A stretch of 64,000 nucleotides of DNA from an uncultured Clostridia bacterium (GTDB lineage: Bacteria > Bacillota > Clostridia > Christensenellales > UBA1242): positions 149,470 to 213,469 of the forward strand of contig CALVOG010000001.1 in the NCBI GenBank assembly GCA_944350265.1, read 5' to 3'. The notes under the pieces were generated by a model. That model worked only from the letters and a program-made list of their open reading frames with translations. It was not told where the DNA came from and ran no database searches. Below are positions 1 through 64,000 of this stretch, one piece after another. Positions within the stretch are counted from its first letter, which is position 1. Each line of letters opens with the position of its first letter. The translations under genes and the position numbers were made by a program.

Positions 1-181
1 TTCCTTCTTATCGAATCTCACTTTTCATTTGCGAATTATTTTTATCGCATTTACCAAATTTTTCATTGCTGTTTTACAAATTTTCTCTAAGCTTTTATAT
101 CGCTCACGTCATTTAACCAAAACTCTCAAATAAATTCTTCTTGCACTCACATTATTAATGCAATAAAGAAAATTCAATCGG

Positions 182-688
182 CTATTTCAACCTTTTCAAA
201 AAACTTACCAGCGCACTCACTACTAATAATAACAAAAACGACAAGCAAATTGCAATAGAAATTGAGAAAGAAATTAAATTTAATTTTTGCAAAAGTTGAA
301 AGATAAGGACGAAAAAGAGCGAATATGCAATAACAAGGTGAAATCTTTGCCCACAAATGATGCAACTTAAAACGCTTGCCGTAACCCACGCAAGGAGGAC
401 ATAAATAGATAAAAACGCTTCCGTCGCCGAAAGAATGCTGACGCCTCCACCCGCTCCTGTCAAAAACAATCCCGCGCCCAAATAAAAAGCGCTGTCAAGC
501 TTAAAGAAGCGACCTTTCAAAATTTCAAAAAGACCGACTAATAGGCAAAAAACATAGAACCAAAGCGTGCGATACTCTTTAAAAAAGATGACGTTAAGCG
601 CGATAAAAACAAAATAAATTATAAGAAAAAGAAGAAGCATTGCGCTTAGTATTTTCGACTTCTTAATTCCATAAATTCGTCCTCTCAT
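182..688 (-). CDS. hypothetical multi-pass membrane protein (168 aa)
   Basis: Uninterrupted ORF with several hydrophobic helices (LLLFLIIYFVFIALNVIFF, FYVFCLLVGLF, LFLTGAGGGVSIL). No family recognised. Confidence 0.45.
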   Translation of the reverse strand: MRGRIYGIKKSKILSAMLLLFLIIYFVFIALNVIFFKEYRTLWFYVFCLLVGLFEILKGRFFKLDSAFYLGAGLFLTGAGGGVSILSATEAFLSIYVLLAWVTASVLSCIICGQRFHLVIAYSLFFVLIFQLLQKLNLISFSISIAICLSFLLLLVVSALVSFLKRLK

Positions 689-892
689 AAAAAAAGTTTG
701 CGAATAATTTTACATTATATTCATTTAGCACCGTGACACTACCACGTTTTTGTATCTTACGCAACGAACCTTACAAACTCAAAATGTTGAAATTGTTTAT
801 TGCATACTACACCATATGTTGTGGTGGTATGCAAAATTTTTGTCTTTTTTAATAATTTTTTTGAAGATTTTGTAAATTTTTTTGAAAAACGT

Positions 893-921
893 TTGCAAAT
901 TTTTTAACAGTGTGCTATAAT
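893..921 (+). promoter_or_regulatory. sigma-A type promoter of the Rho-like gene
   Basis: TTGCAA (893-898), 17-nt spacer, extended -10 TGcTATAAT (913-921). AAAGGAG RBS and ATG at 945 follow. Confidence 0.5.
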
Positions 922-944
922 CAAAATGTATAAAGGAGAAAAAT

Positions 945-2102
945 ATGAAAACAATTAATTTTGAAGGGCTTACCCCTCCACAACAAAGATGCTTAACAGT
1001 CATTCAATCTGTTGGTATCTATGAACTTCGTGCGCTTGCAAGAGTTTTTGGCGAATCATCACCAACCACTCTTAGACGTAACGAGCAAATTGAATACATT
1101 ATGAATGTCATTATCTCTGGCAAGGACCTTAAACCTATCCCTCTTCGCCAAGGTAGACCTTACAAGGAACTCAGCAACATTGAGCCAATTTTGGAAGAAC
1201 TTTCCGAAATCACTGGCAAGGATTACACCTTGAAGAAGAACCAAGAGAAAGCAAAATCTTACGGCAAAATTTTCAACTTTAAGCAAATCGAGCAAAAAAC
1301 GGTGGAGCAAAAACTTTTCCCAATCACTGTTAAGGGTATCGTTATGGCTAACCCTGACAAGACCCTCTATGTTTTGGGCGAAAATTCCATTCCTGTGCTT
1401 GTGAAGAATTTTGACAAAGTGCGCCCGTTTGACTATATCGTTGGAACGGCAGTTGTTATGAACGAAAGCAAGGAATACATACTCGACGTTATCGACACAA
1501 TCAACTTCGTTAACTACTTAAGTTACGAGCCAAAAAATGTCACCTTCACAAAATCTCTCCCTTCTCAAGGTGTGAAGGTTGGAAAGAGCGAAATCAAACT
1601 TGGCGGAAGATATGTGCTTAACCAGTCAAAACTCACCGAAAGCGCAATCAAAACCCTTCTTACGACCCTCAAAAAGAACAAGGTAATCTCCATCGCCCTT
1701 GCAAGTAATGTTATGTATGAGGACAGCGTGGCGCTTTCAAATATGGGATTTGACAACATCTTTATGCTTAAGTATGATGACGAGCCAAGCGCGTATGACG
1801 ACAAGGTGAATTTGCTCATAGAAAGTGTTAAGCGCTTGCAAGCGGTTGGTTTAAATGTTGCAGTTTTTGTGCACGATGTTGTGACAATCGCCCAAACACT
1901 TGACGCTTTCAACAAAAACTCGCCAAAATCTTACTATAACCACGCTGATGAAACAACAACTCAAATAAAGGAAATTGTTATGCTTGCAACGAGCAATGTT
2001 GAAAACAGCACCACCCTCTTCGTCACAAATGAGGACGGCGATTCAAGCGACCCGCTTTATGCCACTTGCATTGCAAAAGTTTCGACAAAAATTTCTCTTT
2101 AA
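945..2102 (+). CDS. Rho-like protein with degenerate ATPase motifs (385 aa)
   Basis: By-eye alignment to E. coli Rho. Rho_N-like IYELRALARVFG..RRNEQIEYIMNVI. OB-fold-like VKGIVMANPDKTLYVLGEN..RPFDYIVGTAVV. LGGRYVLNQSKLTES sits where Rho has GQRGLIVAPPKAGKT, so the P-loop is lost. KYDDEPSAY matches TFDEPASRH. VAVFVHDVVTIAQTLD matches VIILLDSITRLARAYN. The last ~80 aa of Rho are absent. Confidence 0.5.
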   Translation: MKTINFEGLTPPQQRCLTVIQSVGIYELRALARVFGESSPTTLRRNEQIEYIMNVIISGKDLKPIPLRQGRPYKELSNIEPILEELSEITGKDYTLKKNQEKAKSYGKIFNFKQIEQKTVEQKLFPITVKGIVMANPDKTLYVLGENSIPVLVKNFDKVRPFDYIVGTAVVMNESKEYILDVIDTINFVNYLSYEPKNVTFTKSLPSQGVKVGKSEIKLGGRYVLNQSKLTESAIKTLLTTLKKNKVISIALASNVMYEDSVALSNMGFDNIFMLKYDDEPSAYDDKVNLLIESVKRLQAVGLNVAVFVHDVVTIAQTLDAFNKNSPKSYYNHADETTTQIKEIVMLATSNVENSTTLFVTNEDGDSSDPLYATCIAKVSTKISL

Positions 2103-2127
2103 TTCCACCTTATTGCATAAAATATTA

Positions 2128-2159
2128 AAGCACGCCCAAGTAGGTGTGCTTTTTTATTT
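2128..2159 (+). terminator. rho-independent terminator
   Basis: AAGCACGCC-caagta-GGTGTGCTT stem (9 bp, one G:T) followed by TTTTTATTT, 26 nt after the stop at 2102. Confidence 0.6.
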
Positions 2160-2187
2160 GACTTAAATGGTGTTTTTCTCTATAATT

Positions 2188-2274
2188 AAAGAAGATTTAT
2201 ATTAAGTTTTAATATGAAAGAAGATTTATATTAAGTTTTAATATGAAAGAAGATTTATATTAAGTTTTAATATG
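2188..2274. repeat. 3 perfect tandem copies of a 29-bp unit upstream of lgt
   Basis: aaagaagatttatattaagttttaatatg at 2188-2216, 2217-2245 and 2246-2274, all identical. Confidence 0.95.
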
Positions 2275-2294
2275 AACGCAAATGTAGGTGAATT

Positions 2295-3134
2295 ATGAAC
2301 TTAATGACTAACGGATTTTATCTTTTCGGTCTACCCATCCATTACTATGGCTTAATAAGCGCCCTCGGCTATCTCACTGGTGTTGTGGTTGTTTGTCTTT
2401 ATGCCAAAAAAAGAGGTTTTAACGCTGACGACATCATAACGCTTGCTTGCTTTGTTATTCCACTTGCGATTGTTGGCGCGCGAATTTATTACGTCCTCTT
2501 CTCGCTCGACGAATTTTCTAACTTTTGGGATGTCTTCAAAATTTGGGAAGGCGGGCTTGGCTTCTATGGCGGACTTATCGGCGGAGCGCTTGGCGTTGTT
2601 ATCTACTGCGCAATCTTTAAGAAAAATTTTCTCAAACTCGCCGACCTCGCCGTGACAGGGCTTATCATCGGGCAAGGAATTGGACGATGGGGCAATTTTG
2701 TCAACCAAGAAGCGTTCGGCTATTATGTCGACAACCCGAATTTGCAGTGGTTTCCTTTTGCGGTGTATATCGACAGTTGTCACCAAGCGGGTTGCGCTTG
2801 CCCTGGGCACGGCTGGCACCTTGCCACATTTTTCTATGAATTTATGAACAACCTTGTCATTTTCATCGTTTTAAGCATACTTCTTTTCAAAGTTAGGTTT
2901 AGGTGCGACGGAATGCTCGCCTCCTGCTACCTCATTATGTATGGCGCCTGCCGTTTTGTGGTTGAGGGACTTCGAATGGACAGCCTCCGCTTTGGACCTT
3001 TTAGGGTGTCACAACTTGTCAGCATCGCCCTCATAATTTGCGGAATTGTTTACATTGTCGTCTGCCTTGCTTGCGTAAAAAAGAAGCGGACGCCCGACGA
3101 AATCATTATGCACGTTCTTAAAACCGACCCATAA
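2295..3134 (+). CDS. lgt: prolipoprotein diacylglyceryl transferase
   Basis: AGGTGA RBS. Lgt signature GQGIGRWGNFVNQEAFG, GLGFYGGLIGG, multi-TM protein of 279 aa. Confidence 0.9.
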   Translation: MNLMTNGFYLFGLPIHYYGLISALGYLTGVVVVCLYAKKRGFNADDIITLACFVIPLAIVGARIYYVLFSLDEFSNFWDVFKIWEGGLGFYGGLIGGALGVVIYCAIFKKNFLKLADLAVTGLIIGQGIGRWGNFVNQEAFGYYVDNPNLQWFPFAVYIDSCHQAGCACPGHGWHLATFFYEFMNNLVIFIVLSILLFKVRFRCDGMLASCYLIMYGACRFVVEGLRMDSLRFGPFRVSQLVSIALIICGIVYIVVCLACVKKKRTPDEIIMHVLKTDP

Positions 3135-3366
3135 ATTAATTTGAATCTGTTAAATGTTTAATAACCAGCCACAAATCTATGTGTTCAGTAACTAACTGCA
3201 AACGTTACCGACTAAATGCTCTTTAATCTACCTATAAACGTTAAAACCAACTAATAATCAAACTAATTATTATAATAATCGACTAAATTTTAAATGCTGA
3301 CTAATCTTCTAATAACGAATCATAAATTGATTTAGAATAGAGAAATTATTAAAAATTGGAGGAATT

Positions 3367-4098
3367 ATGAAAAAAACTGTGATTATAACCGGCGCTTCTG
3401 GCGATATTGGCAAGGCGCTGGCGGAAAAATTTGCAAAACTTAACTACAACCTCGCGCTATGTTCAAACGCACGCAATGTTGAATATGACGACGAGTTGAA
3501 GGAAAAATACAAAATCGACATCAAAAACTACAAAATGGATATCGCCGATTTTCAGCAGGTGGAAAGTGTTTTTTCTAAGATTTTTGCCGACTTTGACGCT
3601 GTCACCGCGTTAGTGGCAAATGCTGGAATAAGCGAAAAGCGAAAACTGATAATCGACGTCACAAATGAGGAAATTAACCAACTTGTGGATGTAAATCTCA
3701 AAGGCTCAATCGTTTGCGCGCGTGAATTTATCAAGCGCAATATGGATAACGGCGGAAAGATTGTTTTCGTCGGGTCTTTTGTTGCAAACTATGGCTGTGC
3801 GTGCGAAAGTGTTTACAGCGCAAGCAAGGCTGGGCTTGTTGGCTACACAAAGGCGCTTGCCAACGAACTTGGCAACTTTGATTTCACTGTGAATATTGTG
3901 AACCCCGGCTTTATCGACACAAAAATGAACAATAATCTCTCCACTGCCGAAAAGGTGGACATTGAGGATATGACGCCTCTCGCCCGCCTCGGTGAAGCGG
4001 AAGATGTGGCAAATGCAGTCGCCTTTCTTGTGGAGGACTCGGGCAATTTCATAACAGGGCAATCGATAAATGTTGACGGCGGATACATACCTCTCTAA
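3367..4098 (+). CDS. short-chain dehydrogenase/reductase (FabG-like oxidoreductase)
   Basis: GGAGG RBS. TGASGDIGKA (TGxxxGxG), NAG, YSASK (YxxxK), PGFIDT. 243 aa. Confidence 0.85.
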   Translation: MKKTVIITGASGDIGKALAEKFAKLNYNLALCSNARNVEYDDELKEKYKIDIKNYKMDIADFQQVESVFSKIFADFDAVTALVANAGISEKRKLIIDVTNEEINQLVDVNLKGSIVCAREFIKRNMDNGGKIVFVGSFVANYGCACESVYSASKAGLVGYTKALANELGNFDFTVNIVNPGFIDTKMNNNLSTAEKVDIEDMTPLARLGEAEDVANAVAFLVEDSGNFITGQSINVDGGYIPL

Positions 4099-4168
4099 AT
4101 TTAGCGCGCTTTTTAGTCCAAATCACATTTCATATTCAATACTAAACATAACAGGAAACACAATTAAT

Positions 4169-4574
4169 AAGTGGTAGTTTTATAATTTTTGTAAGCTGTT
4201 CTACGACCATTCTTCGCTGGCGACGCTATCGCTCCTTGCTCAGAATGACATTTAAGTGTATTTCCTTCGGTATGCGCTTTATTATAACCACACTGTGCCG
4301 TTTTTGATGTTGTATTCTTCCATCGTTTAGCGCGCTATAATGCTTTTACCGTTAGACAAGGCAGTTGTTTGTCATTCTGAGGCAACGCCGAAGAATCTCG
4401 TCGTAGCACAACCCGCGAATGTCTATTTTATCCACTTTTCATATGTTTAATCCATACTCTATTTCGTCAGCAAAACACGGCTAAGCCCAAAACTCCCCAA
4501 ACATCCAAGCGCGCTTGGTCATTCTGAGCGAAGCGAAGAATCTCGTCGTAGCACCCGCCCGCGAATGTCTTAAC
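4169..4574. repeat. mosaic intergenic repeat cluster L1 (B-rev 4169-4256, Y-like spacer, W+X+Z 4330-4436, palindromic box 4505-4518, X+Z 4518-4572)
   Basis: X core gtcattctgag..gaagaatctcgtcgtag at 4371 and 4518 (forward) and its B variant at 4201-4250 (reverse). Z box gcccgcgaatgtcta is present. The locus lies between convergent genes. Confidence 0.9.
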
Positions 4575-4663
4575 CATCCCCTTTGCCCAAGTGCAACTAA
4601 TCTACACTCAAAAATGCTTAGCGCTAAATGAGCGTTAAGCATTTTATGTTAAAGTTTTAAGCA

Positions 4664-5119
4664 TCAAAACAAGCCGATAATGTAATAAATAAGCCCAACA
4701 AGCGCGCTCGACAACACCCCGAACACGATAACAGGTCCCGCTATGGTGAACATTTTAACGCAAATGCCGTAAATTATCCCCTCATCTTTATACTCCACCG
4801 ACGGGCTTGTGATGGAATTTGAAAAACCCGTGATTGGCACAATCGTTCCGCCACCTGCAAACTTGCCGATTTTGTCGTATACCCCGATGCCTGTGAGGAA
4901 GGATGCGATGAAGATGAGAACGATTAAAGTGTATGCCCACGCCGTCGACTGTGAGACATTAGGAAAAAGATATAGGATAAGGTCGTTAATTCCCTGTCCC
5001 AAAACGCAAATCAAACCGCCCACCCAAAAGGAGTTAAAAAGGGTCGGCCACGGACGTGTTTTGGGTATTTTTGCATTGACATATTTGTTATACGCCTTGT
5101 TTCTTTCCTTGATTTCCAT
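4664..5119 (-). CDS. spoVAC: stage V sporulation protein AC (SpoVAC/SpoVAEb family)
   Basis: Strong by-eye match to B. subtilis SpoVAC: FWVGGLICVLGQ, LTGIGVYDKIGKFAGGGTIVPITGFSNS, AGPVIVFGV. Start moved to MEIKERN (5119), which has a GAGGT RBS. The track ORF extends to 5227 through a tandem repeat. Confidence 0.8.
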   Translation of the reverse strand: MEIKERNKAYNKYVNAKIPKTRPWPTLFNSFWVGGLICVLGQGINDLILYLFPNVSQSTAWAYTLIVLIFIASFLTGIGVYDKIGKFAGGGTIVPITGFSNSITSPSVEYKDEGIIYGICVKMFTIAGPVIVFGVLSSALVGLIYYIIGLF

Positions 5120-5159
5120 ATTAACCTCATAATAAGTTTTGCCAAACATAAAAAACTTA

Positions 5160-5362
5160 AACCAAATCTCATAATAATTGTCGAAAATAAAAAACATAAA
5201 TCTAATTAACTTATAATGGATTGCCAAGCGTTAACCAAATCTCATAATAATTGTCGAAAATAAAAAACATAAATCTAATTAACTTATAACGGATTGCCAA
5301 GCGTTAACCAAATCTCGTAATAATTGTCGAAAATAAAAAACATAAATCTAATTAACTTATAA
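5160..5362. repeat. 73-bp tandem repeat, about 2.8 copies
   Basis: aaccaaatctcataataattgtcgaaaataaaaaacataaatctaattaacttataatggattgccaagcgtt starts at 5160, 5233 and 5306, with 1-2 mismatches per copy. Flanked by a ~45-bp direct repeat (5121-5167 and 5412-5458). Confidence 0.9.
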
Positions 5363-5508
5363 TAAGTTTTTCAGCGTATTAAGTTGCTGAGCGTAAATAA
5401 TTTAAAATAAATTAACCTCAAATAAGTTTTTCCAAATATTAAAAACTTAAACCAAAAAAGAATAAACTGCCAATAATAACACAAACTAGAGTTATACTTG
5501 GAGGGAAT

Positions 5509-7227
5509 ATGAAAAATAAAGTAGTTTTAGGTGCGATTGTTTTGCTTCTTTGCGTCACCACTCTGGGCTGTAACAACTCATCAAACGCAATGATTAAAAC
5601 CAATCTGTCAAGCCAACTCGACAAAACCAACAACTCAATCGCAACTGTGAAAAGCGTGAGCGCAAGCGACGTGGAACTAAACAACAAAACCCAGATAACG
5701 GACGAAAGGAAGAGCGCAAATTTTCAAAACACCCTTGTCCGCGCGCAAAATTCTCTTGAGGCGGAAAGATATTTGAAGAGCGAAATTCAGCACAAAACTG
5801 CGTTTATCAAAAAGTATTTACAAAAAGAGGACTTAAAATTAAAGCGAACCGAATTGAACGCGCTTAAAGACCTCACCGCCACCCTCTCCGCATATAACGA
5901 CAATGTTGCGCGTTCGAGCAACGAGTTCAACTCAACCTATCGTAACTATAACACGATGAAAAAAGGTGCGTTTAAGAACATTGACCGCGTGAACGCAAAA
6001 CTAAATAAAATTGCTTCAAATTCGAATGCGCGCTGTGCCTATTACATCAACATACTAAGCACCCTCGACGAAATGGAAGGCATTTTGGGCATAGATGAGG
6101 AATATCTTAGCGACCTTAAAGAAAACTTTGAATTAAACAGTAAGCAGTTTGAAACCGAGGAGAAAAGCGAAGATTTTGAAATAAAAAATGGAAATGATTT
6201 GAATGGCAATGATGAAGATAAAAATAACGAAATCAAAAATAACGAAATGGAAGAAAATGAGAATGGTGTTAACAGCAAAATAGCAAATGGTGATAGGAAT
6301 GAGATTAACGAAATTGAAAATAACAAAGATAATAAAGTTGAAAATATTGAAAATGACAGAATTGAAAATATCAATAATGATAGAATTAAGAATAAAGGGA
6401 ATGATAAAATCAAAAATGATAAAAATAGCAAATTAGAAAATAATGAAAAAGATAACAAAATTGGTGATAAGAACAAAGTTGGAACTGACACGAATGGTAA
6501 GAATATTGATACAAACCTAAATAACAAAAAAATTAAAGATACGGAAATAAAGGAGAAAAATAATATTGCTGAAAATGAAATTGCAAGCAACAATAGCGAA
6601 TTTAAAAGCGATAAGAGAAGCGAAAGTAAATTTGATAAGATTAATAAGAACGATAATGTGATTGAAGATTCAATAGGCGAGAATGTCAACGTGATTGATA
6701 AAGTTAGCAATAGAAAAGAAAAGAAGAATTTTGAGAAAAACAAGAGCGCTGGCAAGATTGATAATGGCAAAAGTGGAAAATGGAAAAAGAATATCGACAC
6801 CTATCGCCCGCAGGAGGAAACAACCGAGGAGTTGGTTTATGAAACGCCATATAACACCGACACCTACGCCCCTCTAAGAAAAAACATCGACACCTACCGC
6901 CCATACAACAATGGCGCGATTGCTGGACGATATGGATATTATAATAGACCATATGGTTACCCGCCGTATAATGGAAACTACGCGCCGTATAACGGAAACT
7001 ATATGCCATATGGTGCCTACAGCACGCCTTATGGTGGATACAATTCCAACAATATCAACCGCCTAACCACCCCAATTTACGCCAGCACGCAAAACATAGA
7101 GGATGAAAATAAGGGTGAAAATTTGGAAAACAAAACAGAAGAAGCCAAAAGTGTGATGGCGAACCTATCGAGTGACGATGAGGACCGCGTTGTTAAGCAA
7201 AATTGCCGTGGCATTGTCACATTTTAA
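5509..7227 (+). CDS. lipoprotein with N/K/D/E-rich low-complexity core and Tyr/Asn/Gly/Pro-rich C-terminal region (572 aa)
   Basis: GGAGGG RBS. Signal peptide plus lipobox LLLCVTTLGC. Central ENIENDRIENINNDRIKNKGNDKIKND-type degenerate repeats. KNIDTYRP occurs twice and PYNGNYAPYNGNYMPYGAY is present. Confidence 0.7.
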   Translation: MKNKVVLGAIVLLLCVTTLGCNNSSNAMIKTNLSSQLDKTNNSIATVKSVSASDVELNNKTQITDERKSANFQNTLVRAQNSLEAERYLKSEIQHKTAFIKKYLQKEDLKLKRTELNALKDLTATLSAYNDNVARSSNEFNSTYRNYNTMKKGAFKNIDRVNAKLNKIASNSNARCAYYINILSTLDEMEGILGIDEEYLSDLKENFELNSKQFETEEKSEDFEIKNGNDLNGNDEDKNNEIKNNEMEENENGVNSKIANGDRNEINEIENNKDNKVENIENDRIENINNDRIKNKGNDKIKNDKNSKLENNEKDNKIGDKNKVGTDTNGKNIDTNLNNKKIKDTEIKEKNNIAENEIASNNSEFKSDKRSESKFDKINKNDNVIEDSIGENVNVIDKVSNRKEKKNFEKNKSAGKIDNGKSGKWKKNIDTYRPQEETTEELVYETPYNTDTYAPLRKNIDTYRPYNNGAIAGRYGYYNRPYGYPPYNGNYAPYNGNYMPYGAYSTPYGGYNSNNINRLTTPIYASTQNIEDENKGENLENKTEEAKSVMANLSSDDEDRVVKQNCRGIVTF

Positions 7228-7334
7228 CGTTTGCGTTGTTCAATCATAATTAGGGCTATTGGTAAGAGGTTAAGTAAACACAAAAAATATGCTTGACAAA
7301 GCCAGTTGATTTTAACCAGCATAAAAAATAAAAA

Positions 7335-7369
7335 GGAGTTCTACTTTTTAGCAGTAAAACTCTTTTTTT
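7335..7369. terminator. bidirectional rho-independent terminator between convergent genes
   Basis: GGAGTTcTAC-tttttagca-GTAaAACTC with an A-run before and TTTTTTT after. The same hairpin recurs at 58086-58118. Confidence 0.6.
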
Positions 7370-7428
7370 CAAAATTGCTTAAACATCAATTTTTTATCAA
7401 ATGCTTTTGATTTTTTTAGCCAAAAGTT

Positions 7429-8004
7429 TTAAAATTGAACTTTTGGAGCAACCTTTTCTTGCTCAGCAATCTCAAAAAGGTCTCTCTTTTCAAACTTAAA
7501 CCACTTTGCAATCATATTGGTTGGAAAAGATTCTCTTTTAATATTATAAGTTTTCACGCAACCATTATAATATTTCCTCGAAACAGAGATTTCCTCTTCC
7601 AAAGTTTTCAAAGTTTGTTGCAAGTCCAAAAAGTTTTGATTTGCTTGTAATTGAGGATAGTTTTCAGTGACAGCGAACAGCGATTTCAATGTGTTTGTAA
7701 GCACATTTTCGCTCTCCGCCCTTTCAGCGGTTGTTGACGCATTCATACAAGAATAGCGCGCCTGCATAACGCCCTCGAGAGTTGCCTCTTCGTGTTTTGC
7801 GTAACCCTTAACGGTTTCCACGAGATTAGGGATGAGGTCGTATCTTTTTTTCATATAAACGTCCATAGTGGAATACGACTCATCAACGTTATTACGAAGG
7901 CGCACGAAAGCGTTATATTGCACCCAAACCCAAACGCCGAAGATAACACCGACTAAAACAACCAAGCCCAAAATAACAAGCACAACGATAAGTCCAATGC
8001 TCAT
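7429..8004 (-). CDS. lemA: LemA family membrane protein
   Basis: N-terminal TM segment then LemA-type sequence (YNAFVRLRN.VDE..S..DV..KRRYDLIPNLVETVKGYA.HE..T...V..AR). 191 aa. Confidence 0.8.
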   Translation of the reverse strand: MSIGLIVVLVILGLVVLVGVIFGVWVWVQYNAFVRLRNNVDESYSTMDVYMKKRYDLIPNLVETVKGYAKHEEATLEGVMQARYSCMNASTTAERAESENVLTNTLKSLFAVTENYPQLQANQNFLDLQQTLKTLEEEISVSRKYYNGCVKTYNIKRESFPTNMIAKWFKFEKRDLFEIAEQEKVAPKVQF

Positions 8005-8057
8005 AATCTCCCTCCTAGAATAATTATATCATAAACAAACACAAAAATGAAACTAAA

Positions 8058-11000
8058 TTAACCAATTTTTTGTTTCTTTTTTGATTTTTTAAGAGATAAA
8101 ATGATGATGCTGACAACCATAGCGAAAAGCGCAAGGCACATCATAACAAAGAGGATGAGTCTTATGCCCTCGAAAAGTCCCTCGCCTTCTTTTTCGAACT
8201 GCACAAAAATCTCGGTGTCGCAGGTTATGCTCGAAAGCGCAACTAAGCCATTTTCGCTCTCCACTTTTTTGCCGTTGACGTAAACCGCTTTCACCTCGTA
8301 GCCCTCTTGCGCCTCGATTGGCACGATTAAACTTTCACCGTAATCCACGCGTTTACTGCTTTGCCCCGACGTCACTCCGCCCGCGCCGTAATTAATGGTG
8401 ACAACAAAAGATTTTTTTTGCGTTCCAATGCTAACGATGTGGTCGCTAAGAACATTCTCAATGGTGTAAGTGTTTTGCAAAGTTTGGCGAACGCCGTCAA
8501 TCTCAACATACGTCACAAAATACGCATCTTCAACATCCACCGAAAAAGTGAAGGAGTTGTTTCTTTTAACAATCACAGTTTTGCCCAAAACTTCGCCGTC
8601 ACATAGCGCCGTGGCGCCCTCAGCAAGCGAAAAACTAACGTCAAACTCCTCAATCGGCAAAACGGACGCATCGATGGATAGGTTTTCGCTTATATCGCTA
8701 ATTGTGAAACTGCCGTTTATAATTTCCACGCTTTCGCCGTTAGCCGTAACTGAAGAGATGTAGTAACTAGCCTTAGGTTCAACAACAATTTCGTAAGTTA
8801 AATCGCCGTAAAGTTTAAAGCCGTTTTCCGCTTTCATATTGTCGATATACACATCAAATTCGCCGTCATTGACGCTTAAAACATACTCCTCTTCGCCACC
8901 TGTAAGCACAACCACACTTATAACATCGGTGGAAAGCATCTTGCCAAATTCGTCGTAGATGTATAATTTGAAAGAATAACTATCTGCCTGCAAATCTTTG
9001 AATGTAAAAGTAATTCTATACTCATCCTCGCCGACATTTTCAATTATGCTTTCAACTTCTTTGGTTGCAGTTGGATAGTCAAATAAATTCGACTGTTCAA
9101 GCCTATATAAGTAGTTATCTAAATCAAATTTTGGAGCGTAGAAGTGAAATTCAACCGTCGCCTCGCCCGAACTTTTGTAGGCCACGCGTGTTGGATATCT
9201 CTCCAAAAAGCGCATATCCAAATTGACATATTCGTCGGCATAATCTTTCAAACGTTCTTCGAAATTGCTGGAAGAATAGGCGTAAATCGTCTTTGCCTTA
9301 AAGTATGAATCTTCAAAAGTTGTTAGGTTTGCGCCAAGAGTTAGCGAATTTAGCGCTAAATCGTCAAACGCGCCTTCTTTTATTGTTGTTGCATATGAAA
9401 GGTCGAGGTCGGTGAGTTTTTGGCAACCTTTGAAGGCATAATTTCCAATCGTATATGCGTTCTCAAGCATAACAGTTTCTAAGGCTACGCAATCGGCAAA
9501 AGCGTAACTGCCAACCATTCGAACGCCCTCACCTTTCACCGATTTAAGCGAAGAAAGCCCGTAAAAAGCGTAGTCACAAATTTGCAAACACGAAGAGCCA
9601 AATGTCACATTCTCCACCTTAGACTCAGCAAAGGCGTTGCTTTGAACACTGGTTATGGCGACCCCAGAAATCTCGTTCGGCACCGAAAGCGTTGTGAGCG
9701 AACCATTGTAACTTACAAGTGCGCCAGAGTATCCATTTCCGCTAACCACATAGCAACTTTCAAGGTCGATATGGTCGAAATAGTAAATTTTCGACGTGGT
9801 TTTACTTTTGGCAACAATGTTTCCGTCGTCAGCATAGACATACGCCACCGCAGTTACCTTGGTGGTCTTGCTTATCTCAATTGGCGAAAGATACTCATTC
9901 GACTCCTCGCTTGGTAAAGTTTCGTCGAGGGTGTAGTAGATTGTGTAGTCGCCGTCGTAGTCATATGATAATTCCAAGGTGATAGGCTCTTCCTTTTCGC
10001 CCTCTTCCACGCTGAACGTCACCTCGCCCAGCATTTCCACGCCAATGTTTGCAATGTTCACACATCCATAGCCGTAGTAGATATCTTTCCCCTCGTCGCC
10101 AAGGTCAATCGCATTTTCGAAAAGAAGGTTTTGAATTTCCTCGTTCGACATCGACGCGTATAGCGGGTTCGAAAGGAGGTTCGCAATCGACGCCGTCACG
10201 TGCGGAGCCGCCATTGATGTGCCAGGCAGTTCTTTATAGTGATTGATTCTTCCGTCGTTACTGTCACCGCCCACTTTGTATGAACTTTTAATATAACTGC
10301 CAGGCGCGCAAAGGTCAACCGTGGAGCCGTAGTTTGAATAATCTGCCACGCTAAGCCCGCCCTCAGCGGATGGATTTTCGTCGAGTGCCGAGACGGTGAT
10401 GACCTCCTTATCCATATTTGCTGGCGCGTTTGCCGATGTTTGATAATGGCTATTCCCCGCCGAAACCACCGCCATAATATTCGACGCATACGATTTTTCC
10501 ATTGCTTTTTCAAGCGACGAAACGCCCGTCACAGGCGAGCCGTCCTTCGATTCCACACCCAAACTCATATTTATTACGCGAATGTTTAGCCCAGAATTTT
10601 TGAGGCTGATGACATATTCAATCGCCGTCACAATCATTGCAATCGACCCAGTGCCGGTGCTTTTAAGCACTTTGCAAGGAATGAGAACGACGTTTGAAAG
10701 TGTTTGGTCAACAATTATTCCCGCGGTGTGCGAGCCGTGGCCCTCGTCGTCCTCAATATCGGTGGTGATGTTATCCTTATTACTCGACGTCACACCCACA
10801 AAATTCCTGCCATATGTGCTTGAATAACGCCCGGTCAAAAGTTCGTGCCGTGTGTTGACACCGCTGTCTAAAATCGGCACGTAGACGGTTTCAAGTTCGC
10901 TTTCGTCATAGTTTCGCGTGAGATATGAGAGATATTCGCCCACGCCCGTATACTTTGCGCCCCACGAAAGGAAGGTTTTTGTGGCGCTTGCCGAAACTTC

Positions 11001-12125
11001 GTCATTTCCTAACTCGCGCTCGGTGGAATTTGCTGAGGTTTTTGTTAAATTATCAGTTAAATTGATATTTTCGGCGCTTAAATTTTTTGCCGAATCTTCC
11101 GCTGTGTTACTTGTTTTCGTGTCTACCATATTTTGCGCAGTGGTAAGTGAGTTTGAAGAGAGATTTGCGGTGCTTGCTAAATTTTTCGCAGTGTCTACCT
11201 TTTCTGTGTCATTCAAAGAATTTAAAGACGAGCAGTCTGTTGAATTTTCCACAGAATTGTCTGCCGAATTGTCCAAACAGTCACTTTCAGCCACATTTTG
11301 AGTGTAACTTTCGCTGTAATAGACGCTGTCGTATGCAACCGATTCAACGTAAGAGAGGTTGCTATAATAGGAAAAAGCCTCGTCGGTCGCGCTACTAGAG
11401 GAGTATTGATAGATATGCCAGCCAAGCCCCTCGGCGTAGTCTTTCGTTTTATACGGCTTTAAATCGCCCTCGTAATAAACTATAATACGATTGGTGTAAA
11501 GTTTGGAAAGAATGTAGTTTTCCGCCGTTTCGGTGACAATATATTTCGTGTCATTAAGGTTAATAAACGCCCTGTTTTCGGTGCTTTCAGCCTTTTTTGA
11601 AGCTTCAATCGCACTCGCCGAGGCACTTTCGACGCCCACATCGCTCGCCTCACAAACATCACCACTTCTCGCAACATCACCCAACAAAACCTCACTGGTC
11701 GTGCTTACAGCCGAAAGAGCCTCGCCGTTCTCGCTCGTATTGTTATTGGAAGCGTTTTCTCCTTGCGCACTAATTTCGTCCGCATAAACAACATTTTCAG
11801 CAATAGAGGCGCTGTCAACAACGCCGTTAATCATATCCTCATTTAAACTCGAAGCCTCAACAAACACCTCTCCGTCTATTTCAATAGCGTCATTCTTGCT
11901 GATAACAACGCGTTCCTCTCGCACATCGCCGAATTTCGCGTATAACTCGCTAACCTGGTCATAAAACTCCTCAAATGTGCCAGAAGAATATATTGGGGTC
12001 AAATTAATTGCGCCTAAAAAACTCAAAAACGGCAACAAAATTATAACGGCAATGATAACGCAAAGCGCGCGCAAAAGTCCGCTAATTCCTATATTATATC
12101 TCTTTCTAACCCCAACATTCATCAT
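8058..12125 (-). CDS. cell-surface subtilisin-like (S8) serine protease with BspA-type leucine-rich repeats, Ig-like repeats and C-terminal TM anchor (about 1355 aa)
   Basis: Catalytic triad motifs ILDSGVN, HGSHTAG and GTSMAAPHV. LRR_5-like segment (AFADCVALETVMLENAYTIGNYAFKGCQKLTDLDL). C-terminal TM segment plus KKSKKKQK. Start set to MMNVGVRK (12125), which has a GAGGA RBS; the track ORF begins at 12212. Confidence 0.8.
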   Translation of the reverse strand: MMNVGVRKRYNIGISGLLRALCVIIAVIILLPFLSFLGAINLTPIYSSGTFEEFYDQVSELYAKFGDVREERVVISKNDAIEIDGEVFVEASSLNEDMINGVVDSASIAENVVYADEISAQGENASNNNTSENGEALSAVSTTSEVLLGDVARSGDVCEASDVGVESASASAIEASKKAESTENRAFINLNDTKYIVTETAENYILSKLYTNRIIVYYEGDLKPYKTKDYAEGLGWHIYQYSSSSATDEAFSYYSNLSYVESVAYDSVYYSESYTQNVAESDCLDNSADNSVENSTDCSSLNSLNDTEKVDTAKNLASTANLSSNSLTTAQNMVDTKTSNTAEDSAKNLSAENINLTDNLTKTSANSTERELGNDEVSASATKTFLSWGAKYTGVGEYLSYLTRNYDESELETVYVPILDSGVNTRHELLTGRYSSTYGRNFVGVTSSNKDNITTDIEDDEGHGSHTAGIIVDQTLSNVVLIPCKVLKSTGTGSIAMIVTAIEYVISLKNSGLNIRVINMSLGVESKDGSPVTGVSSLEKAMEKSYASNIMAVVSAGNSHYQTSANAPANMDKEVITVSALDENPSAEGGLSVADYSNYGSTVDLCAPGSYIKSSYKVGGDSNDGRINHYKELPGTSMAAPHVTASIANLLSNPLYASMSNEEIQNLLFENAIDLGDEGKDIYYGYGCVNIANIGVEMLGEVTFSVEEGEKEEPITLELSYDYDGDYTIYYTLDETLPSEESNEYLSPIEISKTTKVTAVAYVYADDGNIVAKSKTTSKIYYFDHIDLESCYVVSGNGYSGALVSYNGSLTTLSVPNEISGVAITSVQSNAFAESKVENVTFGSSCLQICDYAFYGLSSLKSVKGEGVRMVGSYAFADCVALETVMLENAYTIGNYAFKGCQKLTDLDLSYATTIKEGAFDDLALNSLTLGANLTTFEDSYFKAKTIYAYSSSNFEERLKDYADEYVNLDMRFLERYPTRVAYKSSGEATVEFHFYAPKFDLDNYLYRLEQSNLFDYPTATKEVESIIENVGEDEYRITFTFKDLQADSYSFKLYIYDEFGKMLSTDVISVVVLTGGEEEYVLSVNDGEFDVYIDNMKAENGFKLYGDLTYEIVVEPKASYYISSVTANGESVEIINGSFTISDISENLSIDASVLPIEEFDVSFSLAEGATALCDGEVLGKTVIVKRNNSFTFSVDVEDAYFVTYVEIDGVRQTLQNTYTIENVLSDHIVSIGTQKKSFVVTINYGAGGVTSGQSSKRVDYGESLIVPIEAQEGYEVKAVYVNGKKVESENGLVALSSITCDTEIFVQFEKEGEGLFEGIRLILFVMMCLALFAMVVSIIILSLKKSKKKQKIG

Positions 12126-12216
12126 AAAAATCCTCTTTAAAAATTTGTAGGTGACGCTGTTAAACTCTAAATGCTTGTTGCACAAGATATGGCTAAACAC
12201 GCGACATATCAATGTT

Positions 12217-12690
12217 ACCTAGCGTGCAGTATTGCCTCTACCGCTAGGACTGCCACCCTGTTTGTCATTCTGAGCGAAGCGAAGAATGGATGTAGGTGAC
12301 GCTGTCACATTCTAAGGTTTCGCGTGTTAGACGGTGTCGCTTAAACCGAAGGCTAGTTACTCTATCACCGCCCGCGAACGTCTAATCCATCTTCTTATTG
12401 TCGAAGCGGAAGAATGGACGTAGGTGACGCTGTCACATTCTAAGGTTTCGCGTGTTAGGCTGTGTCGCTTAACCAAAAACAATGCAGTTTAATGTCATTC
12501 TGAGCGAAGCGAAGAATCTCGTCGTAGCACCAGCCCGTGTATGTCTAATCTATCCTCTTTTTTTGTTGGCAAATTACAGCCAAACTTTAAACACTCATCT
12601 CATCCAAGCGCGCCTTTTTCAATGTATGTCTAATCCATCCTCTTTTCCCCAGCCAAACACGGCTTATATGTGCCAACAATCCCACACGCT
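12217..12690. repeat. mosaic intergenic repeat cluster L2 (W-X-Y-Z-X'-Y-X-Z chain)
   Basis: X at 12262-12295, Y (gtgacgctgtcacattctaaggtttcgcgtgttag...) at 12296-12365, Z at 12366-12390, partial X at 12399-12423, second Y at 12424, full X at 12492-12527, long Z at 12528-12615, and an extra Z fragment to 12667. Confidence 0.9.
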
Positions 12691-12947
12691 TATGTTTATA
12701 TATAATAACTTACATATATACATACATTAATATTATATCCCCCAAATCGAAAAAAATCAAACAAATCAATCGGTTTAATAAAAATTCCGTCATAGTTTTC
12801 TTATTTCTTCTTTCAAAATAATTTGAACTGAAGTAAAAATAGGAAAACAAAAAAATAATTTGAACTGTAAAATGAAATAAGAGTGAAGAGAGAAAAAAGA
12901 AAAAATAAGAGAACCAAAAAAATAATTCGAAGAACGAATTATTTTTT

Positions 12948-13075
12948 TGGTGCGGGCGGTGGGGGTCGCTCCGCGGATAGTAAGGCTTCGCTGGCTGTTC
13001 CGCTATCACGCCGGGGCGGGCGAACGCAAACACAGTTGCCTTCGCTACTCCGCCCGTTCGACCCGCTTACAAACT
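12948..13075 (-). repeat. tRNA-Leu 3'-end-derived 128-nt unit U1
   Basis: The first 21 nt (tggtgcgggcggtgggggtcg) are identical to tRNA-Leu positions 56-76 including ACCA. The remaining 107 nt are GC-rich and hairpin-forming. A hairpin terminator lies at 12916-12948. Confidence 0.85.
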
Positions 13076-13387
13076 TTAATAAAAAATAAAAAGTAAAAAA
13101 TAAGAGAACAAAAAAATAATTTGAAATTCAACCACACTCTTACATCGCTCTCCTTGTAAGAGAGTAGCGACCTACTCGCCAACGAAGTGCGAGTTGCGTT
13201 TGGTCGCTAAAAGAAAAAACAAGCGAAAAGGCGATGCAACGGAAGAAACGGCTCTTCATTTCAACTTTTGCCTTACGTCAAAAGTCTTACCATTCGTTTG
13301 TTTCTTCCTTATTCCAAAAAATGCGTAAAGCATTTTTCGGAGACCTAAACGCTTGTTCGAAAACGAGCAAAAGTGCAGTTTTTTCTT

Positions 13388-13515
13388 TGGTGCGGGCGGT
13401 GGGGGTCGCTCCGCGGATAGTTGGGCTTCGCTGGTGGTTCCGCTATCACGCCGGGGCGGGCGAACGCAAACACAGTTGCCTTCGCTACTCCGCCCGTTCG
13501 ACCCGCTTACAAACT
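13388..13515 (-). repeat. tRNA-Leu 3'-end-derived 128-nt unit U2
   Basis: Differs from U1 at 4 positions only (gtAAggc vs gtTGggc, ggCTgtt vs ggTGgtt). Lies 440 bp from U1 in the same orientation as the tRNA. Confidence 0.85.
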
Positions 13516-13516
13516 T

Positions 13517-13550
13517 AAATAAAAAAAGAAAGTTCCTCTTTTCAACTTTC
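13517..13550 (-). terminator. terminator of tRNA-Leu
   Basis: On the minus strand: GAAAGTT-gaaaagagg-AACTTTC followed by TTTTTTTATTT, starting 7 nt after the tRNA CCA end. Confidence 0.55.
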
Positions 13551-13556
13551 TTCGTT

Positions 13557-13638
13557 TGGTGCGGGCGGTGGGGGTCGAACCCACACTCTTTCGAACATGC
13601 CCCTTAAACATGCGCGTCTGCCATTCCGCCACGCCCGC
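13557..13638 (-). tRNA. tRNA-Leu, anticodon reads AAG (82 nt, CCA encoded)
   Basis: Hand fold. Acceptor GCGGGCG/CGCCCGC. Leu-type D arm GCGGAATGGCAGACGC. Anticodon stem CATGT/GCATG with loop TTAAGGG. Variable arm TTC-GAAA-GAG-T. T arm GTGGG-TTCGACC-CCCAC. Ends in ACCA. Confidence 0.85.
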
Positions 13639-13657
13639 ACAACATATTTGCTTTTCT

Positions 13658-13686
13658 ATTATATTAATTCCTACGAAAAAAGTCAA
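13658..13686 (-). promoter_or_regulatory. sigma-A promoter of tRNA-Leu
   Basis: Minus strand TTGACT, 17-nt spacer, TATAAT. The -10 ends about 20 nt upstream of the mature 5' end. Confidence 0.6.
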
Positions 13687-14320
13687 CAATTTTTGATAAA
13701 ATTATTAAATATTTTTGCGCAAAGTATAATTTTGCGTGGCTATGCGCGCTTGCATTATTAGAGAAGTTTGAATTTTTTAAAAGGAAAAAGCCCTGCCAAT
13801 TTATAGTATCTACATACGCAATAAAAAATGTGCATTAATAGAAGCGCGAATTTACGGAAATTAGCCCGACTTTTGAACGGTTTGAACAAAAGGCTCACGC
13901 TCCGTTTACAAAATGCACCAGTGATAAAGCACCTGCCTTATCAGCCATATGATATCACATCAATAAAGGCATAGTCAAGTAACGAAAACTTTTTTAGGAA
14001 TTTGCTAATTCTTTATTCACTAAAACGCGCCACCAACTCTAGTCTGTTTATAAACCAATAATAAAGTTCCACAAAAAAGATTTTTGCTTATTTTGTTAAA
14101 CTTTATTAACCTAAAACAATCTTCCTCTTTAAAATAAGAACATTCATCGGTAGATTGACTTTATGTTTCGAGATATTTGTAAATAAAAAAGCCTCGCCTA
14201 TGCCAGCGACAATTAATCATTAAACCAATCAACAATCTATTAAACGCCACAAAAGGATGGTAAATAATTATATAGAAAAATTATGACGTCACCGCGCCAT
14301 TAAATATTAAAGAAGATTTT

Positions 14321-14704
14321 TTACTTCTTGCTTTTCTTCTTATTTTTTTTGTTTGCCTCTTCAACAAGGTTATAATATTCGTCAAAAACCTTAACCGCAG
14401 TTGCCTCGTCCTGTTCTGGCACCAAAACTGTTGGACGCTTTGTTTCATCAGCAAGGAAAACGATGGCTTGGTCGTCCTCAACGCCCTCAAGTTTGTCGAT
14501 AGGCTTAAGAATCACATAGATTTTTTCGTTGTAAGGGATAACCGCAACCTGCTCAAAGCGGATTTGCCTCCCCTCCTCGTTTTGAAGAACAAGGTCCTCA
14601 TTGTTGTTTTCGTCCAAGATGACATCCAAGATGTCGAAATCGCTGAGTTCTTGTTCAACCTCGTTGGAGATTTCCTCCACCTTTTGCATTTTTTTCTTAT
14701 CCAT
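14321..14704 (-). CDS. DUF1292 (UPF0473) family protein
   Basis: Acidic 127-aa protein with the core RFEQVAVIPYNEKIYVILKP...DDQAIVF. It follows ruvX, as in Firmicutes yrrK-yrzB synteny. Confidence 0.75.
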   Translation of the reverse strand: MDKKKMQKVEEISNEVEQELSDFDILDVILDENNNEDLVLQNEEGRQIRFEQVAVIPYNEKIYVILKPIDKLEGVEDDQAIVFLADETKRPTVLVPEQDEATAVKVFDEYYNLVEEANKKNKKKSKK

Positions 14705-14713
14705 AACTCCTCC

Positions 14714-15133
14714 TTATTTTCTTCCATCCAAGAAATTTTGCAAAATTATTTGCGCGGAAACTTTGTCTAAAAGCGCCTTGCGTTTTTCCCAAGGGATGCG
14801 CGCCTCTTTCAAATATTCCTCCGCCTCAAATGATGTGTAGCGCTCATCTTGGTAGAAGATTTCAATTTGCGAAGCCTCAAAAAGTTTTTCGCCAAAATCT
14901 CTCACTTTTTGCGACATTTCGCTTTCGGTGCCGTCGGCATTAAGAGGTAAGCCAAGAACAATGTGGCGAACGTCCTTTTGGCGCGCATAATCAACCAAAA
15001 AGGCAAGGTCGTCTTTCTCACCTTTACATCTATAAATGCTGTCAGCGGACGCAATCGTCCCCGACAAATCGGAGAAAGCGATGCCAATCCTCGCATTGCC
15101 AAAGTCTAGCCCCATATACCTATCATATTGCAT
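14714..15133 (-). CDS. ruvX: Holliday junction resolvase-like pre-16S rRNA nuclease RuvX/YqgF
   Basis: MGLDFGNARIGIAFSD, IVLGLPLNADGTES, DERYTS. 139 aa. Confidence 0.9.
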   Translation of the reverse strand: MQYDRYMGLDFGNARIGIAFSDLSGTIASADSIYRCKGEKDDLAFLVDYARQKDVRHIVLGLPLNADGTESEMSQKVRDFGEKLFEASQIEIFYQDERYTSFEAEEYLKEARIPWEKRKALLDKVSAQIILQNFLDGRK

Positions 15134-15464
15134 ACTTCACCAATATTATTTTAAGACAAATAAAAAGAATAGTCAAACGATTTTTAAAACTTTCTAAAAT
15201 GGGAGTTGAAAAATTAAACCAAATTGCACTCGAATAGCAAAATAAGCAAAGCCAAATTGACTAAGCAAAGCCCTTCACTCTTAAGCCGATAAAATAACGT
15301 GGCACGCCTTATAATGTTAAAATTAAGGTTTAAATTTAATTTTTCCTCTTTTTCTCTTATTCGAAAAAAAACTCTAAAAATTTTGATTTTTGGTTAAAAA
15401 TTATTAAAAAATGCACTTTTTTTCACTTTTTTTGCGTTTTTTAAGGCTATTTTTTTAAATTTTT

Positions 15465-17954
15465 CTATTTGCAATCATAAAGCGTCTTGCCAACACCTAT
15501 GTTAACTTCAAGCGGAATTTGATAAGTCTTTACATTTTCCATACACTCTTTAACAATCTTCGAAACCTCGTTAAGTTCTTCCTTTTTAACATCAATAACA
15601 AGTTCGTCGTGGACCTGCAAAATTATGTGACTTTCAAAATTTCTCAGCTTCTTAAATGTGGCAATCATTGCAAGTTTTATGATGTCGGACGCCGTGCCTT
15701 GAAGAGGCATATTCATTGCCACCCTTTCGCCAAAATTGCGCACCATATGATTCGACGCTTTAAGTTCTGGTATCATTCTTATCCGCCCAAAATCGGTTTT
15801 CGCATAACCATTAACTTTAGCAAACTCAATGTTGGCGTCCATAAAACTTTTGATTTTTGGATAGCGCTCAAAATACGACGCAATGTATTCCTTCGCCTTA
15901 TACCGAGAGGTTTTGATGTTTTGCGAAAGTCCAAAGTCGCTGATGCCATAAATTATCCCAAAATTCACCGCCTTCGCGTCTCTTCGCATTGTGTTTGTCA
16001 CCTCACTTAGAGGCACATTGAAGATTTCGCTTGCCGTTTTTGTGTGAATATCAACGCCATTTTGATACGCCTCAATCATCGAATCTTCATTCGCCATATT
16101 TGCAAGAAGCCTCAGTTCGATTTGACTGTAATCGGCAGAGAGTATCAGCCCGTCTTCAAATTTAGACACAAATATCTTTCTTAAATTCCGCCCTTCCTCG
16201 TTGCGAGTTGGAATGTTTTGCATATTTGGTTCCGACGACGAAAGTCTGCCTGTGTTTGTCAGCGTTTGGTTAAAAATGGTGTGGATGACATTCCCGCGCG
16301 TTTTTATAAGGTCTTTATAAACATTAATATAAGTGCTTTTTAATTTATAAAGTTTTCGATAGCGAATGATATCGTTCACAATTTCGTGTTCAAACCTAAG
16401 TTCGTCTAAGATTGCAAAACTTGTGGAACGCTTCTTGTTGTTGTAAGGCACGATTTTCAATTTGTCAAACAAAATTCCAGCCACCTGCTTTGGTGAATTG
16501 ATGTTAAAATTTTCGCCCGCCTCGGCATAAATCCTCTCAGCGATTTCCGCAATTTCCTCGCTTATTTTTTTGTCGTATTCGCCAAGCGCAACCTCGTCAA
16601 TTTTAAAACCTTTTTCCTCCATATCAGCCAAAACTTTAACAAGTGGAAGTTCAATATTATAGTAAACAAAGTCGACATTTTTTGCCTTAATTTCCTTCTC
16701 AAAATCTTTCCTATATTTAAAATATTCGCCAACATTTTTCTCGTCATTTTTATTAAAAGAGGAAAAGCAAACATAGCGCGCAATTTCAATATCAAAGCAA
16801 TTTTTTAGAAAAATACCGTATTTTTTTAAAATTTTTATATCTTTTTTCGCATTTTTTGTGATTTTTACGATTTTTTCATTTTCAAAAACATTTTTCAGCA
16901 TTTTAATAACTTCACCCTCGTCAACATTCGAAGAGAATAAATCTAGGTCTTTTTTAAGAAAATATAAATGCTTTTTTGAGGCAAATTTAAGTTCCTCTAA
17001 ACTATAGGCAAACTCATCGTCAATCTCGTCTATGAGATTTGAAACGACGCTAATATTATCAATCAAAACCTCACTTAATGCCTCTTCTTTTTTAGGCACC
17101 TCGCCAAAAAGTTCAGCGCGCTTTAAGAAGGAATTAAAATTCATTTTTTCAAAAAACTCTCTCACCCTCTCGCTAAATGGAAAGACGTATTTAAACTCTT
17201 CAAAATTCACGTCGATATCACAATCGGTTTTAATTGTCGCAAGCGTTTTTGATAGATATGCGCTCTCCTTGCCAGCAATAAGTTTGTCTTTAAGTTTACC
17301 AGTCACCTCGTCGATATGCGCATACACCCCGTCAAGCGTGCGAAATTTATCTAACAGCGAAAGCGCAGTTTTTTCGCCAACGCCAGCAACCCCAGGGATG
17401 TTGTCAGACGAATCGCCCATCAGCGCCTTCAATTCAATAACACCACTCGGCTCAAAATTGAACTTATTTTTAATCGCACCTCTATCCATCACCTCAATTT
17501 CAGTGACGCCCTTTTTAGTTAGCCACACAACCGTGTTGTCACTAACAAGTTGCAACAAATCTCTATCACCAGAAAGAAGGATGTTTTCATTTTGCGAGTG
17601 GACGGAAAGCGTGCCGATGATATCGTCCGCCTCAATCCCGTCAAACTCCAAAACCTTAATTCCCATCAGCGCTAACATATCTTTAATAATAGGAAATTGT
17701 TTGATTAAGTCTTGCGGAGTTTCCTTTCGCGTGCCTTTATAATCTGCGTATATTTGATTGCGAAAAGTTTTGCGCGCGTGGTCAAACGCGACAGCAATGT
17801 AGTCGGGCTTTTGCTCAACAATAAGTTTAACAAGGATGTTTGCAAAGCCGAACACCGCACCCGACGGCTCACCAACCGCGTTTGTGAGATATGGCATAGC
17901 ATAATAGGCACGGTTAGCCAAACTGTTACCATCAACAATCAAAAATTTTTCCAT
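15465..17954 (-). CDS. polA: DNA polymerase I
   Basis: 5' nuclease domain LIVDGNSLANRAYYA and GDSSDNIPGVAGVGEKTA. Polymerase motifs LSADYSQIELR, RRDAKAVNFGIIYG and QVHDEL. Start set to MEKFLIVDG (17954), which has an AAGGAGAA RBS. Confidence 0.95.
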   Translation of the reverse strand: MEKFLIVDGNSLANRAYYAMPYLTNAVGEPSGAVFGFANILVKLIVEQKPDYIAVAFDHARKTFRNQIYADYKGTRKETPQDLIKQFPIIKDMLALMGIKVLEFDGIEADDIIGTLSVHSQNENILLSGDRDLLQLVSDNTVVWLTKKGVTEIEVMDRGAIKNKFNFEPSGVIELKALMGDSSDNIPGVAGVGEKTALSLLDKFRTLDGVYAHIDEVTGKLKDKLIAGKESAYLSKTLATIKTDCDIDVNFEEFKYVFPFSERVREFFEKMNFNSFLKRAELFGEVPKKEEALSEVLIDNISVVSNLIDEIDDEFAYSLEELKFASKKHLYFLKKDLDLFSSNVDEGEVIKMLKNVFENEKIVKITKNAKKDIKILKKYGIFLKNCFDIEIARYVCFSSFNKNDEKNVGEYFKYRKDFEKEIKAKNVDFVYYNIELPLVKVLADMEEKGFKIDEVALGEYDKKISEEIAEIAERIYAEAGENFNINSPKQVAGILFDKLKIVPYNNKKRSTSFAILDELRFEHEIVNDIIRYRKLYKLKSTYINVYKDLIKTRGNVIHTIFNQTLTNTGRLSSSEPNMQNIPTRNEEGRNLRKIFVSKFEDGLILSADYSQIELRLLANMANEDSMIEAYQNGVDIHTKTASEIFNVPLSEVTNTMRRDAKAVNFGIIYGISDFGLSQNIKTSRYKAKEYIASYFERYPKIKSFMDANIEFAKVNGYAKTDFGRIRMIPELKASNHMVRNFGERVAMNMPLQGTASDIIKLAMIATFKKLRNFESHIILQVHDELVIDVKKEELNEVSKIVKECMENVKTYQIPLEVNIGVGKTLYDCK

Positions 17955-18173
17955 AAATTCTCCTTTTGTGATAAAAAAATGGTTTTTTATCAGTTTTTTT
18001 ATAAAAATAACAACATTTTTTTGCAAAATTAATGTTTTTTTAAATCGTTTGTTTTTTTATTATTCGCCAACATCGCTTAAAAACCACTTGTTGCGAACTA
18101 TGAAAAAAAGCAAAAATTATGCCTAGATAGTTAAAAATGAGTGGCAAGTCTAATTTAAAACATTGCGCTTATC

Positions 18174-18467
18174 TTACTTAAACAAGTCAAAAATTTGATT
18201 AGGGCAGGCAAGCACAATGATATAGATAAGAATAACAAAAATAAGAATGATGAAGAACGCAACTTTTAGTGGACTGCCTGCAAAATTGACGAGCGCAAAA
18301 GTGAAGATGATTGCCACCCCGCCAAAGCTGACAATAAAATTAAAGACGCCCTGAAAGCCACCCATATCAGGCGCCCAACCTGCTTTTTGAATGAACACAT
18401 TGACAATCAAAAAGCCGATATAAATTATGGCGCAGATTGACAAAATTGTGTAAGCAATTTTTTTCAT
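18174..18467 (-). CDS. small membrane protein (97 aa, 3 TM)
   Basis: GGAGGTGG RBS. Three hydrophobic helices. No family recognised. Confidence 0.5.
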   Translation of the reverse strand: MKKIAYTILSICAIIYIGFLIVNVFIQKAGWAPDMGGFQGVFNFIVSFGGVAIIFTFALVNFAGSPLKVAFFIILIFVILIYIIVLACPNQIFDLFK

Positions 18468-19150
18468 ACCACCTCCTATTGCGATATAATAACACGACTT
18501 TTAAAACATTAGACCTAAATTAAGTTTTATTAGAAATAGCAGGTAAATTATGATTTAGTTATAGTTAATAAAATTTGATTAGTGATGTGAGTAATCCATC
18601 TTAGAATGATTCAAGAGCTGTCAACAGTTTCAAACAAACCTAGTAGATTTTGTAGGAACCGCCGTGAGGAATTATAAATCAGCATTTGTGGTTATTAAAA
18701 AGCATTTTGAATTGCTATGTTACATTCCTATGTTATTATGTTTGTCATTAATATAATATACTATTTTATTAACTAAGAATAGTCTAGCACAAACAACAAA
18801 TCATTTTCAAGTAAATCAATCAATAATTTTTGAAACATTCTTAGACATCGCTATCATTTTGCGAATGATTAAATTTCAGGCGGATAAAATTAAAGCGTTT
18901 AAAGCGCGATTAAAATATATTTCATAACCGATTTTAAGCGAACGAAAACTTTAGCCTTAAGAAAAAATAAGCCGAACGCCGTCGTTTTAAATATTCATAT
19001 TTATGTATAAATATTCACTCTCTTAAATCAATTTTTAAATCTTATTGATTTTAATAAAAAATTTTTAAAAATAAAAAACGTATTTTTAGGTTTGTTTTTT
19101 AATTATTTTTTAAAATAAATTGATTTTTTAATTAATTTTGTATCTAGTTT

Positions 19151-19190
19151 ATAAAATAAAAAATAGTCAGCAAGTTTTTTCCTGCCGACT
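19151..19190 (-). terminator. rho-independent terminator ending the phage-like operon
   Basis: Minus strand AGTCGGCAGG-aaaaaa-CTTGCTGACT (two G:U pairs) followed by a T-run, about 57 nt after the holin stop. Confidence 0.6.
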
Positions 19191-19246
19191 ATTTTTATTT
19201 TTTAATGTATATTTATGCATAAACTTTTTTAATTATACCACCATTA

Positions 19247-19834
19247 TTAATTGTCTTTATCGACCAATGTTTTATTATCCATATCATCTTGCGCATAGGA
19301 TTCTAAGCCGTCTTGCGAATTGCTGGAAGTTCTTTCGTTGTCCAAGCGTTTTTCAGCTTTTAACTTTTCCTCTTTCAAGTTTTCATTGCTCAAATTTTTA
19401 TCGTCAAAATTTGTATCATTCAAGTTTGCATTCAAGCTTTCATCTTCCAGGTTTGCCACATTCAAGTTTTTGTTGTTTGAGCCCTTATCTTCCAAATTTT
19501 CATTGCCCAGACTTTTATCATCCAAATTTGTATCATTTAAGTTATTATCGTTCAAACCAATGTCTAATTTGTTAATGTTCAAACTTTTATCTTCCAAGTT
19601 TTTATTTTCAAAGTTTTCATCATTCTCGTTTGAAGTGGCGCTGTTTTTGGTTTCTTTTGTTATAAAGCCCAAAACCACCAAAAGCCCCGCTATCGACATT
19701 ACAACATCCTCAACAATCTTATTGTCAATTTGAAAGTTAAAAATCTTGCCAATACAATTAATGAAAAGAACAAGGGCGCCAGAAAACGAAATCCAAAAAC
19801 TGTAACTTTTCATCCGCTCAAACAACTTCTTCAT
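19247..19834 (-). CDS. phage holin (Phage_holin_1/phi LC3-like N-terminus) fused to an NLxDx pentapeptide-like repeat tail
   Basis: The segment KSYSFWISFSGALVLFINCIGKIFNF...VMSIAGLLVVLGFI resembles LC3-type holins. About 20 five-residue NL(N/E/D)D(K/T/E) repeats follow. Start set to MKKLFERM (19834), which overlaps the upstream stop. Confidence 0.6.
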   Translation of the reverse strand: MKKLFERMKSYSFWISFSGALVLFINCIGKIFNFQIDNKIVEDVVMSIAGLLVVLGFITKETKNSATSNENDENFENKNLEDKSLNINKLDIGLNDNNLNDTNLDDKSLGNENLEDKGSNNKNLNVANLEDESLNANLNDTNFDDKNLSNENLKEEKLKAEKRLDNERTSSNSQDGLESYAQDDMDNKTLVDKDN

Positions 19835-20054
19835 CCTCAGCCTCATCACATCTAAGAAATTCTTTTATTTCACAAACCTCCTCCTTCACCTCTTTTAGAA
19901 TGTTTAAATTTTCGGTTAAATTTTCAATCGTTTCAATGTATTGCGCCTCTCGCCGTGAAGAGTCTTTAAGTTGATAGAGAAACAACCACACGAACAAAAT
20001 TGCAAACACGCCATTACTTATCACTATGCTTACTATCTCTTTCCAAAGTTCCAT
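19818..20054 (-). CDS. BhlA/UviB family holin-like protein
   Basis: One N-terminal TM segment (IVSIVISNGVFAILFVWLFLY) then a charged coiled tail (SSRREAQYIETIENLTENLNILKEVKEEV), typical of the BhlA family. 78 aa. Confidence 0.6.
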   Translation of the reverse strand: MELWKEIVSIVISNGVFAILFVWLFLYQLKDSSRREAQYIETIENLTENLNILKEVKEEVCEIKEFLRCDEAEDEEVV

Positions 20055-20151
20055 TTGCCACCTTCTAAAATTTGTTTTACCATAACACCATCTCCTTTTT
20101 TTAACAAAAAATCTTTCTTTTGAAATTTAAGATAGCATTTGTAAATCAATC

Positions 20152-21657
20152 TCACGAAATCACATCGAACACAATCATCGGTTTTGAAATATGGCAGTTT
20201 GCTTCATTTGTTTTAAAAACGAATTGAAAATTTTTGCCGTTAACAGAAACGCTCTTTCTTTCTTCCTTTTCGCTTCCGTCAAAGGAATAGGTTTTCGTTT
20301 CGACATCGCTGACAACCTCCACCTCGCACGCATACCTACTATTTAAGATTATCTCCTTAACCTTTTTATTCTTTCCTTTATATCCTAAGTCCGTGACAAA
20401 AGAACGCCAACTTTTTTCGGTGGAAATATCGAAGATTTTGCCACTACGCGTAAGTTCGCCAATCTTGCCAACATTCGCACCATTGAAGCACGCCACAACT
20501 TTGCTAAAATAAGGCGTGTCGACGGCGATAATTTTGTTGATATCCACCCCGCGCAAAACATCCACCTTGCCTGTTTCGATATCCACCTCAAAAAGCGCAT
20601 TGTTTTTAAAAGAGGACGCCTCGCATCCAACATCCTCGCCATCGCCAAAGTCGCATTTCGTTGCCAAATAATACTTCCCGTCCAAACAGCAAGCGGACGC
20701 ATTTTGGTTATCTAAGTTTTTGAAAAAGTGGTCATATTCCTCACAAATTTTCTTCACACTTGTGCCGTTAAACGAATACAGCCCCTCTCTGGTCACAAAA
20801 TAGATAACCTCGCCACAAACGCAAATGGATTTTTCGTAAATTTTCGAAGTGGAAAGATAGAGGTGCGTGAAAGAAAACTCGCCCTTTGTGGTATACGCCG
20901 AAATTTTGGTTATGCCGTTCTCGCGGAAGAGGTAAACATAGTCGTTGAACACCGCAAGTTTAGTGAACGCGCCCATCGAATCTAAGAACTCAATCACACT
21001 ACCCACATCGTCCGTCCACTCTCTCACGTCCAAATTTTGGTGATAGATAAGCTCGTTGCGATTGGTGTTCGTTATGCCAAACGCCATACCATAATGCACA
21101 ACAAGCGAAAGTAGTGGCGGAACATCAGCAAATCTTTGCGTTGTGTAGGCGCTCGAAAAGATAAGCCCATTAGAATCGAAAAATAAGAGACAATCATACT
21201 CGCCAATTCGATACGGAATGGTGGCGAGAATATTTTGAAAAAGAAGGCTGGACTTCGACAACGGCTCGCCATCAGCAACATCGATAAGAAGTAGGGTCCA
21301 AATTTGGTCGCGCTGGTCCTTAATCACCAAGTGGTAGTAATAGCAGTCGTCGTCGATATCCAAATACCTAAAATAGTCAATCGACCTAACCTCGGTTATC
21401 GTTTTTGAGGAAAGGTCGAAGGGATGCACATTTTCTAAGTCATCCTCGCTTGCTGGCACATTTAGAACTTTAAACCCAAGCCCCGTTTTAAGCGCGCCGT
21501 CAAGTGGTGAAAAATTATAAAAAGTTTTGCATTCGTTCGGCTTAGAGATTAAGTCGTCCTCATTAGAGACCACCCCTTCGCCAAAAACTGAAAAAGTGAT
21601 GTTTTTTTCCACAGTCTTTTTGTGCTTTTTAAGGTTTTTATAAAAAATCAAAACCAT
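20152..21657 (-). CDS. phage structural protein, beta-propeller-like (501 aa); sits where a podovirus tail hub/nozzle would be
   Basis: Start overlaps the upstream stop by 10 nt. Repeated YxF / YYLA / GLYSFNG strand-like motifs. No family recognised, so the role is inferred from gene order only. Confidence 0.3.
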   Translation of the reverse strand: MVLIFYKNLKKHKKTVEKNITFSVFGEGVVSNEDDLISKPNECKTFYNFSPLDGALKTGLGFKVLNVPASEDDLENVHPFDLSSKTITEVRSIDYFRYLDIDDDCYYYHLVIKDQRDQIWTLLLIDVADGEPLSKSSLLFQNILATIPYRIGEYDCLLFFDSNGLIFSSAYTTQRFADVPPLLSLVVHYGMAFGITNTNRNELIYHQNLDVREWTDDVGSVIEFLDSMGAFTKLAVFNDYVYLFRENGITKISAYTTKGEFSFTHLYLSTSKIYEKSICVCGEVIYFVTREGLYSFNGTSVKKICEEYDHFFKNLDNQNASACCLDGKYYLATKCDFGDGEDVGCEASSFKNNALFEVDIETGKVDVLRGVDINKIIAVDTPYFSKVVACFNGANVGKIGELTRSGKIFDISTEKSWRSFVTDLGYKGKNKKVKEIILNSRYACEVEVVSDVETKTYSFDGSEKEERKSVSVNGKNFQFVFKTNEANCHISKPMIVFDVIS

Positions 21658-22205
21658 CTCCGTTTAGGAAGGCGCAACTCGCTTTTCTTACGTGCAAGCA
21701 CGAACAAACTTTCCTTGAAGCGCTCCTCAAAGATTTCCGCGTCCTCGCCCAAGCCATCAAAAAGAAGATACTCGCTCGCCATTCCGTAGGCATAAATTCT
21801 TGCCGACAGCCCGCAGTTTAGTTCCACAGTGTCGCTAAGCGCAAGGTCGCCCGGCAAAAAGGAATAGGTGATTTTTTTAGCGTGACCGAACACCTCGATG
21901 TAGTTTGGATACGCCTTATATCGCACATTTTGCCCAAAACTTCCCTTAAGCGCAAAGATATTTATGACCTTTTTCGTCAAATTTGAATAGTTTAATATGG
22001 AATTTTTAACATCTATATTTTCAGTATGTAAAAAAGGGAGATAGTCAGATGCTATCTCTTGGTTGACAAGATTAAAACACCTGACTAATGTGTTCACCCG
22101 CTCATTCTCCCCGTCAGTCAAAGAATCGTTATTCTCCAACTTTGATGCGAGTTCCTTTTCGCCTATAAATAAGGCGGTGTAAATCACCAAATCTTTAACA
22201 ATCAT
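21648..22205 (-). CDS. phage structural protein (185 aa); sits where a head-tail adaptor would be
   Basis: Start set to MIVKDLV (22205), which has a GGAGG RBS and overlaps the stop of the 106-aa gene. The role is inferred from gene order. Confidence 0.3.
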   Translation of the reverse strand: MIVKDLVIYTALFIGEKELASKLENNDSLTDGENERVNTLVRCFNLVNQEIASDYLPFLHTENIDVKNSILNYSNLTKKVINIFALKGSFGQNVRYKAYPNYIEVFGHAKKITYSFLPGDLALSDTVELNCGLSARIYAYGMASEYLLFDGLGEDAEIFEERFKESLFVLARKKSELRLPKRRWF

Positions 22206-22515
22206 ACAATCTTGCCTCCGCTTCATTCAAAATTCGGTGACTCTTAACTTTAAGATTCCTCGCGTTTTCCTCTTCAATTTCCTTGAATAACTCATCCCTC
22301 TTCTCGCTCAGCGTTTTCTTAGTTAGAAAGAGCGTGCGCTCGTCGAGAGAGTCGAAGGGCAAAGTGAGGCAAAAGGTGTTATACTTCTGCGCTCTATTAT
22401 GAAGTTCGAAAACTTTACGCTCAATATTATAAACAACGAAGTAATCCTTATCGATTTCTTTTAGTCTTTTAACGATATCTAAGCAATCACTGTCAATTTC
22501 AAATGAATTTTTCAT
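22195..22515 (-). CDS. hypothetical phage-module protein (106 aa)
   Basis: Intact ORF, co-oriented and translationally coupled to the next gene. No family recognised. Confidence 0.4.
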   Translation of the reverse strand: MKNSFEIDSDCLDIVKRLKEIDKDYFVVYNIERKVFELHNRAQKYNTFCLTLPFDSLDERTLFLTKKTLSEKRDELFKEIEEENARNLKVKSHRILNEAEARLYDC

Positions 22516-22772
22516 ATTTTTTCCTTTTATTTAGTTAAGTTCGGCTAATTAAATTAGTTTTTGTGGTTAATGTTGGTAAATCTTATTAAAACTGCATCTT
22601 AGATAGGTTATTCAGTATTAAACTTACTTTTAGGTTACTATTATTAAGTTCTTCCTTTTCTAGTTTTGCTTTTTCCTGCTACTACTATGTTGCTCACTTT
22701 TATGTTTCATAAGGATAACCTTTCTTAAAGAAGCGCATTTTAATAAGAGCTTAATAGTTTTTTTCTATATAA

Positions 22773-23990
22773 TTAGGCGTCACTACCACTAGAGTCGTCG
22801 CTTGGTGGAGTCAAAGTTTTGGCGATTTGCATAATCTTACCCTGTCCGCAAGGTCTTTCGCAAAGAAGTTCGCAGTATTTAACAAGCGTTGCAGTGTAAG
22901 TTGCATATCCAGGATTTTGTCGCAAAATTCTGCCCGACTCATCTTCAAGCCACTTCCAATCACAAAGTTGATACATTGTGAAATCGTTGGTGTTAAGAAG
23001 ATACATAACACCTGACTTAACGTGCTTTTCGCCAACCACAGGAATACCGTTATAGGTTATCGTCTTATATCCACCCGCAAGTTCTGCAATGTCAACGTTA
23101 CGTCGATAAGCCGAAAGGTATTCTTGGTAAACCCTTTTCGTTCCAACGTCAGTTGCGATGTAGTTAATTCGTGAGCCAGATGTCATTTCCACGGCATCGA
23201 TACCTTCTTGGATAAGCGTGTCGCTGATGTAAACCTTTCCGCTATTCCTTTTGTATGGATTAAGCCACTTGTAGTCAGTCTTATTGAGCCCATAATAGGA
23301 ATTGATAGAGAAAAGCGCCTCAATACCCGTGATTTCCTTATCCTTGGAGTTTGGAATGTATGCCTTAGTGCCAGCGCCGATTTTATAAGATGAGAAGTTC
23401 GCTTTATCAAGGTAAACCTTTGCGTTCGCCTTGTCAACATACTCAACCATATACACCCCAGCGGCATCGCTGAATGTGCCGTCGTAACCGCGAAGTATTA
23501 ACGGCATTCCTTCAACCACATTGCCTGGAATATCCACAACCAAACTCTTTTCGCTTTCGTTTATCTCAGTTACTGAGAAAACTTCGCCTGAACCCATACC
23601 GTAAATCATTCTGCCAAGATTGAAGTTTCCTGCCTCAATAAGGCGTTGCATTTCGTCGTTTAAAAGGTTGACAAAGCTTGTGATGTTGTTGGAAGTCGCT
23701 CTAATTGCCTTGTCGGAAATTTCCAACTGTCCGTAAAGATTTTTAAGTTCCGCAACAAATTGAACATATTTTGTCGAACGCGGGTCTGGTAATTTACCAT
23801 CCTCAGCACCCGCAGCAAATCCGCCATTGATACCAACTGGCGCTGCCTTTCGAATTTCTTTGCCATAGATGTTGCTTGTGGAATGTTTAATCATTGAAAG
23901 AAGTGGGTTTGCCACCAAATTAAGTTGATTGGAAATAACGCCCAAATAGACATTTTTTAAGGCGTTTTCCGCACTTTGTAATGTTACCAT
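22773..23990 (-). CDS. phage major capsid protein (HK97-fold family)
   Basis: 405 aa, directly after the scaffold gene. Contains the capsid-family pattern KYVQFVAELKNLYGQLEISDKAIRATS...LLNDEMQRLIEAGNFNLGRMIYGMGSGE. Confidence 0.7.
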   Translation of the reverse strand: MVTLQSAENALKNVYLGVISNQLNLVANPLLSMIKHSTSNIYGKEIRKAAPVGINGGFAAGAEDGKLPDPRSTKYVQFVAELKNLYGQLEISDKAIRATSNNITSFVNLLNDEMQRLIEAGNFNLGRMIYGMGSGEVFSVTEINESEKSLVVDIPGNVVEGMPLILRGYDGTFSDAAGVYMVEYVDKANAKVYLDKANFSSYKIGAGTKAYIPNSKDKEITGIEALFSINSYYGLNKTDYKWLNPYKRNSGKVYISDTLIQEGIDAVEMTSGSRINYIATDVGTKRVYQEYLSAYRRNVDIAELAGGYKTITYNGIPVVGEKHVKSGVMYLLNTNDFTMYQLCDWKWLEDESGRILRQNPGYATYTATLVKYCELLCERPCGQGKIMQIAKTLTPPSDDSSGSDA

Positions 23991-24005
23991 TTTTTGCTCC
24001 TTTTG

Positions 24006-24719
24006 TTAGGAAAGTAAGTCAAAAAGAAAATTTTTCGCTTCCTCTAAGGTCGAAGGTTTTTGAGTGGCAACTTCTGCCACCCTGTTCCCCTTCGCCGATA
24101 TGATGATTGGTGACTTATTTTCCGCTAATTGATTTACATAGTTTTCAATCACTGCATTTTTGAGGTCATCATTGCTCAAAATGTAGTTTTTGACAGCCTC
24201 GTCACTTTTGTTGCCACGAATTTGGTTGAACACCATCTCCGCCCAAGCAAAAGAGAACGGGTCGTCCATTTTTTTTAGACTATCATCGTTTTTGACTTTT
24301 TCTTTGAGTTCTTCGCTATATTTTGTTGCCTCGCCGTTCGATAAGAGGAACTTTGAAAGTTTTTCGTCCAATTTTTCTTCATTTTCCTTATCTTCCAAAG
24401 CCTTGTCTCTTTCTAAGGCGGATAGTCTTTGGCACTTTTTTGTGAACTCTTTTTCGAGGTTGTTATATGCCTCCAAAAGCGCTTCCGCGTCCTTAAACTT
24501 ACCAACCGCATCCCGCGCTTCGGTTTTTAGTTTTTCCTCGTTTACCGCATCCCGCGCTTCGGTTTTTGCCTCTTCCTCGTTTTGGGAGTCCGCCGATTGT
24601 TCTTGTGCGCTTGGTGCGCTTTCCACCTCACTCACCAAATCAACATTCTTAGGCGATGCGCCATCCTCGTCGTCCAAGGTTAAATCTTCGAATTGTTCCC
24701 AATATTTTTCGTCGTCCAT
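24006..24719 (-). CDS. phage scaffolding protein
   Basis: Acidic, coiled-coil, 237 aa, between portal and capsid. DUF4355-like EALLEAYNNLEKEFTKK segment. Confidence 0.6.
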   Translation of the reverse strand: MDDEKYWEQFEDLTLDDEDGASPKNVDLVSEVESAPSAQEQSADSQNEEEAKTEARDAVNEEKLKTEARDAVGKFKDAEALLEAYNNLEKEFTKKCQRLSALERDKALEDKENEEKLDEKLSKFLLSNGEATKYSEELKEKVKNDDSLKKMDDPFSFAWAEMVFNQIRGNKSDEAVKNYILSNDDLKNAVIENYVNQLAENKSPIIISAKGNRVAEVATQKPSTLEEAKNFLFDLLS

Positions 24720-24720
24720 C

Positions 24721-26556
24721 TTATTCTCCTTCTTTTAAAAGTTTTTTGTGAGCCATAATATGCTCCAAAAAGTTATTTTCAATCTCGCTGGTTGCGTTCT
24801 TTTCGTATTCGCCAGAAAGCATAAACGCAATATGCTCATCGATGTGAAGTTTGTTATCGTCAATCACTTTAACATCCACCTTTTCGCCGTCTAACAGTGC
24901 AAGGTTTTCGTTGTCCGCCCGACGAGTGTGAAGAGCCTGCAAGTTTTTGGCGCTCTCCCAATTACCAAAGCCCAAAATTTCCAAAATCTTCCCTTTAACG
25001 CTTTCAGTTAACTTGCCGTTCTCGTCATAGAGAATGCCCTTATCTAAGAGCGTATAAATCATATTTCGCCTTTGCGTTAAGGTTTCAGCGCCGTCACTTT
25101 CGGTTTCAAACTGAACGTCGTCACTTGAAATATCGCTCGACTTAAAGTAAAAAATCTCTGGCGAACCATTGTCTCCAACAATTTTAAGTAGACGCGGAAT
25201 GTTGGCAAACTGCTTATACAGCCTTAAAATTTGCTTACCAATACTTTTAATCGCACTCTTTATGCTGTCGGTTGTGAAGGAAAGCCGAGTTTGGTTTTCG
25301 TCTAAAAGTAATTCAAGTGCCACACCGCTCACCGACGCTGAAATGGTGGTTAAATCGCCCATTTCCGACATTCCGCACAAAGTGGTAAATTCCTCCAAAA
25401 GTTTTTCCTCTTCCTTTTCAAATGCGGTTGGCAAATTTTCGTTTGCAAGGTATTTTGGCGCGTCCGCACCTTGGCGATACACCAAAATTTTCCCAGGCGC
25501 TAAACCTTCATCCTCCAAATTTTCCACATCCACACTGCCATCCTCAACCGCCAAAACTCCCAAAGTGAGCCTATTAAGAAATTCGTGCTTGCGATTTTTA
25601 ACCGCGTTATATGCCCGTTGAAGAGGTATCATTCTTTCAATCAAACTTCTTCCCCAAAACGAGCCAACCTCGTCACAACAAACCTGCTTCACAAATGGGA
25701 AATCTCGCTTGCCGTCGATGCCGTTGACGTATGGCAATTCACCGTCAAAAACAAGCTCGTCGCCTGCAACGATGATAAGCCGTCCATTCGGCGCGTCCTC
25801 ACTTGGACGGATGTATTTTTCGATAACGAGGTTCGCATCCCTCTTCACGCTCGCATTAAGTTTGGTGCCAATGCCGTTATATCCAAGCCCGCCTGTTGAA
25901 TACGAGGCGTCGAGCGAGAACACGTTGATGTCCTTCCCTTCCACACTCACGCCATACATCTTTTCAATCTCTTTGGCGGAGTAGACTTTCGCGTGAATTA
26001 CGCTTTGGCAGTCCTCCAAACTTTCCGCCGTGACGCTATCGGGGTAGATTTCAAACGGCGAGCAAACGGCAATGTCCACATCGCCCGCTTTAATCTTCCG
26101 TCCGCTGTCCTCAATCGCCACAACCTGCCCTAGGTTTGGGTTCCAAAGCACCTTATAGAAGCAAGTTCCGCAAAGTTCGCTCCACTTTGTGGCTTGGTTA
26201 ATCTTCTTGGAAAGGCTATGCTTTGCCGACACCGAATCCAAAATTTTTTTGGAAAGTTTTGCCGTGTAAACATCCTTTTCATCGTTCGTCGCTGGCACAA
26301 CGTAAAGTTTCGGTCTTATCGCTGAAAGTTTGGAAAGGCGTAAATCAACCTTTGGTGCGATATGGTTGAAAACCTCTCGCTCTTGCCAAAAATACTGCCT
26401 GTCCATATCCTCCACAATACCACCAAAACCAATCGTCGAAAATTGGTTGCCCATATAGAAGTCCATATTCAACTTCCACTGCGTTTCAAACGGTTTTCGC
26501 TCGATTGCGCGACGCTCAAAATCTTCTAAAACCTCTTTAACCAAATCACTTTTCAT
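24721..26556 (-). CDS. phage portal protein
   Basis: About 611 aa, in the position upstream of scaffold and capsid, with a portal-like N-terminal segment (QWKLNMDFYMGNQF). Start set to MKSDLVKEV (26556), which has a GGAGG RBS. Confidence 0.7.
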   Translation of the reverse strand: MKSDLVKEVLEDFERRAIERKPFETQWKLNMDFYMGNQFSTIGFGGIVEDMDRQYFWQEREVFNHIAPKVDLRLSKLSAIRPKLYVVPATNDEKDVYTAKLSKKILDSVSAKHSLSKKINQATKWSELCGTCFYKVLWNPNLGQVVAIEDSGRKIKAGDVDIAVCSPFEIYPDSVTAESLEDCQSVIHAKVYSAKEIEKMYGVSVEGKDINVFSLDASYSTGGLGYNGIGTKLNASVKRDANLVIEKYIRPSEDAPNGRLIIVAGDELVFDGELPYVNGIDGKRDFPFVKQVCCDEVGSFWGRSLIERMIPLQRAYNAVKNRKHEFLNRLTLGVLAVEDGSVDVENLEDEGLAPGKILVYRQGADAPKYLANENLPTAFEKEEEKLLEEFTTLCGMSEMGDLTTISASVSGVALELLLDENQTRLSFTTDSIKSAIKSIGKQILRLYKQFANIPRLLKIVGDNGSPEIFYFKSSDISSDDVQFETESDGAETLTQRRNMIYTLLDKGILYDENGKLTESVKGKILEILGFGNWESAKNLQALHTRRADNENLALLDGEKVDVKVIDDNKLHIDEHIAFMLSGEYEKNATSEIENNFLEHIMAHKKLLKEGE

Positions 26557-26773
26557 TTTTCCTCCTTGATATCGCTCTGTTGGGTTTAAAGTGCGACTCC
26601 ACTGCCTTTGGCACGAAAAGTTTGGCAAGTTCTTCATAGAGCGATTTCAAACACTCTTCGCAAAACGCAAACTCGTTTCGAATAAACCCGCGAGTTGAGA
26701 TGTAATATTTTGCAAGGTGTCGACAACCACTTGAATCGCACTTAACAATATGGCGACATTTTTCAACTTTCAC
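26546..26773 (-). CDS. small Cys-rich (zinc-finger-like) protein, 75 aa
   Basis: Cys residues at positions 6, 12, 17, 38 and 41 (CRHIVKCDSSGC ... CEEC). It occupies the slot where a large terminase is expected and overlaps both neighbours. Confidence 0.45.
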   Translation of the reverse strand: MKVEKCRHIVKCDSSGCRHLAKYYISTRGFIRNEFAFCEECLKSLYEELAKLFVPKAVESHFKPNRAISRRKNEK

Positions 26774-27038
26774 TTTTTTCCTCCTTTAATAATTTCAAAA
26801 GTCGCTTTTTCTCTTTTTTAAGTTCGGTAAGAGTCATATGTGAAAGTTCGTCGTCAAAAACGCCCTCCTTTTCCATTAAAATCTTAACGGCGCTGATATC
26901 TGGCGGGTTATATTTCTTCGTCACCTTGCGCCTATTTAAAACTTCGTTGCCGTCTTTGTCGAGTGTGTATTCTTCCACCACCTCGTCGCTGGAAAAGCCG
27001 AGTGCCTTTTTTAAAAGTGCCTTTCTTATCTCCTCCAC
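26763..27038 (-). CDS. small terminase-like / phage DNA-packaging accessory protein (91 aa, GTG start)
   Basis: GGAGG then 4 nt then GTG. The segment KALGFSSDEVVEEYTLDKDGNEV..RKVTKKYNPPDISAVKILME resembles the C-terminal part of Firmicutes phage TerS proteins (pattern ...K.V.PD..A.IFWLKNR). Confidence 0.35.
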   Translation of the reverse strand: MEEIRKALLKKALGFSSDEVVEEYTLDKDGNEVLNRRKVTKKYNPPDISAVKILMEKEGVFDDELSHMTLTELKKEKKRLLKLLKEEKSES

Positions 27039-27068
27039 ACAACCTCCTTTTTTGCAACTTTCGCTTAA

Positions 27069-27097
27069 AGTTTAAAAGCAAAACTTCGCTATTTCAA
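27069..27097 (-). promoter_or_regulatory. candidate sigma-A promoter of the phage-like operon
   Basis: Minus strand TTGAAA, 17-nt spacer, TAAACT, about 30 nt upstream of the GTG start. Confidence 0.35.
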
Positions 27098-27273
27098 GTT
27101 TTTATGTCACAAACCACAACTTGCGGTGTTAAAATTTTATCAATGCGTAGTTTTCTTCAACACATTAGTTTCGCTTATATGGCACACTCTTTTAATTTTT
27201 ATAACAAAAATAGATATAGCCTTTCGGCACAATTTTTTCTAAGGATAATATGATGTTATTGTAGAGGCAAAAG

Positions 27274-28041
27274 ATGAATGAGATTTTGAAGTTCGAAAAC
27301 GTAAACTATTTTTACCAAACTAAGGATGATGAAATTTTCGCAATCGATAATTTGAGTTTCAACGTGCTTGAAAATGAGTTCGTTTCTATTGTTGGTCCCA
27401 GCGGTTGTGGCAAAACCACAATTCTTTCCCTAATCGCTGGGCTTCTTTCGCCAAGTTCTGGCAAAGTTATGCTTGACGGCTCCACCAAAATCGACAGGCG
27501 AAAAATTGGATATATGTTCCAACGAGATATGCTCTTCGATTGGCGCTCGGTTTGGAAAAACATCACCCTTGGGCTGGAACTTAAAAAGGAAGACGTGAAG
27601 AAAAAACTTGAACTTGCCGAAGAACTCCTCAAAAAATACAACCTCTACAATTTCAAAAACAAAAAACCATCCTCGCTGAGTGGTGGTATGCGACAGCGCG
27701 TGGCACTCATTCGAACCCTTGTTTTGGAGCCTAGACTGCTTCTACTTGACGAGCCGTTTTCGGCACTTGACTACCAAACTCGCCTTAACCTTTGCGACGA
27801 TGTTTACGACATCATAAAAAAGGAAAAAAAGACGGCAATTTTGGTGACGCACGACATTGCCGAAGCGATTTCAATGAGTGATAAAATAATCGTCCTATCC
27901 TCACGCCCAGCACGCGTCAAGGACGAAATTACCTTAAACCTAGCGGGCAAAACGCCACTCAAAAAGCGAGATGATGACTCTTTCCGTGGATACTTTGAAA
28001 AGATTTGGGGAGAACTTACAAATGAAGAAAAAAATAACTAA
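27274..28041 (+). CDS. ABC transporter ATP-binding protein (NitT/TauT nitrate/sulfonate/taurine family)
   Basis: Walker A GPSGCGKTT, signature LSGGMRQRV, Walker B LLLDEPFSALD, H-loop VTHD. Confidence 0.85.
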   Translation: MNEILKFENVNYFYQTKDDEIFAIDNLSFNVLENEFVSIVGPSGCGKTTILSLIAGLLSPSSGKVMLDGSTKIDRRKIGYMFQRDMLFDWRSVWKNITLGLELKKEDVKKKLELAEELLKKYNLYNFKNKKPSSLSGGMRQRVALIRTLVLEPRLLLLDEPFSALDYQTRLNLCDDVYDIIKKEKKTAILVTHDIAEAISMSDKIIVLSSRPARVKDEITLNLAGKTPLKKRDDDSFRGYFEKIWGELTNEEKNN

Positions 28042-28825
28042 TTTTTCATTAGCACACAAAAAATATGTAAAAAAACTGAAAAAAGATAAGTTTTTGGTGA
28101 TTTTTTTTAGAATTTTTGTGTTAGTGGCGTTTTTGGGCTTGTGGGAACTTCTAACTTACACCAAAGCGCTCGACCCATTTTTCGTGTCCAGCCCGTCAAG
28201 AATTATAAAACAACTTGAAAGTATGATTTCTTCTGGCACGCTTTTTCATCACACCTTTGTGACGCTCTATGAAACCCTCATCGGCTTTCTTATTGCAACC
28301 GTCTTAGGCTACCTCATCGCGGTCGGGCTTTGGTGGAATGAAAAAGTGCGAAAGGTGTTTGAGCCATACATCGTCGTTCTCAATTCTCTGCCAAAAATCG
28401 CCTTAGGACCGATTATCATTCTTTGGGTGGGTGCTGGCACAAACGCGATAATTTTGATGTGCGTTTTAATATGTATCGTCATCACCACAATGAGTATGCT
28501 TTCGGCGTTTTTAAATTGCGACGAAGGGAAAATTTTACTTCTTAAAAGTATGAACGCCAACAAATTTCAAATTCTTTGGAAACTCATCCTCCCCGCATCA
28601 ATGAAAGACTTTATCTCGGTTTTAAAAATCAATGTTGGAATGAGTTTTGTGGGTAGCATTATGGGTGAATACTTAACAAGTAAGGCAGGGCTTGGCTATC
28701 TTATCGTCTACGGCGGACAAATTTTCAAAATCGACCTCGTGATGAGCGCCACCTTCATTCTTTGCATTCTCGCCTATCTTCTATACGCCATCGTCAGCCT
28801 TATTGAAAAGAAGTATCGAAACTAG
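28022..28825 (+). CDS. ABC transporter permease (NitT/TauT family, BPD-type)
   Basis: Six TM segments. Start set to MKKKITNF (28022), which overlaps the ATPase stop by 20 nt. No binding-protein gene is adjacent. Confidence 0.75.
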   Translation: MKKKITNFSLAHKKYVKKLKKDKFLVIFFRIFVLVAFLGLWELLTYTKALDPFFVSSPSRIIKQLESMISSGTLFHHTFVTLYETLIGFLIATVLGYLIAVGLWWNEKVRKVFEPYIVVLNSLPKIALGPIIILWVGAGTNAIILMCVLICIVITTMSMLSAFLNCDEGKILLLKSMNANKFQILWKLILPASMKDFISVLKINVGMSFVGSIMGEYLTSKAGLGYLIVYGGQIFKIDLVMSATFILCILAYLLYAIVSLIEKKYRN

Positions 28826-28846
28826 GAGTTAAAACAGCAATAGCTA

Positions 28847-29162
28847 ATGTGGTATCATTAGAATTTTGTAAGCCGTTCTTCGACGAGATTCTTCGCTGGC
28901 GTCAGCGTTGCTTCCTTGCTCAGAATGACAAATAACTGCTTTGCCTTCGGTATAAGCGACACTGCAAACACATGACACTTTAGTAAGTGATAGCGTAGTT
29001 GTAACATAACTCATAACGTAAGGCGACACTGCTAAATGTCATTCTGAGCGAAGCGAAGAATCTCGTCGTAGCACCCGCCCGCGTATGTCTATTCTATCCT
29101 CTTGTTGCTAGTAAAACACGGCTAAACCCAAAACGCACCTCACATCCAAGCGCGCTTGGTCA
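28847..29162. repeat. mosaic intergenic repeat cluster L3 (B-rev, Y-rev, X, long Z)
   Basis: B-rev at 28847-28930, reversed Y fragment at 28925-28995, X at 29037-29071, long Z ending in the palindrome ccaagcgcgcttgg at 29146-29159. Confidence 0.9.
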
Positions 29163-29424
29163 TAAAAAAATACTTAGCGTAAAGATAAACGCTAAGCATT
29201 TTTTAGAATTGTTAAAATGATGTTTTTTAGAGTTTGTATAACGCAACTGACGCTAAGCATCACAATATTCACTCAAAATTCGAACCCCACTAAATCCTCA
29301 ATAAGGTTTGCATTACAAAAATAATTTCACAACACTCACTAAAATTCGAACCTACACTAAATCATTTAACAGCCAAATGACACTTATAATAAATCTCGCG
29401 CTAGGCTAAATCTCGCAACTCACA

Positions 29425-30066
29425 CTAAGCCTCAGCCTCTTCTTGCTGAGTAAATTCAACCTCATAGGTGATGTGAACAAAGAAGTTTTTAACAACCTCG
29501 TCGTTGTCGTTTAAAAAAGCGTAATAAAAATATCCGTCGTTAGTGTCCGCGCTTCCCTGACAACCCCACTCGCCGTCGACGCCCAAAAGCCACTCAACAT
29601 CCATAACCACGTAGCCGTTTTTAACATTTTCGATTGCGCCTTCAAGCGTTTTATTTTTGCTGACAATTTCAAACTTCGTTGCCTCGTCAGGTATTAAAAG
29701 TTGAAGTTCGAAAAAGTCGGTGTGGTAACTTGCCGTTGTGTCGTCGTAAATTTTGTTTCCATCGGCGTCCATTGGCGTGGAATTTTTTTCGCAGTCCGCA
29801 ATTAAAACACTGCCCGCCACCTTAACATTAAACTCTGTCAACTCGCCATATTCACCAAATAACTGCACTCTTTCTGCCGAATCGTTTTCCGCCAAAAAAG
29901 ATTTTTTTGCACTGGTCTCAACCGTAGCTGTCACACCAGGAACATTCATAACGCCCTGCACGCGCACCTCGTCAGGCTCACCGCCACCGCACGCCGTCAA
30001 AAGGAAGAGCGCTGGAATTAAAAATAGCGCAAGCAAAATTGCCGAAAATACTTTTGATTTTGTCAT
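29425..30066 (-). CDS. lipoprotein of unknown function (213 aa)
   Basis: Signal peptide plus lipobox LFLLTAC. No family recognised. Confidence 0.6.
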   Translation of the reverse strand: MTKSKVFSAILLALFLIPALFLLTACGGGEPDEVRVQGVMNVPGVTATVETSAKKSFLAENDSAERVQLFGEYGELTEFNVKVAGSVLIADCEKNSTPMDADGNKIYDDTTASYHTDFFELQLLIPDEATKFEIVSKNKTLEGAIENVKNGYVVMDVEWLLGVDGEWGCQGSADTNDGYFYYAFLNDNDEVVKNFFVHITYEVEFTQQEEAEA

Positions 30067-30120
30067 AATTTTTACCTCATAGAGTAATATACCACACTTT
30101 CAAGTTATTTGCAAACAATT

Positions 30121-30333
30121 TTCAAAGATTAAAAATTAATTTCATTTTCGTTTCAAGTTTTAGCAATTAATTTTGTTCTCATTTCAAGATTACAGATTAA
30201 TTTCGCTTTCATTTCAAGGCTATAGATTAATTTTGATTTTATTTCAAAGTTTATCAATTAATTTTGATTTCATTTCAAGATTACAGATTAATTTCGCTTT
30301 CATTTCAAGGTTTATCAATTTATTTTGGTTTTT
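30121..30333. repeat. about 30-bp tandem array, 7 units
   Basis: Units tttcaag(a/g)(t/c)ta(c/t)agattaattt(c/t)g(c/a)tttca. Units 3 and 6 are identical (30182-30211 and 30273-30302), which gives a 91-bp higher-order period. Confidence 0.9.
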
Positions 30334-31306
30334 CAATAATCTTTTTCTTTTTAAAGGAAAATAAAAAGAAGAAAAGTTCGCATATGCCAAGCACCGACGC
30401 GAGCGGATAGAGGTTGGAAACAATAAGTGAAAACCCAATTTCGCTTATAAGAAACGGCAAAATTATGGCAAAAAATGCTCCCCAAAAATCATTTTTACTA
30501 AGCCCGTCAACTGACGATTTAATCGTTAAACAAAGCGAAAAAAGTGTGGTTATGCATCCAATCAAAATCACCGAATAGCAAAGGAGAAAGAAGAGAAAAT
30601 TGTTTTGGCAGAGGAACAAAAAAGGCATATCAGCGTCATAACTGTTGGCGTGCGAGATTAGCACAAAATTTGCAAAAATTAGAAACACCAAAAGCAAAAA
30701 CGACGTTAAAAAACTCACCCAAAACACTTGCTTTTTGTTTAACCCCACACCTGCGCGACTGACAATGAATGTGCTTGTTGAAAAGTTTAGCGCAACATAG
30801 AGCGGGCTGTAAAAACAACCGAGTGGCGCCATACTTAACTCTGAAATTTCCACTTGCTGAAAGGACGCATAAAAAAGCACAATGAGAAAGACAAAAACAC
30901 AAATCGGCATAAGAAAAAAAGTCACTTTTTCGAGCGCATTAATTCCTTTAAGCGTGATGAAGAATGTGATGAGAAGAAGTCCCGCGCAAAGCAAAACATA
31001 CATAACTGAATTCGAAAATTTAAACAAACTTTTAAGCCCCGCAAACATTGACGAGGTGAAAACTATTGAAATAAAAATCAAAATTATGTTGACAATTTTA
31101 AGTTTCTCCAATCGCTCTATCACAAATTTCCCCTTAGATAAAAAGAGGTAAAAAAGGAGGAAAAACAGCGCCGACGCTAAGAAGATATATAAATAGGAAA
31201 GCGCGCCAAACCGCGTGAAAAAAACAAGAATTTCCTTGCCACTTGAAAAGCCCGACCCAACGATGGTGCCGAACAATAAAAACACAGTTAAAAGCACCTT
31301 GCGCAT
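30320..31306 (-). CDS. YkvI-like multi-pass membrane protein (328 aa)
   Basis: N-terminal FGTIVGSGFSSGKEILVFF resembles the YkvI/transporter family. About 10 TM segments. Confidence 0.5.
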   Translation of the reverse strand: MRKVLLTVFLLFGTIVGSGFSSGKEILVFFTRFGALSYLYIFLASALFFLLFYLFLSKGKFVIERLEKLKIVNIILIFISIVFTSSMFAGLKSLFKFSNSVMYVLLCAGLLLITFFITLKGINALEKVTFFLMPICVFVFLIVLFYASFQQVEISELSMAPLGCFYSPLYVALNFSTSTFIVSRAGVGLNKKQVFWVSFLTSFLLLVFLIFANFVLISHANSYDADMPFLFLCQNNFLFFLLCYSVILIGCITTLFSLCLTIKSSVDGLSKNDFWGAFFAIILPFLISEIGFSLIVSNLYPLASVLGICELFFFLFSFKKKKIIEKPK

Positions 31307-31450
31307 AAAAAATGTTTATGTTACAACCGCGAAAAAAAGACGCCTTACTTAAAACAAAAGCTCTATTAATAATCCAAGTATGCATATTCTTAAAATACAT
31401 ATTGAAATAAATTCTTTTTAAGAGGTAATTGTAAAATCTTTGAAAGCAAT

Positions 31451-31530
31451 ATCTACGACGAGATTCTTCGCTGGCGTCGCATTGCTTCTTGCTCAGAATG
31501 ACATTTAGCGGTATCACCGCGGTATAAGTT
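31451..31530. repeat. mosaic repeat L4 (single B-rev copy)
   Basis: Sequence: ctacgacgagattcttcgctggcgtcgcattgcttcttgctcagaatgacatttagcggtatcaccgcggtataag. Confidence 0.85.
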
Positions 31531-31609
31531 AAATTACAATCACAACTATTTACTTCCCTAAAACACAGCCAAAAGTCGAAGTGTATTTTTGAATGTTTAC
31601 GAATTAAAT

Positions 31610-32203
31610 TCAAATGAGGCTATAGATTTCGTTTCGATGTTTATAAGCATACCTTATGCACCTTTGATGAGCGTCGTCAACGCTTTGTGTTCCGTGCGTT
31701 TTCGAACCTTTAAAATGTAAGCAAAGATGCCCGCCGAGGTCATTTTCGCCCTTGTTCTCGCCGTGAGGAAAGCCAGCAAGCGACGCGCAAAAGAAAACAT
31801 TTTCGCCATATTCAACAAATACGGGGCGACGCTCCCACGACGGCACTCCGTCATAGATTTCAGCAAGAAGCATCGTGTTATTTTGGTCAATCGTTTCAAT
31901 GTCAGCGTGATTTTTACCGCCCACCCGCTCAACAAAAATGCAAATACCCGACTTAATATCAATAATACGAAAGGGCGTAAAATTCTTCAAAATTGCGTTT
32001 GCCGTTTCCCAATCAATGCACAGAACTTTGATTTCATCGTCAAATTCCAGCGCAATTTCGTTCTCTCTTAAGTTATTAATTTCAATTGCATTTTTTTCGG
32101 TTATGTTGGTGTAGTTCGAAAAAATAGGATAAGGAAATAGACAGGCAAACAACCCTGCCGATAGCGAAAAAACAATGATATAAATAAGCAATTTTGTGCG
32201 CAT
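31610..32203 (-). CDS. hypothetical exported/membrane-anchored protein (197 aa)
   Basis: N-terminal TM/signal segment. No family recognised. Confidence 0.45.
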   Translation of the reverse strand: MRTKLLIYIIVFSLSAGLFACLFPYPIFSNYTNITEKNAIEINNLRENEIALEFDDEIKVLCIDWETANAILKNFTPFRIIDIKSGICIFVERVGGKNHADIETIDQNNTMLLAEIYDGVPSWERRPVFVEYGENVFFCASLAGFPHGENKGENDLGGHLCLHFKGSKTHGTQSVDDAHQRCIRYAYKHRNEIYSLI

Positions 32204-32339
32204 AAAATTAGTTTACATAAAAATTCCATTTTAATGCTTTCAAACTAAATTTTCTTAGATATTCACAAAATATTTACGCAAACCAAATTAATTTTCCATA
32301 AAAATTTTTACGCAAGCCTTATCAAATTTTCGCAATAAT

Positions 32340-32438
32340 TCCTATAATAAGTTTTCAAAATCCTATAATAAGTTTACAATCCTATAATAAGTTTACAATC
32401 CTATAATAAGTTTACAATCCAATAATAGGTTTTCACAA
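32340..32438. repeat. 19-bp tandem repeat, 5 units
   Basis: tcctataataagtttacaa is identical in 3 copies (32361, 32380, 32399), flanked by two degenerate 21-bp copies. Confidence 0.9.
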
Positions 32439-32657
32439 TAATTCAAATTTCCTTAAACTTTACTATCATTAAATAACATTCGTATAAAAAATTAATAAAT
32501 TTCTCTAATTTTTTTAAACCAAGCCTTTTAAAACAAATATTTTTTATCATTAAATTTAATTTTAAAAAAAACAAGATATGGTGGTATTATGCATTGCATA
32601 CTACACTATATCTTGTGCATTAACTAAAAAATTACGTAGAATTAAGTTTAAGCCGTT

Positions 32658-33092
32658 TTATTTATTAATGCCTTCGCGCGCATTGATTTTGGCAAGATAT
32701 TCCTTCTTTTTTGCCCTAATTCCAATATCTTCAATTTCGCCAACGCGAGTCACCTCTCTAAGCCAAAGTTCGTTGTCTTTATACCTTTCATCTTTCTCTT
32801 CCAAGGTTGTTAAATAGTTAAAAACGCTCTTTGAAGCGACGTTATATAGCCTCAACATCTCCACCTTGTTTTGCGCGATTTTTTTTGGTAATACTAGGAA
32901 AATTTCTGGGCAAATTTTAATCATCTCTTCGCAAGTTTGCGTGTCATAATCGTCGGTAAGCACCTTGTCGTCCATACTCACAAAGTTGACAGCAAGATAT
33001 TCTCGCGTAACATCATCAACGAACATATTATTGCCCTCGTTGCCAAACTTATCCACATATTTTCGTCCATCTAAAAACATTTTTGCTTTCAT
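32658..33092 (-). CDS. hypothetical cytoplasmic protein (144 aa)
   Basis: Intact ORF with an AAGGAGTG RBS. No family recognised. Confidence 0.45.
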   Translation of the reverse strand: MKAKMFLDGRKYVDKFGNEGNNMFVDDVTREYLAVNFVSMDDKVLTDDYDTQTCEEMIKICPEIFLVLPKKIAQNKVEMLRLYNVASKSVFNYLTTLEEKDERYKDNELWLREVTRVGEIEDIGIRAKKKEYLAKINAREGINK

Positions 33093-33158
33093 AAATTCAC
33101 TCCTTCGTTTTTAATTTTATCACACTTTTTGTGAAATTGCAATACCCCTAATGAACAT

Positions 33159-33893
33159 TTACACATATTCCACTTTTTTTAGATAAAGTCCGTTTGGTGG
33201 CATAGTTTTCCCAACCAAACTGCGGTCACCTGTTTTGAGCGCCATATTGATATTTTCCTCGCCGATTTTATCTATTTGAAGAAGAGTGCCAACGATAATT
33301 CGAACCATATTATATAGGAAGCCGTCGCCTGTGATTTCAAAAAGAATGCGACTGGCGCTCTTTCTAATTTTAAGGTCAAAAATCTCCCTTTCGTGGGTTT
33401 TCACCGTGGCATTGGACGCGCAAAAAGCCTTGAAATTATGTCGCCCAATGAAGATATTGCTTGCGCTTTGCATTCTTTCAAAGTTGATTTTATAAGGATA
33501 ATATGTCACGCGGTCGTAGTCAATGGCGCGCCTCGTTTTTCTTGTGTCAACAACATAAACATATGTCTTGCGCTTAGCAGAAAACCTAGGGTGAAAATCA
33601 ACAGGTGCCAAACCCACTTTTTTCACCACAACATCCTGCGGAAGCAACTTGTTTAGCGCAACTTTGAAGTTTTGAAGAGGTATTGGCGAGTGCGTTGAAA
33701 ATGTTGCAACCTGCCCCAGCGCGTGAACGCCTTTATCGGTGCGCCCACTCCCCTCCAAACTAACCTCCTCACCCGTCAAAAGCGCAATTTTTTCCTCTAA
33801 AACTCCCTGCACAGTGCGCTTAGATTTTTGTTTTTGCCAGCCGAAAAAATTTGCTCCGTTATACTCAACCAAAATTAAAATATTTCTTTCCAT
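33159..33893 (-). CDS. truA: tRNA pseudouridine(38-40) synthase
   Basis: YNGANFFGWQKQ, catalytic GRTDKGVHA, FLYNMVR. Start set to MERNILIL (33893). Confidence 0.9.
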   Translation of the reverse strand: MERNILILVEYNGANFFGWQKQKSKRTVQGVLEEKIALLTGEEVSLEGSGRTDKGVHALGQVATFSTHSPIPLQNFKVALNKLLPQDVVVKKVGLAPVDFHPRFSAKRKTYVYVVDTRKTRRAIDYDRVTYYPYKINFERMQSASNIFIGRHNFKAFCASNATVKTHEREIFDLKIRKSASRILFEITGDGFLYNMVRIIVGTLLQIDKIGEENINMALKTGDRSLVGKTMPPNGLYLKKVEYV

Positions 33894-33967
33894 ATTCCTA
33901 TTATATAGCCCCAGCATAATTTTGTCTATATTTTTTGCAAAACTTTAGAAAAACACTTTTTAAATGT

Positions 33968-34051
33968 GAATTGTTTATTTAAGAAAAAGCAAGACCTCAA
34001 AGATAAAGCGAATTGTTTGTTTTAGGAAAAACAAGACATTAAAGATAAAGC
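33968..34051. repeat. 2 x 42-bp direct repeat upstream of the PFOR promoter
   Basis: gaattgtttatttaagaaaaagcaagacctcaaagataaagc and gaattgtttgttttaggaaaaacaagacattaaagataaagc. Confidence 0.85.
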
Positions 34052-34153
34052 ATTAAAATGCTGGCAAATTGAAATCAATTAAATTTAAAAATCTTAGAAA
34101 CTTCCAAAAACTAGAAAATTGCGCACAAATTTTTGCTTTTCCCTCATAAATAT

Positions 34154-34182
34154 TTGACAAAAAAGTTGTAAGATTTTAAAAT
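34154..34182 (+). promoter_or_regulatory. sigma-A promoter of PFOR gene
   Basis: TTGACA (34154-34159), 17-nt spacer, TAAAAT (34177-34182), then AAAGGAGAA RBS and ATG at 34201. Confidence 0.55.
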
Positions 34183-34200
34183 TGTTTAAAAGGAGAAATT

Positions 34201-37200
34201 ATGAAAAAAACAATAGACGGAAACACGGCTGTCGGTATGATTGCCTATAAACTTGCAGAGGTCATCCCAATCTATCCAATCACCCCATCCTCGCCAATGG
34301 CGGAATACTGCGACGGCGAACTCGCAAAAGGAAAAAAGAATATTTTTGGCACCCTTCCAACTCTCGTTGAGATGCAATCGGAAGGTGGAGCGAGCGGTGC
34401 GCTTCACGGAAGTTTATCAACTGGCGCACTTTCCACCACTTTCACTTCAAGCCAAGGGCTACTTTTGATGATTCCTAACCTATACAAAATGGCAGGCGAG
34501 CATCTCCCAGCCGTTCTTCATATCGCCGCGCGCACTGTTGCCACCCACGCCCTCTCCATATTCGGCGACCACAGCGATGTTATGGCAGTGCGACAAACTG
34601 GCGCGATACTTTTATGCTCAAACTCCGTGCAAGAGGCGCACGATTTTGCACTCATCGCGCACATTCTTGCCCTCAAAACTTCCTTGCCCGTCGTTCACTT
34701 TTTTGACGGATTTCGAACATCGCACGAAATACAAAAAATAAACATCATCACCGACGACGAAATTAAAGCACTTTTGCCAACCGAGGATATTAAGAGATTC
34801 AAACAAAGCGCGATGACAAGTAAGTCACCATACCAAAAAGGCTCCTCGCAAAACCCAGATGTATTCTTCCAAAACAGAGAAAAAAGCGCGTCCTCATATG
34901 AGAATGTTGCAGAAATATTAACGGAAATTTTCAATGATTTTGCGCGCGTTGTTGGCAGGAAATATGCCCCGCTTGAATATGTTGGAAGCAAGAACGCTGA
35001 AAATGTCATCGTGTGTATGGGCTCATCAGCGGAATGCGTTGAGGAGGTTTTGCTTGACAAAACTTTTGAGAACACCGCCCTTTTAAAGGTCCATCTATAC
35101 CGCCCGTTTTTGTATGACGCGCTCAAAATGATTCTCCCAAAAAGCGTTAAAAAGGTTATAACGCTCGACCGAACGCGCGAATTTGGTGCGCGTGACCCGC
35201 TCTACCTCGACGTTTCGAATGCGCTTAAAGGTTCGTTGTCAGTGGCTGGCGGACGCTACGGACTTGGCGGAAAGGACTTCACCCCGTCAATGGTTGCTTC
35301 CGTCATTGAAAATTTTAAGGATATGAAAGACGATTTCACTGTTGGCATCACAGATGATGTTAATTTCTCTTCGCTTAAAGAAGTTGACTACGCGCCAAAA
35401 ACCAAAAATTTCCAAATGAAGTTCTACGGGCTTGGCTCCGACGGCACGGTTTCGGCAAGCAAAAGCACGATTAAGATTTTAGGCGAAGAATTGGATAAGT
35501 ATGTGCAGGGATATTTTGAATATGACAGCAAGAAGTCGGGCAGTCTAACAAAGTCGCACATACGCGTCAGCGACAGCCCAATTAAGGCGACCTACCTTGT
35601 TAAGGACGCCGACATCATCACCATCAACAACTTCTCTTTTGTGCATCGCTATAATTGTCTTGAAGGGCTAAAAGAGAATGGCATTGTGCTTTTTAACACC
35701 ATCTTTTCGGCTGAAGAGGTGGATAAAGTTTTGCCAGCGCTTTACAAGAAAATTTTAAAGGAAAAGAACGCCAAAGTTTATGTTATCAACGCGCAAAAAA
35801 TTGCTGAAGAAGCGGGGCTTAAAAACAAAATCAACATCATTATGCAAACCGCACTTTTTAAGGTTGCAAAGATAATTGATTTCGATGTTGCATACGCTGA
35901 AATTCAAAAATATGTTGAACTCACCTATGGCAAAAAAGGTAAAAAGGTGGTGAAAAATAACCTCACCGCAATGGCTCTCGCCGTTGAAAAAATTGAAGAG
36001 GTCGATGTTAAAAAACTGACGCCTACTGGAAGCGATTTGACGCGCAAAAATATAAATGATGAGTTTTACGGCGAAATAATGAGTAAGATTGAGCGCCTAA
36101 AAGGTGACGATATTCCTGTTTCCAAGTTCGACGAGCGAGGTGTTGTTCCGCAAGGCACCGCCGATTTTGAAAAGCGCGGAATCGCCAGTCACCTCCCAAA
36201 ATATCTGCCCGCTAACTGCATTCAATGTGGGCAATGTGTTATCGCCTGCCCGCACAACGCCATTAAAGCCGTGCTTGTTAAGGCGGAAACTTTGGAAGAG
36301 TTGGAATTTGCAAAGGCGTTTGGTATGAACGGCTATCTTTACCGCATACAAGTTTCGCCCGAAGATTGCACAGGTTGCGGAGTTTGTGCAAATGTCTGCC
36401 CAAGTAAAAACAAGGCACTTGTGATGACGCCTGCAAACGAGATTTTGGAGGAAGAAAAGAAAAATTACGCCCTCGCAAAAACGCTTAAAACCGAAAAAAC
36501 CACCCCATTTTCCACCGATTTCCCAAAAGGTTTGCAGTTTAAGGACTGCTATTTCGGCTTCTCTGGCGCGTGCGGAGGCTGTGGTGAAACGCCATATATT
36601 AAACTCGCAACAATGCTTTTTGGCGAGAAAATGATTATCGCAAACGCAACGGGCTGTTCGAGTATTTACGGCGGTTCCTTCCCGTCCTGTCCGTATTTTA
36701 AGGATGAAAACGGCAGAGGACCAGCGTGGGCAAACAGCCTGTTTGAGGACAATGCGGAGTTCGGGCTTGGAATGAAGTTGGGCACAAAATATCTAAACGG
36801 CAACGAGAGCGTTTGGATTATCGGTGGTGACGGCTGGGCATATGACATTGGCTACGGCGGACTCGACCACGTTTTAAACAGTAATGAAAACGTCAACATC
36901 TTGGTTTTAGACACCGAAGTTTACTCCAACACTGGCGGACAGGCAAGTAAGTCCACCCCGCGCGGAGCAATGGTTAAATTTGCAAGCGCTGGCAAGAAAA
37001 CCAAGAAGAAAGATTTGGTTGCGCTGGCGATTGCTTCCAAAAATTGCTATGTGGCAAGCGTTAGTTTGGGCGCTGATATGGCGCAGTGTATTAAGGCGTT
37101 CAAAGAGGCTGAGGCGTTCGATGGGCCGAGCATAATCGTCGCCTACTCCCCTTGTGTGAACCACGGCTTTGATATGTCAACCACTATGGATGAGATGAAA

Positions 37201-37434
37201 AAAGCGGTTGCGTCGGGTTATTGGCAACTTGTTAGATATAATCCAAACGAAGGCGTCGTGCATATCGACTCCTCCGCCGATTTTGAGAAATATGAAGAGT
37301 TTTTAAGCGGTGAATCGCGCTATTCCGCCCTCAAAGAAATGAAGAAAGAGGATGCGGAAAAAATGCTTGCAAAGAGTAAAACCGACGCAGAACAGCGCAT
37401 AAAAACGCTAAAAAGCCTCGGCACTCAACAATAG
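34201..37434 (+). CDS. nifJ: pyruvate:ferredoxin (flavodoxin) oxidoreductase, single-polypeptide type
   Basis: N-terminal DGNTAVGMIAYKLAEVIPIYPITPSSPMAE. Two 4Fe-4S motifs, CIQCGQCVIACP and CTGCGVCANVCP. TPP motif GGDGWAYDIGYGGLDH. At 1077 aa it is about 90 aa shorter than typical NifJ. Confidence 0.9.
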   Translation: MKKTIDGNTAVGMIAYKLAEVIPIYPITPSSPMAEYCDGELAKGKKNIFGTLPTLVEMQSEGGASGALHGSLSTGALSTTFTSSQGLLLMIPNLYKMAGEHLPAVLHIAARTVATHALSIFGDHSDVMAVRQTGAILLCSNSVQEAHDFALIAHILALKTSLPVVHFFDGFRTSHEIQKINIITDDEIKALLPTEDIKRFKQSAMTSKSPYQKGSSQNPDVFFQNREKSASSYENVAEILTEIFNDFARVVGRKYAPLEYVGSKNAENVIVCMGSSAECVEEVLLDKTFENTALLKVHLYRPFLYDALKMILPKSVKKVITLDRTREFGARDPLYLDVSNALKGSLSVAGGRYGLGGKDFTPSMVASVIENFKDMKDDFTVGITDDVNFSSLKEVDYAPKTKNFQMKFYGLGSDGTVSASKSTIKILGEELDKYVQGYFEYDSKKSGSLTKSHIRVSDSPIKATYLVKDADIITINNFSFVHRYNCLEGLKENGIVLFNTIFSAEEVDKVLPALYKKILKEKNAKVYVINAQKIAEEAGLKNKINIIMQTALFKVAKIIDFDVAYAEIQKYVELTYGKKGKKVVKNNLTAMALAVEKIEEVDVKKLTPTGSDLTRKNINDEFYGEIMSKIERLKGDDIPVSKFDERGVVPQGTADFEKRGIASHLPKYLPANCIQCGQCVIACPHNAIKAVLVKAETLEELEFAKAFGMNGYLYRIQVSPEDCTGCGVCANVCPSKNKALVMTPANEILEEEKKNYALAKTLKTEKTTPFSTDFPKGLQFKDCYFGFSGACGGCGETPYIKLATMLFGEKMIIANATGCSSIYGGSFPSCPYFKDENGRGPAWANSLFEDNAEFGLGMKLGTKYLNGNESVWIIGGDGWAYDIGYGGLDHVLNSNENVNILVLDTEVYSNTGGQASKSTPRGAMVKFASAGKKTKKKDLVALAIASKNCYVASVSLGADMAQCIKAFKEAEAFDGPSIIVAYSPCVNHGFDMSTTMDEMKKAVASGYWQLVRYNPNEGVVHIDSSADFEKYEEFLSGESRYSALKEMKKEDAEKMLAKSKTDAEQRIKTLKSLGTQQ

Positions 37435-37460
37435 TCTACCGCGTAATTGGTATGTTTAAA

Positions 37461-37700
37461 GTTGCTTAGCGTGCCACAACACTTATGCTGTTAAGACTAT
37501 TGATTAATTTGTCATTCTGAGCGGAGCGAAGAATCTCGTCGTAGCCACCACCCGCGTATGTCTAACAATTCCTCAGTGGCAAAGCCACATTTTGATGTTT
37601 CGCGCATTGCGCCCTATCGCTAAATCAATGGCGCTTGGTGGCGAAGCCACATTTTGATGTATTGCGTGTTACGCTTTATTGCTTAAATCAATCGTGCTTA
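37461..37700. repeat. mosaic intergenic repeat cluster L5 (W-X-Z then two tandem Y-type units)
   Basis: X at 37508-37545 (core gcggagc). Y-type units start at 37576 and 37638 (62-bp period) with hairpins GTGGCaaaGCCAC and GTGGCgaaGCCAC. Confidence 0.85.
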
Positions 37701-37809
37701 AAAACAATACACTGCTTAAAAAAATTGCCGAAAAAAATTGACTTTTTTCACATTATTTATTATTATATAACTAAATAAGACATAACATAATCATATTTTA
37801 GGAGAAAAA

Positions 37810-38541
37810 ATGGAAGATATTTTCAAGTCTTGGCTGGTGGAAACGCCAATCGCTCACAGAGGTTTGCACGATAAAACACACCCGGAAAATTCACTTGGCG
37901 CTTTCCAAAGAGCGTGCGAAAGTGGTTACGCAATCGAACTTGACGTGCAACTGCTTGCCGACGAAACCGTTGTTGTTTTCCACGACGAAAGTTTGTCGCG
38001 TATGACAGGCAACGATGGCTATTTGAAGTTTTTAAACAAAGAAGATTTGAAAGTTCTCTCATTAGGCGGAACGAAAGAGCATATCCCAACTTTCGAAGAG
38101 GTGCTTGCCCTTGTTGACGGTAAAACTCCCCTTTTAATTGAGATTAAAAATCAATTTAAGGTGGGAAAGTTGGAGCAAAAAGTTATCGACCTTTTGAAAG
38201 ATTATAAGGGCGAATTTGCGGTGCAGTCGTTCAATCCGTTTTCGTTGAACTACTTTAAGCATCACGCGCCAAGCATTCTTCGCGGTCAACTTTCTGGCTA
38301 TTTCAAAGGCGAAAAACTCGCATATTTCAAGAAATTTTTGCTGAAACGTATGGCATTCAATAAGAACATAAGCGAGCCACACTTCAATTCTTACGACGCA
38401 ACCACCCTCCCGAACCGCTTTGTGAAAAAATATAAAAATTTGCCACTGCTTGCGTGGACTGTGCGCAGTAAGGAAGATTATTTAAAAGTTGTGAAGCATT
38501 GCGATAACATTATTTTTGAAAACTTCATCCCAGAGATTTAA
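37810..38541 (+). CDS. glycerophosphodiester phosphodiesterase (cytoplasmic UgpQ-like)
   Basis: IAHRGL, ENSLGAF, ELDVQL, HIPTFEEVL, LLIEIK. 243 aa, no signal peptide. Confidence 0.85.
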   Translation: MEDIFKSWLVETPIAHRGLHDKTHPENSLGAFQRACESGYAIELDVQLLADETVVVFHDESLSRMTGNDGYLKFLNKEDLKVLSLGGTKEHIPTFEEVLALVDGKTPLLIEIKNQFKVGKLEQKVIDLLKDYKGEFAVQSFNPFSLNYFKHHAPSILRGQLSGYFKGEKLAYFKKFLLKRMAFNKNISEPHFNSYDATTLPNRFVKKYKNLPLLAWTVRSKEDYLKVVKHCDNIIFENFIPEI

Positions 38542-38550
38542 GCGTAAAAT

Positions 38551-38690
38551 CACCTATATTACCCGCCCGCGAATGTCTAATCTTTCCTCTTACCGCCAAC
38601 TAAACACGGCTAAACTTTAAACACCTCACTTACCCAAGCACGCGGGCATTCTTAGACAACCCCGAAGAATGGTCGTTTATGGTGATTTTA
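38551..38690. repeat. mosaic repeat cluster L6 (long Z plus diverged X)
   Basis: acccgcccgcgaatgtctaatctttcctc ... aaacacggctaaac ... cccaagcacgcgggcattcttagacaaccccgaagaatggtcg. Confidence 0.8.
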
Positions 38691-38720
38691 ATGCGCCACA
38701 AACTAATGTCAAAAATAAAA

Positions 38721-38748
38721 AACTCCACTAGATGTGGAGTTCTTTTTT
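38721..38748. terminator. bidirectional terminator between convergent genes
   Basis: AACTCCAC-tagat-GTGGAGTT with an A-run before and TTTTTT after. Confidence 0.65.
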
Positions 38749-38818
38749 AATGAAATTTACAATATGGTATGAAGAAATTCGTTGAGTTTTTCTCGCTGAT
38801 ATCGTCAATTTTTAATCA

Positions 38819-40564
38819 TCACAGTGGAAGGTCTTTCTTTTCGAACCTAAACACACCAATAATGAAAGTCACAATGGAGATACCCACCAAGATTGCGAAC
38901 TTCCACGCAAAAGCAATGGCGCCTTCGAGTATGGAAACGGTGTCGAAGAGTGAGATAATGGAGAAATAGTTAAACACATTCATTGCGTCAATCCTCATTG
39001 CGGACGGCACAACATTCGAACCGAAAAGCCCCAAAATTGTGCATACCAGCATAAAGATTGAAAGCCCGCCACCAATCGACATTGAGTATTTCGAGCGGTT
39101 GAAGATTGCCGAGCACATAAAACAATAGCCCGCAAAAGCGAAAGCGGTTAAGAATGCGCCCAAATTAAAGAAGCAAATCTCCGCGAAGTTTATGGCGAAA
39201 TTATTTCCGCCCACCACCCAAATGGAAATAACGCTTGTGATTGTCACCAAGAGGAACATTGCAAAAAGTGAGAGCATAAGGTAAGCCATTTGCGTCACTG
39301 CCACCGTGCGCCTTTTGGTTGGAGTGGAAAGAACGTATGCCATCGAGCCGGAATCCACTTGCCCAGCCAGCAAGCCGTTTGCCACCATTATCACAAACAC
39401 GAGTGGAAGCAAAAGCCCCGCGATACGGTAGAAAATCGAGCCGATAATAAGCCCATAGATATCCATATTGCCAAGTTCTTCAAGTGCCTCACCAACATCA
39501 GGCGGAATTTGGTCGGTTATACTCTCCACCGCCTCACTTCGTGCCTTGTCCTTAATTTCGGCTTGTGTTAGGTCTGGGTATTTTTCGGTGTTAGAATATT
39601 CGTCAAGCCAAAGTTCGTAGGTGCTAAGCGCGGTGTTAGCCAAAACCTTTGCAACAACGCCGTATTGCTCCGCGGTGTTAAGTTCCTCTTCCGTGGCATT
39701 CTCCTCGCCGTTTGGAAGATACTTAGCGCGCGCCTCTTCGTATATCATATTGATAACATACGCCTTTGCCTCTTCCTTAAACATTTCCTCGTCATAAACA
39801 AAGTCGTCAGCACTTGCCTTCTCAGCATAGGACGAAAATGCGTCGTTTGTGAGTTTTTCTGCTTGCTTGGCATACTCGCTTGCAACCGCCTCTTCTTCGC
39901 CCTTTTCGATATATAGTTCATATGCCGTCATCCCCGCATATTCAACAAAATTTTCTTTTAATGCGTCTTTTAACTCATTAAGAGCCTCTGCATATGCAAG
40001 TTGATATGCTGGGTTATCCGCGCCGTTGGTATACGTGTCATCAACATAATCGGCTGGGTTTGGCAAAGTAAAGGTTGGATTGTCGTCACGCACCATAAAG
40101 AGGATATAGAAAAATTGCGCAAGTTCTTCCTCCGTCATATCCATTCCCATAAGAGACACAAGCGGTGCATACTTCGACGAAAGGCTCAAACTTACCTCAC
40201 TTTTGAGCGCATCTTTCTCGGCGTCGGTAGGATTTTCCAAAGCGTCAACGGCGTCCGCGTAATCTTTAACCAGGGTTCCATACATCCCTCCCAACGCACC
40301 AAAAGTTTGAGGGTCGTTGATATTATGCGCAAACGTCACCGAAAGATTGTAAGCGTCATAACTGTCAACGGTGTTTTCCTTTAAAAAGCCTTCCTGGCCT
40401 GCCTCGGTGAACACACCTTTAAGCGAATCGCGTATGTCATTAATCGCCAAACTTCCAAGCACGATGATGACAATGGCAAGCATAACGCACGTTGCCACGG
40501 TGACGCACAGCCACTTCACCCAGTTTGCCTTCATAGACTGTTTAAAAAGCGCCTTACTAAACAT
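38819..40564 (-). CDS. ABC-2 type transporter permease with large acidic extracytoplasmic domain (581 aa)
   Basis: One N-terminal TM segment, an acidic domain of about 330 aa, then 5-6 C-terminal TM segments. Translationally coupled to two upstream ABC ATPase genes. Confidence 0.65.
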   Translation of the reverse strand: MFSKALFKQSMKANWVKWLCVTVATCVMLAIVIIVLGSLAINDIRDSLKGVFTEAGQEGFLKENTVDSYDAYNLSVTFAHNINDPQTFGALGGMYGTLVKDYADAVDALENPTDAEKDALKSEVSLSLSSKYAPLVSLMGMDMTEEELAQFFYILFMVRDDNPTFTLPNPADYVDDTYTNGADNPAYQLAYAEALNELKDALKENFVEYAGMTAYELYIEKGEEEAVASEYAKQAEKLTNDAFSSYAEKASADDFVYDEEMFKEEAKAYVINMIYEEARAKYLPNGEENATEEELNTAEQYGVVAKVLANTALSTYELWLDEYSNTEKYPDLTQAEIKDKARSEAVESITDQIPPDVGEALEELGNMDIYGLIIGSIFYRIAGLLLPLVFVIMVANGLLAGQVDSGSMAYVLSTPTKRRTVAVTQMAYLMLSLFAMFLLVTITSVISIWVVGGNNFAINFAEICFFNLGAFLTAFAFAGYCFMCSAIFNRSKYSMSIGGGLSIFMLVCTILGLFGSNVVPSAMRIDAMNVFNYFSIISLFDTVSILEGAIAFAWKFAILVGISIVTFIIGVFRFEKKDLPL

Positions 40565-41471
40565 TTTGCCCTCCTTTCAACTCTTTTTCAAGCACCTTTT
40601 TGAAGTGCTTTTCAAGGTTATACTTAACTTCTGCAATAAACTTCAACTTATAGTTTTTAAGCGACCGAAAAAGTTTGTTAATCTCGCCGTCGTCAATTTC
40701 CACAGTCACTTGGAAATATTTTTCTTGGTCGCGCACAATTTTATATTTAAGTTTCTTAAATTTTTGATAATCTTCCTTGTTTAAAAATTCGATTTTAAAG
40801 GATTTTATTGTGGAATTTTTCAGCGCGTTGACGTCGGCAATATCAATAATCTTTCCCTCATATATGAGCGCCACTCGGTCGCAAGTGGTTTCAAGTTCGT
40901 CGAACATTTGACTGCTCATAAGAATGGTCTTTCCGCGCTTTTTCTCTTCAAGTATTAGTTCCAAAAAAGTTTCGCGCATAAGTGGGTCAAGCCCCGTGGT
41001 TGGTTCGTCCAAAATGAGGATGTCCTTATCCGCCATAAGTGCCGCAACGATTGCCGTTTTTTGCTTCATACCCTTACTCATCCTCTTCAAATTTGCCGAC
41101 GGGTCAAGTTGAAGGCGTTTCACAAGTTCGTCCGCGCGCGACATATCATTAAGTTTTAAAAGTTCCGCTTGCGCCTTTAAAAATTCAATTCCCGTTGAGA
41201 GGTCTGGGAAGGCAATCTCGCCAGGAATGTATGCCACATTTTCCTTAATTTTGCACGAATCTTTCCACGCGTCCAACCCTTGCACAAAAACCTGCCCGCG
41301 CTTTGGCTTAATGAAGCCCATTATGTGGCGGATTGTGGTGGTTTTACCGCTCCCGTTCGTGCCGACAAAGCCGAAAGTTTCACCCTTTTTCACAAAAAAA
41401 CTGACATCGAAAATACCGCGCCCGCCACCGTAGTCCTTTGTGAGGTGTTCTGCCTTAATCACTTCTTCCAC
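40557..41471 (-). CDS. ABC transporter ATP-binding protein
   Basis: GTNGSGKTT, MSKGMKQK, LILDEPTTGLD, plus a C-terminal extension of about 80 aa. Confidence 0.85.
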   Translation of the reverse strand: MEEVIKAEHLTKDYGGGRGIFDVSFFVKKGETFGFVGTNGSGKTTTIRHIMGFIKPKRGQVFVQGLDAWKDSCKIKENVAYIPGEIAFPDLSTGIEFLKAQAELLKLNDMSRADELVKRLQLDPSANLKRMSKGMKQKTAIVAALMADKDILILDEPTTGLDPLMRETFLELILEEKKRGKTILMSSQMFDELETTCDRVALIYEGKIIDIADVNALKNSTIKSFKIEFLNKEDYQKFKKLKYKIVRDQEKYFQVTVEIDDGEINKLFRSLKNYKLKFIAEVKYNLEKHFKKVLEKELKGGQNV

Positions 41472-42415
41472 AGCATACCTCCATAGTTTTTATCCTCCTT
41501 ATAAAAGGTCATAAAATAGTCCTCAAGCGTCAATTTAAGTTCGGCAAACGATTTGATTTTATACTTTGCAATCTCGGCAACAAAATCGTTCACCTCGCTG
41601 TCATTCACCGCAACGTGGACGGATAATTTTTTCTTAAAAACATCCTTCACGCCAAATTTTTTCACCAAATCGTCCTTCATTTTGGCTTTTGGGAAATTCT
41701 TTATAAATTCATCCAAATCTTTCTCGCTTTCAAATCTCACATCATAAACCTTGTTTTCGTTATGCTTAATGAAATTTGTGTTGAAGATTGTGACGATTCT
41801 TCCGTCCTTAATTATGGCAATTCTATCACAAGTCGCTTCAACCTCATTGAACATATGCGAAGAGAGCAAAATGGTTTTTCCGCGCTTTTTCTCCTCCTTA
41901 ATAAATTCAATAAAAACCTGTTGCATAACTGGGTCAAGCCCACTTGTTGGCTCGTCTAAAATAAGCACCTCAGGGTCGTCCATAAACGCCACCACAATGG
42001 CAAGTTTACGCTTTTCGCCCAAACTCATACTCTTTGTGGCAACCGCAGGATTGAGGTCGAACTTTTTAAGAAGATAGATGAGCCGTTCCTTGTCTTTAGT
42101 TTTACGTAAATCGCCCATCATTTTGATAAATTCCCAGCCTGTCAATCCCTCAGGAAGCGCGATTTCGCCTGGCAGATAGCCCACGTTTGAGAGGATTTTG
42201 TGATAGTTATGAAAACTCTCTAGGTTAAACACCCTCGTCTCACCCTTTTGCGGACGCGAAAAGCCCATAATGTGGCGGATTGTGGTCGATTTTCCCGCAC
42301 CGTTTGGACCTAAAAAGCCGAAAACTTCTCCTTCGCGTATGGAAAAATTCACGTCAAACACACCTCTGCCGTGTCCGTAGTCCTGCGTCAAGTGGTCAAC
42401 CGTAATGATATCCAT
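41459..42415 (-). CDS. ABC transporter ATP-binding protein (paralog of the downstream ATPase)
   Basis: GPNGAGKST, MSLGEKRK, LILDEPTSGLD, plus a C-terminal extension. Confidence 0.85.
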   Translation of the reverse strand: MDIITVDHLTQDYGHGRGVFDVNFSIREGEVFGFLGPNGAGKSTTIRHIMGFSRPQKGETRVFNLESFHNYHKILSNVGYLPGEIALPEGLTGWEFIKMMGDLRKTKDKERLIYLLKKFDLNPAVATKSMSLGEKRKLAIVVAFMDDPEVLILDEPTSGLDPVMQQVFIEFIKEEKKRGKTILLSSHMFNEVEATCDRIAIIKDGRIVTIFNTNFIKHNENKVYDVRFESEKDLDEFIKNFPKAKMKDDLVKKFGVKDVFKKKLSVHVAVNDSEVNDFVAEIAKYKIKSFAELKLTLEDYFMTFYKEDKNYGGMLWKK

Positions 42416-42490
42416 ACGCCCTCCTCATTGTATATATATTATATAACATTTATAGAAAAAATCAAATAAAAAATGAAAGATTTTTAAAGG

Positions 42491-42650
42491 TAGTGGCGAA
42501 GCCACTTTCTAAGGTATCGCATATTAGACTGCGTCTGTTGCGCAAAAGGCTAATTTACCTATCACCGCCCGCGAACGTCTAATCTTTCCTATTTTTGCTA
42601 GAAAAACACAGCTAAACATAAAACACCTCAACAATCCAAGCGCGCTTGTC
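42491..42650. repeat. mosaic repeat cluster L7 (Y plus long Z)
   Basis: The Y hairpin is GTGGCgaaGCCAC. Then caccgcccgcgaacgtctaatctttcc ... aaacacagctaaac ... atccaagcgcgcttg. Confidence 0.85.
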
Positions 42651-42682
42651 AAATGCTCAAACCGTGCCGATAGCACTTTCAT

Positions 42683-44641
42683 TTATTCCATCATCTTTAA
42701 GATGTCGCCCTCCGAAATAATCTTAACGCCCAGCGCCTTCGCCTTATCCAATTTACTGCCCGCCTCTTCGCCTGCCAAAACAAAAGAGGTGTTTTTTGAA
42801 ACTGACGACGAAACCTTCCCGCCGTGTTTTTCAATGAGCGCGCTCATATCAGGGCGAGAGTAATGCGGAAGGGTGCCTGTCAGCACGAAAGTTAGCCCCT
42901 CAAGTTTATTCGACAGCGCGACGCTTTCATTATCCAAAATGCTAACCCCAAGCGAAAACAGCCTGTCAATCTCCTTCAAATTTTCCTCGTCGGCGAAATA
43001 TTCCACAATATTTTTTGCAATAATCTCGCCAACATCATCAACGCGCACAAGTTCTTCGACGGTTGCCTTTTCAATATTTTCCAGCGTTTTAAACTCCTTT
43101 GCGATGTCCTTCGCCGTCTTTATGCCCACCTCGCTTATGCCAAGCGCATAGAGGAAGCGGTAAAGTTCCACCTCCTTTGCCTTTTGAATGGATGACACAA
43201 TGTTTGTCGCCTTTTTCTCCTTAAATTTTTCTAACGTCATAAGTTGCTCGGCGCTCAATTTAAAGAGGTCGGAAAACTCATTGACGCCAAGGTCAAGGTG
43301 GAATTTTTCCAGCGATTTTTCGTTCAGCCCCTCAATATTCATCGCCTCACGGCTGACAAAATGAGTGAGACGCGAAATTATTTGTTCCACACAGCCGTCG
43401 CGATTTTTGCAGTAAAGAAGAGGACCTTTCTTCACAAGTTTTTCGCCACAGCACGGGCAAAAAGATGGCTCAACAATCTCCTTTGAATTGTCGTATTTTT
43501 CAGCAAGCCCCAAAACTTCTGGGATAACCTCGTTCGAGCGACGAATAAAGATGCGTGAGTTAATCATAACGCCCTTTTTGCGGATGTCCTCGATGTTGTT
43601 AAGAGTTGCTCGCGATATATTCGCGCCCGCAAGTTCAACCGGCTCCAAAATCGCGGTTGGCGTAACCTTTCCCGTTCGCCCCACCTGCCAAACGACGTCC
43701 TTTAAAATTGTGGAGGTTTCAAGCGCCTCAAACTTAAACGCCATCGCCCATTTTGGGAATTTGTTGGTGTAGCCAATCTCTTCGCGGTGCGCCGTTTCGT
43801 TAAGTTTAATCACCATACCGTCAATCATAACGTCAAGTTTATCCTTAACCTTATCCACCTTTTCGATTTCCTCTTCTGCCTCCTCGGCGGTTTTCACAAC
43901 CTTAAAATAATCCCCCGTCAAAAAGTGGTTTTCCTTCAAAAAGTTATGCATATCAACCTGCGAAGAAAAATTTTTGTTTTCGGCGTAGAGAACTTCATAG
44001 CAAAAGAAGTCAAGTTGGCGCTTAGCGGTTTCTTTTGGGTCCAAATTTCTTATCGCGCCCGCCACGCCATTTCGCGGATTTTTAAGAGGCTCAACGGCGT
44101 TTTTATTATAGCGGTTAAATGCGCGCATTGTCATCATACCCTCGCCTCGCACCAAAAGTTTGCCTTTAAAAGGAACGGACAGCGGGACGCTTTTGATGGT
44201 TCGCACCTGCTCGGTGACCACTTCGCCAACCTCGCCATTTCCTCTTGTTGTGGCGCTTTTAAAAAGCCCGTTTTCATACTCAACAACAATGGTCAGCCCG
44301 TCAAATTTATACTCCAAACTGAATGTTGGATTGCTTTGAAACTCTGCCATATCGCTCATAAACTTTTTCAAATCGCCAAATGAGCGCACCTTATTCATTG
44401 AGTAAAGCCGAACGTCGTGCTTCTTCTTTTCAAACTTATCAAGCGCGCTTCCGCCCACCCTTTGAGTTGGCGAATTTGGTAAAATCACACCCGTTTCCTT
44501 TTCCAAATCGACAAGTTCGTAGTATAGCGCATCGTATTCCTTATCGGAAATTGTTGGTGCGTCGAGGTCGTAGTAATATTTGTTGTGCTTATTAACCTCA
44601 TCCACCAAAAATTTCATACGTTCCAATTTGTCCATTCCCAT
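42683..44641 (-). CDS. ligA: NAD-dependent DNA ligase
   Basis: Adenylation site EYKFDGL, Zn finger CPCCGEKLV..YC.N..C, HhH region, C-terminal BRCT (FVLTGTL). The RBS lies within the pcrA stop region. Confidence 0.95.
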   Translation of the reverse strand: MGMDKLERMKFLVDEVNKHNKYYYDLDAPTISDKEYDALYYELVDLEKETGVILPNSPTQRVGGSALDKFEKKKHDVRLYSMNKVRSFGDLKKFMSDMAEFQSNPTFSLEYKFDGLTIVVEYENGLFKSATTRGNGEVGEVVTEQVRTIKSVPLSVPFKGKLLVRGEGMMTMRAFNRYNKNAVEPLKNPRNGVAGAIRNLDPKETAKRQLDFFCYEVLYAENKNFSSQVDMHNFLKENHFLTGDYFKVVKTAEEAEEEIEKVDKVKDKLDVMIDGMVIKLNETAHREEIGYTNKFPKWAMAFKFEALETSTILKDVVWQVGRTGKVTPTAILEPVELAGANISRATLNNIEDIRKKGVMINSRIFIRRSNEVIPEVLGLAEKYDNSKEIVEPSFCPCCGEKLVKKGPLLYCKNRDGCVEQIISRLTHFVSREAMNIEGLNEKSLEKFHLDLGVNEFSDLFKLSAEQLMTLEKFKEKKATNIVSSIQKAKEVELYRFLYALGISEVGIKTAKDIAKEFKTLENIEKATVEELVRVDDVGEIIAKNIVEYFADEENLKEIDRLFSLGVSILDNESVALSNKLEGLTFVLTGTLPHYSRPDMSALIEKHGGKVSSSVSKNTSFVLAGEEAGSKLDKAKALGVKIISEGDILKMME

Positions 44642-44642
44642 T

Positions 44643-46751
44643 TTAATCCTCCATTTTTTCTAATTTCGCCATATTTAGCATAAGTTCTTTCACGTTCCCT
44701 GAAAAGTCAATCTTGCCAACCATACCGTCGGCGGAAATATCCAACATCTCGCCCTCACCAAAGCGAGGATGAATAACCTTGTCGCCAACTTTTAAGCCCG
44801 AATCGAAGAACTCTTGCGCTTTATCTTCCTTTTTCTTCTTCTCTTTTGGCTTTGGTAAGTTTTTTTCAACGATGTTAAGTTCCTTTAAAAATTGGCTTTC
44901 CGTTTCGTAGTTTGACTTGCCATACATAAACCGCTTCGTGGCGTGAATGAGATAGATTTTTTCTTCGGCGCGCGTGATTGCCACATACATAAGTCGCCTT
45001 TCTTCCTCCATTTCGCTTGGTAAATTCATTGCGCGCGAGAGTGGAAAAATGCCCTCTTCAAGCCCAACCACAAACACGACGCGAAATTCAAGCCCTTTAA
45101 CCGCGTGGACGGTGGAAAGACTGACATAGCCGTCGCCCTCCATATCATCTTGGTCGCTTTTAAGCATCACACCTGAAAGGTAATCAGCGAGCGTCGCACC
45201 CTCATTTTCCGCCTCAAACTCCTTAATTGACGCCAAAAAACTGTCGATATTGCGCGATTTGTTGATGTTTTCCTCGTCCTTGCCCGCGTATTCGAGGTCA
45301 ATTTTGAAATCTTTTATCACCCTTTTTGCGAAATCATAGAGCGACAAATTCTCGCGCTCCTTATCTAATTTTCGATAATTTTCGACAAAATTCTCAAGTT
45401 TTTTATATAGTTTATGACACTTAAATTTTTCGCTTAAAATATAGTTCAAAATTCCGTCCTCAGCCTCAAGTTTAAGTGTGTTAATCGCCACATCGCCGAC
45501 CCCGCGTCGTGGGAAATTAATAACTTTTAAAAGCGAAATTTCGTCCTTTTTATTGACAAAAATGGAGAGATAGGCAAGCAAAATCTTAATCTCTGCGCGT
45601 TCAAAAAACTTCAGCCCGCCGTAGACCTTATATGGAATATTATACGCCAAAAGCCCCTCTTCAATCGGGCGCGAAAGTGCGTTTATTCGCATAAGCACCG
45701 CAAAATCACTCAGTTTATATCCCTCTTCGCGTAATTTTTCAATCTCCGTCGCCACAAAAAGTGCCTCATCGCGCTCATCAAACGCGGAATAAACAACAGG
45801 CGGAAGCCCATCGTCTTTTTCCGTCCAAAGTCTTTTTTCAAGGCGCTCTTTGTTGTTCGAAATAACATTATTTGCAAGGCTCAAAATGTTCTTCGACGAG
45901 CGATAATTCTGCTCTAATTTAAACACCTTCACGTTATCAAAATCGTTTTTTAGGTTGAAAATATTGTGAAAATTGGCACCGCGCCACGAGTATATGCACT
46001 GGTCCTCATCGCCCACAACAAAGAGGTTTTTATGCACCGACACCAAAAGTTTAACAAGTTTATATTGCACCAAGTTTGTGTCTTGAAACTCGTCGACCAA
46101 AACATACTGAAAGCGGTTGGCATAGCGACTTAGCACCTCGCCGTAGTTTTGAAAAAGAAAGAGGGTTTTGTTTAAGAGGTCGTCAAAATCCAAACTGTTG
46201 TTCTTTTTGAGGCGCTCTTCATACATAAACACCGCGCGCATATATTCCTTCAGCGCCCGTTCGTTGCCATATCGCATCAGCGACAAAAAATACTCCTCAA
46301 TGTCAAGCCCCTTGTTTTTAATGTTGTCGATATGATGTTCGATTTTAGCCACATCGTCATCGCCTAGTTCCAATTCCTTAACAATCTCTTTTATGATTTT
46401 GTCGCGGTCGTTTTCGGCAATTATGGTGAAATTTTTGTCGTAGCCATCCAAAAAATCGATTTCTTGGCGAAGAATACGCACGCACATCGAGTGAAAGGTG
46501 GAAATCCAAACATTATGGTCGCACATCTCTCTCACGCGTTCCTTCATCTCATTTGTTGCCTTGTTTGTGAAAGTTATCGCCAAGATGTTGTAAGGCGAGA
46601 TATGTTTTTCGGTGAGAAGATAGCAAATTCGATGCGTAAGAAGGCGAGTTTTGCCACTACCCGCACCTGCCGTCACCAAAACGACGCCGTCGGTTTCGTA
46701 AAGCGCCTTTTTTTGTTCGTCATTCAAAGAATTAATGTCATACTTATTCAT
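44643..46751 (-). CDS. pcrA: ATP-dependent DNA helicase PcrA/UvrD
   Basis: Walker A AGAGSGKT, VDEFQDTN, VGDEDQCIYSWRGA, QNYRS. 702 aa, in the pcrA-ligA gene order typical of Firmicutes. Confidence 0.9.
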   Translation of the reverse strand: MNKYDINSLNDEQKKALYETDGVVLVTAGAGSGKTRLLTHRICYLLTEKHISPYNILAITFTNKATNEMKERVREMCDHNVWISTFHSMCVRILRQEIDFLDGYDKNFTIIAENDRDKIIKEIVKELELGDDDVAKIEHHIDNIKNKGLDIEEYFLSLMRYGNERALKEYMRAVFMYEERLKKNNSLDFDDLLNKTLFLFQNYGEVLSRYANRFQYVLVDEFQDTNLVQYKLVKLLVSVHKNLFVVGDEDQCIYSWRGANFHNIFNLKNDFDNVKVFKLEQNYRSSKNILSLANNVISNNKERLEKRLWTEKDDGLPPVVYSAFDERDEALFVATEIEKLREEGYKLSDFAVLMRINALSRPIEEGLLAYNIPYKVYGGLKFFERAEIKILLAYLSIFVNKKDEISLLKVINFPRRGVGDVAINTLKLEAEDGILNYILSEKFKCHKLYKKLENFVENYRKLDKERENLSLYDFAKRVIKDFKIDLEYAGKDEENINKSRNIDSFLASIKEFEAENEGATLADYLSGVMLKSDQDDMEGDGYVSLSTVHAVKGLEFRVVFVVGLEEGIFPLSRAMNLPSEMEEERRLMYVAITRAEEKIYLIHATKRFMYGKSNYETESQFLKELNIVEKNLPKPKEKKKKEDKAQEFFDSGLKVGDKVIHPRFGEGEMLDISADGMVGKIDFSGNVKELMLNMAKLEKMED

Positions 46752-46844
46752 ACCTCATATCTTATCACAAAACGAAAAAAACACAAAGCAAAAACAACAC
46801 TTTGCGCAATATTTTTAAGGAAAAATAATTAGGTGGTTTAAGGC

Positions 46845-47135
46845 TCCACATCCAAGCGCGCAATGTATAAATCTAATTGTCGCGTGGTAACACTTATACC
46901 GATAGGACTATTGGTTTATTTGTCATTCTGAGGCGAAGCCGAAGAATCTCGTCGTAGCACCCACCCGCGTATGTCTAATTATACCTCTTAAAATATAAAA
47001 TTGCACTAGTGTCGATACCCACTGACTTTTTAAGTGGTAGTTTTAGAATTTTTGTAAGCCGTTCTACGACGAGATTCTTCGCTGGCGTCGCCTTGCTCCT
47101 TGCTCAGAATGACATTTAGCGATATTTCTTATAGC
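46845..47135. repeat. mosaic repeat cluster L8 (Z end box, W, X, Z forward; B reverse)
   Basis: X at 46919-46956 (core ggcgaagcc) and B-rev at 47028-47122. Confidence 0.9.
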
Positions 47136-47215
47136 GTGTTAAGCATATTATAAAAGCGCACCTCTTTTCAACCATTCAAGTGCGCTATAATAAAAAAAGA
47201 TTTAAAAGTTTCCTT

Positions 47216-47611
47216 TTAAACCTTTGCCAAAATATCTTTTTTCATTCTCTCAAACTCTTCATCGCTGATTGCGCCCGAGTCTTTAAGATTTTTAAGTTTT
47301 GCCAATTTTTCAGTGGCATCATCATCGCTTTGCTTTGTTTGTGTTGGATGAACATCCACAACGACTTGCTGATTTTGCTCACCTGTCCCTACGCCTGCGC
47401 CTGCGAGTTGTTCATTTGGTATGCAAAGCATAAAAATTCCGCCCAAAAGACTGCAAAATAGAAGCACGCAAACACCTATACCCACAAGTTCGCTTCTATC
47501 CTTTGCGGAATTTATTTTGCTAAGCCCAATACCACCAACAATAAGAGGTAAAATGGCAATGCAACCAAAAATCATACCCAAAATAATAAACACTTTTGCT
47601 GCTGTTTTCAT
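47216..47611 (-). CDS. membrane protein with C-terminal SHOCT domain
   Basis: Two TM helices, then EKLAKLKNLKDSGAISDEEFERMKKDIL (SHOCT motif). Confidence 0.7.
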   Translation of the reverse strand: MKTAAKVFIILGMIFGCIAILPLIVGGIGLSKINSAKDRSELVGIGVCVLLFCSLLGGIFMLCIPNEQLAGAGVGTGEQNQQVVVDVHPTQTKQSDDDATEKLAKLKNLKDSGAISDEEFERMKKDILAKV

Positions 47612-47649
47612 CTCTTCTCCTTTGTTATTGTTATGATTGTATCACAAAC

Positions 47650-47935
47650 TAAGTGCATTTGTCCACTAAATGAGCAAAATAATAAAAAAAATTTGATGTA
47701 ACCCGCATTTTAGATTTTTTGATTAAAAACACGAGTTTGCATTTAAGATTTATTGATTAAATAAGTTTGATATAGCCCGCGTTTAAGATTTATTCACTAA
47801 ATGTAAAAAAGTTTAGTTTGGTTACGCTTAAGTTTTTTATTATATAGAGTCACGCTTAAGTTTAACTATATAAACAATAATAAAATAGATGTTTGCTATT
47901 ATGCGCTTTAAAATTGATTACTAAACAAAATAATA
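47650..47935. repeat. degenerate 35-50 bp repeats (6-7 units)
   Basis: The core gc(a/g)tt(t)aag(a)ttt(a)tt(g/c)a(t/c)taaa recurs at about 47654, 47704, 47739, 47776, 47824, 47851 and 47903. Confidence 0.6.
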
Positions 47936-47967
47936 AAAAAACTTTTGCGAAAATCTCACAAAAGTTT
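47931..47967 (-). terminator. rpsU terminator
   Basis: Minus strand AAACTTTTG-tgagattttcg-CAAAAGTTT followed by TTTTTTATT, directly after the rpsU stop. Confidence 0.65.
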
Positions 47968-47973
47968 TAAATT

Positions 47974-48168
47974 TTAGCCTCTTTTTCTGGCTCTTTTTCT
48001 TGCTGCTTCAGATTTTTCCTTTTTCTTCACGCTTGGCTTCTTGTATTCTTCTTTCTTTCTAATATCGCCAATAATGCCGTCTTTTTGGCACTTTCTTTTA
48101 AATCTTTTAAGCGCGCTTTCCAAACTTTCGTTCTCGCCAACCTTAACAGTCGTCAACCTTCTCACCAC
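47974..48168 (-). CDS. rpsU: 30S ribosomal protein S21
   Basis: [49 protein letters not shown]. The exact start is uncertain because the N-terminus is 6 aa longer than usual. Confidence 0.9.
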
Positions 48169-48349
48169 CTTTCAATTTATAATTTACCCTAAGAGTATAA
48201 TGGATTTGTATGCAAAAAGTCAAGTGTTTTGTGAAAATAATTCAAAAAACAGCCATTTTATCGAACTTTTAACGTAAATTTGAATTATTCAGCCTCAAAC
48301 ACAACGAGTATTGCATTAAATATCTCATAAAAAATTTTTGTAAAACAAC

Positions 48350-48378
48350 TTGACAACCATTTACTTTTATGCTACAAT
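48350..48378 (+). promoter_or_regulatory. near-consensus sigma-A promoter
   Basis: TTGACA (48350-48355), 17-nt spacer, TACAAT (48373-48378), then AAAGGAGAA RBS. Confidence 0.6.
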
Positions 48379-48402
48379 ACTAAGTAAAGGAGAAATAGTG
48401 AT

Positions 48403-49206
48403 ATGAAAAAGTCTAAAAAAATTATTAAAAAATTAACTCGCTTTGTGGATAAAGCACTTTACCCACTAGACCGAGAATTTAACACCTTCGATTCTCTTGG
48501 GTCTACTACAGAAGTTGTTCTCAATAAATTTGCGTTACTTGACGAAATATATCAAAAAGAAGTTGTAACTGACAAAGATATTTTATTGGCAACTGAAATA
48601 ATGGAAGAACTCGTAGAAGATGTTAGTTATATTAAAGGATTTGAGAAAGACAAGGATGTTCAAAAATATAAGAATGTTTTTGATGAGATTCTCCCCTTAG
48701 CACAAGAAATGATGGATGAAATTGGCAAAAAGGAGATTTCAGATAATTCGCCTATAATTGCTAAAGCTAATGATATTATATTGCAAATGAAAGATATTAA
48801 CAAAAGTAGCGCTAGTTGTAGTAAAAGATTAGAAGAAATTATTAAAAAAGATAACAATAGGGGTGCTATCTCGAATGCTCATTTTGAAGGTGATGATTTA
48901 GAATTACTAGCAAATCTTGATTTATTAGTAGAACTAAATAACTCACTTAGTAAATTAGAAACAATCGACAAATTTAAAGAAGAATTAACTTCTCTTAAAA
49001 AAGATGCTAACGATTATGGTAGAAAACTTTTTGCGACGATTCTTAATGAACAAGCCAGACTTGAAGCATTAGATGCCAAGTTAAATCCAGATTACAAAAT
49101 GTTTGACGCAAGATGCAGTGAACGATATACAAATCCATTTGTTGAAAATGAACTTAAAAAAGAATCCACCACTCAAAAAGACAAAGACGAAGTTATAAAA
49201 GTTTAA
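48403..49206 (+). CDS. hypothetical cytoplasmic coiled-coil protein (267 aa), low-GC singleton
   Basis: Intact ORF with its own promoter and terminator. Spot count gives about 32% GC. No family recognised. Confidence 0.5.
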   Translation: MKKSKKIIKKLTRFVDKALYPLDREFNTFDSLGSTTEVVLNKFALLDEIYQKEVVTDKDILLATEIMEELVEDVSYIKGFEKDKDVQKYKNVFDEILPLAQEMMDEIGKKEISDNSPIIAKANDIILQMKDINKSSASCSKRLEEIIKKDNNRGAISNAHFEGDDLELLANLDLLVELNNSLSKLETIDKFKEELTSLKKDANDYGRKLFATILNEQARLEALDAKLNPDYKMFDARCSERYTNPFVENELKKESTTQKDKDEVIKV

Positions 49207-49251
49207 GCGTTAAGCCAAACTTTATTTGATTTTTCAATTAATATTTCAATA

Positions 49252-49300
49252 AAACATACAACTATAAGTGTAACATTTAAAGTTGTATGTTTTATTTATA
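49252..49300. terminator. bidirectional terminator between convergent genes
   Basis: AAACATACAACT-17 nt-AGTTGTATGTTT (12-bp perfect stem) followed by TATTTAT. Confidence 0.65.
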
Positions 49301-49305
49301 ACTTT

Positions 49306-50307
49306 TTACAAATTCCCTAGAACGCTTTGGAGTAGCGCTTGGTCGGAGAGAAGTTTGCCCGCGCCCATAATTGTGATGTAGTCGGCGTCGCTCGAGATGT
49401 GGACGGGATATTTAAGATATTGTTTAAAATAATTATCAAGCCCTTGCAGTTTTGCGCATCCACCGCACACCAAAATTTTGTTATTGATAATATCCGTGAC
49501 AACTTCTGGCGCGAGAGTGTTAATGGTGGTGTCAACCGCGCGCAAGATTTCGCTATAAAACGGCTCTATGGCGCTTTGAAGTTCCATTGAATGGATAACA
49601 ACTGACTTTGGCGACTTATTTTTAACATCCACGCCCGTGACTTCCATATTCAAGGTGTCGTTTTCGTAAAGCGAGCCGACGTCGTTTTTTAATATTTCCG
49701 CGGTTGGAAGCCCAATGACAAGTTCGTCCTTAAAAGCGAGGTAGTTGACGATGGAGGCGTCAATCGACTTGCCACCAATCGAAAGCGTTGCGCCCTTCAA
49801 AATTGTGGACATATTAACAACGGCGATATCGGTGTAAGTTCCGCCGATATTGACAACCATATTCACCGTCGAGCCGTCGATTTTTCGCCCCTCACCGATA
49901 AGCGAGCATAGCACCGCTGGCACGAGTTCAACTTGTCCCATATTGCACGCCTCACACACGCGAAGAATGTTATCTTTTTCGCGCGCCGAAAGTCCGCACG
50001 GACAAAGGAACAAAACATTGTCCTCAAACGGCTTAAAATTGACCTTTGAGAGGAAGGATTTTAAAAGCACCACGCTATACTCAAAATTCGAATGCTCGCC
50101 ATAAACGCACGGCGTGAAGATTTCAATGTTGTCCTTAGTTTTGCCGATAAGTTTTTTGGCGTCCTGCCCAAGCGCGATAACCTTATATCCCTCTTCGGTC
50201 GGCTCAGCGCCAACAAGGGTGGGCTCTTTAAGCGCCAGCCCCTGCCCTTTCACGTAGATATTGGTGTAACCTCCGCCCATTTCAATGGCAAACTTATATT
50301 TTTTCAT
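49306..50307 (-). CDS. mreB: MreB/Mbl family actin-like protein
   Basis: IEMGGGYTNIYVKGQGLALKEPTLV (MreB has [24 protein letters not shown]), NIGGTYTDIAV, LVCGGCAKLQGLD. No mreC or mreD is adjacent. Confidence 0.75.
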   Translation of the reverse strand: MKKYKFAIEMGGGYTNIYVKGQGLALKEPTLVGAEPTEEGYKVIALGQDAKKLIGKTKDNIEIFTPCVYGEHSNFEYSVVLLKSFLSKVNFKPFEDNVLFLCPCGLSAREKDNILRVCEACNMGQVELVPAVLCSLIGEGRKIDGSTVNMVVNIGGTYTDIAVVNMSTILKGATLSIGGKSIDASIVNYLAFKDELVIGLPTAEILKNDVGSLYENDTLNMEVTGVDVKNKSPKSVVIHSMELQSAIEPFYSEILRAVDTTINTLAPEVVTDIINNKILVCGGCAKLQGLDNYFKQYLKYPVHISSDADYITIMGAGKLLSDQALLQSVLGNL

Positions 50308-50315
50308 ATCCCCTC

Positions 50316-51452
50316 CTAAACTTTAAAAGTGGTTTTAACGATTTTGTCGGTTAAAATGTCGATTGAGTTAAGCGAAAAAGTGGTGCCTTCTTCAAGTGAG
50401 TAAAGCACATTGAATAGGTCGCAAAGAGTGGTGACGTTTTTCGAGTAGCCATTGTAGCTTATGCTTGTTATAATATGATTTGAAAGAAGCGTGCTGTCGC
50501 CCATCACAAAATCTTCAAGTAAAAGCACTCCATCGCGCGAAAGGTATTTTTTCAAAACGCTGTCACTAAGTGTCAGCCAACCATCATCGTAAAAAATTTG
50601 GTTTTCGTTCAATTTATATTTAAGGCGTATTGAAATTTCGTCCATATCAAGTCCACGAATACCAAAATCACAAAGAGCGTTATCTTTTAATCTTTCCACA
50701 ATCACGCTGGCATTTTTGGTTGCAACGGCGTAGTAATCGGCGCTGTTAATGTTATCGTCATTGACGGCGTAGGCGTAACTTAACCCAACAAGTTTGCCCG
50801 ATTTATCGAAAATTGCGCCCTGAGAAGTGGTTTTATAGTTATCAACCACAAAAGATATGCTGTTTGGCACAACAAAGTCGACAACATCAATTTCGTCGTA
50901 TGTTTTAGTCACATAGCCCGTGTTATGCTTCACGCTTTTCGCCTTGTTGATGTTATTTTCACTAAAAGGGTTGCCAACCGCAAGATACCCGCTCGAAAAA
51001 ATGGAGGTGTTCAAGTCACCCGTTTTAACATACGGCAAACTGAGCGAGGAAGTTTCGTCGAAGTGGTCGTAAAGTTTTAAGATTGCCAAATTTAAAGCGT
51101 CATTTTGAAAGACGATTTCACCGTCAAAAACATCGCCACTATTGTGATATAACAAGATTTCCTCGCCGTCATATTCGTCAAAGTTACGGCTAAACGTGAC
51201 AACATAGCCACTCTCATCAACGTTGACGCCTAAGAAGTCCTCGTCACCATAGCGAACCGAATAACTCGCCTCCAAATACATCTCTCCAATCTCGTCATCG
51301 CTTAGAACATTAAAAACGGAGAGTTTGCCGGTGATGTCGTTAGGACGAGCGAAGTAAAAATAAACTGCCACCGAAAAATAACAAAGGATGATGCCCAAAA
51401 GCACCATACCAATAATCACAAAAACCTTTTTAACAACATTCCCTTCCGTCAT
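50316..51452 (-). CDS. membrane-anchored HtrA-like (trypsin fold plus PDZ-like) protein, catalytic His/Asp apparently substituted
   Basis: N-terminal TM segment. By-eye alignment to B. subtilis HtrA: GYVVTFSRNF vs AYIITNNHVV, NLAILKL vs DLAVLQI, TTSQGAIFDKSGKLVGL vs GNSGGPLLNTDGKIVGI. Confidence 0.45.
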   Translation of the reverse strand: MTEGNVVKKVFVIIGMVLLGIILCYFSVAVYFYFARPNDITGKLSVFNVLSDDEIGEMYLEASYSVRYGDEDFLGVNVDESGYVVTFSRNFDEYDGEEILLYHNSGDVFDGEIVFQNDALNLAILKLYDHFDETSSLSLPYVKTGDLNTSIFSSGYLAVGNPFSENNINKAKSVKHNTGYVTKTYDEIDVVDFVVPNSISFVVDNYKTTSQGAIFDKSGKLVGLSYAYAVNDDNINSADYYAVATKNASVIVERLKDNALCDFGIRGLDMDEISIRLKYKLNENQIFYDDGWLTLSDSVLKKYLSRDGVLLLEDFVMGDSTLLSNHIITSISYNGYSKNVTTLCDLFNVLYSLEEGTTFSLNSIDILTDKIVKTTFKV

Positions 51453-51460
51453 TTTCTCCC

Positions 51461-52942
51461 TTAAATGATTTGTAAATTCTTTTTAAAGGTCTTTTTAAAA
51501 TCGTCGGTGAGTTTCATACTTTGCATAATTTCCAACTGCGGGTCACCGTTGACCACCGTTTTCATTATGATAGAGTCGCCCAAAATGTCACAAATAACAT
51601 CCTGTATCGTTCCCTTACGAGAAAAATTGAGGCACACGGAAAGTTTCACAAGCACGCCCAATTTACGCACTGCATCAACATCCTCATCGTCCAAAATTTC
51701 CTTATATTTCAAAATTTCTGGCAAGTTGAAATTATCCAAATTCTGGCACTGACAAATGAATCCAGCAAGCAAAATATCCTTTTGTGAAGCGCCCGCAATG
51801 TTTGCGTTCATAATGGCATAGAAACCGTGTTTTTCATAGTTTTTAAAGTCGATAAACTTGCCACAATCATACATAAATGACGCAATTTTAAGTGGTTTAA
51901 TTAAATTACGCGAAAGTTTATGCACCACTTTGAGTTGTTTGAAAAGTAAGACCGCCATTGTGTAGACGTTATAGTTCGCAAACAAGCCTTCTTTGCGAAA
52001 TTCGTAGTAATTATCCAAACTATTCAGCACCAAATCGGAGTATTTTTCAGTTGGCGTTCCCACCAAATTCTCTAAAATCTTGCCTTCTGCCTTGTCAGCG
52101 TCGGTGACAACCACATTCCTAGCGCCAAAAAAGTTGAAGATAGCGCTTATTATTGCCAGCCCGCCCTGCACGCTGTCACTCCCTTCAAAGGAAAGCCCTT
52201 TAATCTTCTTAACCTTTTCGATGTCTAAGTCCTTAGCGAACTCCAACACCTTCTTAACGCCCTCAGCCGAAAGGTCGTAGTTATTGTCGATATCAATAGG
52301 ATAACGCAAAAGTTTTTTTGCCACCTTTGAAACATCCAAAAATGGCACGCCCGCGCCAACAATACCTTCCTCTTCGAAATTGACAACAAACGAGCAACCT
52401 TTAAGTTCCTTTTTGAAGAAGTTTATCATATCTTCAATCTTAGAATACTTTTGCGTCAAGTTGATGTAGCCATACGGCACAACGAAAGTGTCGAAAGCAC
52501 TGCGCCTGTTATACCTAATTATATATGTCGAGTAGCCCATAATATACACGCAAACGCCCTTTGGCATATCCACCTTGGCGTTCACGGCGTTATAGATATC
52601 CTTCACCACCTCGTCGTCGCCCGTTATGTTGAAATTGATGCCTGTGTGCGTGTAAATCTCGTCCAAAAGTCCGCGATAGTTACGCGCCTTCACAACAACA
52701 TTCGACGCAAACGCCACAATCTTTGAAACATTGAAATTTTCGACCGTATAGCGATAAATTCCAAGAATTTTCAAAATATCGGCGCGCGATTTTGGCGAAA
52801 ATAAGCAATCTTTTAAAAGGTCTTTTGTAAGGTCGTAAGGGTTGACAACGTCCTCAATAACGCGATAGCGCCCCTGCCTTGTTTGCACAATTTTAAGTTC
52901 CAATTTGCGCTCAGTAAGTTCAATCAATGCCACATTATCCAT
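51461..52942 (-). CDS. Ppx/GppA-like phosphatase with HD-like C-terminal domain, divergent motifs
   Basis: AFASNVVVKARNYRGLLDEIYTHTGINFNITGDDEVVKDIYNAV matches the Ppx-GppA core (ATSA.R.A.N...F...I....G....VISG.EEA). The N-terminal DxGSNS position reads ELTERK. Confidence 0.55.
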   Translation of the reverse strand: MDNVALIELTERKLELKIVQTRQGRYRVIEDVVNPYDLTKDLLKDCLFSPKSRADILKILGIYRYTVENFNVSKIVAFASNVVVKARNYRGLLDEIYTHTGINFNITGDDEVVKDIYNAVNAKVDMPKGVCVYIMGYSTYIIRYNRRSAFDTFVVPYGYINLTQKYSKIEDMINFFKKELKGCSFVVNFEEEGIVGAGVPFLDVSKVAKKLLRYPIDIDNNYDLSAEGVKKVLEFAKDLDIEKVKKIKGLSFEGSDSVQGGLAIISAIFNFFGARNVVVTDADKAEGKILENLVGTPTEKYSDLVLNSLDNYYEFRKEGLFANYNVYTMAVLLFKQLKVVHKLSRNLIKPLKIASFMYDCGKFIDFKNYEKHGFYAIMNANIAGASQKDILLAGFICQCQNLDNFNLPEILKYKEILDDEDVDAVRKLGVLVKLSVCLNFSRKGTIQDVICDILGDSIIMKTVVNGDPQLEIMQSMKLTDDFKKTFKKNLQII

Positions 52943-52960
52943 ATCTAACTCCGTTAAAAA

Positions 52961-53128
52961 TTAATCCAATTTAATTGCGCCCACAGGACAACTTGCCTCG
53001 CACGCGCCACAGTGAATGCACTTTGTTTTGTCGATGACCGCTTTGCCGTCCTTATCAAAACTGATTGCGCCCACAGGACAAATGGAAACACACGTTCCGC
53101 AACCGATACATTTTTCTTTATTAACCAT
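52961..53128 (-). CDS. 2x[4Fe-4S] ferredoxin (55 aa; below the ORF-track length cutoff)
   Basis: Hand translation gives MVNKEKCIGCGTCVSICPVGAISFDKDGKAVIDKTKCIHCGACEASCPVGAIKLD. GGAGG RBS. Two CxxCxxCxxxCP motifs. Confidence 0.85.
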   Translation of the reverse strand: MVNKEKCIGCGTCVSICPVGAISFDKDGKAVIDKTKCIHCGACEASCPVGAIKLD

Positions 53129-53160
53129 AGTTTTTGCCTCCGTTTAAAATTTACAAATTA

Positions 53161-53189
53161 AATATAGCACAAAAAAGTGATTTTTGCAA
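53161..53189 (-). promoter_or_regulatory. sigma-A promoter of the ferredoxin/ppx-like/htrA-like/mreB-like operon
   Basis: Minus strand TTGCAA, 17-nt spacer, extended -10 TGcTATATT. Confidence 0.5.
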
Positions 53190-53234
53190 GCGTTTTAAAA
53201 ATAACCGAAAAAAAATTATGCACTTGGCATAATT

Positions 53235-53744
53235 TTAAAAGTCGTCATCCTCGTCGTCCTCTTCCTCTTCTTCGTCGTCATCCTCGTCGTCGTCAAAGTC
53301 GTCCTCATCATCCTCTTCCTCTTCTTCGTCGTCAAAATCTTCGTCGAGGTCAATCTCTTCGTCCAGCGAGTCGTCAAAACCGATGTCGGTGTCGATTTCG
53401 TCGTCTAACATATCGCTGTCGCCAAGTTCGGTGACGGAAGCCATATCGCCGGTTTCCTCATCCTCGTCAACAACCTCGTCCTCATCTCTATTAAGATAAT
53501 CTTCCCAGTCGGAACTAAGTTCGCCGTCCTCGGTTTGGTGTTCTTTTAAGCAAGTTGAGCACATAATCTCGTCTGGCGAGATGTAGTTGGTTTTGCAAAT
53601 AGGGCAAAGTTCAAGGTCAAGGTCGCTTGTGTATTCATCCTTCTTCGCGGAAAGTTCCGCCTTACAAACACTGCAAAGTTTGTCTTTCTTCTCAATATAA
53701 TTAAGTTCACATCTTGGACATCTAATGTAAACAGGTTTTCTCAT
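53235..53744 (-). CDS. double zinc-ribbon protein with about 100-aa poly-acidic tail
   Basis: Start set to MRKPVYIRC, which has a GGAGGG RBS. Motifs CPRC..17..CSVC and CPIC..14..CSTC. The tail is Asp/Glu-rich and ends DDEEEEEDDEDDFDDDEDDDEEEEEDDEDDDF. Confidence 0.6.
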   Translation of the reverse strand: MRKPVYIRCPRCELNYIEKKDKLCSVCKAELSAKKDEYTSDLDLELCPICKTNYISPDEIMCSTCLKEHQTEDGELSSDWEDYLNRDEDEVVDEDEETGDMASVTELGDSDMLDDEIDTDIGFDDSLDEEIDLDEDFDDEEEEEDDEDDFDDDEDDDEEEEEDDEDDDF

Positions 53745-53824
53745 AATCCCTCCTAATATCGCTCTTATTCTACAAAGAAAATTTCCTATTGTCAACTAAA
53801 TTTTGATATTTTTTCACAGATTTT

Positions 53825-54445
53825 TCAAACATTTTTCGCATTTTTTAGGTTCGCCTCGGCTTGTGACGGGCGGATGTAAAGCGGTTCCAGCCTGCTTGGT
53901 GAAATATTTTCTCCTCTTTGCACTTTCAATAGGGCAAATTCGGCAAGTTTTTCAGGGCTAAACTCCACAACTTCGGCGTTTTTTAGGCTCAAATCGTCCT
54001 TCAATGTGATATATTTTCCATTTTCGTCAAGTTTATCCACCATTTTTTCGGTTTCCACCTTTTCGCCGTTTTCGAAGGTCGCCACAAAATAGAGCGAAGA
54101 TAGAGCATTGAGAACGGTGTGGACGCGTTCGGTGTGTCCGTATATATATGCCATAAGTTCCAAACTTGTTATAGGATAGATTTTAAGGTCGTTTTTGACG
54201 CACGAAAGCGCTTTCACAATCGCCACGCCAATCCTTATTCCTGTGAACGAGCCAGGTCCAACAACAACGGCAACGCTGTCGATATTTCGAAAAACAACGC
54301 CCGCCTCCTCGCACATTTCGTCGATATTTTTAAGCACATTTTCAGCGTGCTTACTTTTCGCGTCAATAGTTCGAAAAAAACTCTTTTCGCCCACAACAAG
54401 CGCCAAATCCGCGTCCGCAAACGCCGTGTTAATTGCAAGAAGCAT
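53825..54445 (-). CDS. tsaB: tRNA threonylcarbamoyladenosine biosynthesis protein TsaB
   Basis: LAINTA..DADLAL, VVGPGSFTGIRIGVA. Overlaps tsaE by 17 nt. Confidence 0.85.
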   Translation of the reverse strand: MLLAINTAFADADLALVVGEKSFFRTIDAKSKHAENVLKNIDEMCEEAGVVFRNIDSVAVVVGPGSFTGIRIGVAIVKALSCVKNDLKIYPITSLELMAYIYGHTERVHTVLNALSSLYFVATFENGEKVETEKMVDKLDENGKYITLKDDLSLKNAEVVEFSPEKLAEFALLKVQRGENISPSRLEPLYIRPSQAEANLKNAKNV

Positions 54446-54875
54446 TTTCGCCCTCCGTTAAAATTATTTTTCGCCTACGTTCTGTCACCTTTTCAATCTT
54501 AACAACAAAATCAACGTCCTTAATTAAGCCCGCCACATTTTCTGGCCACTCCACAAAAACAACGCCGTCAAGTTTAGATTTATCGAAGTATTCGTCAAAG
54601 CCCACCGCCGACGCCTCTTCTGCCGAAGCAAGCCGATACATATCAAAGTGGTATATTGGAAATTTGCCCTCATAGATGTTAAGAAGCGTGAATGTTGGGC
54701 TTGTCACCGCGTCGTTAGAGCCGAGATATTTAGCCAAACTCTTAACAAGCGTGGTTTTACCCGCGCCAAGGTCACCCGTGAGAAGAACAATCTTTGGCGG
54801 AGTTAAAAGTTTACTAAACGCTCGCGCAAAGTAGTCGATTTGTTTTTCATTTATGATATCCATTTGAACTTTCAT
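54429..54875 (-). CDS. tsaE: tRNA t6A ATPase TsaE
   Basis: LTGDLGAGKTTLVK, SPTFTL, YHFDMYRL. Confidence 0.9.
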   Translation of the reverse strand: MKVQMDIINEKQIDYFARAFSKLLTPPKIVLLTGDLGAGKTTLVKSLAKYLGSNDAVTSPTFTLLNIYEGKFPIYHFDMYRLASAEEASAVGFDEYFDKSKLDGVVFVEWPENVAGLIKDVDFVVKIEKVTERRRKIILTEGENASCN

Positions 54876-55219
54876 ATCTTTTCCCTTTCCTAATTGTTTT
54901 CTATTATTCTTTTACTCTAATTATTCTTATACCCTAATTACCTAACTTTATTTAACTCTTTTTACTTTATTTAATTAATTTATCTCTCTATTTATCTCTC
55001 TATTCACTCTTTTTTTATTCTCCCTTTATTTCAACCTGCTTAATATCTTTTCTTATTTAACCACTTTTCTTACCACTTTTAATCTTTTTTTTGCCTTTTT
55101 ATTTATCTAACCACTTATAAAATTACTCTATTCAACCACATAAGTAAATTGTAAATCTTTATGCCTATATTTTAACTACTACATATATTATAACCGCAAC
55201 ATTTTCATTTTTCTATTAA
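54876..55219. other. 344-nt G-depleted (plus strand) intergenic tract
   Basis: My count gives 7 G in 344 nt, with none between 54897 and 55036. T is roughly half of the bases. No ORF. Confidence 0.9.
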
Positions 55220-55792
55220 CTACTTATTTTCTTTTTTAGGTTCTTTCTTCTTTACGTAGTCTTTTTTAAAGGTGAAAATTAAAAGAAGAAGCCCCAGCGC
55301 ACCCATCATCATTCCAAGCCCAGCGCCTGCAAGAACATCGGTTAGGTAGTGCTTGCCAAGATACATCCGCGACAGCATAACAAGCAAGACGTAAACAACA
55401 AGCGACACCGTGATTAACGCTCGCGCACCCCGCCCCTTCATCACTGAGAAGAGGTAGAAGCCCAAAAACATCGCAATCAGCACTGCGCAAACCGTGTGTC
55501 CGCTTGGCATACTGAAACTCGTCACCTTGTCGCCGATGCTGACGATGGTGTCGTATGCGTTAAAAGGGCGCTCGCGCATAAAGTGGTTTTTAAGCGCCGA
55601 CTGCACAAGGTATGTGAAGCCATAAGTGAGGAGAAAGAAAAAGGCGTATCTTCGCTTAAAGATAAGAAAGAAGATAACAAGCGCCACCGCGCCGACGTAA
55701 CTGCCAACAAGCGAAATCACTTGAAAAGCAACATCGAAGAATGGTGTTCGCCCGCCCTGCAAAAATTCAATTATTCTCGCCTCAAAACCCAT
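55220..55792 (-). CDS. PAP2 family phosphatase (undecaprenyl-diphosphatase/BcrC-like)
   Basis: KxxxxxxRP (KNHFMRERP), PSGH (SMPSGHT), SRxxxxxHxxxD (SRMYLGKHYLTD). About 6 TM segments. Confidence 0.8.
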   Translation of the reverse strand: MGFEARIIEFLQGGRTPFFDVAFQVISLVGSYVGAVALVIFFLIFKRRYAFFFLLTYGFTYLVQSALKNHFMRERPFNAYDTIVSIGDKVTSFSMPSGHTVCAVLIAMFLGFYLFSVMKGRGARALITVSLVVYVLLVMLSRMYLGKHYLTDVLAGAGLGMMMGALGLLLLIFTFKKDYVKKKEPKKENK

Positions 55793-55886
55793 AGAGATAT
55801 TTTAGCAAAAAGATGAGAAAAAAACAACATTTATTCGACAATATTTTCCTAAATCACTCACTTTTTTAGTTTTGCACGCGTTTTGA

Positions 55887-56575
55887 GGTGACACTGTCAC
55901 TTTTTGTGGTGTCGCGTGCTAGGCAGTGTCGCTTATACCAAAGGCAGGGCAGTTATTTGTCATTCTGAGCGTAGCGAAGAATCTCGTCGTAGCACCAGCC
56001 CGCGAACGTCTAATAATTCCTCTTAAGAAACACTTGCTTAAGAAACACTTGCCACGCAATACCATTTCTACCGCTAGGACTGTCAGCCTATTTGTCATTT
56101 TGTGCGGAGCGAAGAATGGTCGTAGGTGACGCTGTCACATTCTAAGGTGTCGCGTGCTAGGCAGTGTCACTTATACCGAAGGCAAGGCAGTTATTTGTCA
56201 TTCTGAGGCAACGCCGAAGAATCTCGTCGTAGCACCAGCCCGCGAACGTCTAATAATTCCTCATAAAAAATGCTTAGCGTTTACTTTACACTAAGCGTTG
56301 TATTTTAAAATTTTAAGCACTTGCTTTTAATATCTATTCGTCAAAGTGGTAATTTTAGAGTTTTGTAAGCCGTTATACGACGAGATTCTTCGCTGGCGTC
56401 GCCTTGCTTCTTGCTCAGAATGACATTTAACGATATCGCTTTGTGGTTTAGGTTATTTTGCAAACATACTATATCATCCATCACCAAGCCCGCGGACGTC
56501 TAATCTTTCCTATTTTTATTTGCAAAACGCGACTAAGCCACATATCAATCATCCAAGTGCGCTTGGTCCTCGTCA
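55887..56575. repeat. mosaic intergenic repeat cluster L9, the largest (Y-X-Z, W-X-Y-X-Z, B-rev, long Z)
   Basis: X cores at 55958, 56096 and 56197 (forward), B-rev at 56341-56440, long Z at 56475-56567 whose end box overlaps the recombinase stop region. Confidence 0.9.
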
Positions 56576-57603
56576 TAAATTCGCACTTTTTTTGCCACAT
56601 TGCGCCTTAAATCGTCGCTTATCGCTGCATAGTGCTTCTTGGTTGTGTTGACGTCCTTATGCCCCAAAATATCCGCAACGATATAGATATCGTTAGTTTC
56701 TCGGTAAAGATTCGTGCCGAAAGTGGAGCGCAATTTATGTGGTGTGATTTTTTTCAGTGGTGTGCTTTCATAGGCAAACTTTCGCACAATATTTTCCACC
56801 GCGCGCGTGCAAATGCGCCTGTTTTGAAGCGACAAAAACATCGCCTTTTCGTTTTCGCCGATAGGCAAAGTTTCGCGCAGTGAAAGCCACTCCATAAGCG
56901 CATATTTAACGTCGTTTGGATAATATAAAATGGTTTGATTTCCGCCCTTTCTTGTCACCTTGAAAGCGTTTTGCTGAAAGTCGAAATCTTCCACATTAAG
57001 CCCCACAAGTTCGCTGACACGTATGCCCGTGCCAAGGAAAAGCGTGACGATGGCGTTGTCGCGCACCTTCGTGTTTTTGTTGTAATTTCGCTGGCGTGCG
57101 GAAAAGGTCGATGGCTCCCAAACCGCGTCTAAAAGTTTTTCCACCTCGTCGCCCTCAAGCCTAACAATACCCTTTGTGTGGAGTTTTGGCGTTGGCACCT
57201 TGCTGACCACATTTTTGGAAATAAGGTCGTGGTTAAAGAGGTAGCGGAAAAAACTGCGAATGCTGGCGAGTTTGCGCGCCTTGCCGTTTTCGGTGTTGCG
57301 AAAAACCTTGTCGCCCACCGTGTAGTAACTTAAATACGAGAGGTAACTTTCAATATGACGCGCCTCCAAACTGTCAAGGTCTTTAAGCGTTATGTTCGCC
57401 TTGTCCTTATTTAAAACATAGCGCGAAATATAGTCATAAAAAATCGACAGGTCCATCGCATAATTTAATCGCGTAAGCGAAGAAGTTGAAAGTTCCATAC
57501 CCGTGAAAAAATCATAGCAATATTCGGGCAAATCGGCAAGATAGGAGCCGATTTTTTGCATATTATCCAAATCTCTTTTCTCAAAATACGACAGCGTTTT
57601 CAT
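56545..57603 (-). CDS. tyrosine-type site-specific recombinase (XerC/XerD/phage integrase family)
   Basis: Catalytic residues in GTGIRVSELVGL (R), TPHKLRSTFGT (HxxR) and LGHKDVNTTKKHYA (H..Y). SAM-like N-terminal domain. Start set to MKTLSYFEK (57603). Confidence 0.8.
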   Translation of the reverse strand: MKTLSYFEKRDLDNMQKIGSYLADLPEYCYDFFTGMELSTSSLTRLNYAMDLSIFYDYISRYVLNKDKANITLKDLDSLEARHIESYLSYLSYYTVGDKVFRNTENGKARKLASIRSFFRYLFNHDLISKNVVSKVPTPKLHTKGIVRLEGDEVEKLLDAVWEPSTFSARQRNYNKNTKVRDNAIVTLFLGTGIRVSELVGLNVEDFDFQQNAFKVTRKGGNQTILYYPNDVKYALMEWLSLRETLPIGENEKAMFLSLQNRRICTRAVENIVRKFAYESTPLKKITPHKLRSTFGTNLYRETNDIYIVADILGHKDVNTTKKHYAAISDDLRRNVAKKVRIYDEDQAHLDD

Positions 57604-57687
57604 ACAATAATTATACCAACATCGCCAAAAAAAGTAAAACAAATTTAGCGCAAAAAGCGTTTAACTGCGATTAAGTGCCATCCGCTC

Positions 57688-58020
57688 AAAGTGGTAATGT
57701 TTGAGTTTGTGTAAGTGAGTTCTACGACGAGATTCTTCGCTAGCGTCACTACCGCTCCTTGCTCAGAATGACATTTAACGGTATCGCCTTACGGTATGCA
57801 CACTGCGTCGTTTTTGATGTTGTGTATTCTTCTATAGCTTAACGCGCAGTAACACCTATACCGCAAAGACTATCACGCTATTTGTCATTCTGAGGCGAAG
57901 CCGAAGAATCTCGTCGTAGGTGACACTGTCACTTTTTGTCGTTTCGCGTGCTAAACATTATTGCTTACATCAAGAAAAACCACAATATCATCACCCGCGT
58001 ATGTCAAATTATTCCTCTTT
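57688..58020. repeat. mosaic intergenic repeat cluster L10 (B-rev, Y-like, W, X, Y, Z)
   Basis: B-rev at 57688-57780, X at 57884-57919 (core ggcgaagcc), Y hairpin GTGACactGTCAC at 57920, Z remnant cacccgcgtatgtcaaattattcc. Confidence 0.9.
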
Positions 58021-58085
58021 AGAAAAAAGCAACAAAACGCGCAAGGGTTAAATCATTTTTAAACTAGCGTAATAAAAAAGAAAAA

Positions 58086-58118
58086 GAGTTCTACTTTTTA
58101 GCGGTAAAACTCTTTTTT
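58086..58118. terminator. terminator-like hairpin, second copy of the 7335 hairpin
   Basis: GAGTTcTAC-tttttagcg-GTAaAACTC followed by TTTTTT. One-base difference from 7336-7369. Confidence 0.5.
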
Positions 58119-58503
58119 AATTAGTTTGAAAATTTATAAACAAGATTGCAAACTTTTGAAACTAGCAGAAAATTTAGAATTTTGCCAAAGTGACAAAATC
58201 CTTTTTTTATTTAGCATGCATACTAATATGTTTACTATATTTTCTAAATATTATAGTCATGTTATCATATAGAGAATAAGAAAAAATCAATTTACGCTGA
58301 CTATTATATTTTATTTATGTTATAATTAGATTATAAAATTTTATTTAAATGTTAGAGATTTATTATGAAAAGTTTCAACTATGTAGAATGTTTATATAAA
58401 AACAGGAGAAATTTAAAAAGACTAAAATAAAGACAAAATAGAACTAAAAAAGGAAATTTGTAAATTTTGGAGTATATGTATATTATCTTTGCTTGGAGGT
58501 TTT

Positions 58504-58980
58504 ATGCGAATAAAAGACAATCTTAATAATAAGAAAATTAAATATGAATATGTGTCAAAAAAAGGTTATGGATTTGAATTAGATAATCCAATTCAAGTTG
58601 CAAAAGTAAATGATATATATTGGCTTTTAAAAAATATATATTTGAAAAATTCTTGCGGGAAAATCATTGATTATGACAGACGTTCAATGAAAAGTTCGTT
58701 ATATAGGGGTTTGGTAGACAATTTTGAAGTTTTGTTTGAAATTAAAAATGGAAGTGAATTAGAATATAAATTATATGATTTATTTTTTTGCGCATATCCC
58801 AAACTTGAAGATGAAAGAACAGAGACTGGATACATATTAGAAAATTTTAATAAAGGTATTGAAATTCCAAATGAGTTTCAGTTAATAGATAAACAAATAA
58901 TAAATGGACAAAACAAAATAAATTGTAAACTATATATTTTTTTTAATTTTGATTTATTTAACTATGCCTCAACATTATAG
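58504..58980 (+). CDS. hypothetical cytoplasmic protein (158 aa) in low-GC island
   Basis: GGAGG RBS, then 3 nt, then ATG at 58504. Its 3' end overlaps the convergent lipoprotein gene by 19 nt. No family recognised. Confidence 0.45.
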   Translation: MRIKDNLNNKKIKYEYVSKKGYGFELDNPIQVAKVNDIYWLLKNIYLKNSCGKIIDYDRRSMKSSLYRGLVDNFEVLFEIKNGSELEYKLYDLFFCAYPKLEDERTETGYILENFNKGIEIPNEFQLIDKQIINGQNKINCKLYIFFNFDLFNYASTL

Positions 58981-61160
58981 TAGCCAAGTGCAATTCCCAT
59001 GAAACCTTCATTCTTTGTGATAGGGAAAAGTAGACCTATTTCACTTGCATCTTCTGCAAAAATACCACTTGTGCTTGGAACAGTTTCAGTCCCTGTATTT
59101 GAACTGTTGAATTGAATCAAAGAACTGTTCTGAATGTTTTGTAAATCAATATTACCAAGAGCATAACTTGCAAGCGGATCGCCATCTACCATAAAGAGTG
59201 GAGCACCTGTTGAACTTGAAGCGGATGCATACGCCGAATAGTAAGGATCAGTGCTTTCAAAATTGATAACTTCTACGCCATCTATAGTTAAACTCCCTCT
59301 AATTGGAATTGATGTTGGACCTTCTGCACTTGAATGTTTAAACAATACTTGGAAGTTGAGATATGAATATTCGCCTTGGCTTTCAGCAATCAAAGTCTTA
59401 GTATTCAAAGATTGAGAACGGAAAAGTTTATCAATACTTGTAATCATAGAGATGTAACTTTCTGCACCATGTTGAACAAACCATGACTCTGTTCCGTTGA
59501 CCAAAGATTCAAGAGTGGAATTTTCTACATTTATATATGTTGGAAGTCCATCCTTAACAGTCTCAGTGTTTGCTTTATAAATATGGTCAGCGATAATTGC
59601 AGGTCCACCTGAATTCGTCAATTCACTATTTATGATATCAATTTGCCCAGCGCCCCACGCATAGATGTTGCAGTTATAACTATCGGTTGCCACAACATTA
59701 TTTATCAATGTATAGCAGTTATTTCTATATAAATGATAATTGCTGTTATTTCCTTGTGGGAAGAAACTGATATAAAATGATGTAATATTCATATTATCTA
59801 ATGTTGTATTTATATTACCAGTCTTCATCATAATAAGTCCACCCGCTTTAACTGTTGTCAAAATTTCATTTGCACCTTCTGCGGCTGTTGACTTGTTAGC
59901 ATTACCAAAAAGATTAAAGTTTTTGATAATTGCAACAGAATTATTTTTATAATCCTCTTCTTCAAGAAGCCCACTTGCTGTTCCTTCTATCATAAATAAT
60001 TGAGCGTGGCTTTCACCACCGCCAGGCTGCCATGTGTTTGAAATATATGTAACATAAGGCATATCACTTGCATCAATAGAATAATAATTTCCAATCATAC
60101 TGAAAGTTTCGTTTTTGCCAACATTGTGTTGCAGTATGCTAGAATAGTCTTTAAATGAACCATCAATATCATTAGCATTCAAAATATCATAATCAGATTG
60201 ATTTGTAGCACCAAAAGCATCCATTTCTTCTTCTGTATAGAAGAAACTACTTGGAACACTATCTTTTGTAATTGTTAAATCTGTATGCAAAATAATGCTG
60301 TCAACATCTGTTGATATTCCATTTTCAGATTGAATTTCTGCCCATGGAGAATTTGAACGATTATCCATTGCAGAAAGATCTGCAACATCATAAACATTCC
60401 ATCCATCCACAACTTCAACTACAAAAGAGAAAGATGGGTTTACAACGTCAGTTGCAAATGGATAACTATCTGCTACATTCATAGTAATTCTAAATGTGTT
60501 GTTTATTGCATTTTCAGTAAAATCAAGAGTTTGATTTTCATTATCCACTTCCACGTAATATGCAACATTCGAAACAGCAGAGAAACTGTCACCTTCTAGA
60601 ATTTCAATAGTGGTTTCAGTCGTAAAGGTTGAAAGTTGGTTTATGTCACCGCTATCAAATAATGCCAAAACTTGAGGCTTGAATATAAATTCATTGGCAT
60701 CACCAACATAATAAGCACTTGTTGAATCTTTAAATAAAGTTTTATTAGCGTTGAAATCGCTTATCACTTCAGGTGCTGCAACGCCATAAACATTTAAAAC
60801 GCCGACAGGCACAACCATCACATTAACTTGAATTTCGTGACTTTCTTCATCTTCAGTGCCCAAATTTTCTGTATATGTAATAACTAAAATTCTTTCCCCT
60901 TCGGTGGAAGTGTCGATTGTGGAAAATGACAAACTTTCATCACTTCCTTCAATTTCTTCAGTTGATTCGTCATCATAAGAAATAACAACAACCACATTTG
61001 AAAAATTTGGTGTTGAACCAACATTCACTGTTGGCATTGTCCCATCCTTAATGGCCATACTAACAAATTCTTTATTTGGATCATCACCACAGCAACCTGA
61101 CACTAAGAATGCCACACCAAATGTAAAGACCATAAGTAAAGCCAGCATAATCTTTTTCAT
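58962..61160 (-). CDS. large surface lipoprotein, N-terminal Ig-like domain plus probable right-handed beta-helix (732 aa)
   Basis: AAGGAG RBS. Lipobox FLVSGC. Ig-like segment (VNVGSTPNFSNVVVVISYDD..ERILVITYTE). Repetitive N/G/S/T-rich strands (NIYAWGAGQIDIINSELTNSGGPAIIADH). Confidence 0.6.
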   Translation of the reverse strand: MKKIMLALLMVFTFGVAFLVSGCCGDDPNKEFVSMAIKDGTMPTVNVGSTPNFSNVVVVISYDDESTEEIEGSDESLSFSTIDTSTEGERILVITYTENLGTEDEESHEIQVNVMVVPVGVLNVYGVAAPEVISDFNANKTLFKDSTSAYYVGDANEFIFKPQVLALFDSGDINQLSTFTTETTIEILEGDSFSAVSNVAYYVEVDNENQTLDFTENAINNTFRITMNVADSYPFATDVVNPSFSFVVEVVDGWNVYDVADLSAMDNRSNSPWAEIQSENGISTDVDSIILHTDLTITKDSVPSSFFYTEEEMDAFGATNQSDYDILNANDIDGSFKDYSSILQHNVGKNETFSMIGNYYSIDASDMPYVTYISNTWQPGGGESHAQLFMIEGTASGLLEEEDYKNNSVAIIKNFNLFGNANKSTAAEGANEILTTVKAGGLIMMKTGNINTTLDNMNITSFYISFFPQGNNSNYHLYRNNCYTLINNVVATDSYNCNIYAWGAGQIDIINSELTNSGGPAIIADHIYKANTETVKDGLPTYINVENSTLESLVNGTESWFVQHGAESYISMITSIDKLFRSQSLNTKTLIAESQGEYSYLNFQVLFKHSSAEGPTSIPIRGSLTIDGVEVINFESTDPYYSAYASASSSTGAPLFMVDGDPLASYALGNIDLQNIQNSSLIQFNSSNTGTETVPSTSGIFAEDASEIGLLFPITKNEGFMGIALGYYNVEA

Positions 61161-61403
61161 AAAAAACTCCTTATCTCAATTTATGCAAACATGAACACAT
61201 CTGCATTTGACAATTTCAGTATAAACAATTTGAAATAAAGTTGTCAAACAATTTTCTAAAAAAATATTTTTTTGTTTTTTTAGTTAAAAAAAATTTAACA
61301 ATTTTATTTTCTTCTAATTTATGAAAATTATAGTAAAAATTTAAAGTTTTATACCTTTTTTTGCAAAAAAAATGGATTTTACATCATTTTATAGACTATT
61401 TTT

Positions 61404-61440
61404 TGTAAAAAGAGGTTTGAAAATTTCAAACCTCTTTTAT
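61404..61440. terminator. terminator after the Big_2 protein gene
   Basis: AGAGGTTTGAAA/TTTCAAACCTCT perfect palindromic hairpin flanked by A- and T-runs. Confidence 0.6.
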
Positions 61441-61467
61441 TACTATTTTAAAATATTTATAGGAAAA

Positions 61468-61866
61468 TTATCTATTTATTGCCACAATCCAAACAGTCTC
61501 AGAAGCAATCGTCCCATCCGTAGATGCTATACGAACTACAATAAGTCCAGGGGAATTAAAGACAACTGTTCCAAGATCAGTCACTGTAGCCACTGTTTGA
61601 TTTTCGTCATAAATAAATCTTACATCTTTATTTGTGGCATCATCAGGAGTTACACGATAACTTAGTTGAACACCGGTGTTACCTTCAATATAATCAACAA
61701 TAATCATCTTATAATCACCCATATCTCTTGCTTCTTCGTTTATACATTCAATTTCTCTCACATAAATAATATTGCTGTAAACTACCTGTCTCATACCAAA
61801 GAAACCAATAATAAGAATTGAGGCAATATAGACCAAACCAATAACAATTAAAACCGACTTTTTCAT
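61468..61866 (-). CDS. membrane-anchored Big_2 (bacterial Ig-like group 2) domain protein
   Basis: N-terminal TM segment. The segment YRVTPDDATNKDVRFIYDENQTVATVTDLGTVVFNSPGLIVVRIASTDG matches the Big_2 pattern. Confidence 0.65.
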   Translation of the reverse strand: MKKSVLIVIGLVYIASILIIGFFGMRQVVYSNIIYVREIECINEEARDMGDYKMIIVDYIEGNTGVQLSYRVTPDDATNKDVRFIYDENQTVATVTDLGTVVFNSPGLIVVRIASTDGTIASETVWIVAINR

Positions 61867-61867
61867 A

Positions 61868-63565
61868 CTATTTTTCCTCCCTGTATGGTCTTAAATAATA
61901 GAGTTTTATTTTGGTAAAGAACATATAGACTCTGTAGGCCACAAAGATAAATGAGAAGAAAAAGATTTTCCAATAGACAGTGTTCGCATTTTCGTTTAAT
62001 AAAAATAGTGATATTCCACAAACCAAAATTGCAATGATAAACGCAATTAATATTGACTTATTCTCGTTTGGATTATTGATGTTTTGTCCAGTAGTTTGAT
62101 ATTGCTCAAACTGCGGATTCATAATATCCATCTCTGCGCTCCAAAAAAGATGCCCAGTAAATAAACATAGCAAACATAATATCAACATAATGGTGTTGAA
62201 AACACTTAAACCTGCAAAAGATTCAAACACAAGAGTGGCAGCAATAATTGAACAAATCATAACCACCCAATTTATAACTAGTTTTGGCAAAAGAGATATG
62301 TAGTATTTTTGAGGATTGGTTTTATAAAGATAATGAGCATTTCCCTCTTCGCTATAAACTTTCGCCAAAGCAGAATTGCTAGACAATGAAAATAAAACGA
62401 TTATTAAAATGTTGAATGCGATAGTCATGTAAGTTCCAGCAAGTCGAACTGACATAGCCGAGAAAATTCTGTTCAAAAAGAGAATGGCGACTGGCAAGCC
62501 TATTGCAATTAAAAGCAGTGTATAAAGTTTTGTTGGCGTTCGCATGATGTCAATAAATTCTTTTTTAACGCCTGACCAAAATGAAGGCAATTTATGGTTT
62601 TTATATTCATTTTCAATGATTTTTTTCTGATATTCGAATGGTTTTGACGCCATTTTGAAAAATAATGGACGAACAATTAAAAAACTCAAACCTAAAACTA
62701 TTGCAATACCAACTATAAATGATACTAGATAAATCAAAGTGTTTAATGTAAAAATTTGAGCAGAAAGATTGACCACTGTTCCAACCATCATAGTGGTTAA
62801 GCAAGTGAACGGATAAAATATTCTAGCAAAACCAGCCAAAAAGTCTTGAATATCCCAAAAAAGTGTCCCCCAACTTCCGACAATATTTATGTCTTCTGGA
62901 ATGATATTGATAAGAGCCACTATCCCCCAAGTTACAAGCCCAATAAAAACAGCCACGCTCACAAGTTCGACAATTCTATTTTTCTTCAACACTATTGCAA
63001 TTCCCATAAGAGGAATACTAAATAATGCTCCCAATGCAACTGGAACAAGAGCAACAATAAACAGGCAAACGAGAAGCCATGGATAATAATAAAATGGAAG
63101 ACTATTCACAGCACCAAATGCAATGAAAAGTGGCAAAATAAATGTTACACTTTTGATGAGTTCATTTATGTAATAAACAATAAGTTTTGATATAAATATT
63201 TTTGTTTTTGTAACAGGGAAAGTCAAAAGTATTTGATTATCACGAGCAAAATAAAACGATTTCATAAGTCCAAATGAACAGGTAATAATAGATAGCAACA
63301 TCATAATAGTAAAAATAAAGACTAACACATTGTTAGGAATAGTCAAACTAAAAGAGAAAATACGCAAAACACTAGCAAAATAAAAGACAAAGTATATTGC
63401 AACTGTAAGTGCAATAAAACCAATCAACATAAGTGACAATCTCAGGAAAGCCTTTTTCTTGTTTTTAAGGAAATTCAAATTTATCTTGTTTTTGAGTTGC
63501 ATCATAACAAGTGCTTTCAACGAGACATAATCTTGATTTTTCTTTTTTACTTTTGTCTCACTCAT
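61868..63565 (-). CDS. ABC exporter-type multi-pass permease (565 aa, about 13 TM)
   Basis: Highly hydrophobic. Its ATG overlaps the upstream ATPase stop (ATGA). Assigned from its coupling to the ABC ATPase. Confidence 0.55.
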   Translation of the reverse strand: MSETKVKKKNQDYVSLKALVMMQLKNKINLNFLKNKKKAFLRLSLMLIGFIALTVAIYFVFYFASVLRIFSFSLTIPNNVLVFIFTIMMLLSIITCSFGLMKSFYFARDNQILLTFPVTKTKIFISKLIVYYINELIKSVTFILPLFIAFGAVNSLPFYYYPWLLVCLFIVALVPVALGALFSIPLMGIAIVLKKNRIVELVSVAVFIGLVTWGIVALINIIPEDINIVGSWGTLFWDIQDFLAGFARIFYPFTCLTTMMVGTVVNLSAQIFTLNTLIYLVSFIVGIAIVLGLSFLIVRPLFFKMASKPFEYQKKIIENEYKNHKLPSFWSGVKKEFIDIMRTPTKLYTLLLIAIGLPVAILFLNRIFSAMSVRLAGTYMTIAFNILIIVLFSLSSNSALAKVYSEEGNAHYLYKTNPQKYYISLLPKLVINWVVMICSIIAATLVFESFAGLSVFNTIMLILCLLCLFTGHLFWSAEMDIMNPQFEQYQTTGQNINNPNENKSILIAFIIAILVCGISLFLLNENANTVYWKIFFFSFIFVAYRVYMFFTKIKLYYLRPYREEK

Positions 63566-64000
63566 TTATCTTCTTTCTCCGCTTTTTCAATAACATCCAT
63601 AATTTTATTAAAACTTTCATCGTTATTTAAATCAGTTTTTCTGCTAAAACTAAACAAATTTGCAAATTTTTTGTGTTTTTTCTCATTATTTTCTAAATTT
63701 GCTGCAGATTTTATATCTCTTATATCAACTTTGACAGCATCGTTACTTCCACTTTCAATAGTTCTCATATAAAAGTCTTCCAGTGTTTCACCAGACAAAA
63801 TGATATCATCAACGCTCTTTTCTGTGAGAATTTTTCCTTTCTTGATAATTGCTATCTTGTCACATATTCTCTCAACAACATCAATTATATGAGAGCTGAA
63901 AAAGACAATATTCCCTTCCTTAGCATGTTGCTTCATACATTCTTTTACTTGAAAAATACTATTTGGGTCAAGACCTGTTAAAGGTTCATCCAAAATCCAA
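63562..64000 (-). CDS. ABC transporter ATP-binding protein, C-terminal part (runs off the window)
   Basis: Walker B/D-loop MDEPLTGLD and H-loop FFSSH at the window edge, then a charged C-terminal extension of about 100 aa. Confidence 0.75.
   Translation of the reverse strand, partial: WILDEPLTGLDPNSIFQVKECMKQHAKEGNIVFFSSHIIDVVERICDKIAIIKKGKILTEKSVDDIILSGETLEDFYMRTIESGSNDAVKVDIRDIKSAANLENNEKKHKKFANLFSFSRKTDLNNDESFNKIMDVIEKAEKEDK

Follow-up and report, generated by a model that had tools for sequence, protein, structure and literature searches.

Two hairpin motifs in mosaic intergenic arrays of a Clostridia species: probable cores of REP-type DNA repeats

Two hairpins, designated X and Y, were identified in intergenic repeat arrays of an uncultured Clostridia bacterium, within a window of 64,000 nucleotides that comprised the whole stretch of DNA analysed. 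Both hairpins are real, and the fold of X is clearly maintained. X belongs to a hairpin family that extends across phyla, and the pattern of X and Y fits a structure read as folded DNA. With reasonable probability, X and Y form the hairpin cores of non-coding, selfish-looking DNA repeats of REP type that have multiplied in a single Clostridia species and build mosaic intergenic arrays, comparable to the REP/BIME arrays of enterobacteria and the dRS3/NIME arrays of Neisseria.

Hairpin X (TGTC-ATTCT-GA-GC-gNa-GC-GA-AGAAT-CTC, positions given as the start of GTCATTCT) was present in 18 copies in the window, 12 short ones on the plus strand and six long ones on the minus strand. Hairpin Y (GTGRC-nnn-GYCAC) was present in nine. 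The TGTC tag was found in 16 of the 18 X copies, and the 3-nt tail after the X stem reads CTC. The X pattern was matched eight times against 0.35 expected and the Y pattern nine times against 0.05 expected, and no shuffle reached either count. All X and Y motifs listed in the original prediction were recovered, displaced by 0-5 nt. The GCgaaGC form of X was located at 4518-4544, 12264-12290, 12494-12520 and 29038-29064, the GCgtaGC form at 55959-55985 and the GCggaGC form at 37511-37537. The longer form was present as GGCaacGCC at 4371-4399 and 56197-56225 and as GGCgaaGCC at 46922-46950 and 57884-57912. Y occurred as GTGAC/GTCAC at 12296-12308, 12424-12436, 55888, 56126 (predicted at 56131) and 57920-57932, and as GTGGC/GCCAC at 37576-37588, 37638-37650 and 42493-42505 (GTGGCgaaGCCAC). 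Further copies had been overlooked. Six long X copies on the minus strand (4206-4249, 28885-28929, 31460-31502, 47071-47113, 56382-56424 and 57729-57772) carried an inner segment of 21-23 nt, which contained GCGA-tagcg-TCGC in the first and AGCG-gtagtga-CGCT in the last of them. Degenerate X copies were found at 38645-38673 and 56094-56120, and a Y copy at 7208 (GTGGCattGTCAC) whose G.T pair is intermediate between the two Y forms. The latter is a genuine Y-L module and not a chance match.

All X and Y copies lay in 11 repeat arrays, which accounted for about 5% of the window and were intergenic, apart from one that began inside the last codons of a gene. The arrays are mosaics of the modules Y, L, X, J, Z, V and W, and their copies were 60-100% identical overall within the window. 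Module J is CTCGTCGTAG, a 10-nt tail after X that ends in GTAG. In the following, a strand is given for an array where the array as a whole has one. The array of the predicted hairpins (12147-12665, plus strand) lies upstream of an S8-peptidase gene, itself on the minus strand, and reads truncated Y, L, X, J', Y-L', Z, partial X, J', Y-L, X, J, Z, V and Z-tail. Its X at 12264 is followed by GGATGTAG and then by Y, and its two plus-strand Y hairpins (both GTGACgctGTCAC) stand immediately 3' of GTAG. Convergent genes are separated by the array at 4170-4600, composed of W and long X (minus), spacer/L, X, J, Z, V, X, J and Z, in which the X at 4518 has the tag GGTC and is fused to the V palindrome CCAAGCGCGCTTGG. 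The Y-L remnant spans 7208-7263 (plus). W and long X (minus), spacer/L, X, J, Z, V and a truncated GTCAT make up 28846-29163, and an isolated W with long X occupies 31439-31519 (minus). Between two plus-strand genes, the array at 37470-37700 (plus) contains L, X, J, Z and two Y copies, both of the GTGGC/GCCAC form. Z-V and a degenerate X form 38563-38675 (plus); Y, L', Z and V are located downstream of ligA at 42489-42648 (plus); and V-end, L, X, J, Z, W and long X (minus) at 46845-47135. The largest array (55886-56536) runs from Y, L, X, J and Z through L, degenerate X, J', Y, L, X, J and Z to W and long X (minus) and a final Z. W and long X (minus), spacer/L, X, J, Y, L' and Z constitute the array at 57690-58030.

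X-J always continued into Z, Y or W directly past GTAG, and the module switch was exact at this point, 10 nt from the X foot. GTAG stood directly 5' of four of the nine complete Y copies (12296, 12424, 56126 and 57920) and of the truncated Y at 12152, and in all five cases it was the tail of a preceding X or X remnant. Y copies without a preceding X lacked it (7208, 37576, 37638 and 55888), and at 42493 GTAG overlapped the first stem base. The Y copies at 12296 and 57920 passed into Z at CACC, those at 12424 and 56126 into L-X-J and then Z.

The original prediction had interpreted the differences between copies as compensatory, which applied in part. For X, the step from GC to GGC/GCC is one added pair, and the gaa, gta and gga variants are loop changes. 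The outer stem was invariant in the window except for one degenerate copy with a T.G wobble (56094), and the 3-5-bp inner stems of long X were individually no better than shuffles. The double covariation proposed for Y was present at one position, with A-T in five copies and G-C in three; the other four of the five stem pairs were invariant, and the stem was 100% paired over 40 cells. This covariation was equalled by 11 of 500 shuffles. The A-T/G-C split follows the division of Y into two subfamilies and may therefore go back to one event. The compensatory evidence in the window is modest, about two paired events, and insufficient alone for the claim. The original prediction also missed that both hairpins belong to a mosaic repeat system that varies between strains and is, in general terms, of a known REP/NIME-like kind.

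X-type hairpins in unrelated contigs were collected by a scan that left the outer stem free, giving 83 distinct copies. The 5-bp outer stem was perfectly complementary in 69 of these, in 10 different stem sequences, against 21 +/- 3.4 in shuffles (maximum 34). Where the 5' arm was not ATTCT, the 3' arm matched exactly in 37 of 49 copies. With the inner segment free, the second inner pair was C-G in 13, G-C in seven and T-A in one, that is, paired in 21 of 30 copies against 10.8 expected, and the G-C closing pair was conserved in 29 of 30. At the Y/R position (ATTCY/RGAAT) the two arms agreed in each of 30 distinct copies and in 91 of the 92 copies of a second set. Tandem GA..GA was present in 128 of 136 copies (94%). 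GNA loops, with the loop free, were found in 113 of the 136 (83%; GAA 43, GCA 39, GGA 16, GTA 15); when the loop could take any length, it was 3 nt long in 71 of 92 copies and G-N-A in 60 of 92, every N being used. The base preceding GTC was T in 65, C in 14, G in three and A in one of the 83 copies. Outer pair 1 was A-T and outer pair 2 T-A in 72 of 83 each, as in all non-degenerate window copies. X-type hairpins were also present on cyanobacterial plasmids. Y was not found in searches beyond the Clostridia species. The recurrent genes beside X-type hairpins in unrelated contigs probably do not include a mobilising enzyme; judged by sequence inspection, they resemble phage structural proteins (capsid-, portal- and tail-like).

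The proposal that selection acts on a folded form was thus borne out for X by the covariation of the outer stem and the second inner pair. Its rider, that the primary sequence is not selected, was too strong and did not stand: the TGTC tag, the first two stem pairs, GA..GA and the G-C closing pair are conserved in sequence across phyla. The suggested link to the stable DNA mini-hairpin GCGAAGC held, with GNA triloops dominating. Melting temperatures of 76.5 °C have been reported for d(GCGAAGC) and d(GCGAAAGC), compared with 39 °C for the RNA r(GCGAAAGC) (PMC13037366). The nearest-neighbour folding energies of X were unremarkable (z +0.6 to -1.3).

The arrays could also be transcribed with the neighbouring genes, in which case the hairpins would protect 3' ends, mark processing sites or terminate transcription weakly at the RNA level; this is rather unlikely. 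Such roles have been proposed for many REPs (PMC3733652). A promoter-like TTGATT-17-TATAAT was detected on the minus strand from 12760 to 12732, upstream of the array before the S8-peptidase gene, so that this array probably lies within a long 5' leader. In some unrelated contigs, sense-orientation X lay 4-9 nt past a stop codon, and the Y copy at 7208 has its G.T pair. However, the G.A and GNA features are strand-specific, yet the orientation of X relative to conserved neighbouring genes was even (33/31/32/29), and in the window short X stayed on the plus strand whether the flanking genes were on plus or minus. The triloops are GNA and not GNRA. Among outer stems with a single mismatch, G.T occurred once and A.C four times, hence no wobble excess. 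An intrinsic terminator was rejected because X is followed by CTCGTCGTAG and not by a U-tract; only the Y at 57918 scored as terminator-like. A long structured RNA over the 150-nt unit was likewise rejected, the unit being no more stable than shuffles (z ~0 on both strands, as RNA or DNA). Rfam gave no match at gathering score across the window, and matches with E up to 10 in two sub-regions (e.g. 55800-58100) were at chance level. Taken together, a biophysically known DNA hairpin appears to be kept by selection in many phyla, and its features point to folded DNA over RNA.

A second alternative is that the repeats are young and under no selection on folding here, having descended from a palindromic founder, with the paired differences as subfamily marks. 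The invariant X outer stem in the window, the restriction of Y covariation to one position tied to two subfamilies, the long X inner stems that equal shuffles and the 60-100% identity of copies all agree with it. It is nevertheless improbable: the flanking modules are down to 60-70% identity, yet the stems of the hairpins remain completely paired, the 3' arm matches exactly in those 37 of 49 family copies with a non-ATTCT 5' arm, and the degenerate X copies at 38645 and 56094 display what unconstrained decay looks like.

It is highly improbable that the arms are inverted-repeat half-sites, recognised in duplex without folding by a protein that binds DNA as a dimer, such as a recombinase, gyrase or nucleoid protein. 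In favour of this reading, the arms are equally conserved, and mismatches of the G.T and A.C types are rare to the same degree. Binding of gyrase and IHF is known for the REPs of E. coli, and for dRS3 a recombinase has been proposed (PMC1797815, PMC3733652). The two largest arrays also lie on either side of a Xer-like recombinase gene (56545-57561). Against it, this gene has the same PAP2-TsaE-TsaD neighbours in relatives whose syntenic loci lack the repeats, and the X centre is not palindromic as duplex, GA..GA and G-N-A being kept there instead of complementary bases. Retention of this combination is the hallmark of a single strand folded with sheared G.A pairs.

Several other readings were discarded. 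A coding peptide (..CHSERSEES..) was rejected since the repeat copies differ by 2-nt indels and nested insertions, so that no reading frame is kept. A hammerhead-like core (CUGA..GAAA) lacked both a three-way junction and an Rfam match, the GTTAGGC/GCTTAAC motifs in Y that recall an integron attC were not conserved between copies, and the lack of regular spacing spoke against CRISPR. A long-range helix that RNAalifold proposed in Y was built largely of G-U pairs and showed little covariation. GTDB genomes, a collection without the source species, were scanned with CGAAGAATCTCGTCGTAG and returned single matches only, mostly chance matches in coding sequence besides a few X-type hairpins that are unrelated. 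In the JGI metagenomes, where the source genome is likewise missing, the X-J-Z junction gave one chance match. A protein search with a spurious repeat-derived ORF yielded no candidates for other regions of the genome, and a full-text literature search for the hairpin sequence yielded no relevant paper, its matches being bla/TEM and primer sequences.

The modules were present in the same-species assemblies L096-L099 and L108 and absent from the 21-kb syntenic loci of two relatives, in which Xer is 87% and 82% identical. Arrays differed between strains of about 98% identity: whole units were present or absent with no duplication of the target, and whole modules were swapped. A 108-bp L-X-J-Z unit was present in four other assemblies and missing from the window, where 57652-57655 is the empty site. 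Its target duplication is at most 1 nt and it has no terminal inverted repeats, which places it outside the MITE definition (terminal inverted repeats plus target-site duplication). L108 carries a 575-bp array right after the Y-L remnant at 7263 that is absent in the window, and at the locus 12147-12665 it lacks the two Y units and has X-J-Z-V-X. Since the flanks also differ in L108, no clean pair with and without the Y unit was available among the strains compared. Positions 46843-47030 of the window are exchanged for unrelated DNA in L096. A strict one-way orientation of every module holds in the window and is broken by one reversed L-X-J-Z unit in L108. The genes adjoining the arrays were the most divergent ones between strains. 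Most strain differences consisted of one module set replaced by another, and homologous recombination alone could yield most of them.

Under the preferred reading of X and Y as cores of REP-type DNA repeats, the hairpins would fold in single-stranded DNA, for instance during replication or repair, X as the very stable d(GCGNAGC) mini-hairpin, with two sheared G.A pairs and the 5-bp stem stacked beneath it. The hairpins may be recognised in trans by a structure-specific DNA enzyme, encoded at another place in the genome, that cuts or joins beside them, after GTAG. If copying or retention required both the fold and the contact bases, this would explain paired stem changes alongside frozen bases. 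Homologous recombination among the many copies would shuffle the modules and make the arrays especially variable between strains. Transposases of the Y1/HUH, IS110 or any other type were not detected among the larger window ORFs searched against Pfam or NCBIfam or in the Pfam tables of the strain loci, a scan that covered about 90 kb of the species and in which several hypothetical ORFs were without a match. The strand with the GA form of short X, Y, Z and V is the one with negative GC skew. IS608-type elements place the active strand on the lagging-strand template; the strand with negative skew is not exposed as such, which counts against the preferred reading. So do the unremarkable folding energies of X, the small number of paired changes in the window and the strain differences that recombination alone could yield.

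More tentatively, X in its general form (TGTC-ATTCY-GA-GC-GNA-GC-GA-RGAAT-CTC) could be a pan-bacterial, self-propagating ssDNA element with the ultra-stable d(GCGNAGC) core, mobilised or maintained by a widely distributed enzyme or a replication-linked process, and the arrays could be the first of NIME type outside Neisseria that are built on such hairpins. REPs of the CGTC class have no known dedicated transposase (PMC3733652). In this lineage the expansion is recent and still polymorphic between strains, circumstances that make it possible to find a mobilising activity, and a precise junction of module exchange is available after GTAG, 10 nt from the hairpin foot. If none of these points holds, the arrays are an ordinary intergenic repeat family.

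Among known systems, the CGTC-tagged REP superfamily of Di Nocera et al. (2013), which includes dRS3 of Neisseria and RPE-4 and RPE-6 of Rickettsia, shares with X an unpaired CGTC (or TGTC/CCTC) tag at the 5' foot, a stem that starts with A-T and then T-A, short intergenic multi-copy occurrence with some inverted pairs and presence in several phyla (PMC3733652). No transposase is associated with the superfamily, and none was seen beside X among the window ORFs scanned and in the strain-locus tables. Members described so far have stems of 8-9 paired bp, 4-5-nt loops and a 3-nt CCA tail, whereas X consists of 5 bp, two G.A pairs, 2-3 bp, a 3-nt GNA loop and an unpaired 3-nt CTC tail. X has nine stem positions if G.A is counted as a pair and falls outside the rule of 8-9 complementary bp with a 4-5-nt loop. 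Firmicutes and Clostridia lie outside the five phyla reported (PMC3733652).

NIMEs are dRS3 hairpins (ATTCCC-N8-GGGAAT, a 20-bp inverted repeat) between 50-150-bp RS modules and were stated to be absent outside Neisseria (PMC1797815). Common to both are intergenic arrays in which an ATTC..GAAT hairpin punctuates different 50-150-bp modules, fixed loci with content and length that vary between strains, and adjoining genes that are the most divergent (PMC1797815). The phylum, the modules and the hairpin core differ, X being ATTCT-GA-GC-GNA-GC-GA-AGAAT and not dRS3, and the phage recombinase of Piv/IS110 type that targets dRS3 in Neisseria had no equivalent among the window ORFs scanned and in the strain-locus tables. 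This comparison suggests that Neisseria-type mosaic intergenic arrays have a counterpart in Firmicutes.

With GTAG REPs, BIMEs and REPINs and their RAYT (TnpA-REP), the arrays have in common a BIME-like mosaic organisation and hairpins thought to be read as ssDNA. GTAG-tagged REPs carry GTAG or GTGG 0-2 nt 5' of the hairpin foot; four complete Y copies and one truncated Y have GTAG there, but as part of the tail that the X in front of them leaves. The Y stem has 5 bp, searches beyond this species gave no Y, and neither the window ORFs scanned nor the strain-locus Pfam tables contained a RAYT gene. IS200/IS605 elements and their non-autonomous derivatives, which move by single-strand 'peel and paste', likewise have hairpins near the unit ends and no target duplication, and their insertion 3' of a fixed tetranucleotide may correspond to the junction after GTAG, 10 nt from the X foot; they differ in that no TnpA was found in the loci scanned, the strand relative to GC skew is opposite to IS608 and the strain differences are mostly recombination-like. 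The SDRs of Nostoc (Elhai et al. 2008) are reportedly very small hairpin repeats nested in other repeats with compensatory changes, and X and Y, compared by description only, are likewise small, nested hairpin repeats. To our knowledge, no high-copy family of chromosomal repeats with d(GCGNAGC) as its core has been described before. Biophysical work and a few phage and plasmid origins and promoters are the settings in which the mini-hairpin is known, and the X core is exactly GC-GNA-GC with N free, matching the biophysical rule (PMC13037366). To this core, X adds two G.A pairs and a 5-bp stem.

The segment at 12262-12365 reads TTTGTCATTCTGAGCGAAGCGAAGAATGGATGTAG/GTGACGCTGTCAC... and had been predicted to carry two hairpins, X (TGTC tag, 5-bp outer stem, tandem G.A, inner stem-loop, CTC tail) and Y (GTGRC-nnn-GYCAC). 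Both were confirmed, and all variants listed in the original prediction were found 0-5 nt from the positions assigned to them. The X pattern ATTCTnnGCnnnGCnnAGAAT had eight matches in the window versus 0.35 expected and the Y pattern GTGRCnnnGYCAC nine versus 0.05; no shuffle was as high for either. Overlooked copies were six long X on the - strand, two decayed X at 38645 and 56094 and a Y at 7208. Long and short X have the tag, outer stem, G.A pairs and tail in common, but the inner segment of long X comprises 21-23 nt. The GGC forms of short X at 56195-56222 and 57882-57909 scored as sigma-70-like promoters (TTGTCA, 16 nt, AAGAAT); the shorter form, with a 14-nt spacer, gave no such score.

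Taken alone, the evidence for a selected structure inside the window was thin. Four of the five Y stem pairs were invariant and one was A-T in five copies and G-C in three, with the 7208 copy holding a G.T pair at this covarying position as an intermediate between both forms. All 40 of 40 Y stem cells were paired, which was equalled by 11 of 500 shuffles. The A-T/G-C split tracks two Y subfamilies and may therefore be a single event. The X outer stem was invariant in the window, where variation consisted of loop changes and one added pair. The inner stems of long X differed (GGC/GCC, AGCG/CGCT, GCGA/TCGC and CGCTG/CAGCG), each individually no better than shuffles.

Beyond this genome, X was present in many unrelated IMG/VR contigs with 32-69% GC and, unannotated, on plasmids of Calothrix, Planktothrix, Oscillatoria, Hymenobacter, Phocaeicola, Granulicella and Novosphingobium. 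In scans of IMG/VR, a single part of the hairpin was left unconstrained per pattern, and distinct copies were counted. When this part was the outer stem, perfect complementarity was seen in 69 of 83 copies, in ten stem types (ATTCT 32, ATCCT 20, ATTCC 6, ACCCT 4, and others), compared to 21 ± 3.4 in shuffles (maximum 34 in 5000). A 5' arm other than ATTCT had an exactly matching 3' arm in 37 of 49 copies. When the two dinucleotides adjoining the core were free, 128 of 136 copies showed GA..GA; a free loop sequence was GNA in 113 of 136, with all four N represented, and a free loop length (2-8 nt) was 3 nt in 71 of 92. A free inner segment retained the closing G-C pair in 29 of 30 copies, and the second pair was Watson-Crick in 21 of 30 versus 10.8 ± 2.3 expected, with C-G, G-C and T-A all present. 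These counts show that the X fold is maintained through paired changes in the outer stem and that the tag, G.A pairs, closing pair and loop ends are fixed as sequence. The proposal that selection acts on the fold and not on the primary sequence held in part: folding is under selection, and so is a large share of the primary sequence. Outside this species, no Y was found, only chance matches in coding sequence. In two unrelated contigs, X-type hairpins were arranged in head-to-tail tandem every 33 nt (L208, 9360-9492) or formed inverted pairs whose tags lay at the outer ends, TGTC...GACA (L156, 3860-4070).

The conserved G.A and GNA features were confined to one strand. Relative to conserved neighbouring genes, X was distributed equally over the four combinations of orientation (sense, antisense) and side (upstream, downstream), with counts of 33, 31, 32 and 29, and short X in the window lay on the + strand whether the adjoining genes were + or -. 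Single-mismatch X copies showed no G.T excess (one G.T versus four A.C), and GNRA tetraloops were rare. The repeats had no match in Rfam, and the stability of the 150-nt unit was not above shuffles on either strand. Nearest-neighbour models returned the proposed hairpins as minimum-energy folds with ordinary energies; models of this kind miss the stability of mini-hairpins (PMC13037366). The GA strand lay on the negative-GC-skew strand in 111 versus 68 copies (p = 0.0016), a weak tendency that agrees with the window, where GC skew is negative over the whole length. Together, these observations favour DNA as the folded molecule; the selected folding most likely takes place in this form.

The hairpins were housed in 11 arrays totalling ~3.2 kb, or 5% of the window. 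Apart from a short Y-L remnant at 7208, whose start falls within the final codons of ORF 5509-7227, all arrays were intergenic, with convergent, tandem and divergent flanking gene pairs. They are mosaics built from recurring modules: Y (hairpin plus ~35 nt), L (leader, ~50 nt), X (hairpin), J (CTCGTCGTAG), Z (CACCnGCCCGCGnAnGTCTAAT..TCCTCTT), V (terminal palindrome CCAAGCGCGCTTGG) and W (AACGGCTTACAAAAATTCTAAAAC...). Past the GTAG of J, the next module was Z, Y or W. Following X, Y started exactly 3' of GTAG and passed into Z directly at CACC or via L-X-J, so Y looks nested between X-J and Z. V-module ends (4504-4517, 29145-29158, and others) were perfect 14-nt palindromes joined directly to GTCAT from the X that follows; a bare GTCAT remnant at 29158 stood where X would come next.

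The species was not represented in the GTDB or JGI collections, and other assemblies of it (~98% nucleotide identity) and relatives were located by protein look-ups. X, Y, Z and any other repeat family were absent from the syntenic 21-kb loci of two relatives, whose Xer protein was 87% and 82% identical. On the sequence available, the repeat expansion looks specific to the lineage. Within the species, a 108-bp L-X-J-Z unit was carried by four assemblies at window position 57652 and missing from the window, the indel having sharp ends and a duplication of ≤1 nt. The same-species locus L108 held a 575-bp array at window position 7263, immediately 3' of the Y-L remnant, with one L-X-J-Z unit reversed. 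At the locus of the initial finding, L108 read X-J-Z-V-X and the window X-J'-Y-L'-Z-partial X-J'-Y-L-X. Unrelated DNA took the place of 46843-47030 in a further assembly (L096). Array-flanking genes were the most divergent between strains (window 5306-12287 versus L108), identity being 94.5% in ORF 5509-7227, 97.0% in the S8 peptidase and ~98% elsewhere. A 73-bp unit at 5153-5371 was present in three tandem copies (86-100% identity), and the tandem seems to be two units shorter in L108. Two more A+T-rich intergenic tandem arrays were located at 2156-2299 and 30125-30306, one a 29-bp unit x4 upstream of lgt and the other a 30-31-bp unit x ~6.

The window, which derives from an uncultured Clostridia bacterium and has ~39% GC and the majority of genes on the - strand, encodes SpoVA, PFOR, PolA, LigA and PcrA. 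A conserved Xer-like tyrosine recombinase gene (56545-57561, - strand), whose homologues carry the name 'MAG Clostridiales integrase', was bracketed by the two largest arrays (55886-56536 and 57690-58030), and a unit of W plus long X lay on either side in identical orientation. In relatives, this gene adjoins and comes after the SpoIVB peptidase gene; that side is rearranged in the window, so an array coincides with a synteny break. A prophage-like block at ~19800-26640 (- strand) comprised a P22-type portal and a BhlA holin, based on the Pfam tables of L108, and ORF 19247-19849 within it showed a 15-nt periodic repeat. ORF 53235-53795 (- strand, 186 aa) contained a long acidic Asp/Glu-rich repeat at 53226-53484 with a periodicity of 9-12 nt.

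A G+C-rich element of ~120-140 nt was present in two copies with 94% identity (12952-13091 and 13392-13531, - strand) within A+T-rich DNA adjoining tRNA-Leu. It had a closing stem GCGGG...CCCGC and the terminal sequence ...CCGCCCGCACCA, and a strong terminator hairpin (12913-12951) lay downstream of the first copy. The fold z-score was -1.5, Rfam gave no match even for E values as high as 10, and L108 appears to hold one copy. The element may be an undescribed small RNA.

Altogether, the arrays form a mosaic of REP-type repeats that is apparently specific to the lineage and varies between strains, and X is a variant, with tandem G.A and a GNA triloop, of a hairpin family that spans phyla and has no known mobilising enzyme. 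X shares several features with the CGTC-tagged REP superfamily described by Di Nocera et al., whose members include Neisseria dRS3 (ATTCCC-N8-GGGAAT) as well as Rickettsia RPE-4 and RPE-6: a CGTC/TGTC tag, A-T and T-A as the first stem pairs, a tail of 3 nt, multi-copy presence between genes, inverted pairs and the lack of a known transposase (PMC3733652). It differs in the tandem G.A and GNA triloop, compared to their 8-9-bp stem and 4-5-nt loop, in its CTC tail and in its occurrence in Clostridia, a phylum not named in that paper (PMC3733652). Y resembles a GTAG-tagged REP, but GTAG is part of the X tail. The junction lies 3' of a tetranucleotide, 10 nt from the hairpin foot, and lacks a duplication, which is reminiscent of single-strand transposition of the IS200/IS605 type. 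Neither the scanned window ORFs nor the Pfam tables of the loci yielded a Y1, IS110 or other transposase. The neisserial intergenic mosaic elements, described as absent outside Neisseria (PMC1797815), have matching array architecture and variability between strains, and high divergence of flanking genes has likewise been reported for Neisseria NIME arrays. In general terms, both features match BIMEs too.

Follow-up and report, generated by a model that had tools for sequence, protein, structure and literature searches.

A family of miniature non-coding modules downstream of leucine tRNA genes in gut-type Clostridia, possibly accreted by site-specific recombination

The tRNA-Leu locus and its repeat units

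The window analysed here, the whole stretch of 64,000 nucleotides from an uncultured Clostridia bacterium, contains one tRNA gene by ARAGORN, a tRNA-Leu(AAG) on the minus strand (Table 1). Read onwards from this gene, the array has the order tRNA-b-U2-21nt-c-U1-21nt-a, in which U1 and U2 are copies of a GC-rich unit, each ending in 21 nt of tRNA sequence, b and c are flanks and a is a palindrome. The promoter-like site before the tRNA is the sole strong promoter match upstream of the array on that strand.

Table 1. Features of the tRNA-Leu(AAG) locus, listed in the direction of the tRNA gene.
Feature	Position	Strand	Description
Promoter-like site	13658-13686	minus	TTGACT-17-TATAAT, upstream of tRNA-Leu; promoter scan
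tRNA-Leu(AAG)	13557-13638	minus	Acceptor GCGGGCG/CGCCCGC; T-arm GTGGG-TTCGACC-CCCAC; CCA encoded
Flank b	13516-13556	minus	AACGAAGAAAGTTGAAAAGAGGAACTTTC and T-run (hairpin); begins directly after CCA
U2	13388-13515	minus
U2 5' arm	13499-13506	minus	GCGGGTCG; tRNA positions 53-61, reverse-complemented, give GGGTCG(+AAC)
U2 invariant core	13440-13498	minus	AAC, then hairpin GGGCGG-AGTA-GCGAA-G-GCAA-CTGTGT-TTGC-G-TTCGC-CCGCCC, then linker CGGCGTGATA, then GCGG
U2 variable loop	13417-13439	minus	23 nt; site of all differences from U1
U2 closing segment	13409-13416	minus	CCGCGGAG, invariant; closes the loop (CCGC); last non-tRNA part
U2 tRNA-derived end	13388-13408	minus	21 nt, CGACCCCCACCGCCCGCACCA; tRNA positions 56-76
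Flank c	13142-13387	minus	Third module type; begins directly after CCA; long hairpins
tRNA relic	13130-13141	minus	AAGAGTGTGGTT; 12 nt of tRNA variable arm/T-stem, ending at T55
Leader before U1	13076-13129	minus	Copy of palindrome-a right arm (GAATTTCAAATTATTTTTTTG..) and AT-rich leader
U1	12948-13075	minus	5' arm 13059-13066; core 13000-13058; variable loop 12977-12999
U1 3' portion	12969-12976; 12948-12968	minus	CCGCGGAG; tRNA-derived 21 nt
Palindrome a	12913-12951	minus	ACCAAAAAAATAATTCG-TTCTT-CGAATTATTTTTTTGGT and T-run; terminator form
Half-copies of palindrome-a right arm	12814-12864	minus	Two more copies (TTCAAATTATTTT)

A gapless alignment bears out the preliminary description of U1 and U2 as near-identical: the units are 128 nt each and differ at four positions, all confined to one loop (AG/CA and TT/CA). 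Their 3' ends are, as had also been described, the last 21 nt of the neighbouring tRNA-Leu (21/21 identical). The true repeat is longer, at about 153 nt (12939-13091 and 13379-13531, 94% identity). The 42-nt hairpin GGGCGG..CCGCCC within it occurs exactly twice in the window, with no occurrence expected. Some resemblance to the tRNA-Leu 5' end and D-arm is visible in the GCG/GCA 5' end and in GGCGGAA of the core; such a resemblance would suit a pseudo-tRNA with an exchanged interior, but it is too short to carry weight.

The hairpin terminator described after U1 is a perfect 17-bp palindrome followed by a T-run (palindrome a). The hairpin described after U2 is also present (AAAAATGC-TTTAC-GCATTTTT, about 50-70 nt on), but it is AT-rich and was not called by the terminator scan. 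Four copies of the right arm of palindrome a lie on the minus strand between 12814 and 13125, compared with about one expected in 64 kb. In related strains palindrome a directly follows an intact tRNA, as the flank of the empty site, and at locus L025 a rearrangement breakpoint falls at its centre. Flank c recurs at L019 (twice) and L022, and as a variant at L028. The relic AAGAGTGTGGTT, whose counterpart at L022 is a perfect 13-mer (AAGAGTGTGGGTT), ends at T55 and has the same boundary as the units, met from the opposite side.

Copies behind other tRNA-Leu genes

We found copies by translating the unit in three open frames and searching a protein collection for the resulting spurious ORFs. 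A DNA pattern, ACGGGCGGANTAGCGAAGGCAAC, had no match in the GTDB representatives or JGI metagenomes; with GGAAAAGCG in its place in other copies, it had been too strict. A second pattern, built on the invariant core, returned L018-L022 from the same two collections. Most of the contigs recovered through neighbouring genes end inside the tRNA.

These searches brought in 13 more copies, full or truncated, on metagenome contigs and MAGs of related, Christensenella-like Clostridia (L001, L015 (two copies), L016, L017, L019 (two copies), L020 and L022-L028). The data set is small, with some 15 copies that fall into three deep families and lie mostly on short metagenome contigs. Every copy lies on the tRNA strand, downstream of a complete or partial tRNA-Leu gene, and six different tRNA-Leu genes are involved (AAG twice, CAA twice, CAG and TAA). 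The last 21 nt of a unit equal positions 56-76 of its own tRNA except in L015b, L019b and L023; two of these three exceptions are distal or truncated copies that differ at one or two positions. The boundary is constant at T55|C56, with the 21-nt copy starting at C56 in 15 of 15 copies. Including flank b or another leader and the 107-nt body, the module measures about 150-170 bp. It represents a previously undescribed family of non-coding modules of about 150 nt, which is confined to tRNA-Leu genes in a few uncultured gut-type Clostridia.

The 59-nt GC-rich core and CCGCGGAG are almost invariant across families. Over 12 copies, 3 of the 59 core columns vary, and identity between families is 57-59 of 59 (97-100%), compared with about 50% in flank b and about 40% in the variable loop. 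Flank b is homologous at all loci with full units and keeps its stem through compensatory and G.U changes. The loop is unrelated in sequence among the three families and is 23 or 24 nt long, and its GCGG..CCGC closure is conserved. As a second guide the loop is unconvincing, since its 8-mer matches to the surroundings are at chance level. We rejected a small ORF in the unit (GTG, 32 codons) because invariance of the core extends to every codon position and because families differ in loop length (23 or 24 nt); the translated-unit search returned 11 short spurious ORFs, without Pfam domains.

At the 5' end of the unit, an arm of 6-8 nt carries the complement of the T-loop portion within the tRNA-derived end, and the two co-vary. 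In U2 the arm can form a helix (P1) with the first 6 nt of that end or, in an alternative register, pair with the acceptor 3' strand. Three of the six P1 pairs have changed on both sides, in two independent lineages, and the other 19 pairs are constant. Each of the three deep families pairs best with its own end; in window-type copies behind CAA and TAA tRNAs the arm is not adapted. Minimum-free-energy (MFE) folds of the window and L024 units leave exactly ACCA unpaired. Core conservation and covariation of the 5' arm with the T-loop point, from comparison of the copies, to purifying selection on both parts.

Three structural proposals of the preliminary description fared less well in this comparison. 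Its GATAG..CTATC stem is lost in relatives, which read CTAAC in several copies and unrelated sequence in two families. The ACGGGCG segment, proposed to pair with the acceptor strand, is part of the invariant hairpin and does not track the acceptor at other loci; the tRNA-related segment is GCGGGTCG, just upstream of it in both units. The 107 non-tRNA nucleotides, said to fold well, have an ordinary single-unit folding energy relative to shuffled sequences (z about -0.8 to -1.3). The comparative genomics of the tRNA locus that it had suggested revealed related strains in which the site is empty, carries one or two copies, or holds truncated ones.

Strains differ in how many copies they have, in whether they have any, and in whether the copies are truncated. 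L001, with flanks 97.6% identical to those of the window, passes directly from the tRNA to palindrome a and has a truncated unit elsewhere; in L025, too, palindrome a follows the tRNA directly. One locus exists in two states, with two units in L015 (tandem period 165 nt) and one in L017. The copies in L019 and L025 include 5'-truncated ones.

Two single cases are consistent with exchange. L006 and the window share 99.6% identity over 1300 nt, three of the five mismatches lie within the last 9 nt, and the L006 tRNA, read from a contig end, is a hybrid that changes to another T-loop type directly after C56, as an exchange replacing the tRNA 3' part would predict. In L023, whose body is 99% identical to U1, the repeats around flank b plus unit differ, with the AAG type on the left and CGACCCCCACCGCTACCTGCATCA on the right, a pattern that suits hybrid att sites but not a plain target-site duplication. 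Flanking repeats are 21-24 nt long at most loci and 39 nt in L025. Because of these L023 and L025 repeats we rejected simple target-site duplication, including a casposon-like one; together with the absence of inverted termini, they also speak against other staggered-cut insertion. A MITE was rejected on similar grounds: the ends of flank b plus body are not inverted repeats, the L023 repeats are non-identical, and the sole inverted repeat, formed by the 5' arm and T-loop bases, includes sequence taken from the tRNA and varies together with the target.

Further junction types occur at the same loci and identify the tRNA-Leu genes as recombination hot spots. A partial tRNA copy begins at about position 40, just past the anticodon loop (47 nt), and large serine recombinase elements, which occupy the tRNA-Leu ends in L017 and L022, join at ..GCACCA|. 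In L022 the order is serine-recombinase element, anticodon-type module, unit and flank c. Because all breakpoints lie in hairpin loops, we considered reverse-transcriptase template switching at tRNA 3' ends; we found no support for it, and it leaves the co-varying 5' arm unexplained.

Recombination, RNA and decay as explanations

Our preferred reading, to which we give roughly even odds (about 0.5), is that U1 and U2 are miniature, non-coding and non-autonomous modules specific to tRNA-Leu, accreted by site-specific recombination in the T-loop. In this reading they resemble integrase att junctions or cis-mobilizable elements, with the addition of a selectively maintained folded core. A module would join the chromosome through a crossover located at T55|C56 or immediately beyond it, which would keep the tRNA whole and leave positions 56-76 at the far-side, attR-type junction. 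Repeated events, followed by unequal exchange or deletion, would stack and truncate modules behind the gene ('accretion'), with other types (flank c, palindrome a and the anticodon-loop type) stacked alongside. The enzyme is probably a recombinase acting in trans. The invariant core and the T-loop-pairing arm may form a folded recognition part, as single-stranded DNA or as RNA, a role that would account for the conservation of both. Transcription from the tRNA promoter may run through the array and stop at palindrome a.

Several observations match this reading. As at an attR, a direct copy of the tRNA 3' end, starting in a loop, lies downstream of an intact gene, and presence/absence polymorphism reveals an empty site made of the tRNA and the distal flank. 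As in cis-mobilizable elements (CIMEs) stacked by accretion, the units are non-autonomous, att-bounded and in tandem at one integration site; no ICE or IME ancestor was found in the collections searched, and identical module ends at six loci fit poorly with independent decay of such elements.

The counterpoint is that the modules have no linked recombinase and no full-size parent in the collections searched. No recombinase or integrase gene lies next to a copy at any locus examined, no intI-like gene was found among the ORFs tested, and the tyrosine integrase of the window (56545-57642) is 43 kb away with no tRNA-like site nearby. Searching phages and plasmids with the unit by blastn gave chance matches only (20-34 nt), IMG/VR gave none, and the GTDB representatives and JGI metagenomes gave none beyond the miniature-module loci. 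A module of 150-170 bp is too small for easy circularisation, which makes independent mobility of single modules doubtful. The GC-rich, hairpin-forming and fully invariant arm is unlike classical integrase arm sites. Moreover, because the tRNA must stay functional, a module needs a matching 3' part for each of the six tRNAs, which would require specialised variants or repair.

The same material could be explained as neutral scars, the last remnants left by deletion of large phages or ICEs once resident at the tRNA-Leu 3' end. Such events classically leave directly oriented partial 3' ends behind the tRNA, large serine recombinase elements sit at the same tRNA ends, and the distal 21-mers of L015b and L019b have accumulated mutations. 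Independent deletions, however, would stop at different bases, whereas the same two module ends recur at six tRNA-Leu genes; the core is conserved beside strongly diverged flanks, and the 5' arm co-varies with the T-loop. The preliminary description had held that a match of the arm to the end of a known integrative element would make the units plain scars, and the phage, plasmid and IMG/VR searches gave no such match. We consider neutral decay improbable: of the earlier idea of stacked fossil att sites, the att-like recombinational origin is supported, but the sequence constraint and the failure to find a parent oppose the word fossil.

The main rival, which we regard as doubtful overall and which is compatible with accretion, is that the unit is the gene for a structured small RNA of about 120 nt. 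Such an RNA would originate either in the transcript of the tRNA-Leu gene or at a weak flank b promoter; its 5' arm would close a helix with the tRNA-derived 3' segment, leaving a free ACCA tail as in the MFE folds, and its invariant three-way core would bind a protein, the DNA rearrangements being secondary. This reading draws on a core near-invariant at each position beside diverged neighbours, on the two-sided changes in the 5'/3' pairing, whose G.U pairs are valid on the tRNA strand only, and on the best match of each deep family to its own end. It also agrees with the strand of all copies, with the G.U-compatible changes in the flank b hairpin, and with the presence of the sole strong terminator form after U1 and the sole strong promoter before the tRNA. 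Rfam, however, has no match to the units even at E<=10 and none in six related loci, nor to flank c or the anticodon-type module. Hairpins 1 and 2 are constant and offer no covariation evidence, single-sequence folding is no better than that of shuffles, and window-type copies at CAA and TAA tRNAs keep an unadapted arm. Finally, a small RNA leaves unexplained the 21-nt identity to the neighbouring tRNA with its sharp boundary, as well as the truncated copies, the hybrid tRNA and the L023 repeats.

Membership of the tRNA class itself has no support, as ARAGORN calls the real tRNA only and the unit lacks the 5' strand of the T-stem, GCGGAG replacing GTGGGTT. The earlier alternative of a tRNA-mimicking RNA or a miniature element is supported in its second half, as a tRNA-Leu-specific element; mimicry in the sense of that description finds no backing in the form of a T-arm or an ARAGORN or Rfam call, and neither the ACGGGCG-acceptor pairing nor the GATAG stem is conserved.

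A more speculative reading, which we consider unlikely, is that of a programmable module, in which an invariant scaffold carries a T-loop-reading arm that guides insertion, or else a new regulatory RNA linked to tRNA-Leu, with a tRNA-like ACCA end. The scaffold would be RNA or folded single-stranded DNA, and a 9-11-nt 5' arm would base-pair with the tRNA-Leu T-loop (GGGTCGAAC / GGAGTTGAAC / GGGACTTGAAC against GTTCGACCC / GTTCAACTCC / GTTCAAGTCCC). Through a putative trans-acting enzyme the arm would direct insertion or exchange exactly at T55|C56, making the module a nucleic-acid-guided, tRNA-specific miniature mobile element.

Guidance of a different kind would be expected at the right end of an IS200/IS605-type or similar guide-RNA transposon, in which a scaffold is followed by a 3' guide, as in the TnpB omega-RNA; were the unit such an end, its 21 nt would serve as guide or flank and direct targeting to the tRNA gene beside a T-rich motif (GGTT). 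An invariant scaffold of about 100 nt is indeed followed by some 21 nt identical to the target, which is preceded by GGTT in the tRNA and by GGAG in the unit, and a junction of tRNA..GGGTT with non-tRNA sequence is present in flank c. No TnpB, IscB or TnpA-like ORF adjoins any copy, however, simple insertion does not explain the intact upstream tRNA, and we know of no counterpart in omega-RNAs to the pairing of 5' arm and 'guide'. This origin seems to us very improbable.

Transfer RNA genes are classic landing sites of mobile DNA, and the insertions described so far are kilobase-sized elements and their decaying ends. What is new here is a geneless module of about 150 bp under strong sequence constraint, found at leucine tRNA genes only and equipped with an arm whose sequence changes in step with the T-loop. 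Should it prove to be a recombination substrate, the module would rank as the smallest known tRNA-targeting integrative unit and would offer a handle on the recombinase and its recognition rules, which possibly involve a folded strand or base pairing; should it prove to be an RNA, it would found a new class of tRNA-linked small RNAs in Christensenellaceae-like gut bacteria. In practice, the repeats cause metagenome assemblies to fragment at tRNA-Leu genes and lead gene callers to report spurious ORFs.

Comparison with known systems

In crossover position the units match the T-loop-class attachment sites of tyrosine-integrase elements in tRNA genes, reportedly classed by Williams in 2002 as 'sublocation II' (cited in PMC3146451). 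Shared features are the T-loop crossover, an identity block from the T-loop to the 3' end and, possibly, restoration of the tRNA by the element, which moves the former 3' end to attR. Another class of tyrosine-integrase sites lies at the anticodon loop, which is also used at the present loci. Here, by contrast, there is neither integrase nor element body, and six tRNA-Leu genes that differ in their 3' ends share one arm.

Integron attC and CTX-phage attP(+) are folded single-strand recombination sites. Like them, the units have an inverted copy of the crossover site about 100 nt from the direct copy, and one strand can rebuild a duplex site; like the attC sites of Vibrio (VCRs), units of about 120 nt are near-identical within a genome and form tandem arrays. 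The units have no known link to IntI or Xer. We rejected an attC assignment: the ..TCGAAC arm resembles an inverse core, but the 3' side, GGAG|CGACC, lacks TT and the junction has no G|TT; in place of a long imperfect palindrome there is a stem of 6-11 bp, and sequence conservation extends to the interior, unlike in attC sites.

For the small-RNA rival, a parallel is the 3' external transcribed spacer of E. coli glyW-cysT-leuZ, which Lalaouna et al. are said to have described in 2015 as a functional small RNA. It, too, comes from the trailer of a tRNA-Leu transcript, and L028 has the Cys-Leu gene order. There is no relation in sequence or structure, and in E. coli the tRNA 3' end is not copied.

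Methanosarcina casposons likewise target the tRNA-Leu 3' end and form tandem insertions with a shared duplicated target between them, but they belong to archaea, measure kilobases and carry terminal inverted repeats along with Cas1 (PMC4779613), whereas the modules have no inverted termini and no Cas1, and the non-identical repeats of L023 argue against target-site duplication. The CIMEs of Streptococcus ICE families share with the modules their non-autonomous, att-bounded nature and tandem arrangement by site-specific integration beside residents; they are decayed ICEs of several kilobases (PMC5704250), and the present modules are about 20-fold smaller, with a structured core that is conserved among them.

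The ssrA-specific genomic islands of Dehalococcoides, some of which lack integration genes and have been read as cis-mobilizable and stacked by accretion (McMurdie et al. 2011, PMC3146451), offer a further precedent. They, too, are tandem units downstream of a tRNA-like gene with a conserved motif just upstream of each repeat, and in the islands a large serine recombinase gene overlaps the target at attL (PMC3146451), a layout that recurs at the L017 tRNA-Leu. The islands are kilobases long and carry genes (PMC3146451), whereas the modules are 150-170 bp and non-coding, without a linked recombinase, and the serine recombinase elements at these loci join at ..GCACCA| and not at T55|C56. The modules differ further in their conserved arm, which is 67 nt long, GC-rich and hairpin-forming, and carries an inverted copy of the T-loop that co-varies with it.

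Modules downstream of tRNA-Leu genes

Two near-identical 128-nt units, U1 and U2, lie behind tRNA-Leu(AAG), the sole tRNA gene in the window (Rfam tRNA, 47.7 bits), in the order tRNA–flank b–U2–flank c–U1–palindrome a. As the preliminary description had it, the units differ at four positions and both end in CGACCCCCACCGCCCGCACCA, identical at 21 of 21 positions to the tRNA 3' end. Their alignment is gap-free, with the four differences confined to one short stretch; the repeat is in fact about 153 nt long and extends beyond the unit described. Within the 64 kb, the 42-nt hairpin GGGCGG..CCGCCC is present in exactly two copies (0 expected). The perfect hairpin reported as a terminator after U1 is also borne out in form: a perfect 17-bp palindrome (ACCA included) with a T-run follows U1 and is the sole terminator-like site called by a terminator scan. 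TTGACT-17-TATAAT before the tRNA is the sole strong promoter-like site on the tRNA strand, on which the right arm of palindrome a recurs in four copies. The gene content of the window (PolA, RuvX, LigA, MreB and PFOR) is consistent with a Clostridia chromosome.

Rfam gave no match to the unit, here or in six related loci, and the idea that the arm is the end of a known element found no matching sequence in phage and plasmid records or in IMG/VR. Most contigs reached by way of the adjacent RuvX and DUF1292 genes stop inside the tRNA; one that spans the locus, L001, has flanks 97.6% identical to the window (L numbers denote related contigs and MAG loci). Because three frames of the unit are open, we searched a protein collection with concatenated unit translations, which returned 11 short domain-less 'proteins' whose contigs supplied L015–L017 and L023–L028; a 23-mer taken from the conserved core, used as a scan pattern, brought in L018–L022. 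The named MAGs with units are 'uncultured Catabacter sp.' (= Christensenella) and 'uncultured Clostridia bacterium'. Gene callers render units as 'hypothetical proteins' of 82–185 aa (11 such clusters in the protein collection), and metagenome contigs tend to break off within these tRNA-Leu genes.

All copies lie downstream of, and on the same strand as, a tRNA-Leu gene or a partial tRNA-Leu copy; the tRNA-Cys adjoining tRNA-Leu(TAA) in L028 has no unit. Every copy but three ends in the final 21 nt of its own tRNA; the exceptions are L015b and L019b, distal or truncated second copies at their loci with 1–2 differences, and L023, whose unit end is recombinant. Identity between unit and tRNA always starts at C56 (..GCGGAG|C in the unit versus ..GGGTT|C in the tRNA). 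Full units are preceded by flank b, which begins directly after CCA, is homologous across all loci and consists of (A)CGAAGAAAGTTGAAAAG.. with a hairpin and T-run, the stem being maintained by compensatory and G.U changes.

tRNA-Leu types at the loci, with the last 21 nt of their units
tRNA-Leu	Acceptor	Loci	Last 21 nt of unit
AAG (window type)	GCGGGCG	window, L019, L001/L023	CGACCCCCACCGCCCGCACCA
AAG (L020 type)	GCGAGTG	L020	CAAGTCCCACCACTCGCACCA
CAA	GCTGGTG	L016, L022, L025	CGACCCCCACCACCAGCACCA
CAA	GCAGGTG	L024, L026, L027	CGACCCCCTCCACCTGCACCA
CAG		L015, L017	CAACTCCCATCTCCTGCACCA
TAA		L028	CGACTCCCATCATCGGCACCA

The copies form three deep families: the W (window) type, in the window, L016, L019, L022–L024 and L026–L028; the L015/L017 type; and the L020 type. 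Between families, identity is 57–59 of 59 positions in the core, 8 of 8 in CCGCGGAG, about 50% in flank b, 6 of 15 in the 5' arm and about 40% in the 23-nt loop closed by GCGG/CCGC. Only 3 of the 59 core columns vary over 12 copies, and because the core is under such strong constraint, reading the units as neutral fossil scars is not adequate.

Coordinates of features in the window and related loci
Feature	Source	Position	Strand
tRNA-Leu(AAG)	window	13557–13638	−
U2	window	13515→13388	− (tRNA strand)
U1	window	13075→12948	− (tRNA strand)
Palindrome-a right arm, four copies	window	12814–13125	− (tRNA strand)
Open frames over units	window	13234–13518; 13353–13607	+
Open frame over unit	window	12710–13033	−
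tRNA/b/unit/c array	window	12940–13716
Inverted array	L019	~1000–1960
tRNA-Leu(AAG) at contig end	L006	4599–4669
tRNA-Leu(TAA) fragments	L028	1–360
Second module type	L001	7632–7797
Second module type	L022	5420–5600
Second module type	L023
Second module type, truncated	L016	1542–1640
Large serine recombinase	L017	13066–14661	+
tRNA-Leu(CAG)	L017	14555–14640	−
Large serine recombinase, at tRNA-Leu 3' end	L022	5650–7176	−
Repeats upstream of S8 peptidase/LRR gene	window	12146–12520; 12263–12517
64-nt repeat	window	12281–12344; 12409–12472
Phage-like genes	window	18100–27000
Holin	window	19247–19849
P22-like portal	window	24721–26637
Tyrosine integrase	window	56545–57642	−
Low-GC stretch	window	58000–64000

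Proposed recombination in the tRNA T-loop

The best-supported explanation treats the units as attR-type junctions belonging to a family of miniature non-coding modules, and we put the probability of this recombination-module reading at about one half. Modules would be exchanged by site-specific recombination in the tRNA-Leu T-loop and would stack behind the gene by accretion. Empty sites occur in L001 and L025, where palindrome a directly follows an intact tRNA; in the window it follows U1. Two units form a perfect 165-nt tandem in L015 and one is present at the same locus in L017, L001 retains only the first ~44 nt of a unit, and a 5'-truncated form is common to L019 and L025.

Over 1300 nt, contig L006 shares 99.6% identity with the window, and three of the five mismatches lie within the last 9 nt: directly after C56 its tRNA-Leu(AAG) turns to an L020-type T-loop, which from position 57 reads AAGTCCCAC in place of GACCCCCAC, and the contig stops before the acceptor 3' strand. 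In L023, the repeats around flank b and the unit are non-identical (left CGCCCGCACCA, right GCTACCTGCATCA), and the unit body matches U1 at 119 of 120 positions. These two cases suggest that a tRNA 3' part comes with the element, the way it does in classical integration, and they speak against a staggered-cut duplication as the origin. The tRNA variable arm and T-stem, up to T55, recur at the end of flank c as AAGAGTGTGG(G)TT, with non-tRNA sequence beyond; this is the T55 breakpoint seen from the opposite side. Window and L019 share 67–78% identity in the flanking genes and 91–92% in the tRNA/b/unit/c array, which is inverted as a block. This inversion, in another species, is relative to the DUF1292 and peptidase genes; its borders show no clear inverted repeats. 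The breakpoints all fall in loops of hairpin-forming sequences (T-loop, anticodon loop and palindrome centre), the places at which recombinases binding inverted half-sites make their cuts.

Behind the tRNA-Leu(TAA) unit, L028 has two more fragments of this tRNA: an inverted copy of the 5' part (TGCCATTCCGCCACATCG) and a direct copy from D-loop to anticodon loop (AATGGCAGACGCACAGGACTTAA) inside a flank-c-like hairpin. Their presence in both orientations points to repeated rearrangement.

The co-varying 5' arm

RNAalifold on 12 units predicts a closing helix between the 6–8 nt 5' of the core and the first 6–8 nt of the tRNA-derived end: GGGTCG with CGACCC in the W family, GGAGTTG with CAACTCC in the L015 family and GGGACTTG with CAAGTCCC in the L020 family. 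Extended by the invariant AAC that follows, the arm reverse-complements tRNA positions 53–61/63 exactly. On the alignment used for pair counts (A3), three of the six closing-helix pairs have changed on both sides; two G.U pairs make standard pairs on the tRNA strand only, and slid controls collapse. The remaining 19 pairs are invariant across A3 and, because they never vary, uninformative either way. The earlier impression that units fold well did not hold, as single-unit folding is no better than that of shuffles (z −0.8 to −1.3), and neither the GATAG/CTATC stem nor the ACGGGCG–acceptor pairing proposed at the time is conserved among relatives. In a second register, the MFE fold for W and L024 units, the acceptor 3' strand is bound by the 5' end of the arm (GCGGG, GCA.. 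or GCGGGGAG) and ACCA stays unpaired. Each deep family's arm pairs best with its own tRNA-derived end, and W-type copies behind CAA/TAA tRNAs have an arm not adapted to the local tRNA.

The signal for selection on the folding of a single strand, whether RNA or single-stranded DNA, comes from two independent lineages and is real but thin. The unit could primarily be an RNA gene, which we consider unlikely; there is also a small chance of something more unusual, either base-pair-guided T-loop targeting or a new tRNA-linked RNA. The module would either still work as a recombination substrate or also encode an RNA, and the two are not mutually exclusive.

Other elements and known systems

A second module type begins with the tRNA-Leu(CAA) anticodon arm in inverted orientation (GCGGGATTTTGAGTCCCGC) and a direct copy of tRNA positions ~27–37, continues with an insert of ~110 nt that has its own hairpin and T-run terminator (with stems of different sequence in L001 and L022), and ends with tRNA positions 40–76. 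At the AAG locus its partial tRNA is chimeric, combining a variable arm of CAA type with an acceptor strand of AAG type. This anticodon-type module has no Rfam match; it could encode a small RNA or represent an att junction in the anticodon loop that was struck a second time.

Elements with large serine recombinases (Resolvase, Recombinase and Zn_ribbon domains) are inserted exactly at ..GCACCA| in L017 and L022, with clear inverted attP arms (CGGTTCGGAT..TCACTT / AAGTGA..ATCCGAACCG). Twelve nucleotides of that arm (ATCCGAACCGAT) recur within the palindrome behind the L024/L026 unit. The L017 recombinase frame overlaps tRNA-Leu(CAG) on the opposite strand, resembling DsiB overlapping ssrA in Dehalococcoides.

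Elsewhere in the window, a tyrosine integrase gene adjoins a low-GC stretch (29–32% versus ~40%), together probably a genomic island running past the window end; no tRNA or tRNA-Leu-like 21-mer was found near the integrase. Phage-like genes just past polA are probably a prophage remnant, not adjacent to the tRNA, and L001 has a BhlA-type holin in the corresponding place. Repeats upstream of the S8 peptidase/LRR gene include a 64-nt repeat at 128-nt spacing, two exact copies of the small hairpin TGTCATTCTGAGCGAAGCGAAGAAT 230 nt apart and three copies of TGTATGTCTAATCYATCCTCTTTT; the L001 counterpart is 84% identical, with similar repeats.

Rfam has no family for the module. Literature searches turned up nothing that describes it and yielded only casposons, ordinary MITEs and large elements that target tRNA or tmRNA genes. 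Nearest among published systems are the Dehalococcoides ssrA islands, which have tandem units, a 20-bp repeat beginning mid-T-loop, a conserved motif upstream of every repeat and a serine recombinase that overlaps the target at attL, and whose gene-less units were interpreted as cis-mobilizable elements (PMC3146451). Unlike these islands, the tRNA-Leu modules measure 150–170 bp, have no linked recombinase or parent element that we could find, and combine a fully conserved GC-rich folded core with an arm that co-varies with the target. We rate them as akin to known att-bounded non-autonomous units at a tRNA gene, in a previously undescribed variant.

What the first reader, a model, noticed from the sequence alone, without database searches (positions are those of the whole stretch)
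19247..27097. Intact-looking phage head module with holins but no large terminase, tail, integrase or endolysin
There are ten co-oriented ORFs: TerS-like 91 aa with GGAGG-GTG start, a 75-aa Cys-rich protein, portal, scaffold, HK97-like capsid, 106 aa, 185 aa, a 501-aa beta-propeller-like protein, a BhlA-type holin and a holin.

Several are joined by overlaps or 1-15 nt gaps (26546/26556, 24719/24721, 22195/22205, 21648/21657, 19818/19834). None is visibly disrupted. They have host-like composition, a sigma-A-type promoter (27069-27097) and a terminator (19151-19190).

The slot where TerL should sit holds only the 75-aa zinc-finger-like ORF. The flanks are polA and an ABC transporter, and there are no att-like repeats. 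Gene order after the capsid parallels podovirus adaptor and hub genes (P22 gp4/gp10, T7 gp11/gp12).

Three interpretations are possible: a remnant under purifying selection, a satellite-like element that borrows terminase and tail functions, or a domesticated particle-forming or GTA-like system.
Basis: partly seen in the sequence, partly recalled or inferred. Interest (0 to 1): 0.62.

Follow-up and report, generated by a model that had tools for sequence, protein, structure and literature searches.

The report
Domesticated short-tailed phage particle genes
This is the intact head, stubby-tail and lysis operon of a phage-derived particle machine that tiny-genome gut Clostridia have inherited vertically and kept under strong selection, with its DNA-packaging motor at another locus, so it is probably a gene-transfer-agent-like system and not a dead prophage.

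Summary
The ten co-oriented ORFs, the promoter and the terminator are all real.

Structure prediction shows that the 185-aa and 501-aa proteins are a podovirus tail adaptor and a tail nozzle. The module therefore encodes a head plus a minimal tail.

The "missing" TerL exists. It is one intact gene on another contig, beside a sigma-like regulator and an SH3 membrane protein. In other genera and families of the order, these three genes lie directly upstream of the same head module. No integrase, replication or att features are present there.

The capsid gene is present, nearly always single-copy and intact:
- in all 36 congeneric species sampled;
- in 194 of 401 genomes of the order.

Portal and capsid trees agree with each other. 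TerL identity tracks PolA identity. dN/dS is 0.04-0.12 for most genes and 0.26 for the scaffold, against 0.06 for the flanking ABC genes.

One chicken-gut metatranscriptome assembles the whole operon, while polA and the ABC genes are almost absent from it.

Best reading: a host-owned, split, podovirus-derived particle system that resembles a gene transfer agent. The closest described system is FpGTA of Faecalibacterium, but that uses a different capsid family. DNA packaging and transfer are untested.

The parts
27069..27109 (-). Operon promoter. Conserved upstream element TGACAT at 27109-27104 (genus consensus TTTGGCAG), -35 TTGAAA at 27097-27092 and -10 TAAACT at 27074-27069.
   Evidence: Consensus scan and sequence. 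The arrangement TGGCAS-N6-TTGA, about 18 nt, then TATAAT recurs upstream of the first gene in 34 of 37 related loci.
27054..27062 (-). Conserved leader motif GAAAGTTGC, just upstream of the GGAGG ribosome-binding site.
   Evidence: Seen at the same place in most related loci. Function unknown.
26763..27038 (-). 91-aa basic/acidic helical protein. Possibly a small-terminase-like packaging factor with no DNA-binding domain.
   Evidence: phrog_309 TerS 3.3e-5 only. No Pfam or PDB match, even with a 38-sequence profile. Conserved in 91 loci; dN/dS about 0.12. It lies just downstream of TerL in relatives with a contiguous cluster.
26546..26773 (-). 75-aa four-cysteine (zinc-ribbon-like) protein of unknown role.
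   Evidence: C12, C17, C38 and C41 are invariant in 37 sequences. dN/dS 0.07. No family or PDB match.
24721..26556 (-). Portal protein, P22/SU10 type.
   Evidence: PF16510 1.7e-19; phrog_156 5e-36. dN/dS 0.045.
24006..24719 (-). Acidic scaffolding-like protein. No protease is present.
   Evidence: Assigned by position between portal and capsid, acidic composition and a 39-nt internal duplication. No family match. It evolves fastest of the set, dN/dS 0.26.
22773..23990 (-). Major capsid protein (podovirus-type capsid family; HK97 fold inferred from the family, not tested here).
   Evidence: NF033394 capsid_maj_Podo 1.9e-65; phrog_14242 7.6e-39. One intact copy in all 36 congeners. dN/dS 0.044. 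Highest RNA contig depth in the operon.
22195..22515 (-). 106-aa conserved protein of unknown role. A head-completion or neck protein is the best guess.
   Evidence: Follows the capsid gene even in distant relatives. dN/dS 0.08. No family or PDB sequence match.
21648..22205 (-). Tail adaptor, T7 gp11 / tail tubular protein A type.
   Evidence: AF2 model pLDDT 86.5. Foldseek best hits are the adaptors of phages Pa223 (TM 0.64), SU10, KHP30, GP4 and T7 gp11.
20152..21657 (-). Tail nozzle, a beta-propeller of the T7 gp12 / P22 gp10 type.
   Evidence: AF2 model pLDDT 86.7, pTM 0.87. Foldseek hits: 9nwi_Y Pa223 tail (E 4e-19, TM 0.70), then VP1, GP4, P22, T7 gp12.
19818..20054 (-). BhlA-family holin.
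   Evidence: PF10960 1.4e-14. Conserved in 87 loci.
19247..19834 (-). Second holin, with a variable Asn/Asp-rich C-terminal tail built from 15-nt repeats.
   Evidence: Phage_holin_1 1e-4; phrog_297 5.7e-8. Repeats at 19356-19630. Only the N-terminal membrane part is conserved in relatives.
19159..19196 (-). Intrinsic terminator closing the operon.
   Evidence: 16-bp stem followed by a T run.

Best explanation
**What it is.** The block is the structural and lysis operon of a host-domesticated particle system derived from a short-tailed phage. It resembles a gene transfer agent.

**Parts encoded here:**
- portal, scaffold and capsid, which build a DNA-holding head;
- a 12-fold-type adaptor and a beta-propeller nozzle, which form a stub tail on the portal;
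- two holins, which open the membrane for release.

**Parts encoded elsewhere.** The packaging ATPase-nuclease (TerL) lies at a second locus (contig C7:61457-62908). A sigma-70-region-4 protein and an SH3-domain membrane protein sit next to it. In neighbouring genera and families these three genes directly precede the same operon.

**How the split arose.** In this genus a block of host genes came to lie between TerL and the 91-aa gene. The halves were later moved further apart.

**Shown:**
- the gene identities;
- the split;
- vertical, single-copy conservation under strong purifying selection;
- an intact TerL active site;
- transcription in vivo, in one run.

**Inferred:**
- TerL fills the heads by a headful mechanism, probably with host DNA. 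The element has no replication, integration or excision genes, and its halves are too far apart to travel in one particle.
- The particles are released by lysis of a subpopulation.
- The particles deliver DNA to related cells.
For: **Gene identities**
- Portal, capsid and holins.
- Adaptor and nozzle, from confident models that both best match the Pa223 tail.

**TerL**
- Only one Terminase_6N gene is found in the 95%-complete 1.12-Mb genome, on C7, with both ATPase and nuclease domains.
- Walker A, Walker B and the nuclease aspartates are invariant across 24 orthologues.
- No PF03354-type terminase is present.
- TerL, portal and capsid share the same nearest cultured phage, Microbacterium phage Shocker.

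**Architecture**
- Contiguous form in other genera and families: sigma-like, SH3, TerL, 91 aa, Cys protein, portal, scaffold, capsid, 106 aa, adaptor, nozzle, (DUF7934), BhlA, holin. It is flanked by host genes such as murG and pgsA.
- Split form in the genus. In G003 the host genes found at window 27274-32203 lie between TerL and the 91-aa gene.
- The split loci form one clade in the portal tree, support 100.

**Conservation**
- Capsid: 36 of 36 congeners and 194 of 401 order genomes, almost always one intact copy.
- TerL: 34 of 36 congeners.
- At least 587 related stretches across the GTDB species-representative genomes.

**Vertical descent**
- Portal and capsid trees are congruent.
- Spearman correlation of PolA with TerL identity is 0.84, n=38.

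**Selection**
- dN/dS: portal 0.045, capsid 0.044, nozzle 0.077, adaptor 0.116, scaffold 0.26.
- Flanking ABC genes: 0.057.

**Regulation and expression**
- The promoter is conserved in 34 of 37 loci.
- RNA contigs of a chicken-gut metatranscriptome cover 19278-26865. Depths are capsid 46, nozzle 21 and portal 10, against about 0 for polA and 1-3 for the ABC genes.

**Precedent**
- PMC12946183 describes a podovirus-like GTA-like element in Faecalibacterium.
- It also reports GTA-like packaging of fragments of about 4-6 kb in Christensenellaceae MAGs without naming the genes responsible.
Against: - No particle, packaged DNA or transfer has been observed for this lineage.
- No tail fibre or receptor-binding protein and no endolysin were found. 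The DUF7934 coiled-coil protein of relatives is absent from this genome. Adsorption and DNA delivery therefore have no identified parts.
- The TerS assignment of the 91-aa protein is weak.
- TerL is almost absent from the RNA contigs.
- The RNA evidence is a single run of assembled contigs. Their depth is a poor measure of expression, and they may contain DNA.
- Capsid size, and hence cargo size, is unknown.
Confidence: 0.66

Rival explanations
1. A domesticated particle with a function other than gene transfer. Examples: a PBSX-like killer particle aimed at competing strains, a programmed-lysis or DNA-release device, or a decoy against related phages.
For: - Conservation, selection and expression show only that the particle genes are useful, not that DNA is delivered.
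- No fibre or ejection proteins are found in this genus.
- BhlA-type proteins are filed in PHROGs under bacteriocin production or immunity.
- PMC12946183 raises the same doubt for FpGTA.
Against: - A strongly conserved, catalytically intact TerL, the portal and a nozzle channel are costly to keep if DNA packaging and exit were irrelevant.
- PBSX kills through a contractile tail, which is absent here.
Confidence: 0.17
2. A satellite-like element that makes its own heads but depends on a helper phage for fibres, lysis enzyme or induction.
For: - Fibre and endolysin genes are missing.
- Capsid-forming satellites that steal only tails are known (my own knowledge of cf-PICIs).
Against: - No integrase, replication, excision or att features at the locus, here or in any relative examined.
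- Fixed chromosomal position and vertical descent.
- Genes split over two loci, so the element cannot be mobilised as a unit.
- No second terminase of the two Pfam families tried was found in the 1.1-Mb genome.
Confidence: 0.07
3. A defective prophage remnant that persists by chance, or that is decaying slowly.
For: - The block looks like a truncated prophage when viewed alone.
- IMG/VR lists 64 contigs carrying the same cluster as viral.
Against: - One intact copy in 36 of 36 congeners with genomes of 0.7-1.3 Mb. Almost no stop codons in about 200 genomes.
- dN/dS equals that of neighbouring housekeeping genes.
- Conserved promoter.
- Expressed in vivo.
Confidence: 0.03

Closest known systems
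FpGTA of Faecalibacterium prausnitzii (Nat Commun 2026, PMC12946183)
   Same: - A chromosomal gene set of about 10 kb in gut Clostridia with TerL, portal, a scaffold-position protein, capsid, small proteins and a podovirus-type nozzle.
- No replication or integration genes.
- Near-ubiquitous in its host genus.
- Genes spread over two loci.
- A putative small terminase with no DNA-binding domain.
   Different: - The capsid belongs to another family: capsid_maj_Podo NF033394 here, against N4-gp56 for FpGTA RCH50849.1. TIGR04387 gives no match at E<=1e-10 in any sampled genome of this order.
- N4-type clusters share only a weak nozzle similarity with this one.
- The small protein lies downstream of TerL, not upstream.
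- An acidic scaffold replaces the Prp-like protein.
- The split here separates TerL from the head genes. In FpGTA it separates the fibre and lysis genes.
- The holins are inside the head operon.
- No fibre, receptor-binding protein or endolysin operon was found.
- Particles and packaging are shown for FpGTA, not here.
RcGTA-type gene transfer agents of Alphaproteobacteria
   Same: - Phage-derived structural genes fixed in the chromosome.
- Vertical inheritance with purifying selection.
- A multilocus 'genome'.
- No replication or integration genes.
- Lysis genes for release.
   Different: - RcGTA is siphovirus-like, with tape measure, tail tube and fibres. It has a prohead protease and is controlled by CtrA/GafA.
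- The element here is podovirus-like, scaffold-based, and carries a sigma-like factor next to TerL.
- There is no sequence relationship beyond shared folds. The RcGTA neck ranks 32nd or lower in the adaptor fold search, with E>0.3.
PBSX of Bacillus subtilis
   Same: A Firmicute chromosomal defective-phage element that packages host DNA. It has a sigma-like late regulator (Xpf) and holin-based release.
   Different: - PBSX is myovirus-like, about 28 kb and contiguous. It acts as a killing particle and is confined to a few species.
- TerL here matches the PBSX terminase model only at E 1e-5, far below its cut-off.
Microbacterium phage Shocker and relatives (lytic podoviruses of Actinobacteria)
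   Same: - Nearest cultured phage for TerL (28%), portal (23%) and capsid (28%).
- Same order: terminase, two small ORFs, portal, scaffold-position ORF, capsid.
   Different: Shocker is a full 45-kb phage with DNA polymerase, primase-helicase, endolysins and a long tail module.

Membership tests
Gene transfer agent (viriform) | Caudovirus-derived head, tail and packaging genes encoded in the host chromosome. | tested here: met
Gene transfer agent (viriform) | Vertical inheritance with the host lineage and purifying selection on the genes. | tested here: met
   - 36 of 36 congeners and 194 of 401 order genomes carry the capsid gene.
- Congruent trees.
- PolA-TerL rho 0.84.
- dN/dS 0.04-0.26.
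Gene transfer agent (viriform) | No replication, integration or excision genes, and a gene set that cannot be transmitted in one particle. | tested here: met
   No such genes occur at either locus or in contiguous relatives. TerL and the head genes lie on different contigs here and 9-150 kb apart in congeners. The capsid capacity itself is unknown.
Gene transfer agent (viriform) | Particles package more or less random host DNA of a discrete size smaller than the gene set. | not testable with these tools
   Needs sequencing of DNA from virus-like particles.
Gene transfer agent (viriform) | Delivery of packaged DNA to recipient cells. | not testable with these tools
   No fibre or receptor-binding gene was identified. 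Experimental test only.
Gene transfer agent (viriform) | Production under host control. | tested here: inconclusive
   A conserved sigma-A-like promoter with an extra conserved upstream element. A sigma-70-region-4 protein is conserved next to TerL. No regulator-promoter link is shown.
FpGTA family | Major capsid protein of the N4-gp56 family (RCH50849.1). | tested here: not met
   The capsid matches NF033394, not TIGR04387. TIGR04387 gives no match at E<=1e-10 in this genome or in any sampled genome of the order.
FpGTA family | Operon order TerS, TerL, portal, Prp-like protein, capsid. | tested here: not met
   In contiguous relatives the order is TerL, 91 aa, Cys protein, portal, acidic scaffold, capsid, against the order in the FpGTA supplement.
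FpGTA family | Podovirus-type tail nozzle. | tested here: met
   The FpGTA nozzle is annotated from PDB 8eap.
FpGTA family | Second operon with fibre, receptor-binding protein, holin and endolysin. | tested here: not met
   The holins are in the head operon. No fibre or lysin was found next to either locus. The whole genome was not scanned for every lysin family.
Podovirus virion module (P22 / T7 / SU10-like) | P22-type portal, podovirus-family capsid, gp11-like adaptor and gp12-like nozzle in that order. | tested here: met
Podovirus virion module (P22 / T7 / SU10-like) | Tail fibres or spikes and internal ejection proteins. | tested here: not met
   None in the window or at the TerL locus. 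DUF7934 and the 344-aa protein of relatives are absent from this genome.
Phage satellite (PICI / capsid-forming PICI) | Integrase, att sites, replication module and repressor, and mobility between genomes. | tested here: not met
Decaying prophage | Disrupted genes, patchy strain-level presence and relaxed selection. | tested here: not met

The most novel reading that the evidence does not exclude
This cluster would be a second, independently domesticated podovirus-derived gene transfer agent, distinct from FpGTA.

- It would have been fixed early in about half of the order Christensenellales.
- It would be the still-unidentified genetic basis of the GTA-like packaging of host DNA fragments of about 4-6 kb seen for Christensenellaceae in human faecal virus-like particles.
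- In the roughly 1-Mb, probably partner-dependent Caccovivens-like lineage, it would be kept, despite genome reduction, as the main route of recombination.
Probability: 0.4. Interest if true: 0.78.

Novelty: new variant of a known kind. Interest (0 to 1): 0.62.

Why it matters
Gene transfer agents are well documented almost only in Alphaproteobacteria. The first podovirus-like, gut-commensal example was published in 2026.

A second, unrelated capsid lineage has been domesticated in the same way. It is kept in hundreds of uncultured gut Clostridia species, including genomes under 1 Mb where about 1% of the coding capacity goes to it. This suggests that particle-mediated DNA exchange, or another particle function, is a common and strongly selected trait of gut Firmicutes.

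It also gives a concrete gene set to test against the GTA-like packaging signals already seen in Christensenellales. It offers a compact particle of about 12 genes that might be adapted to deliver DNA into bacteria nobody can yet transform.

Tried and rejected
- **Sequence-profile searches against PDB.** Profiles of the nozzle, adaptor, 106-aa, 91-aa and Cys proteins gave nothing significant. Only structure prediction identified the adaptor and nozzle.
- **Pfam on the 91-aa family.** All 38 members gave no TerS family.
- **Sigma-54 promoter idea.** The conserved TGGCAS-N6-TTG motif has a spacing one base too long. It is followed by a normal TATAAT box, so I read it as a sigma-A-type promoter with an upstream element.
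- **Horizontal replacement of the capsid gene.** I suspected this in the G008 group because capsid identity was only 45% against PolA 64%. The trees show a long stem branch in the expected place, so this is rate acceleration.
- **Sporulation link.** TerL sits next to spoIVA here but not in relatives.
- **DUF7934 and the 344-aa protein of relatives.** tblastn and an HMM found neither in this genome.
- **Direct homology to FpGTA.** I could not fetch the named Faecalibacterium proteins. I used family membership and unnamed N4-type clusters instead.
- **The very abundant RNA near TerL.** It is RNase P RNA.

Full report
**1. Observation**

ORFs and families:
- The portal matches P22_portal (1.7e-19) and phrog_156 (5e-36).
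- The 405-aa protein matches a PHROG major head family (7.6e-39) and the NCBIfam model capsid_maj_Podo (1.9e-65, above its cut-off).
- The last two genes are a BhlA-family holin (1.4e-14) and a Phage_holin_1 / phrog_297 holin.
- The 91-aa protein matches a small-terminase PHROG only weakly (3.3e-5).
- The 75-aa, 237-aa, 106-aa, 185/192-aa and 501-aa proteins match nothing by sequence.

Signals and flanks:
- The promoter TTGAAA-17-TAAACT (27097-27069), the GGAGG-GTG start and a 16-bp-stem terminator (19196-19159) are confirmed.
- No flanking direct repeats exceed chance.
- The flanks are polA and an ABC transporter.

**2. The unknown proteins**
- I predicted structures from alignments of 38-39 orthologues.
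- The 501-aa protein (pLDDT 86.7, pTM 0.87) is a beta-propeller tail nozzle. Its best matches are the nozzle chains of phages Pa223 (E 4e-19, TM 0.70), VP1 and GP4, then P22 and T7 gp12.
- The 185-aa protein (pLDDT 86.5) is a tail adaptor. Its best matches are again Pa223 (TM 0.64), then SU10, KHP30, GP4 and T7 gp11.
- The module therefore encodes a head plus the minimal podovirus tail, so 'no tail' is not accurate.
- The 75-aa protein has four invariant cysteines.
- The 91-aa family has no DNA-binding domain and no Pfam or PDB match. Its terminase-small-subunit role stays a guess.

**3. TerL**

The window belongs to a 1.12-Mb, 95%-complete genome of 18 contigs.

The gene:
- One Terminase_6N gene is found, on contig C7 (61457-62908). 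It is 483 aa with ATPase and nuclease domains.
- Its Walker A, Walker B and nuclease aspartates are invariant across 24 orthologues.
- No PF03354-type terminase is found.

Its neighbours:
- An SH3-domain membrane protein is transcribed divergently from it.
- A sigma-70-region-4 protein lies next to that, and also matches phage transcription-regulator PHROGs.

Origin:
- TerL, portal and capsid all have the same nearest cultured phage, Microbacterium phage Shocker.
- In Shocker the terminase gene is likewise followed by two small ORFs and then the portal gene.

**4. Comparative anatomy**

Contiguous form:
- In other genera of the same family and in other families of the order, the genes form one cluster of about 11-12 kb.
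- The order is: sigma-like, SH3 protein (opposite strand), TerL, 91 aa, Cys protein, portal, scaffold, capsid, 106 aa, adaptor, nozzle, sometimes a 344-aa protein, a DUF7934 coiled-coil protein, BhlA, holin.
- Ordinary host genes flank it, and there is no integrase or replication gene.
- Sixty-four IMG/VR 'viral' contigs carry this same order.

Split form in the window's genus:
- The operon always begins at the 91-aa gene, back to back with the ABC transporter.
- TerL lies 9-150 kb away or on another contig.
- In genome G003, the host genes found at window 27274-32203 lie between TerL and the 91-aa gene. This looks like the first step of the separation.
- The split loci form a single clade in the portal tree, support 100.
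- DUF7934 and the 344-aa protein have no homologue in this genome.

**5. Conservation and selection**

Distribution:
- The capsid gene is present once and intact in all 36 congeneric species genomes (0.7-1.3 Mb).
- It is present in 10 of 24 other families in the first sample.
- It is present in 194 of 401 genomes and 72 of 170 genera of the order, almost always as a single copy without stops.
- It is present in 28 of 400 genomes across the class.
- At least 587 stretches in the species-representative collection encode a relative.
- TerL orthologues are found in 34 of 36 congeners, at 65-77% identity.

Vertical descent:
- Identity of TerL to the window's copy tracks that of PolA (Spearman 0.84, n=38).
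- Capsid identity does so too (0.78) once one subgroup is set aside.
- In that subgroup the capsid sits on a long stem branch at the expected place in the tree. This is rate acceleration, not replacement.
- Portal and capsid trees are congruent.

Pairwise Nei-Gojobori dN/dS medians:

| Gene | dN/dS |
|---|---|
| portal | 0.045 |
| capsid | 0.044 |
| Cys protein | 0.071 |
| nozzle | 0.077 |
| 106 aa | 0.079 |
| BhlA | 0.106 |
| adaptor | 0.116 |
| 91 aa | 0.12 |
| scaffold | 0.26 |
| flanking ABC genes | 0.057 |

**6. Regulation and expression**

Promoter:
- In 34 of 37 loci of the split type, the first gene is preceded by a conserved arrangement.
- It runs: A-rich tract, TTTGGCAG, six bases, TTGA.., about 18 bases, TATAAT, then GAAAGTTGC and the ribosome-binding site.
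- The window has TGACAT ... TTGAAA-17-TAAACT.

Expression:
- The organism is a chicken-gut bacterium of the UBA1242 / Candidatus Caccovivens group.
- In one chicken-gut metatranscriptome, assembled RNA contigs cover 19278-26865 almost completely.
- Contig depths are 46 (106 aa, capsid, scaffold), 21 (nozzle, adaptor), 10 (portal) and 23 (holin).
- polA is at about 0 and the ABC genes at 1-3.
- The TerL locus shows only traces. RNase P RNA nearby is very abundant, as expected for RNA.

Caveats:
- This is one run of assembled contigs, so it shows presence and rough contrast only.

**7. Interpretation**

Decay and satellite readings are effectively excluded. The block is single-copy, vertically inherited, strongly constrained and expressed. 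It has no means to replicate, integrate or travel as a unit, even in some of the smallest Clostridia genomes.

The parts add up to a DNA-packaging capsid with a stub tail and its own membrane-lysis genes. The packaging motor and a probable regulator lie elsewhere. This is the architecture of a gene transfer agent.

Three things are not shown: that particles form, what they package, and whether they deliver DNA. The lack of any recognisable fibre, ejection protein or endolysin in this genus keeps a non-transfer function open.

**8. Comparison with the literature**

What the paper reports:
- PMC12946183 (Nat Commun 2026) describes FpGTA in Faecalibacterium.
- It has a 10.5-kb operon I (TerS, TerL, portal, Prp-like protein, capsid, nozzle, TolA-like protein).
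- A 5.5-kb operon II (fibres, receptor-binding protein, holin, endolysin) lies 125 kb away.
- It makes 40-nm tailless-looking particles that package DNA of about 8.5 kb.
- The paper also reports GTA-like packaging in Christensenellaceae MAGs without identifying the genes.

How this element relates:
- The FpGTA capsid is annotated as N4-gp56 family. The capsid here belongs to capsid_maj_Podo.
- The N4 model gives no match at E<=1e-10 in any sampled genome of this order, but matches 75 of 400 other Clostridia genomes.
- Clusters around N4-type capsids share only a weak nozzle similarity with this one.
- This element works like FpGTA but is not a member of its family.
- I found no paper describing it.

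Earlier notes of this scan, on the same module in other genomes, reached the same reading. I saw them after forming mine, and they are not independent evidence.

**9. Verdict**
- Observation confirmed, with the tail correction.
- This is a new variant of a known kind: a second lineage of podovirus-derived GTA-like elements, here with TerL split off.
- Confidence in 'host-owned functional particle system' is high.
- Confidence in actual gene transfer is moderate.

Noticed in passing
L121:9516-11087 and L122:9630-11181 (genomes G158, G317; family f80, genus g107): Eleven of the eleven sampled g107 genomes listed carry a capsid homologue. In the two loci examined it is followed by a 106-aa-protein homologue, with no portal or TerL match within 10 kb. 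This may be another, more reduced or more scattered derivative of the same system.
   Followed up: partly
L128:8035-10370 (genome G405, same family, another genus): Two tandem, intact, diverged capsid genes (43% and 40% identical to the window's) lie inside an otherwise standard contiguous cluster.
   Followed up: no
L022, L023, L024 (genomes G008, G003, G001): capsid and scaffold genes: Capsid and scaffold evolved much faster on the stem of this subgroup (branch length 0.94), while portal, nozzle, TerL and PolA did not. The cause is unknown.
   Followed up: partly
L131:5288-11208 (genome G337) and 75 of 400 Clostridia genomes: N4-gp56-type capsid genes, the FpGTA type, are very common in other Clostridia families. 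In G337 the capsid-nozzle block has no portal or TerL next to it, so split layouts may be common in that lineage too.
   Followed up: partly
G000 contig C7:60352-61389 (L003:11156-12193, minus): A secreted or membrane-anchored SH3-domain protein is conserved, divergently transcribed, directly upstream of TerL across genera and families. It may belong to the system (cell-wall binding, immunity or receptor role), but nothing shows this.
   Followed up: partly
window 19356-19630: The C-terminal half of the second holin is built from 15-nt (five-residue, Asn/Asp/Leu-rich) repeats. This part is not conserved in relatives.
   Followed up: no
window 24505-24582: A 39-nt tandem duplication (90% identical) lies inside the scaffold gene.
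   Followed up: no
L184 (IMG/VR contig of 47.9 kb, capsid 37% identical): This looks like a fuller phage of the same capsid lineage, with a larger terminase and nine further ORFs, up to 880 aa, after the capsid. It is a possible living relative of the ancestor.
   Followed up: partly
window about 56617-57162 (C1:206086-206631, minus): A tyrosine recombinase gene lies 30 kb from the module. It is next to the repeat-rich region noted by earlier readers and is not linked to the phage-like genes.
   Followed up: no
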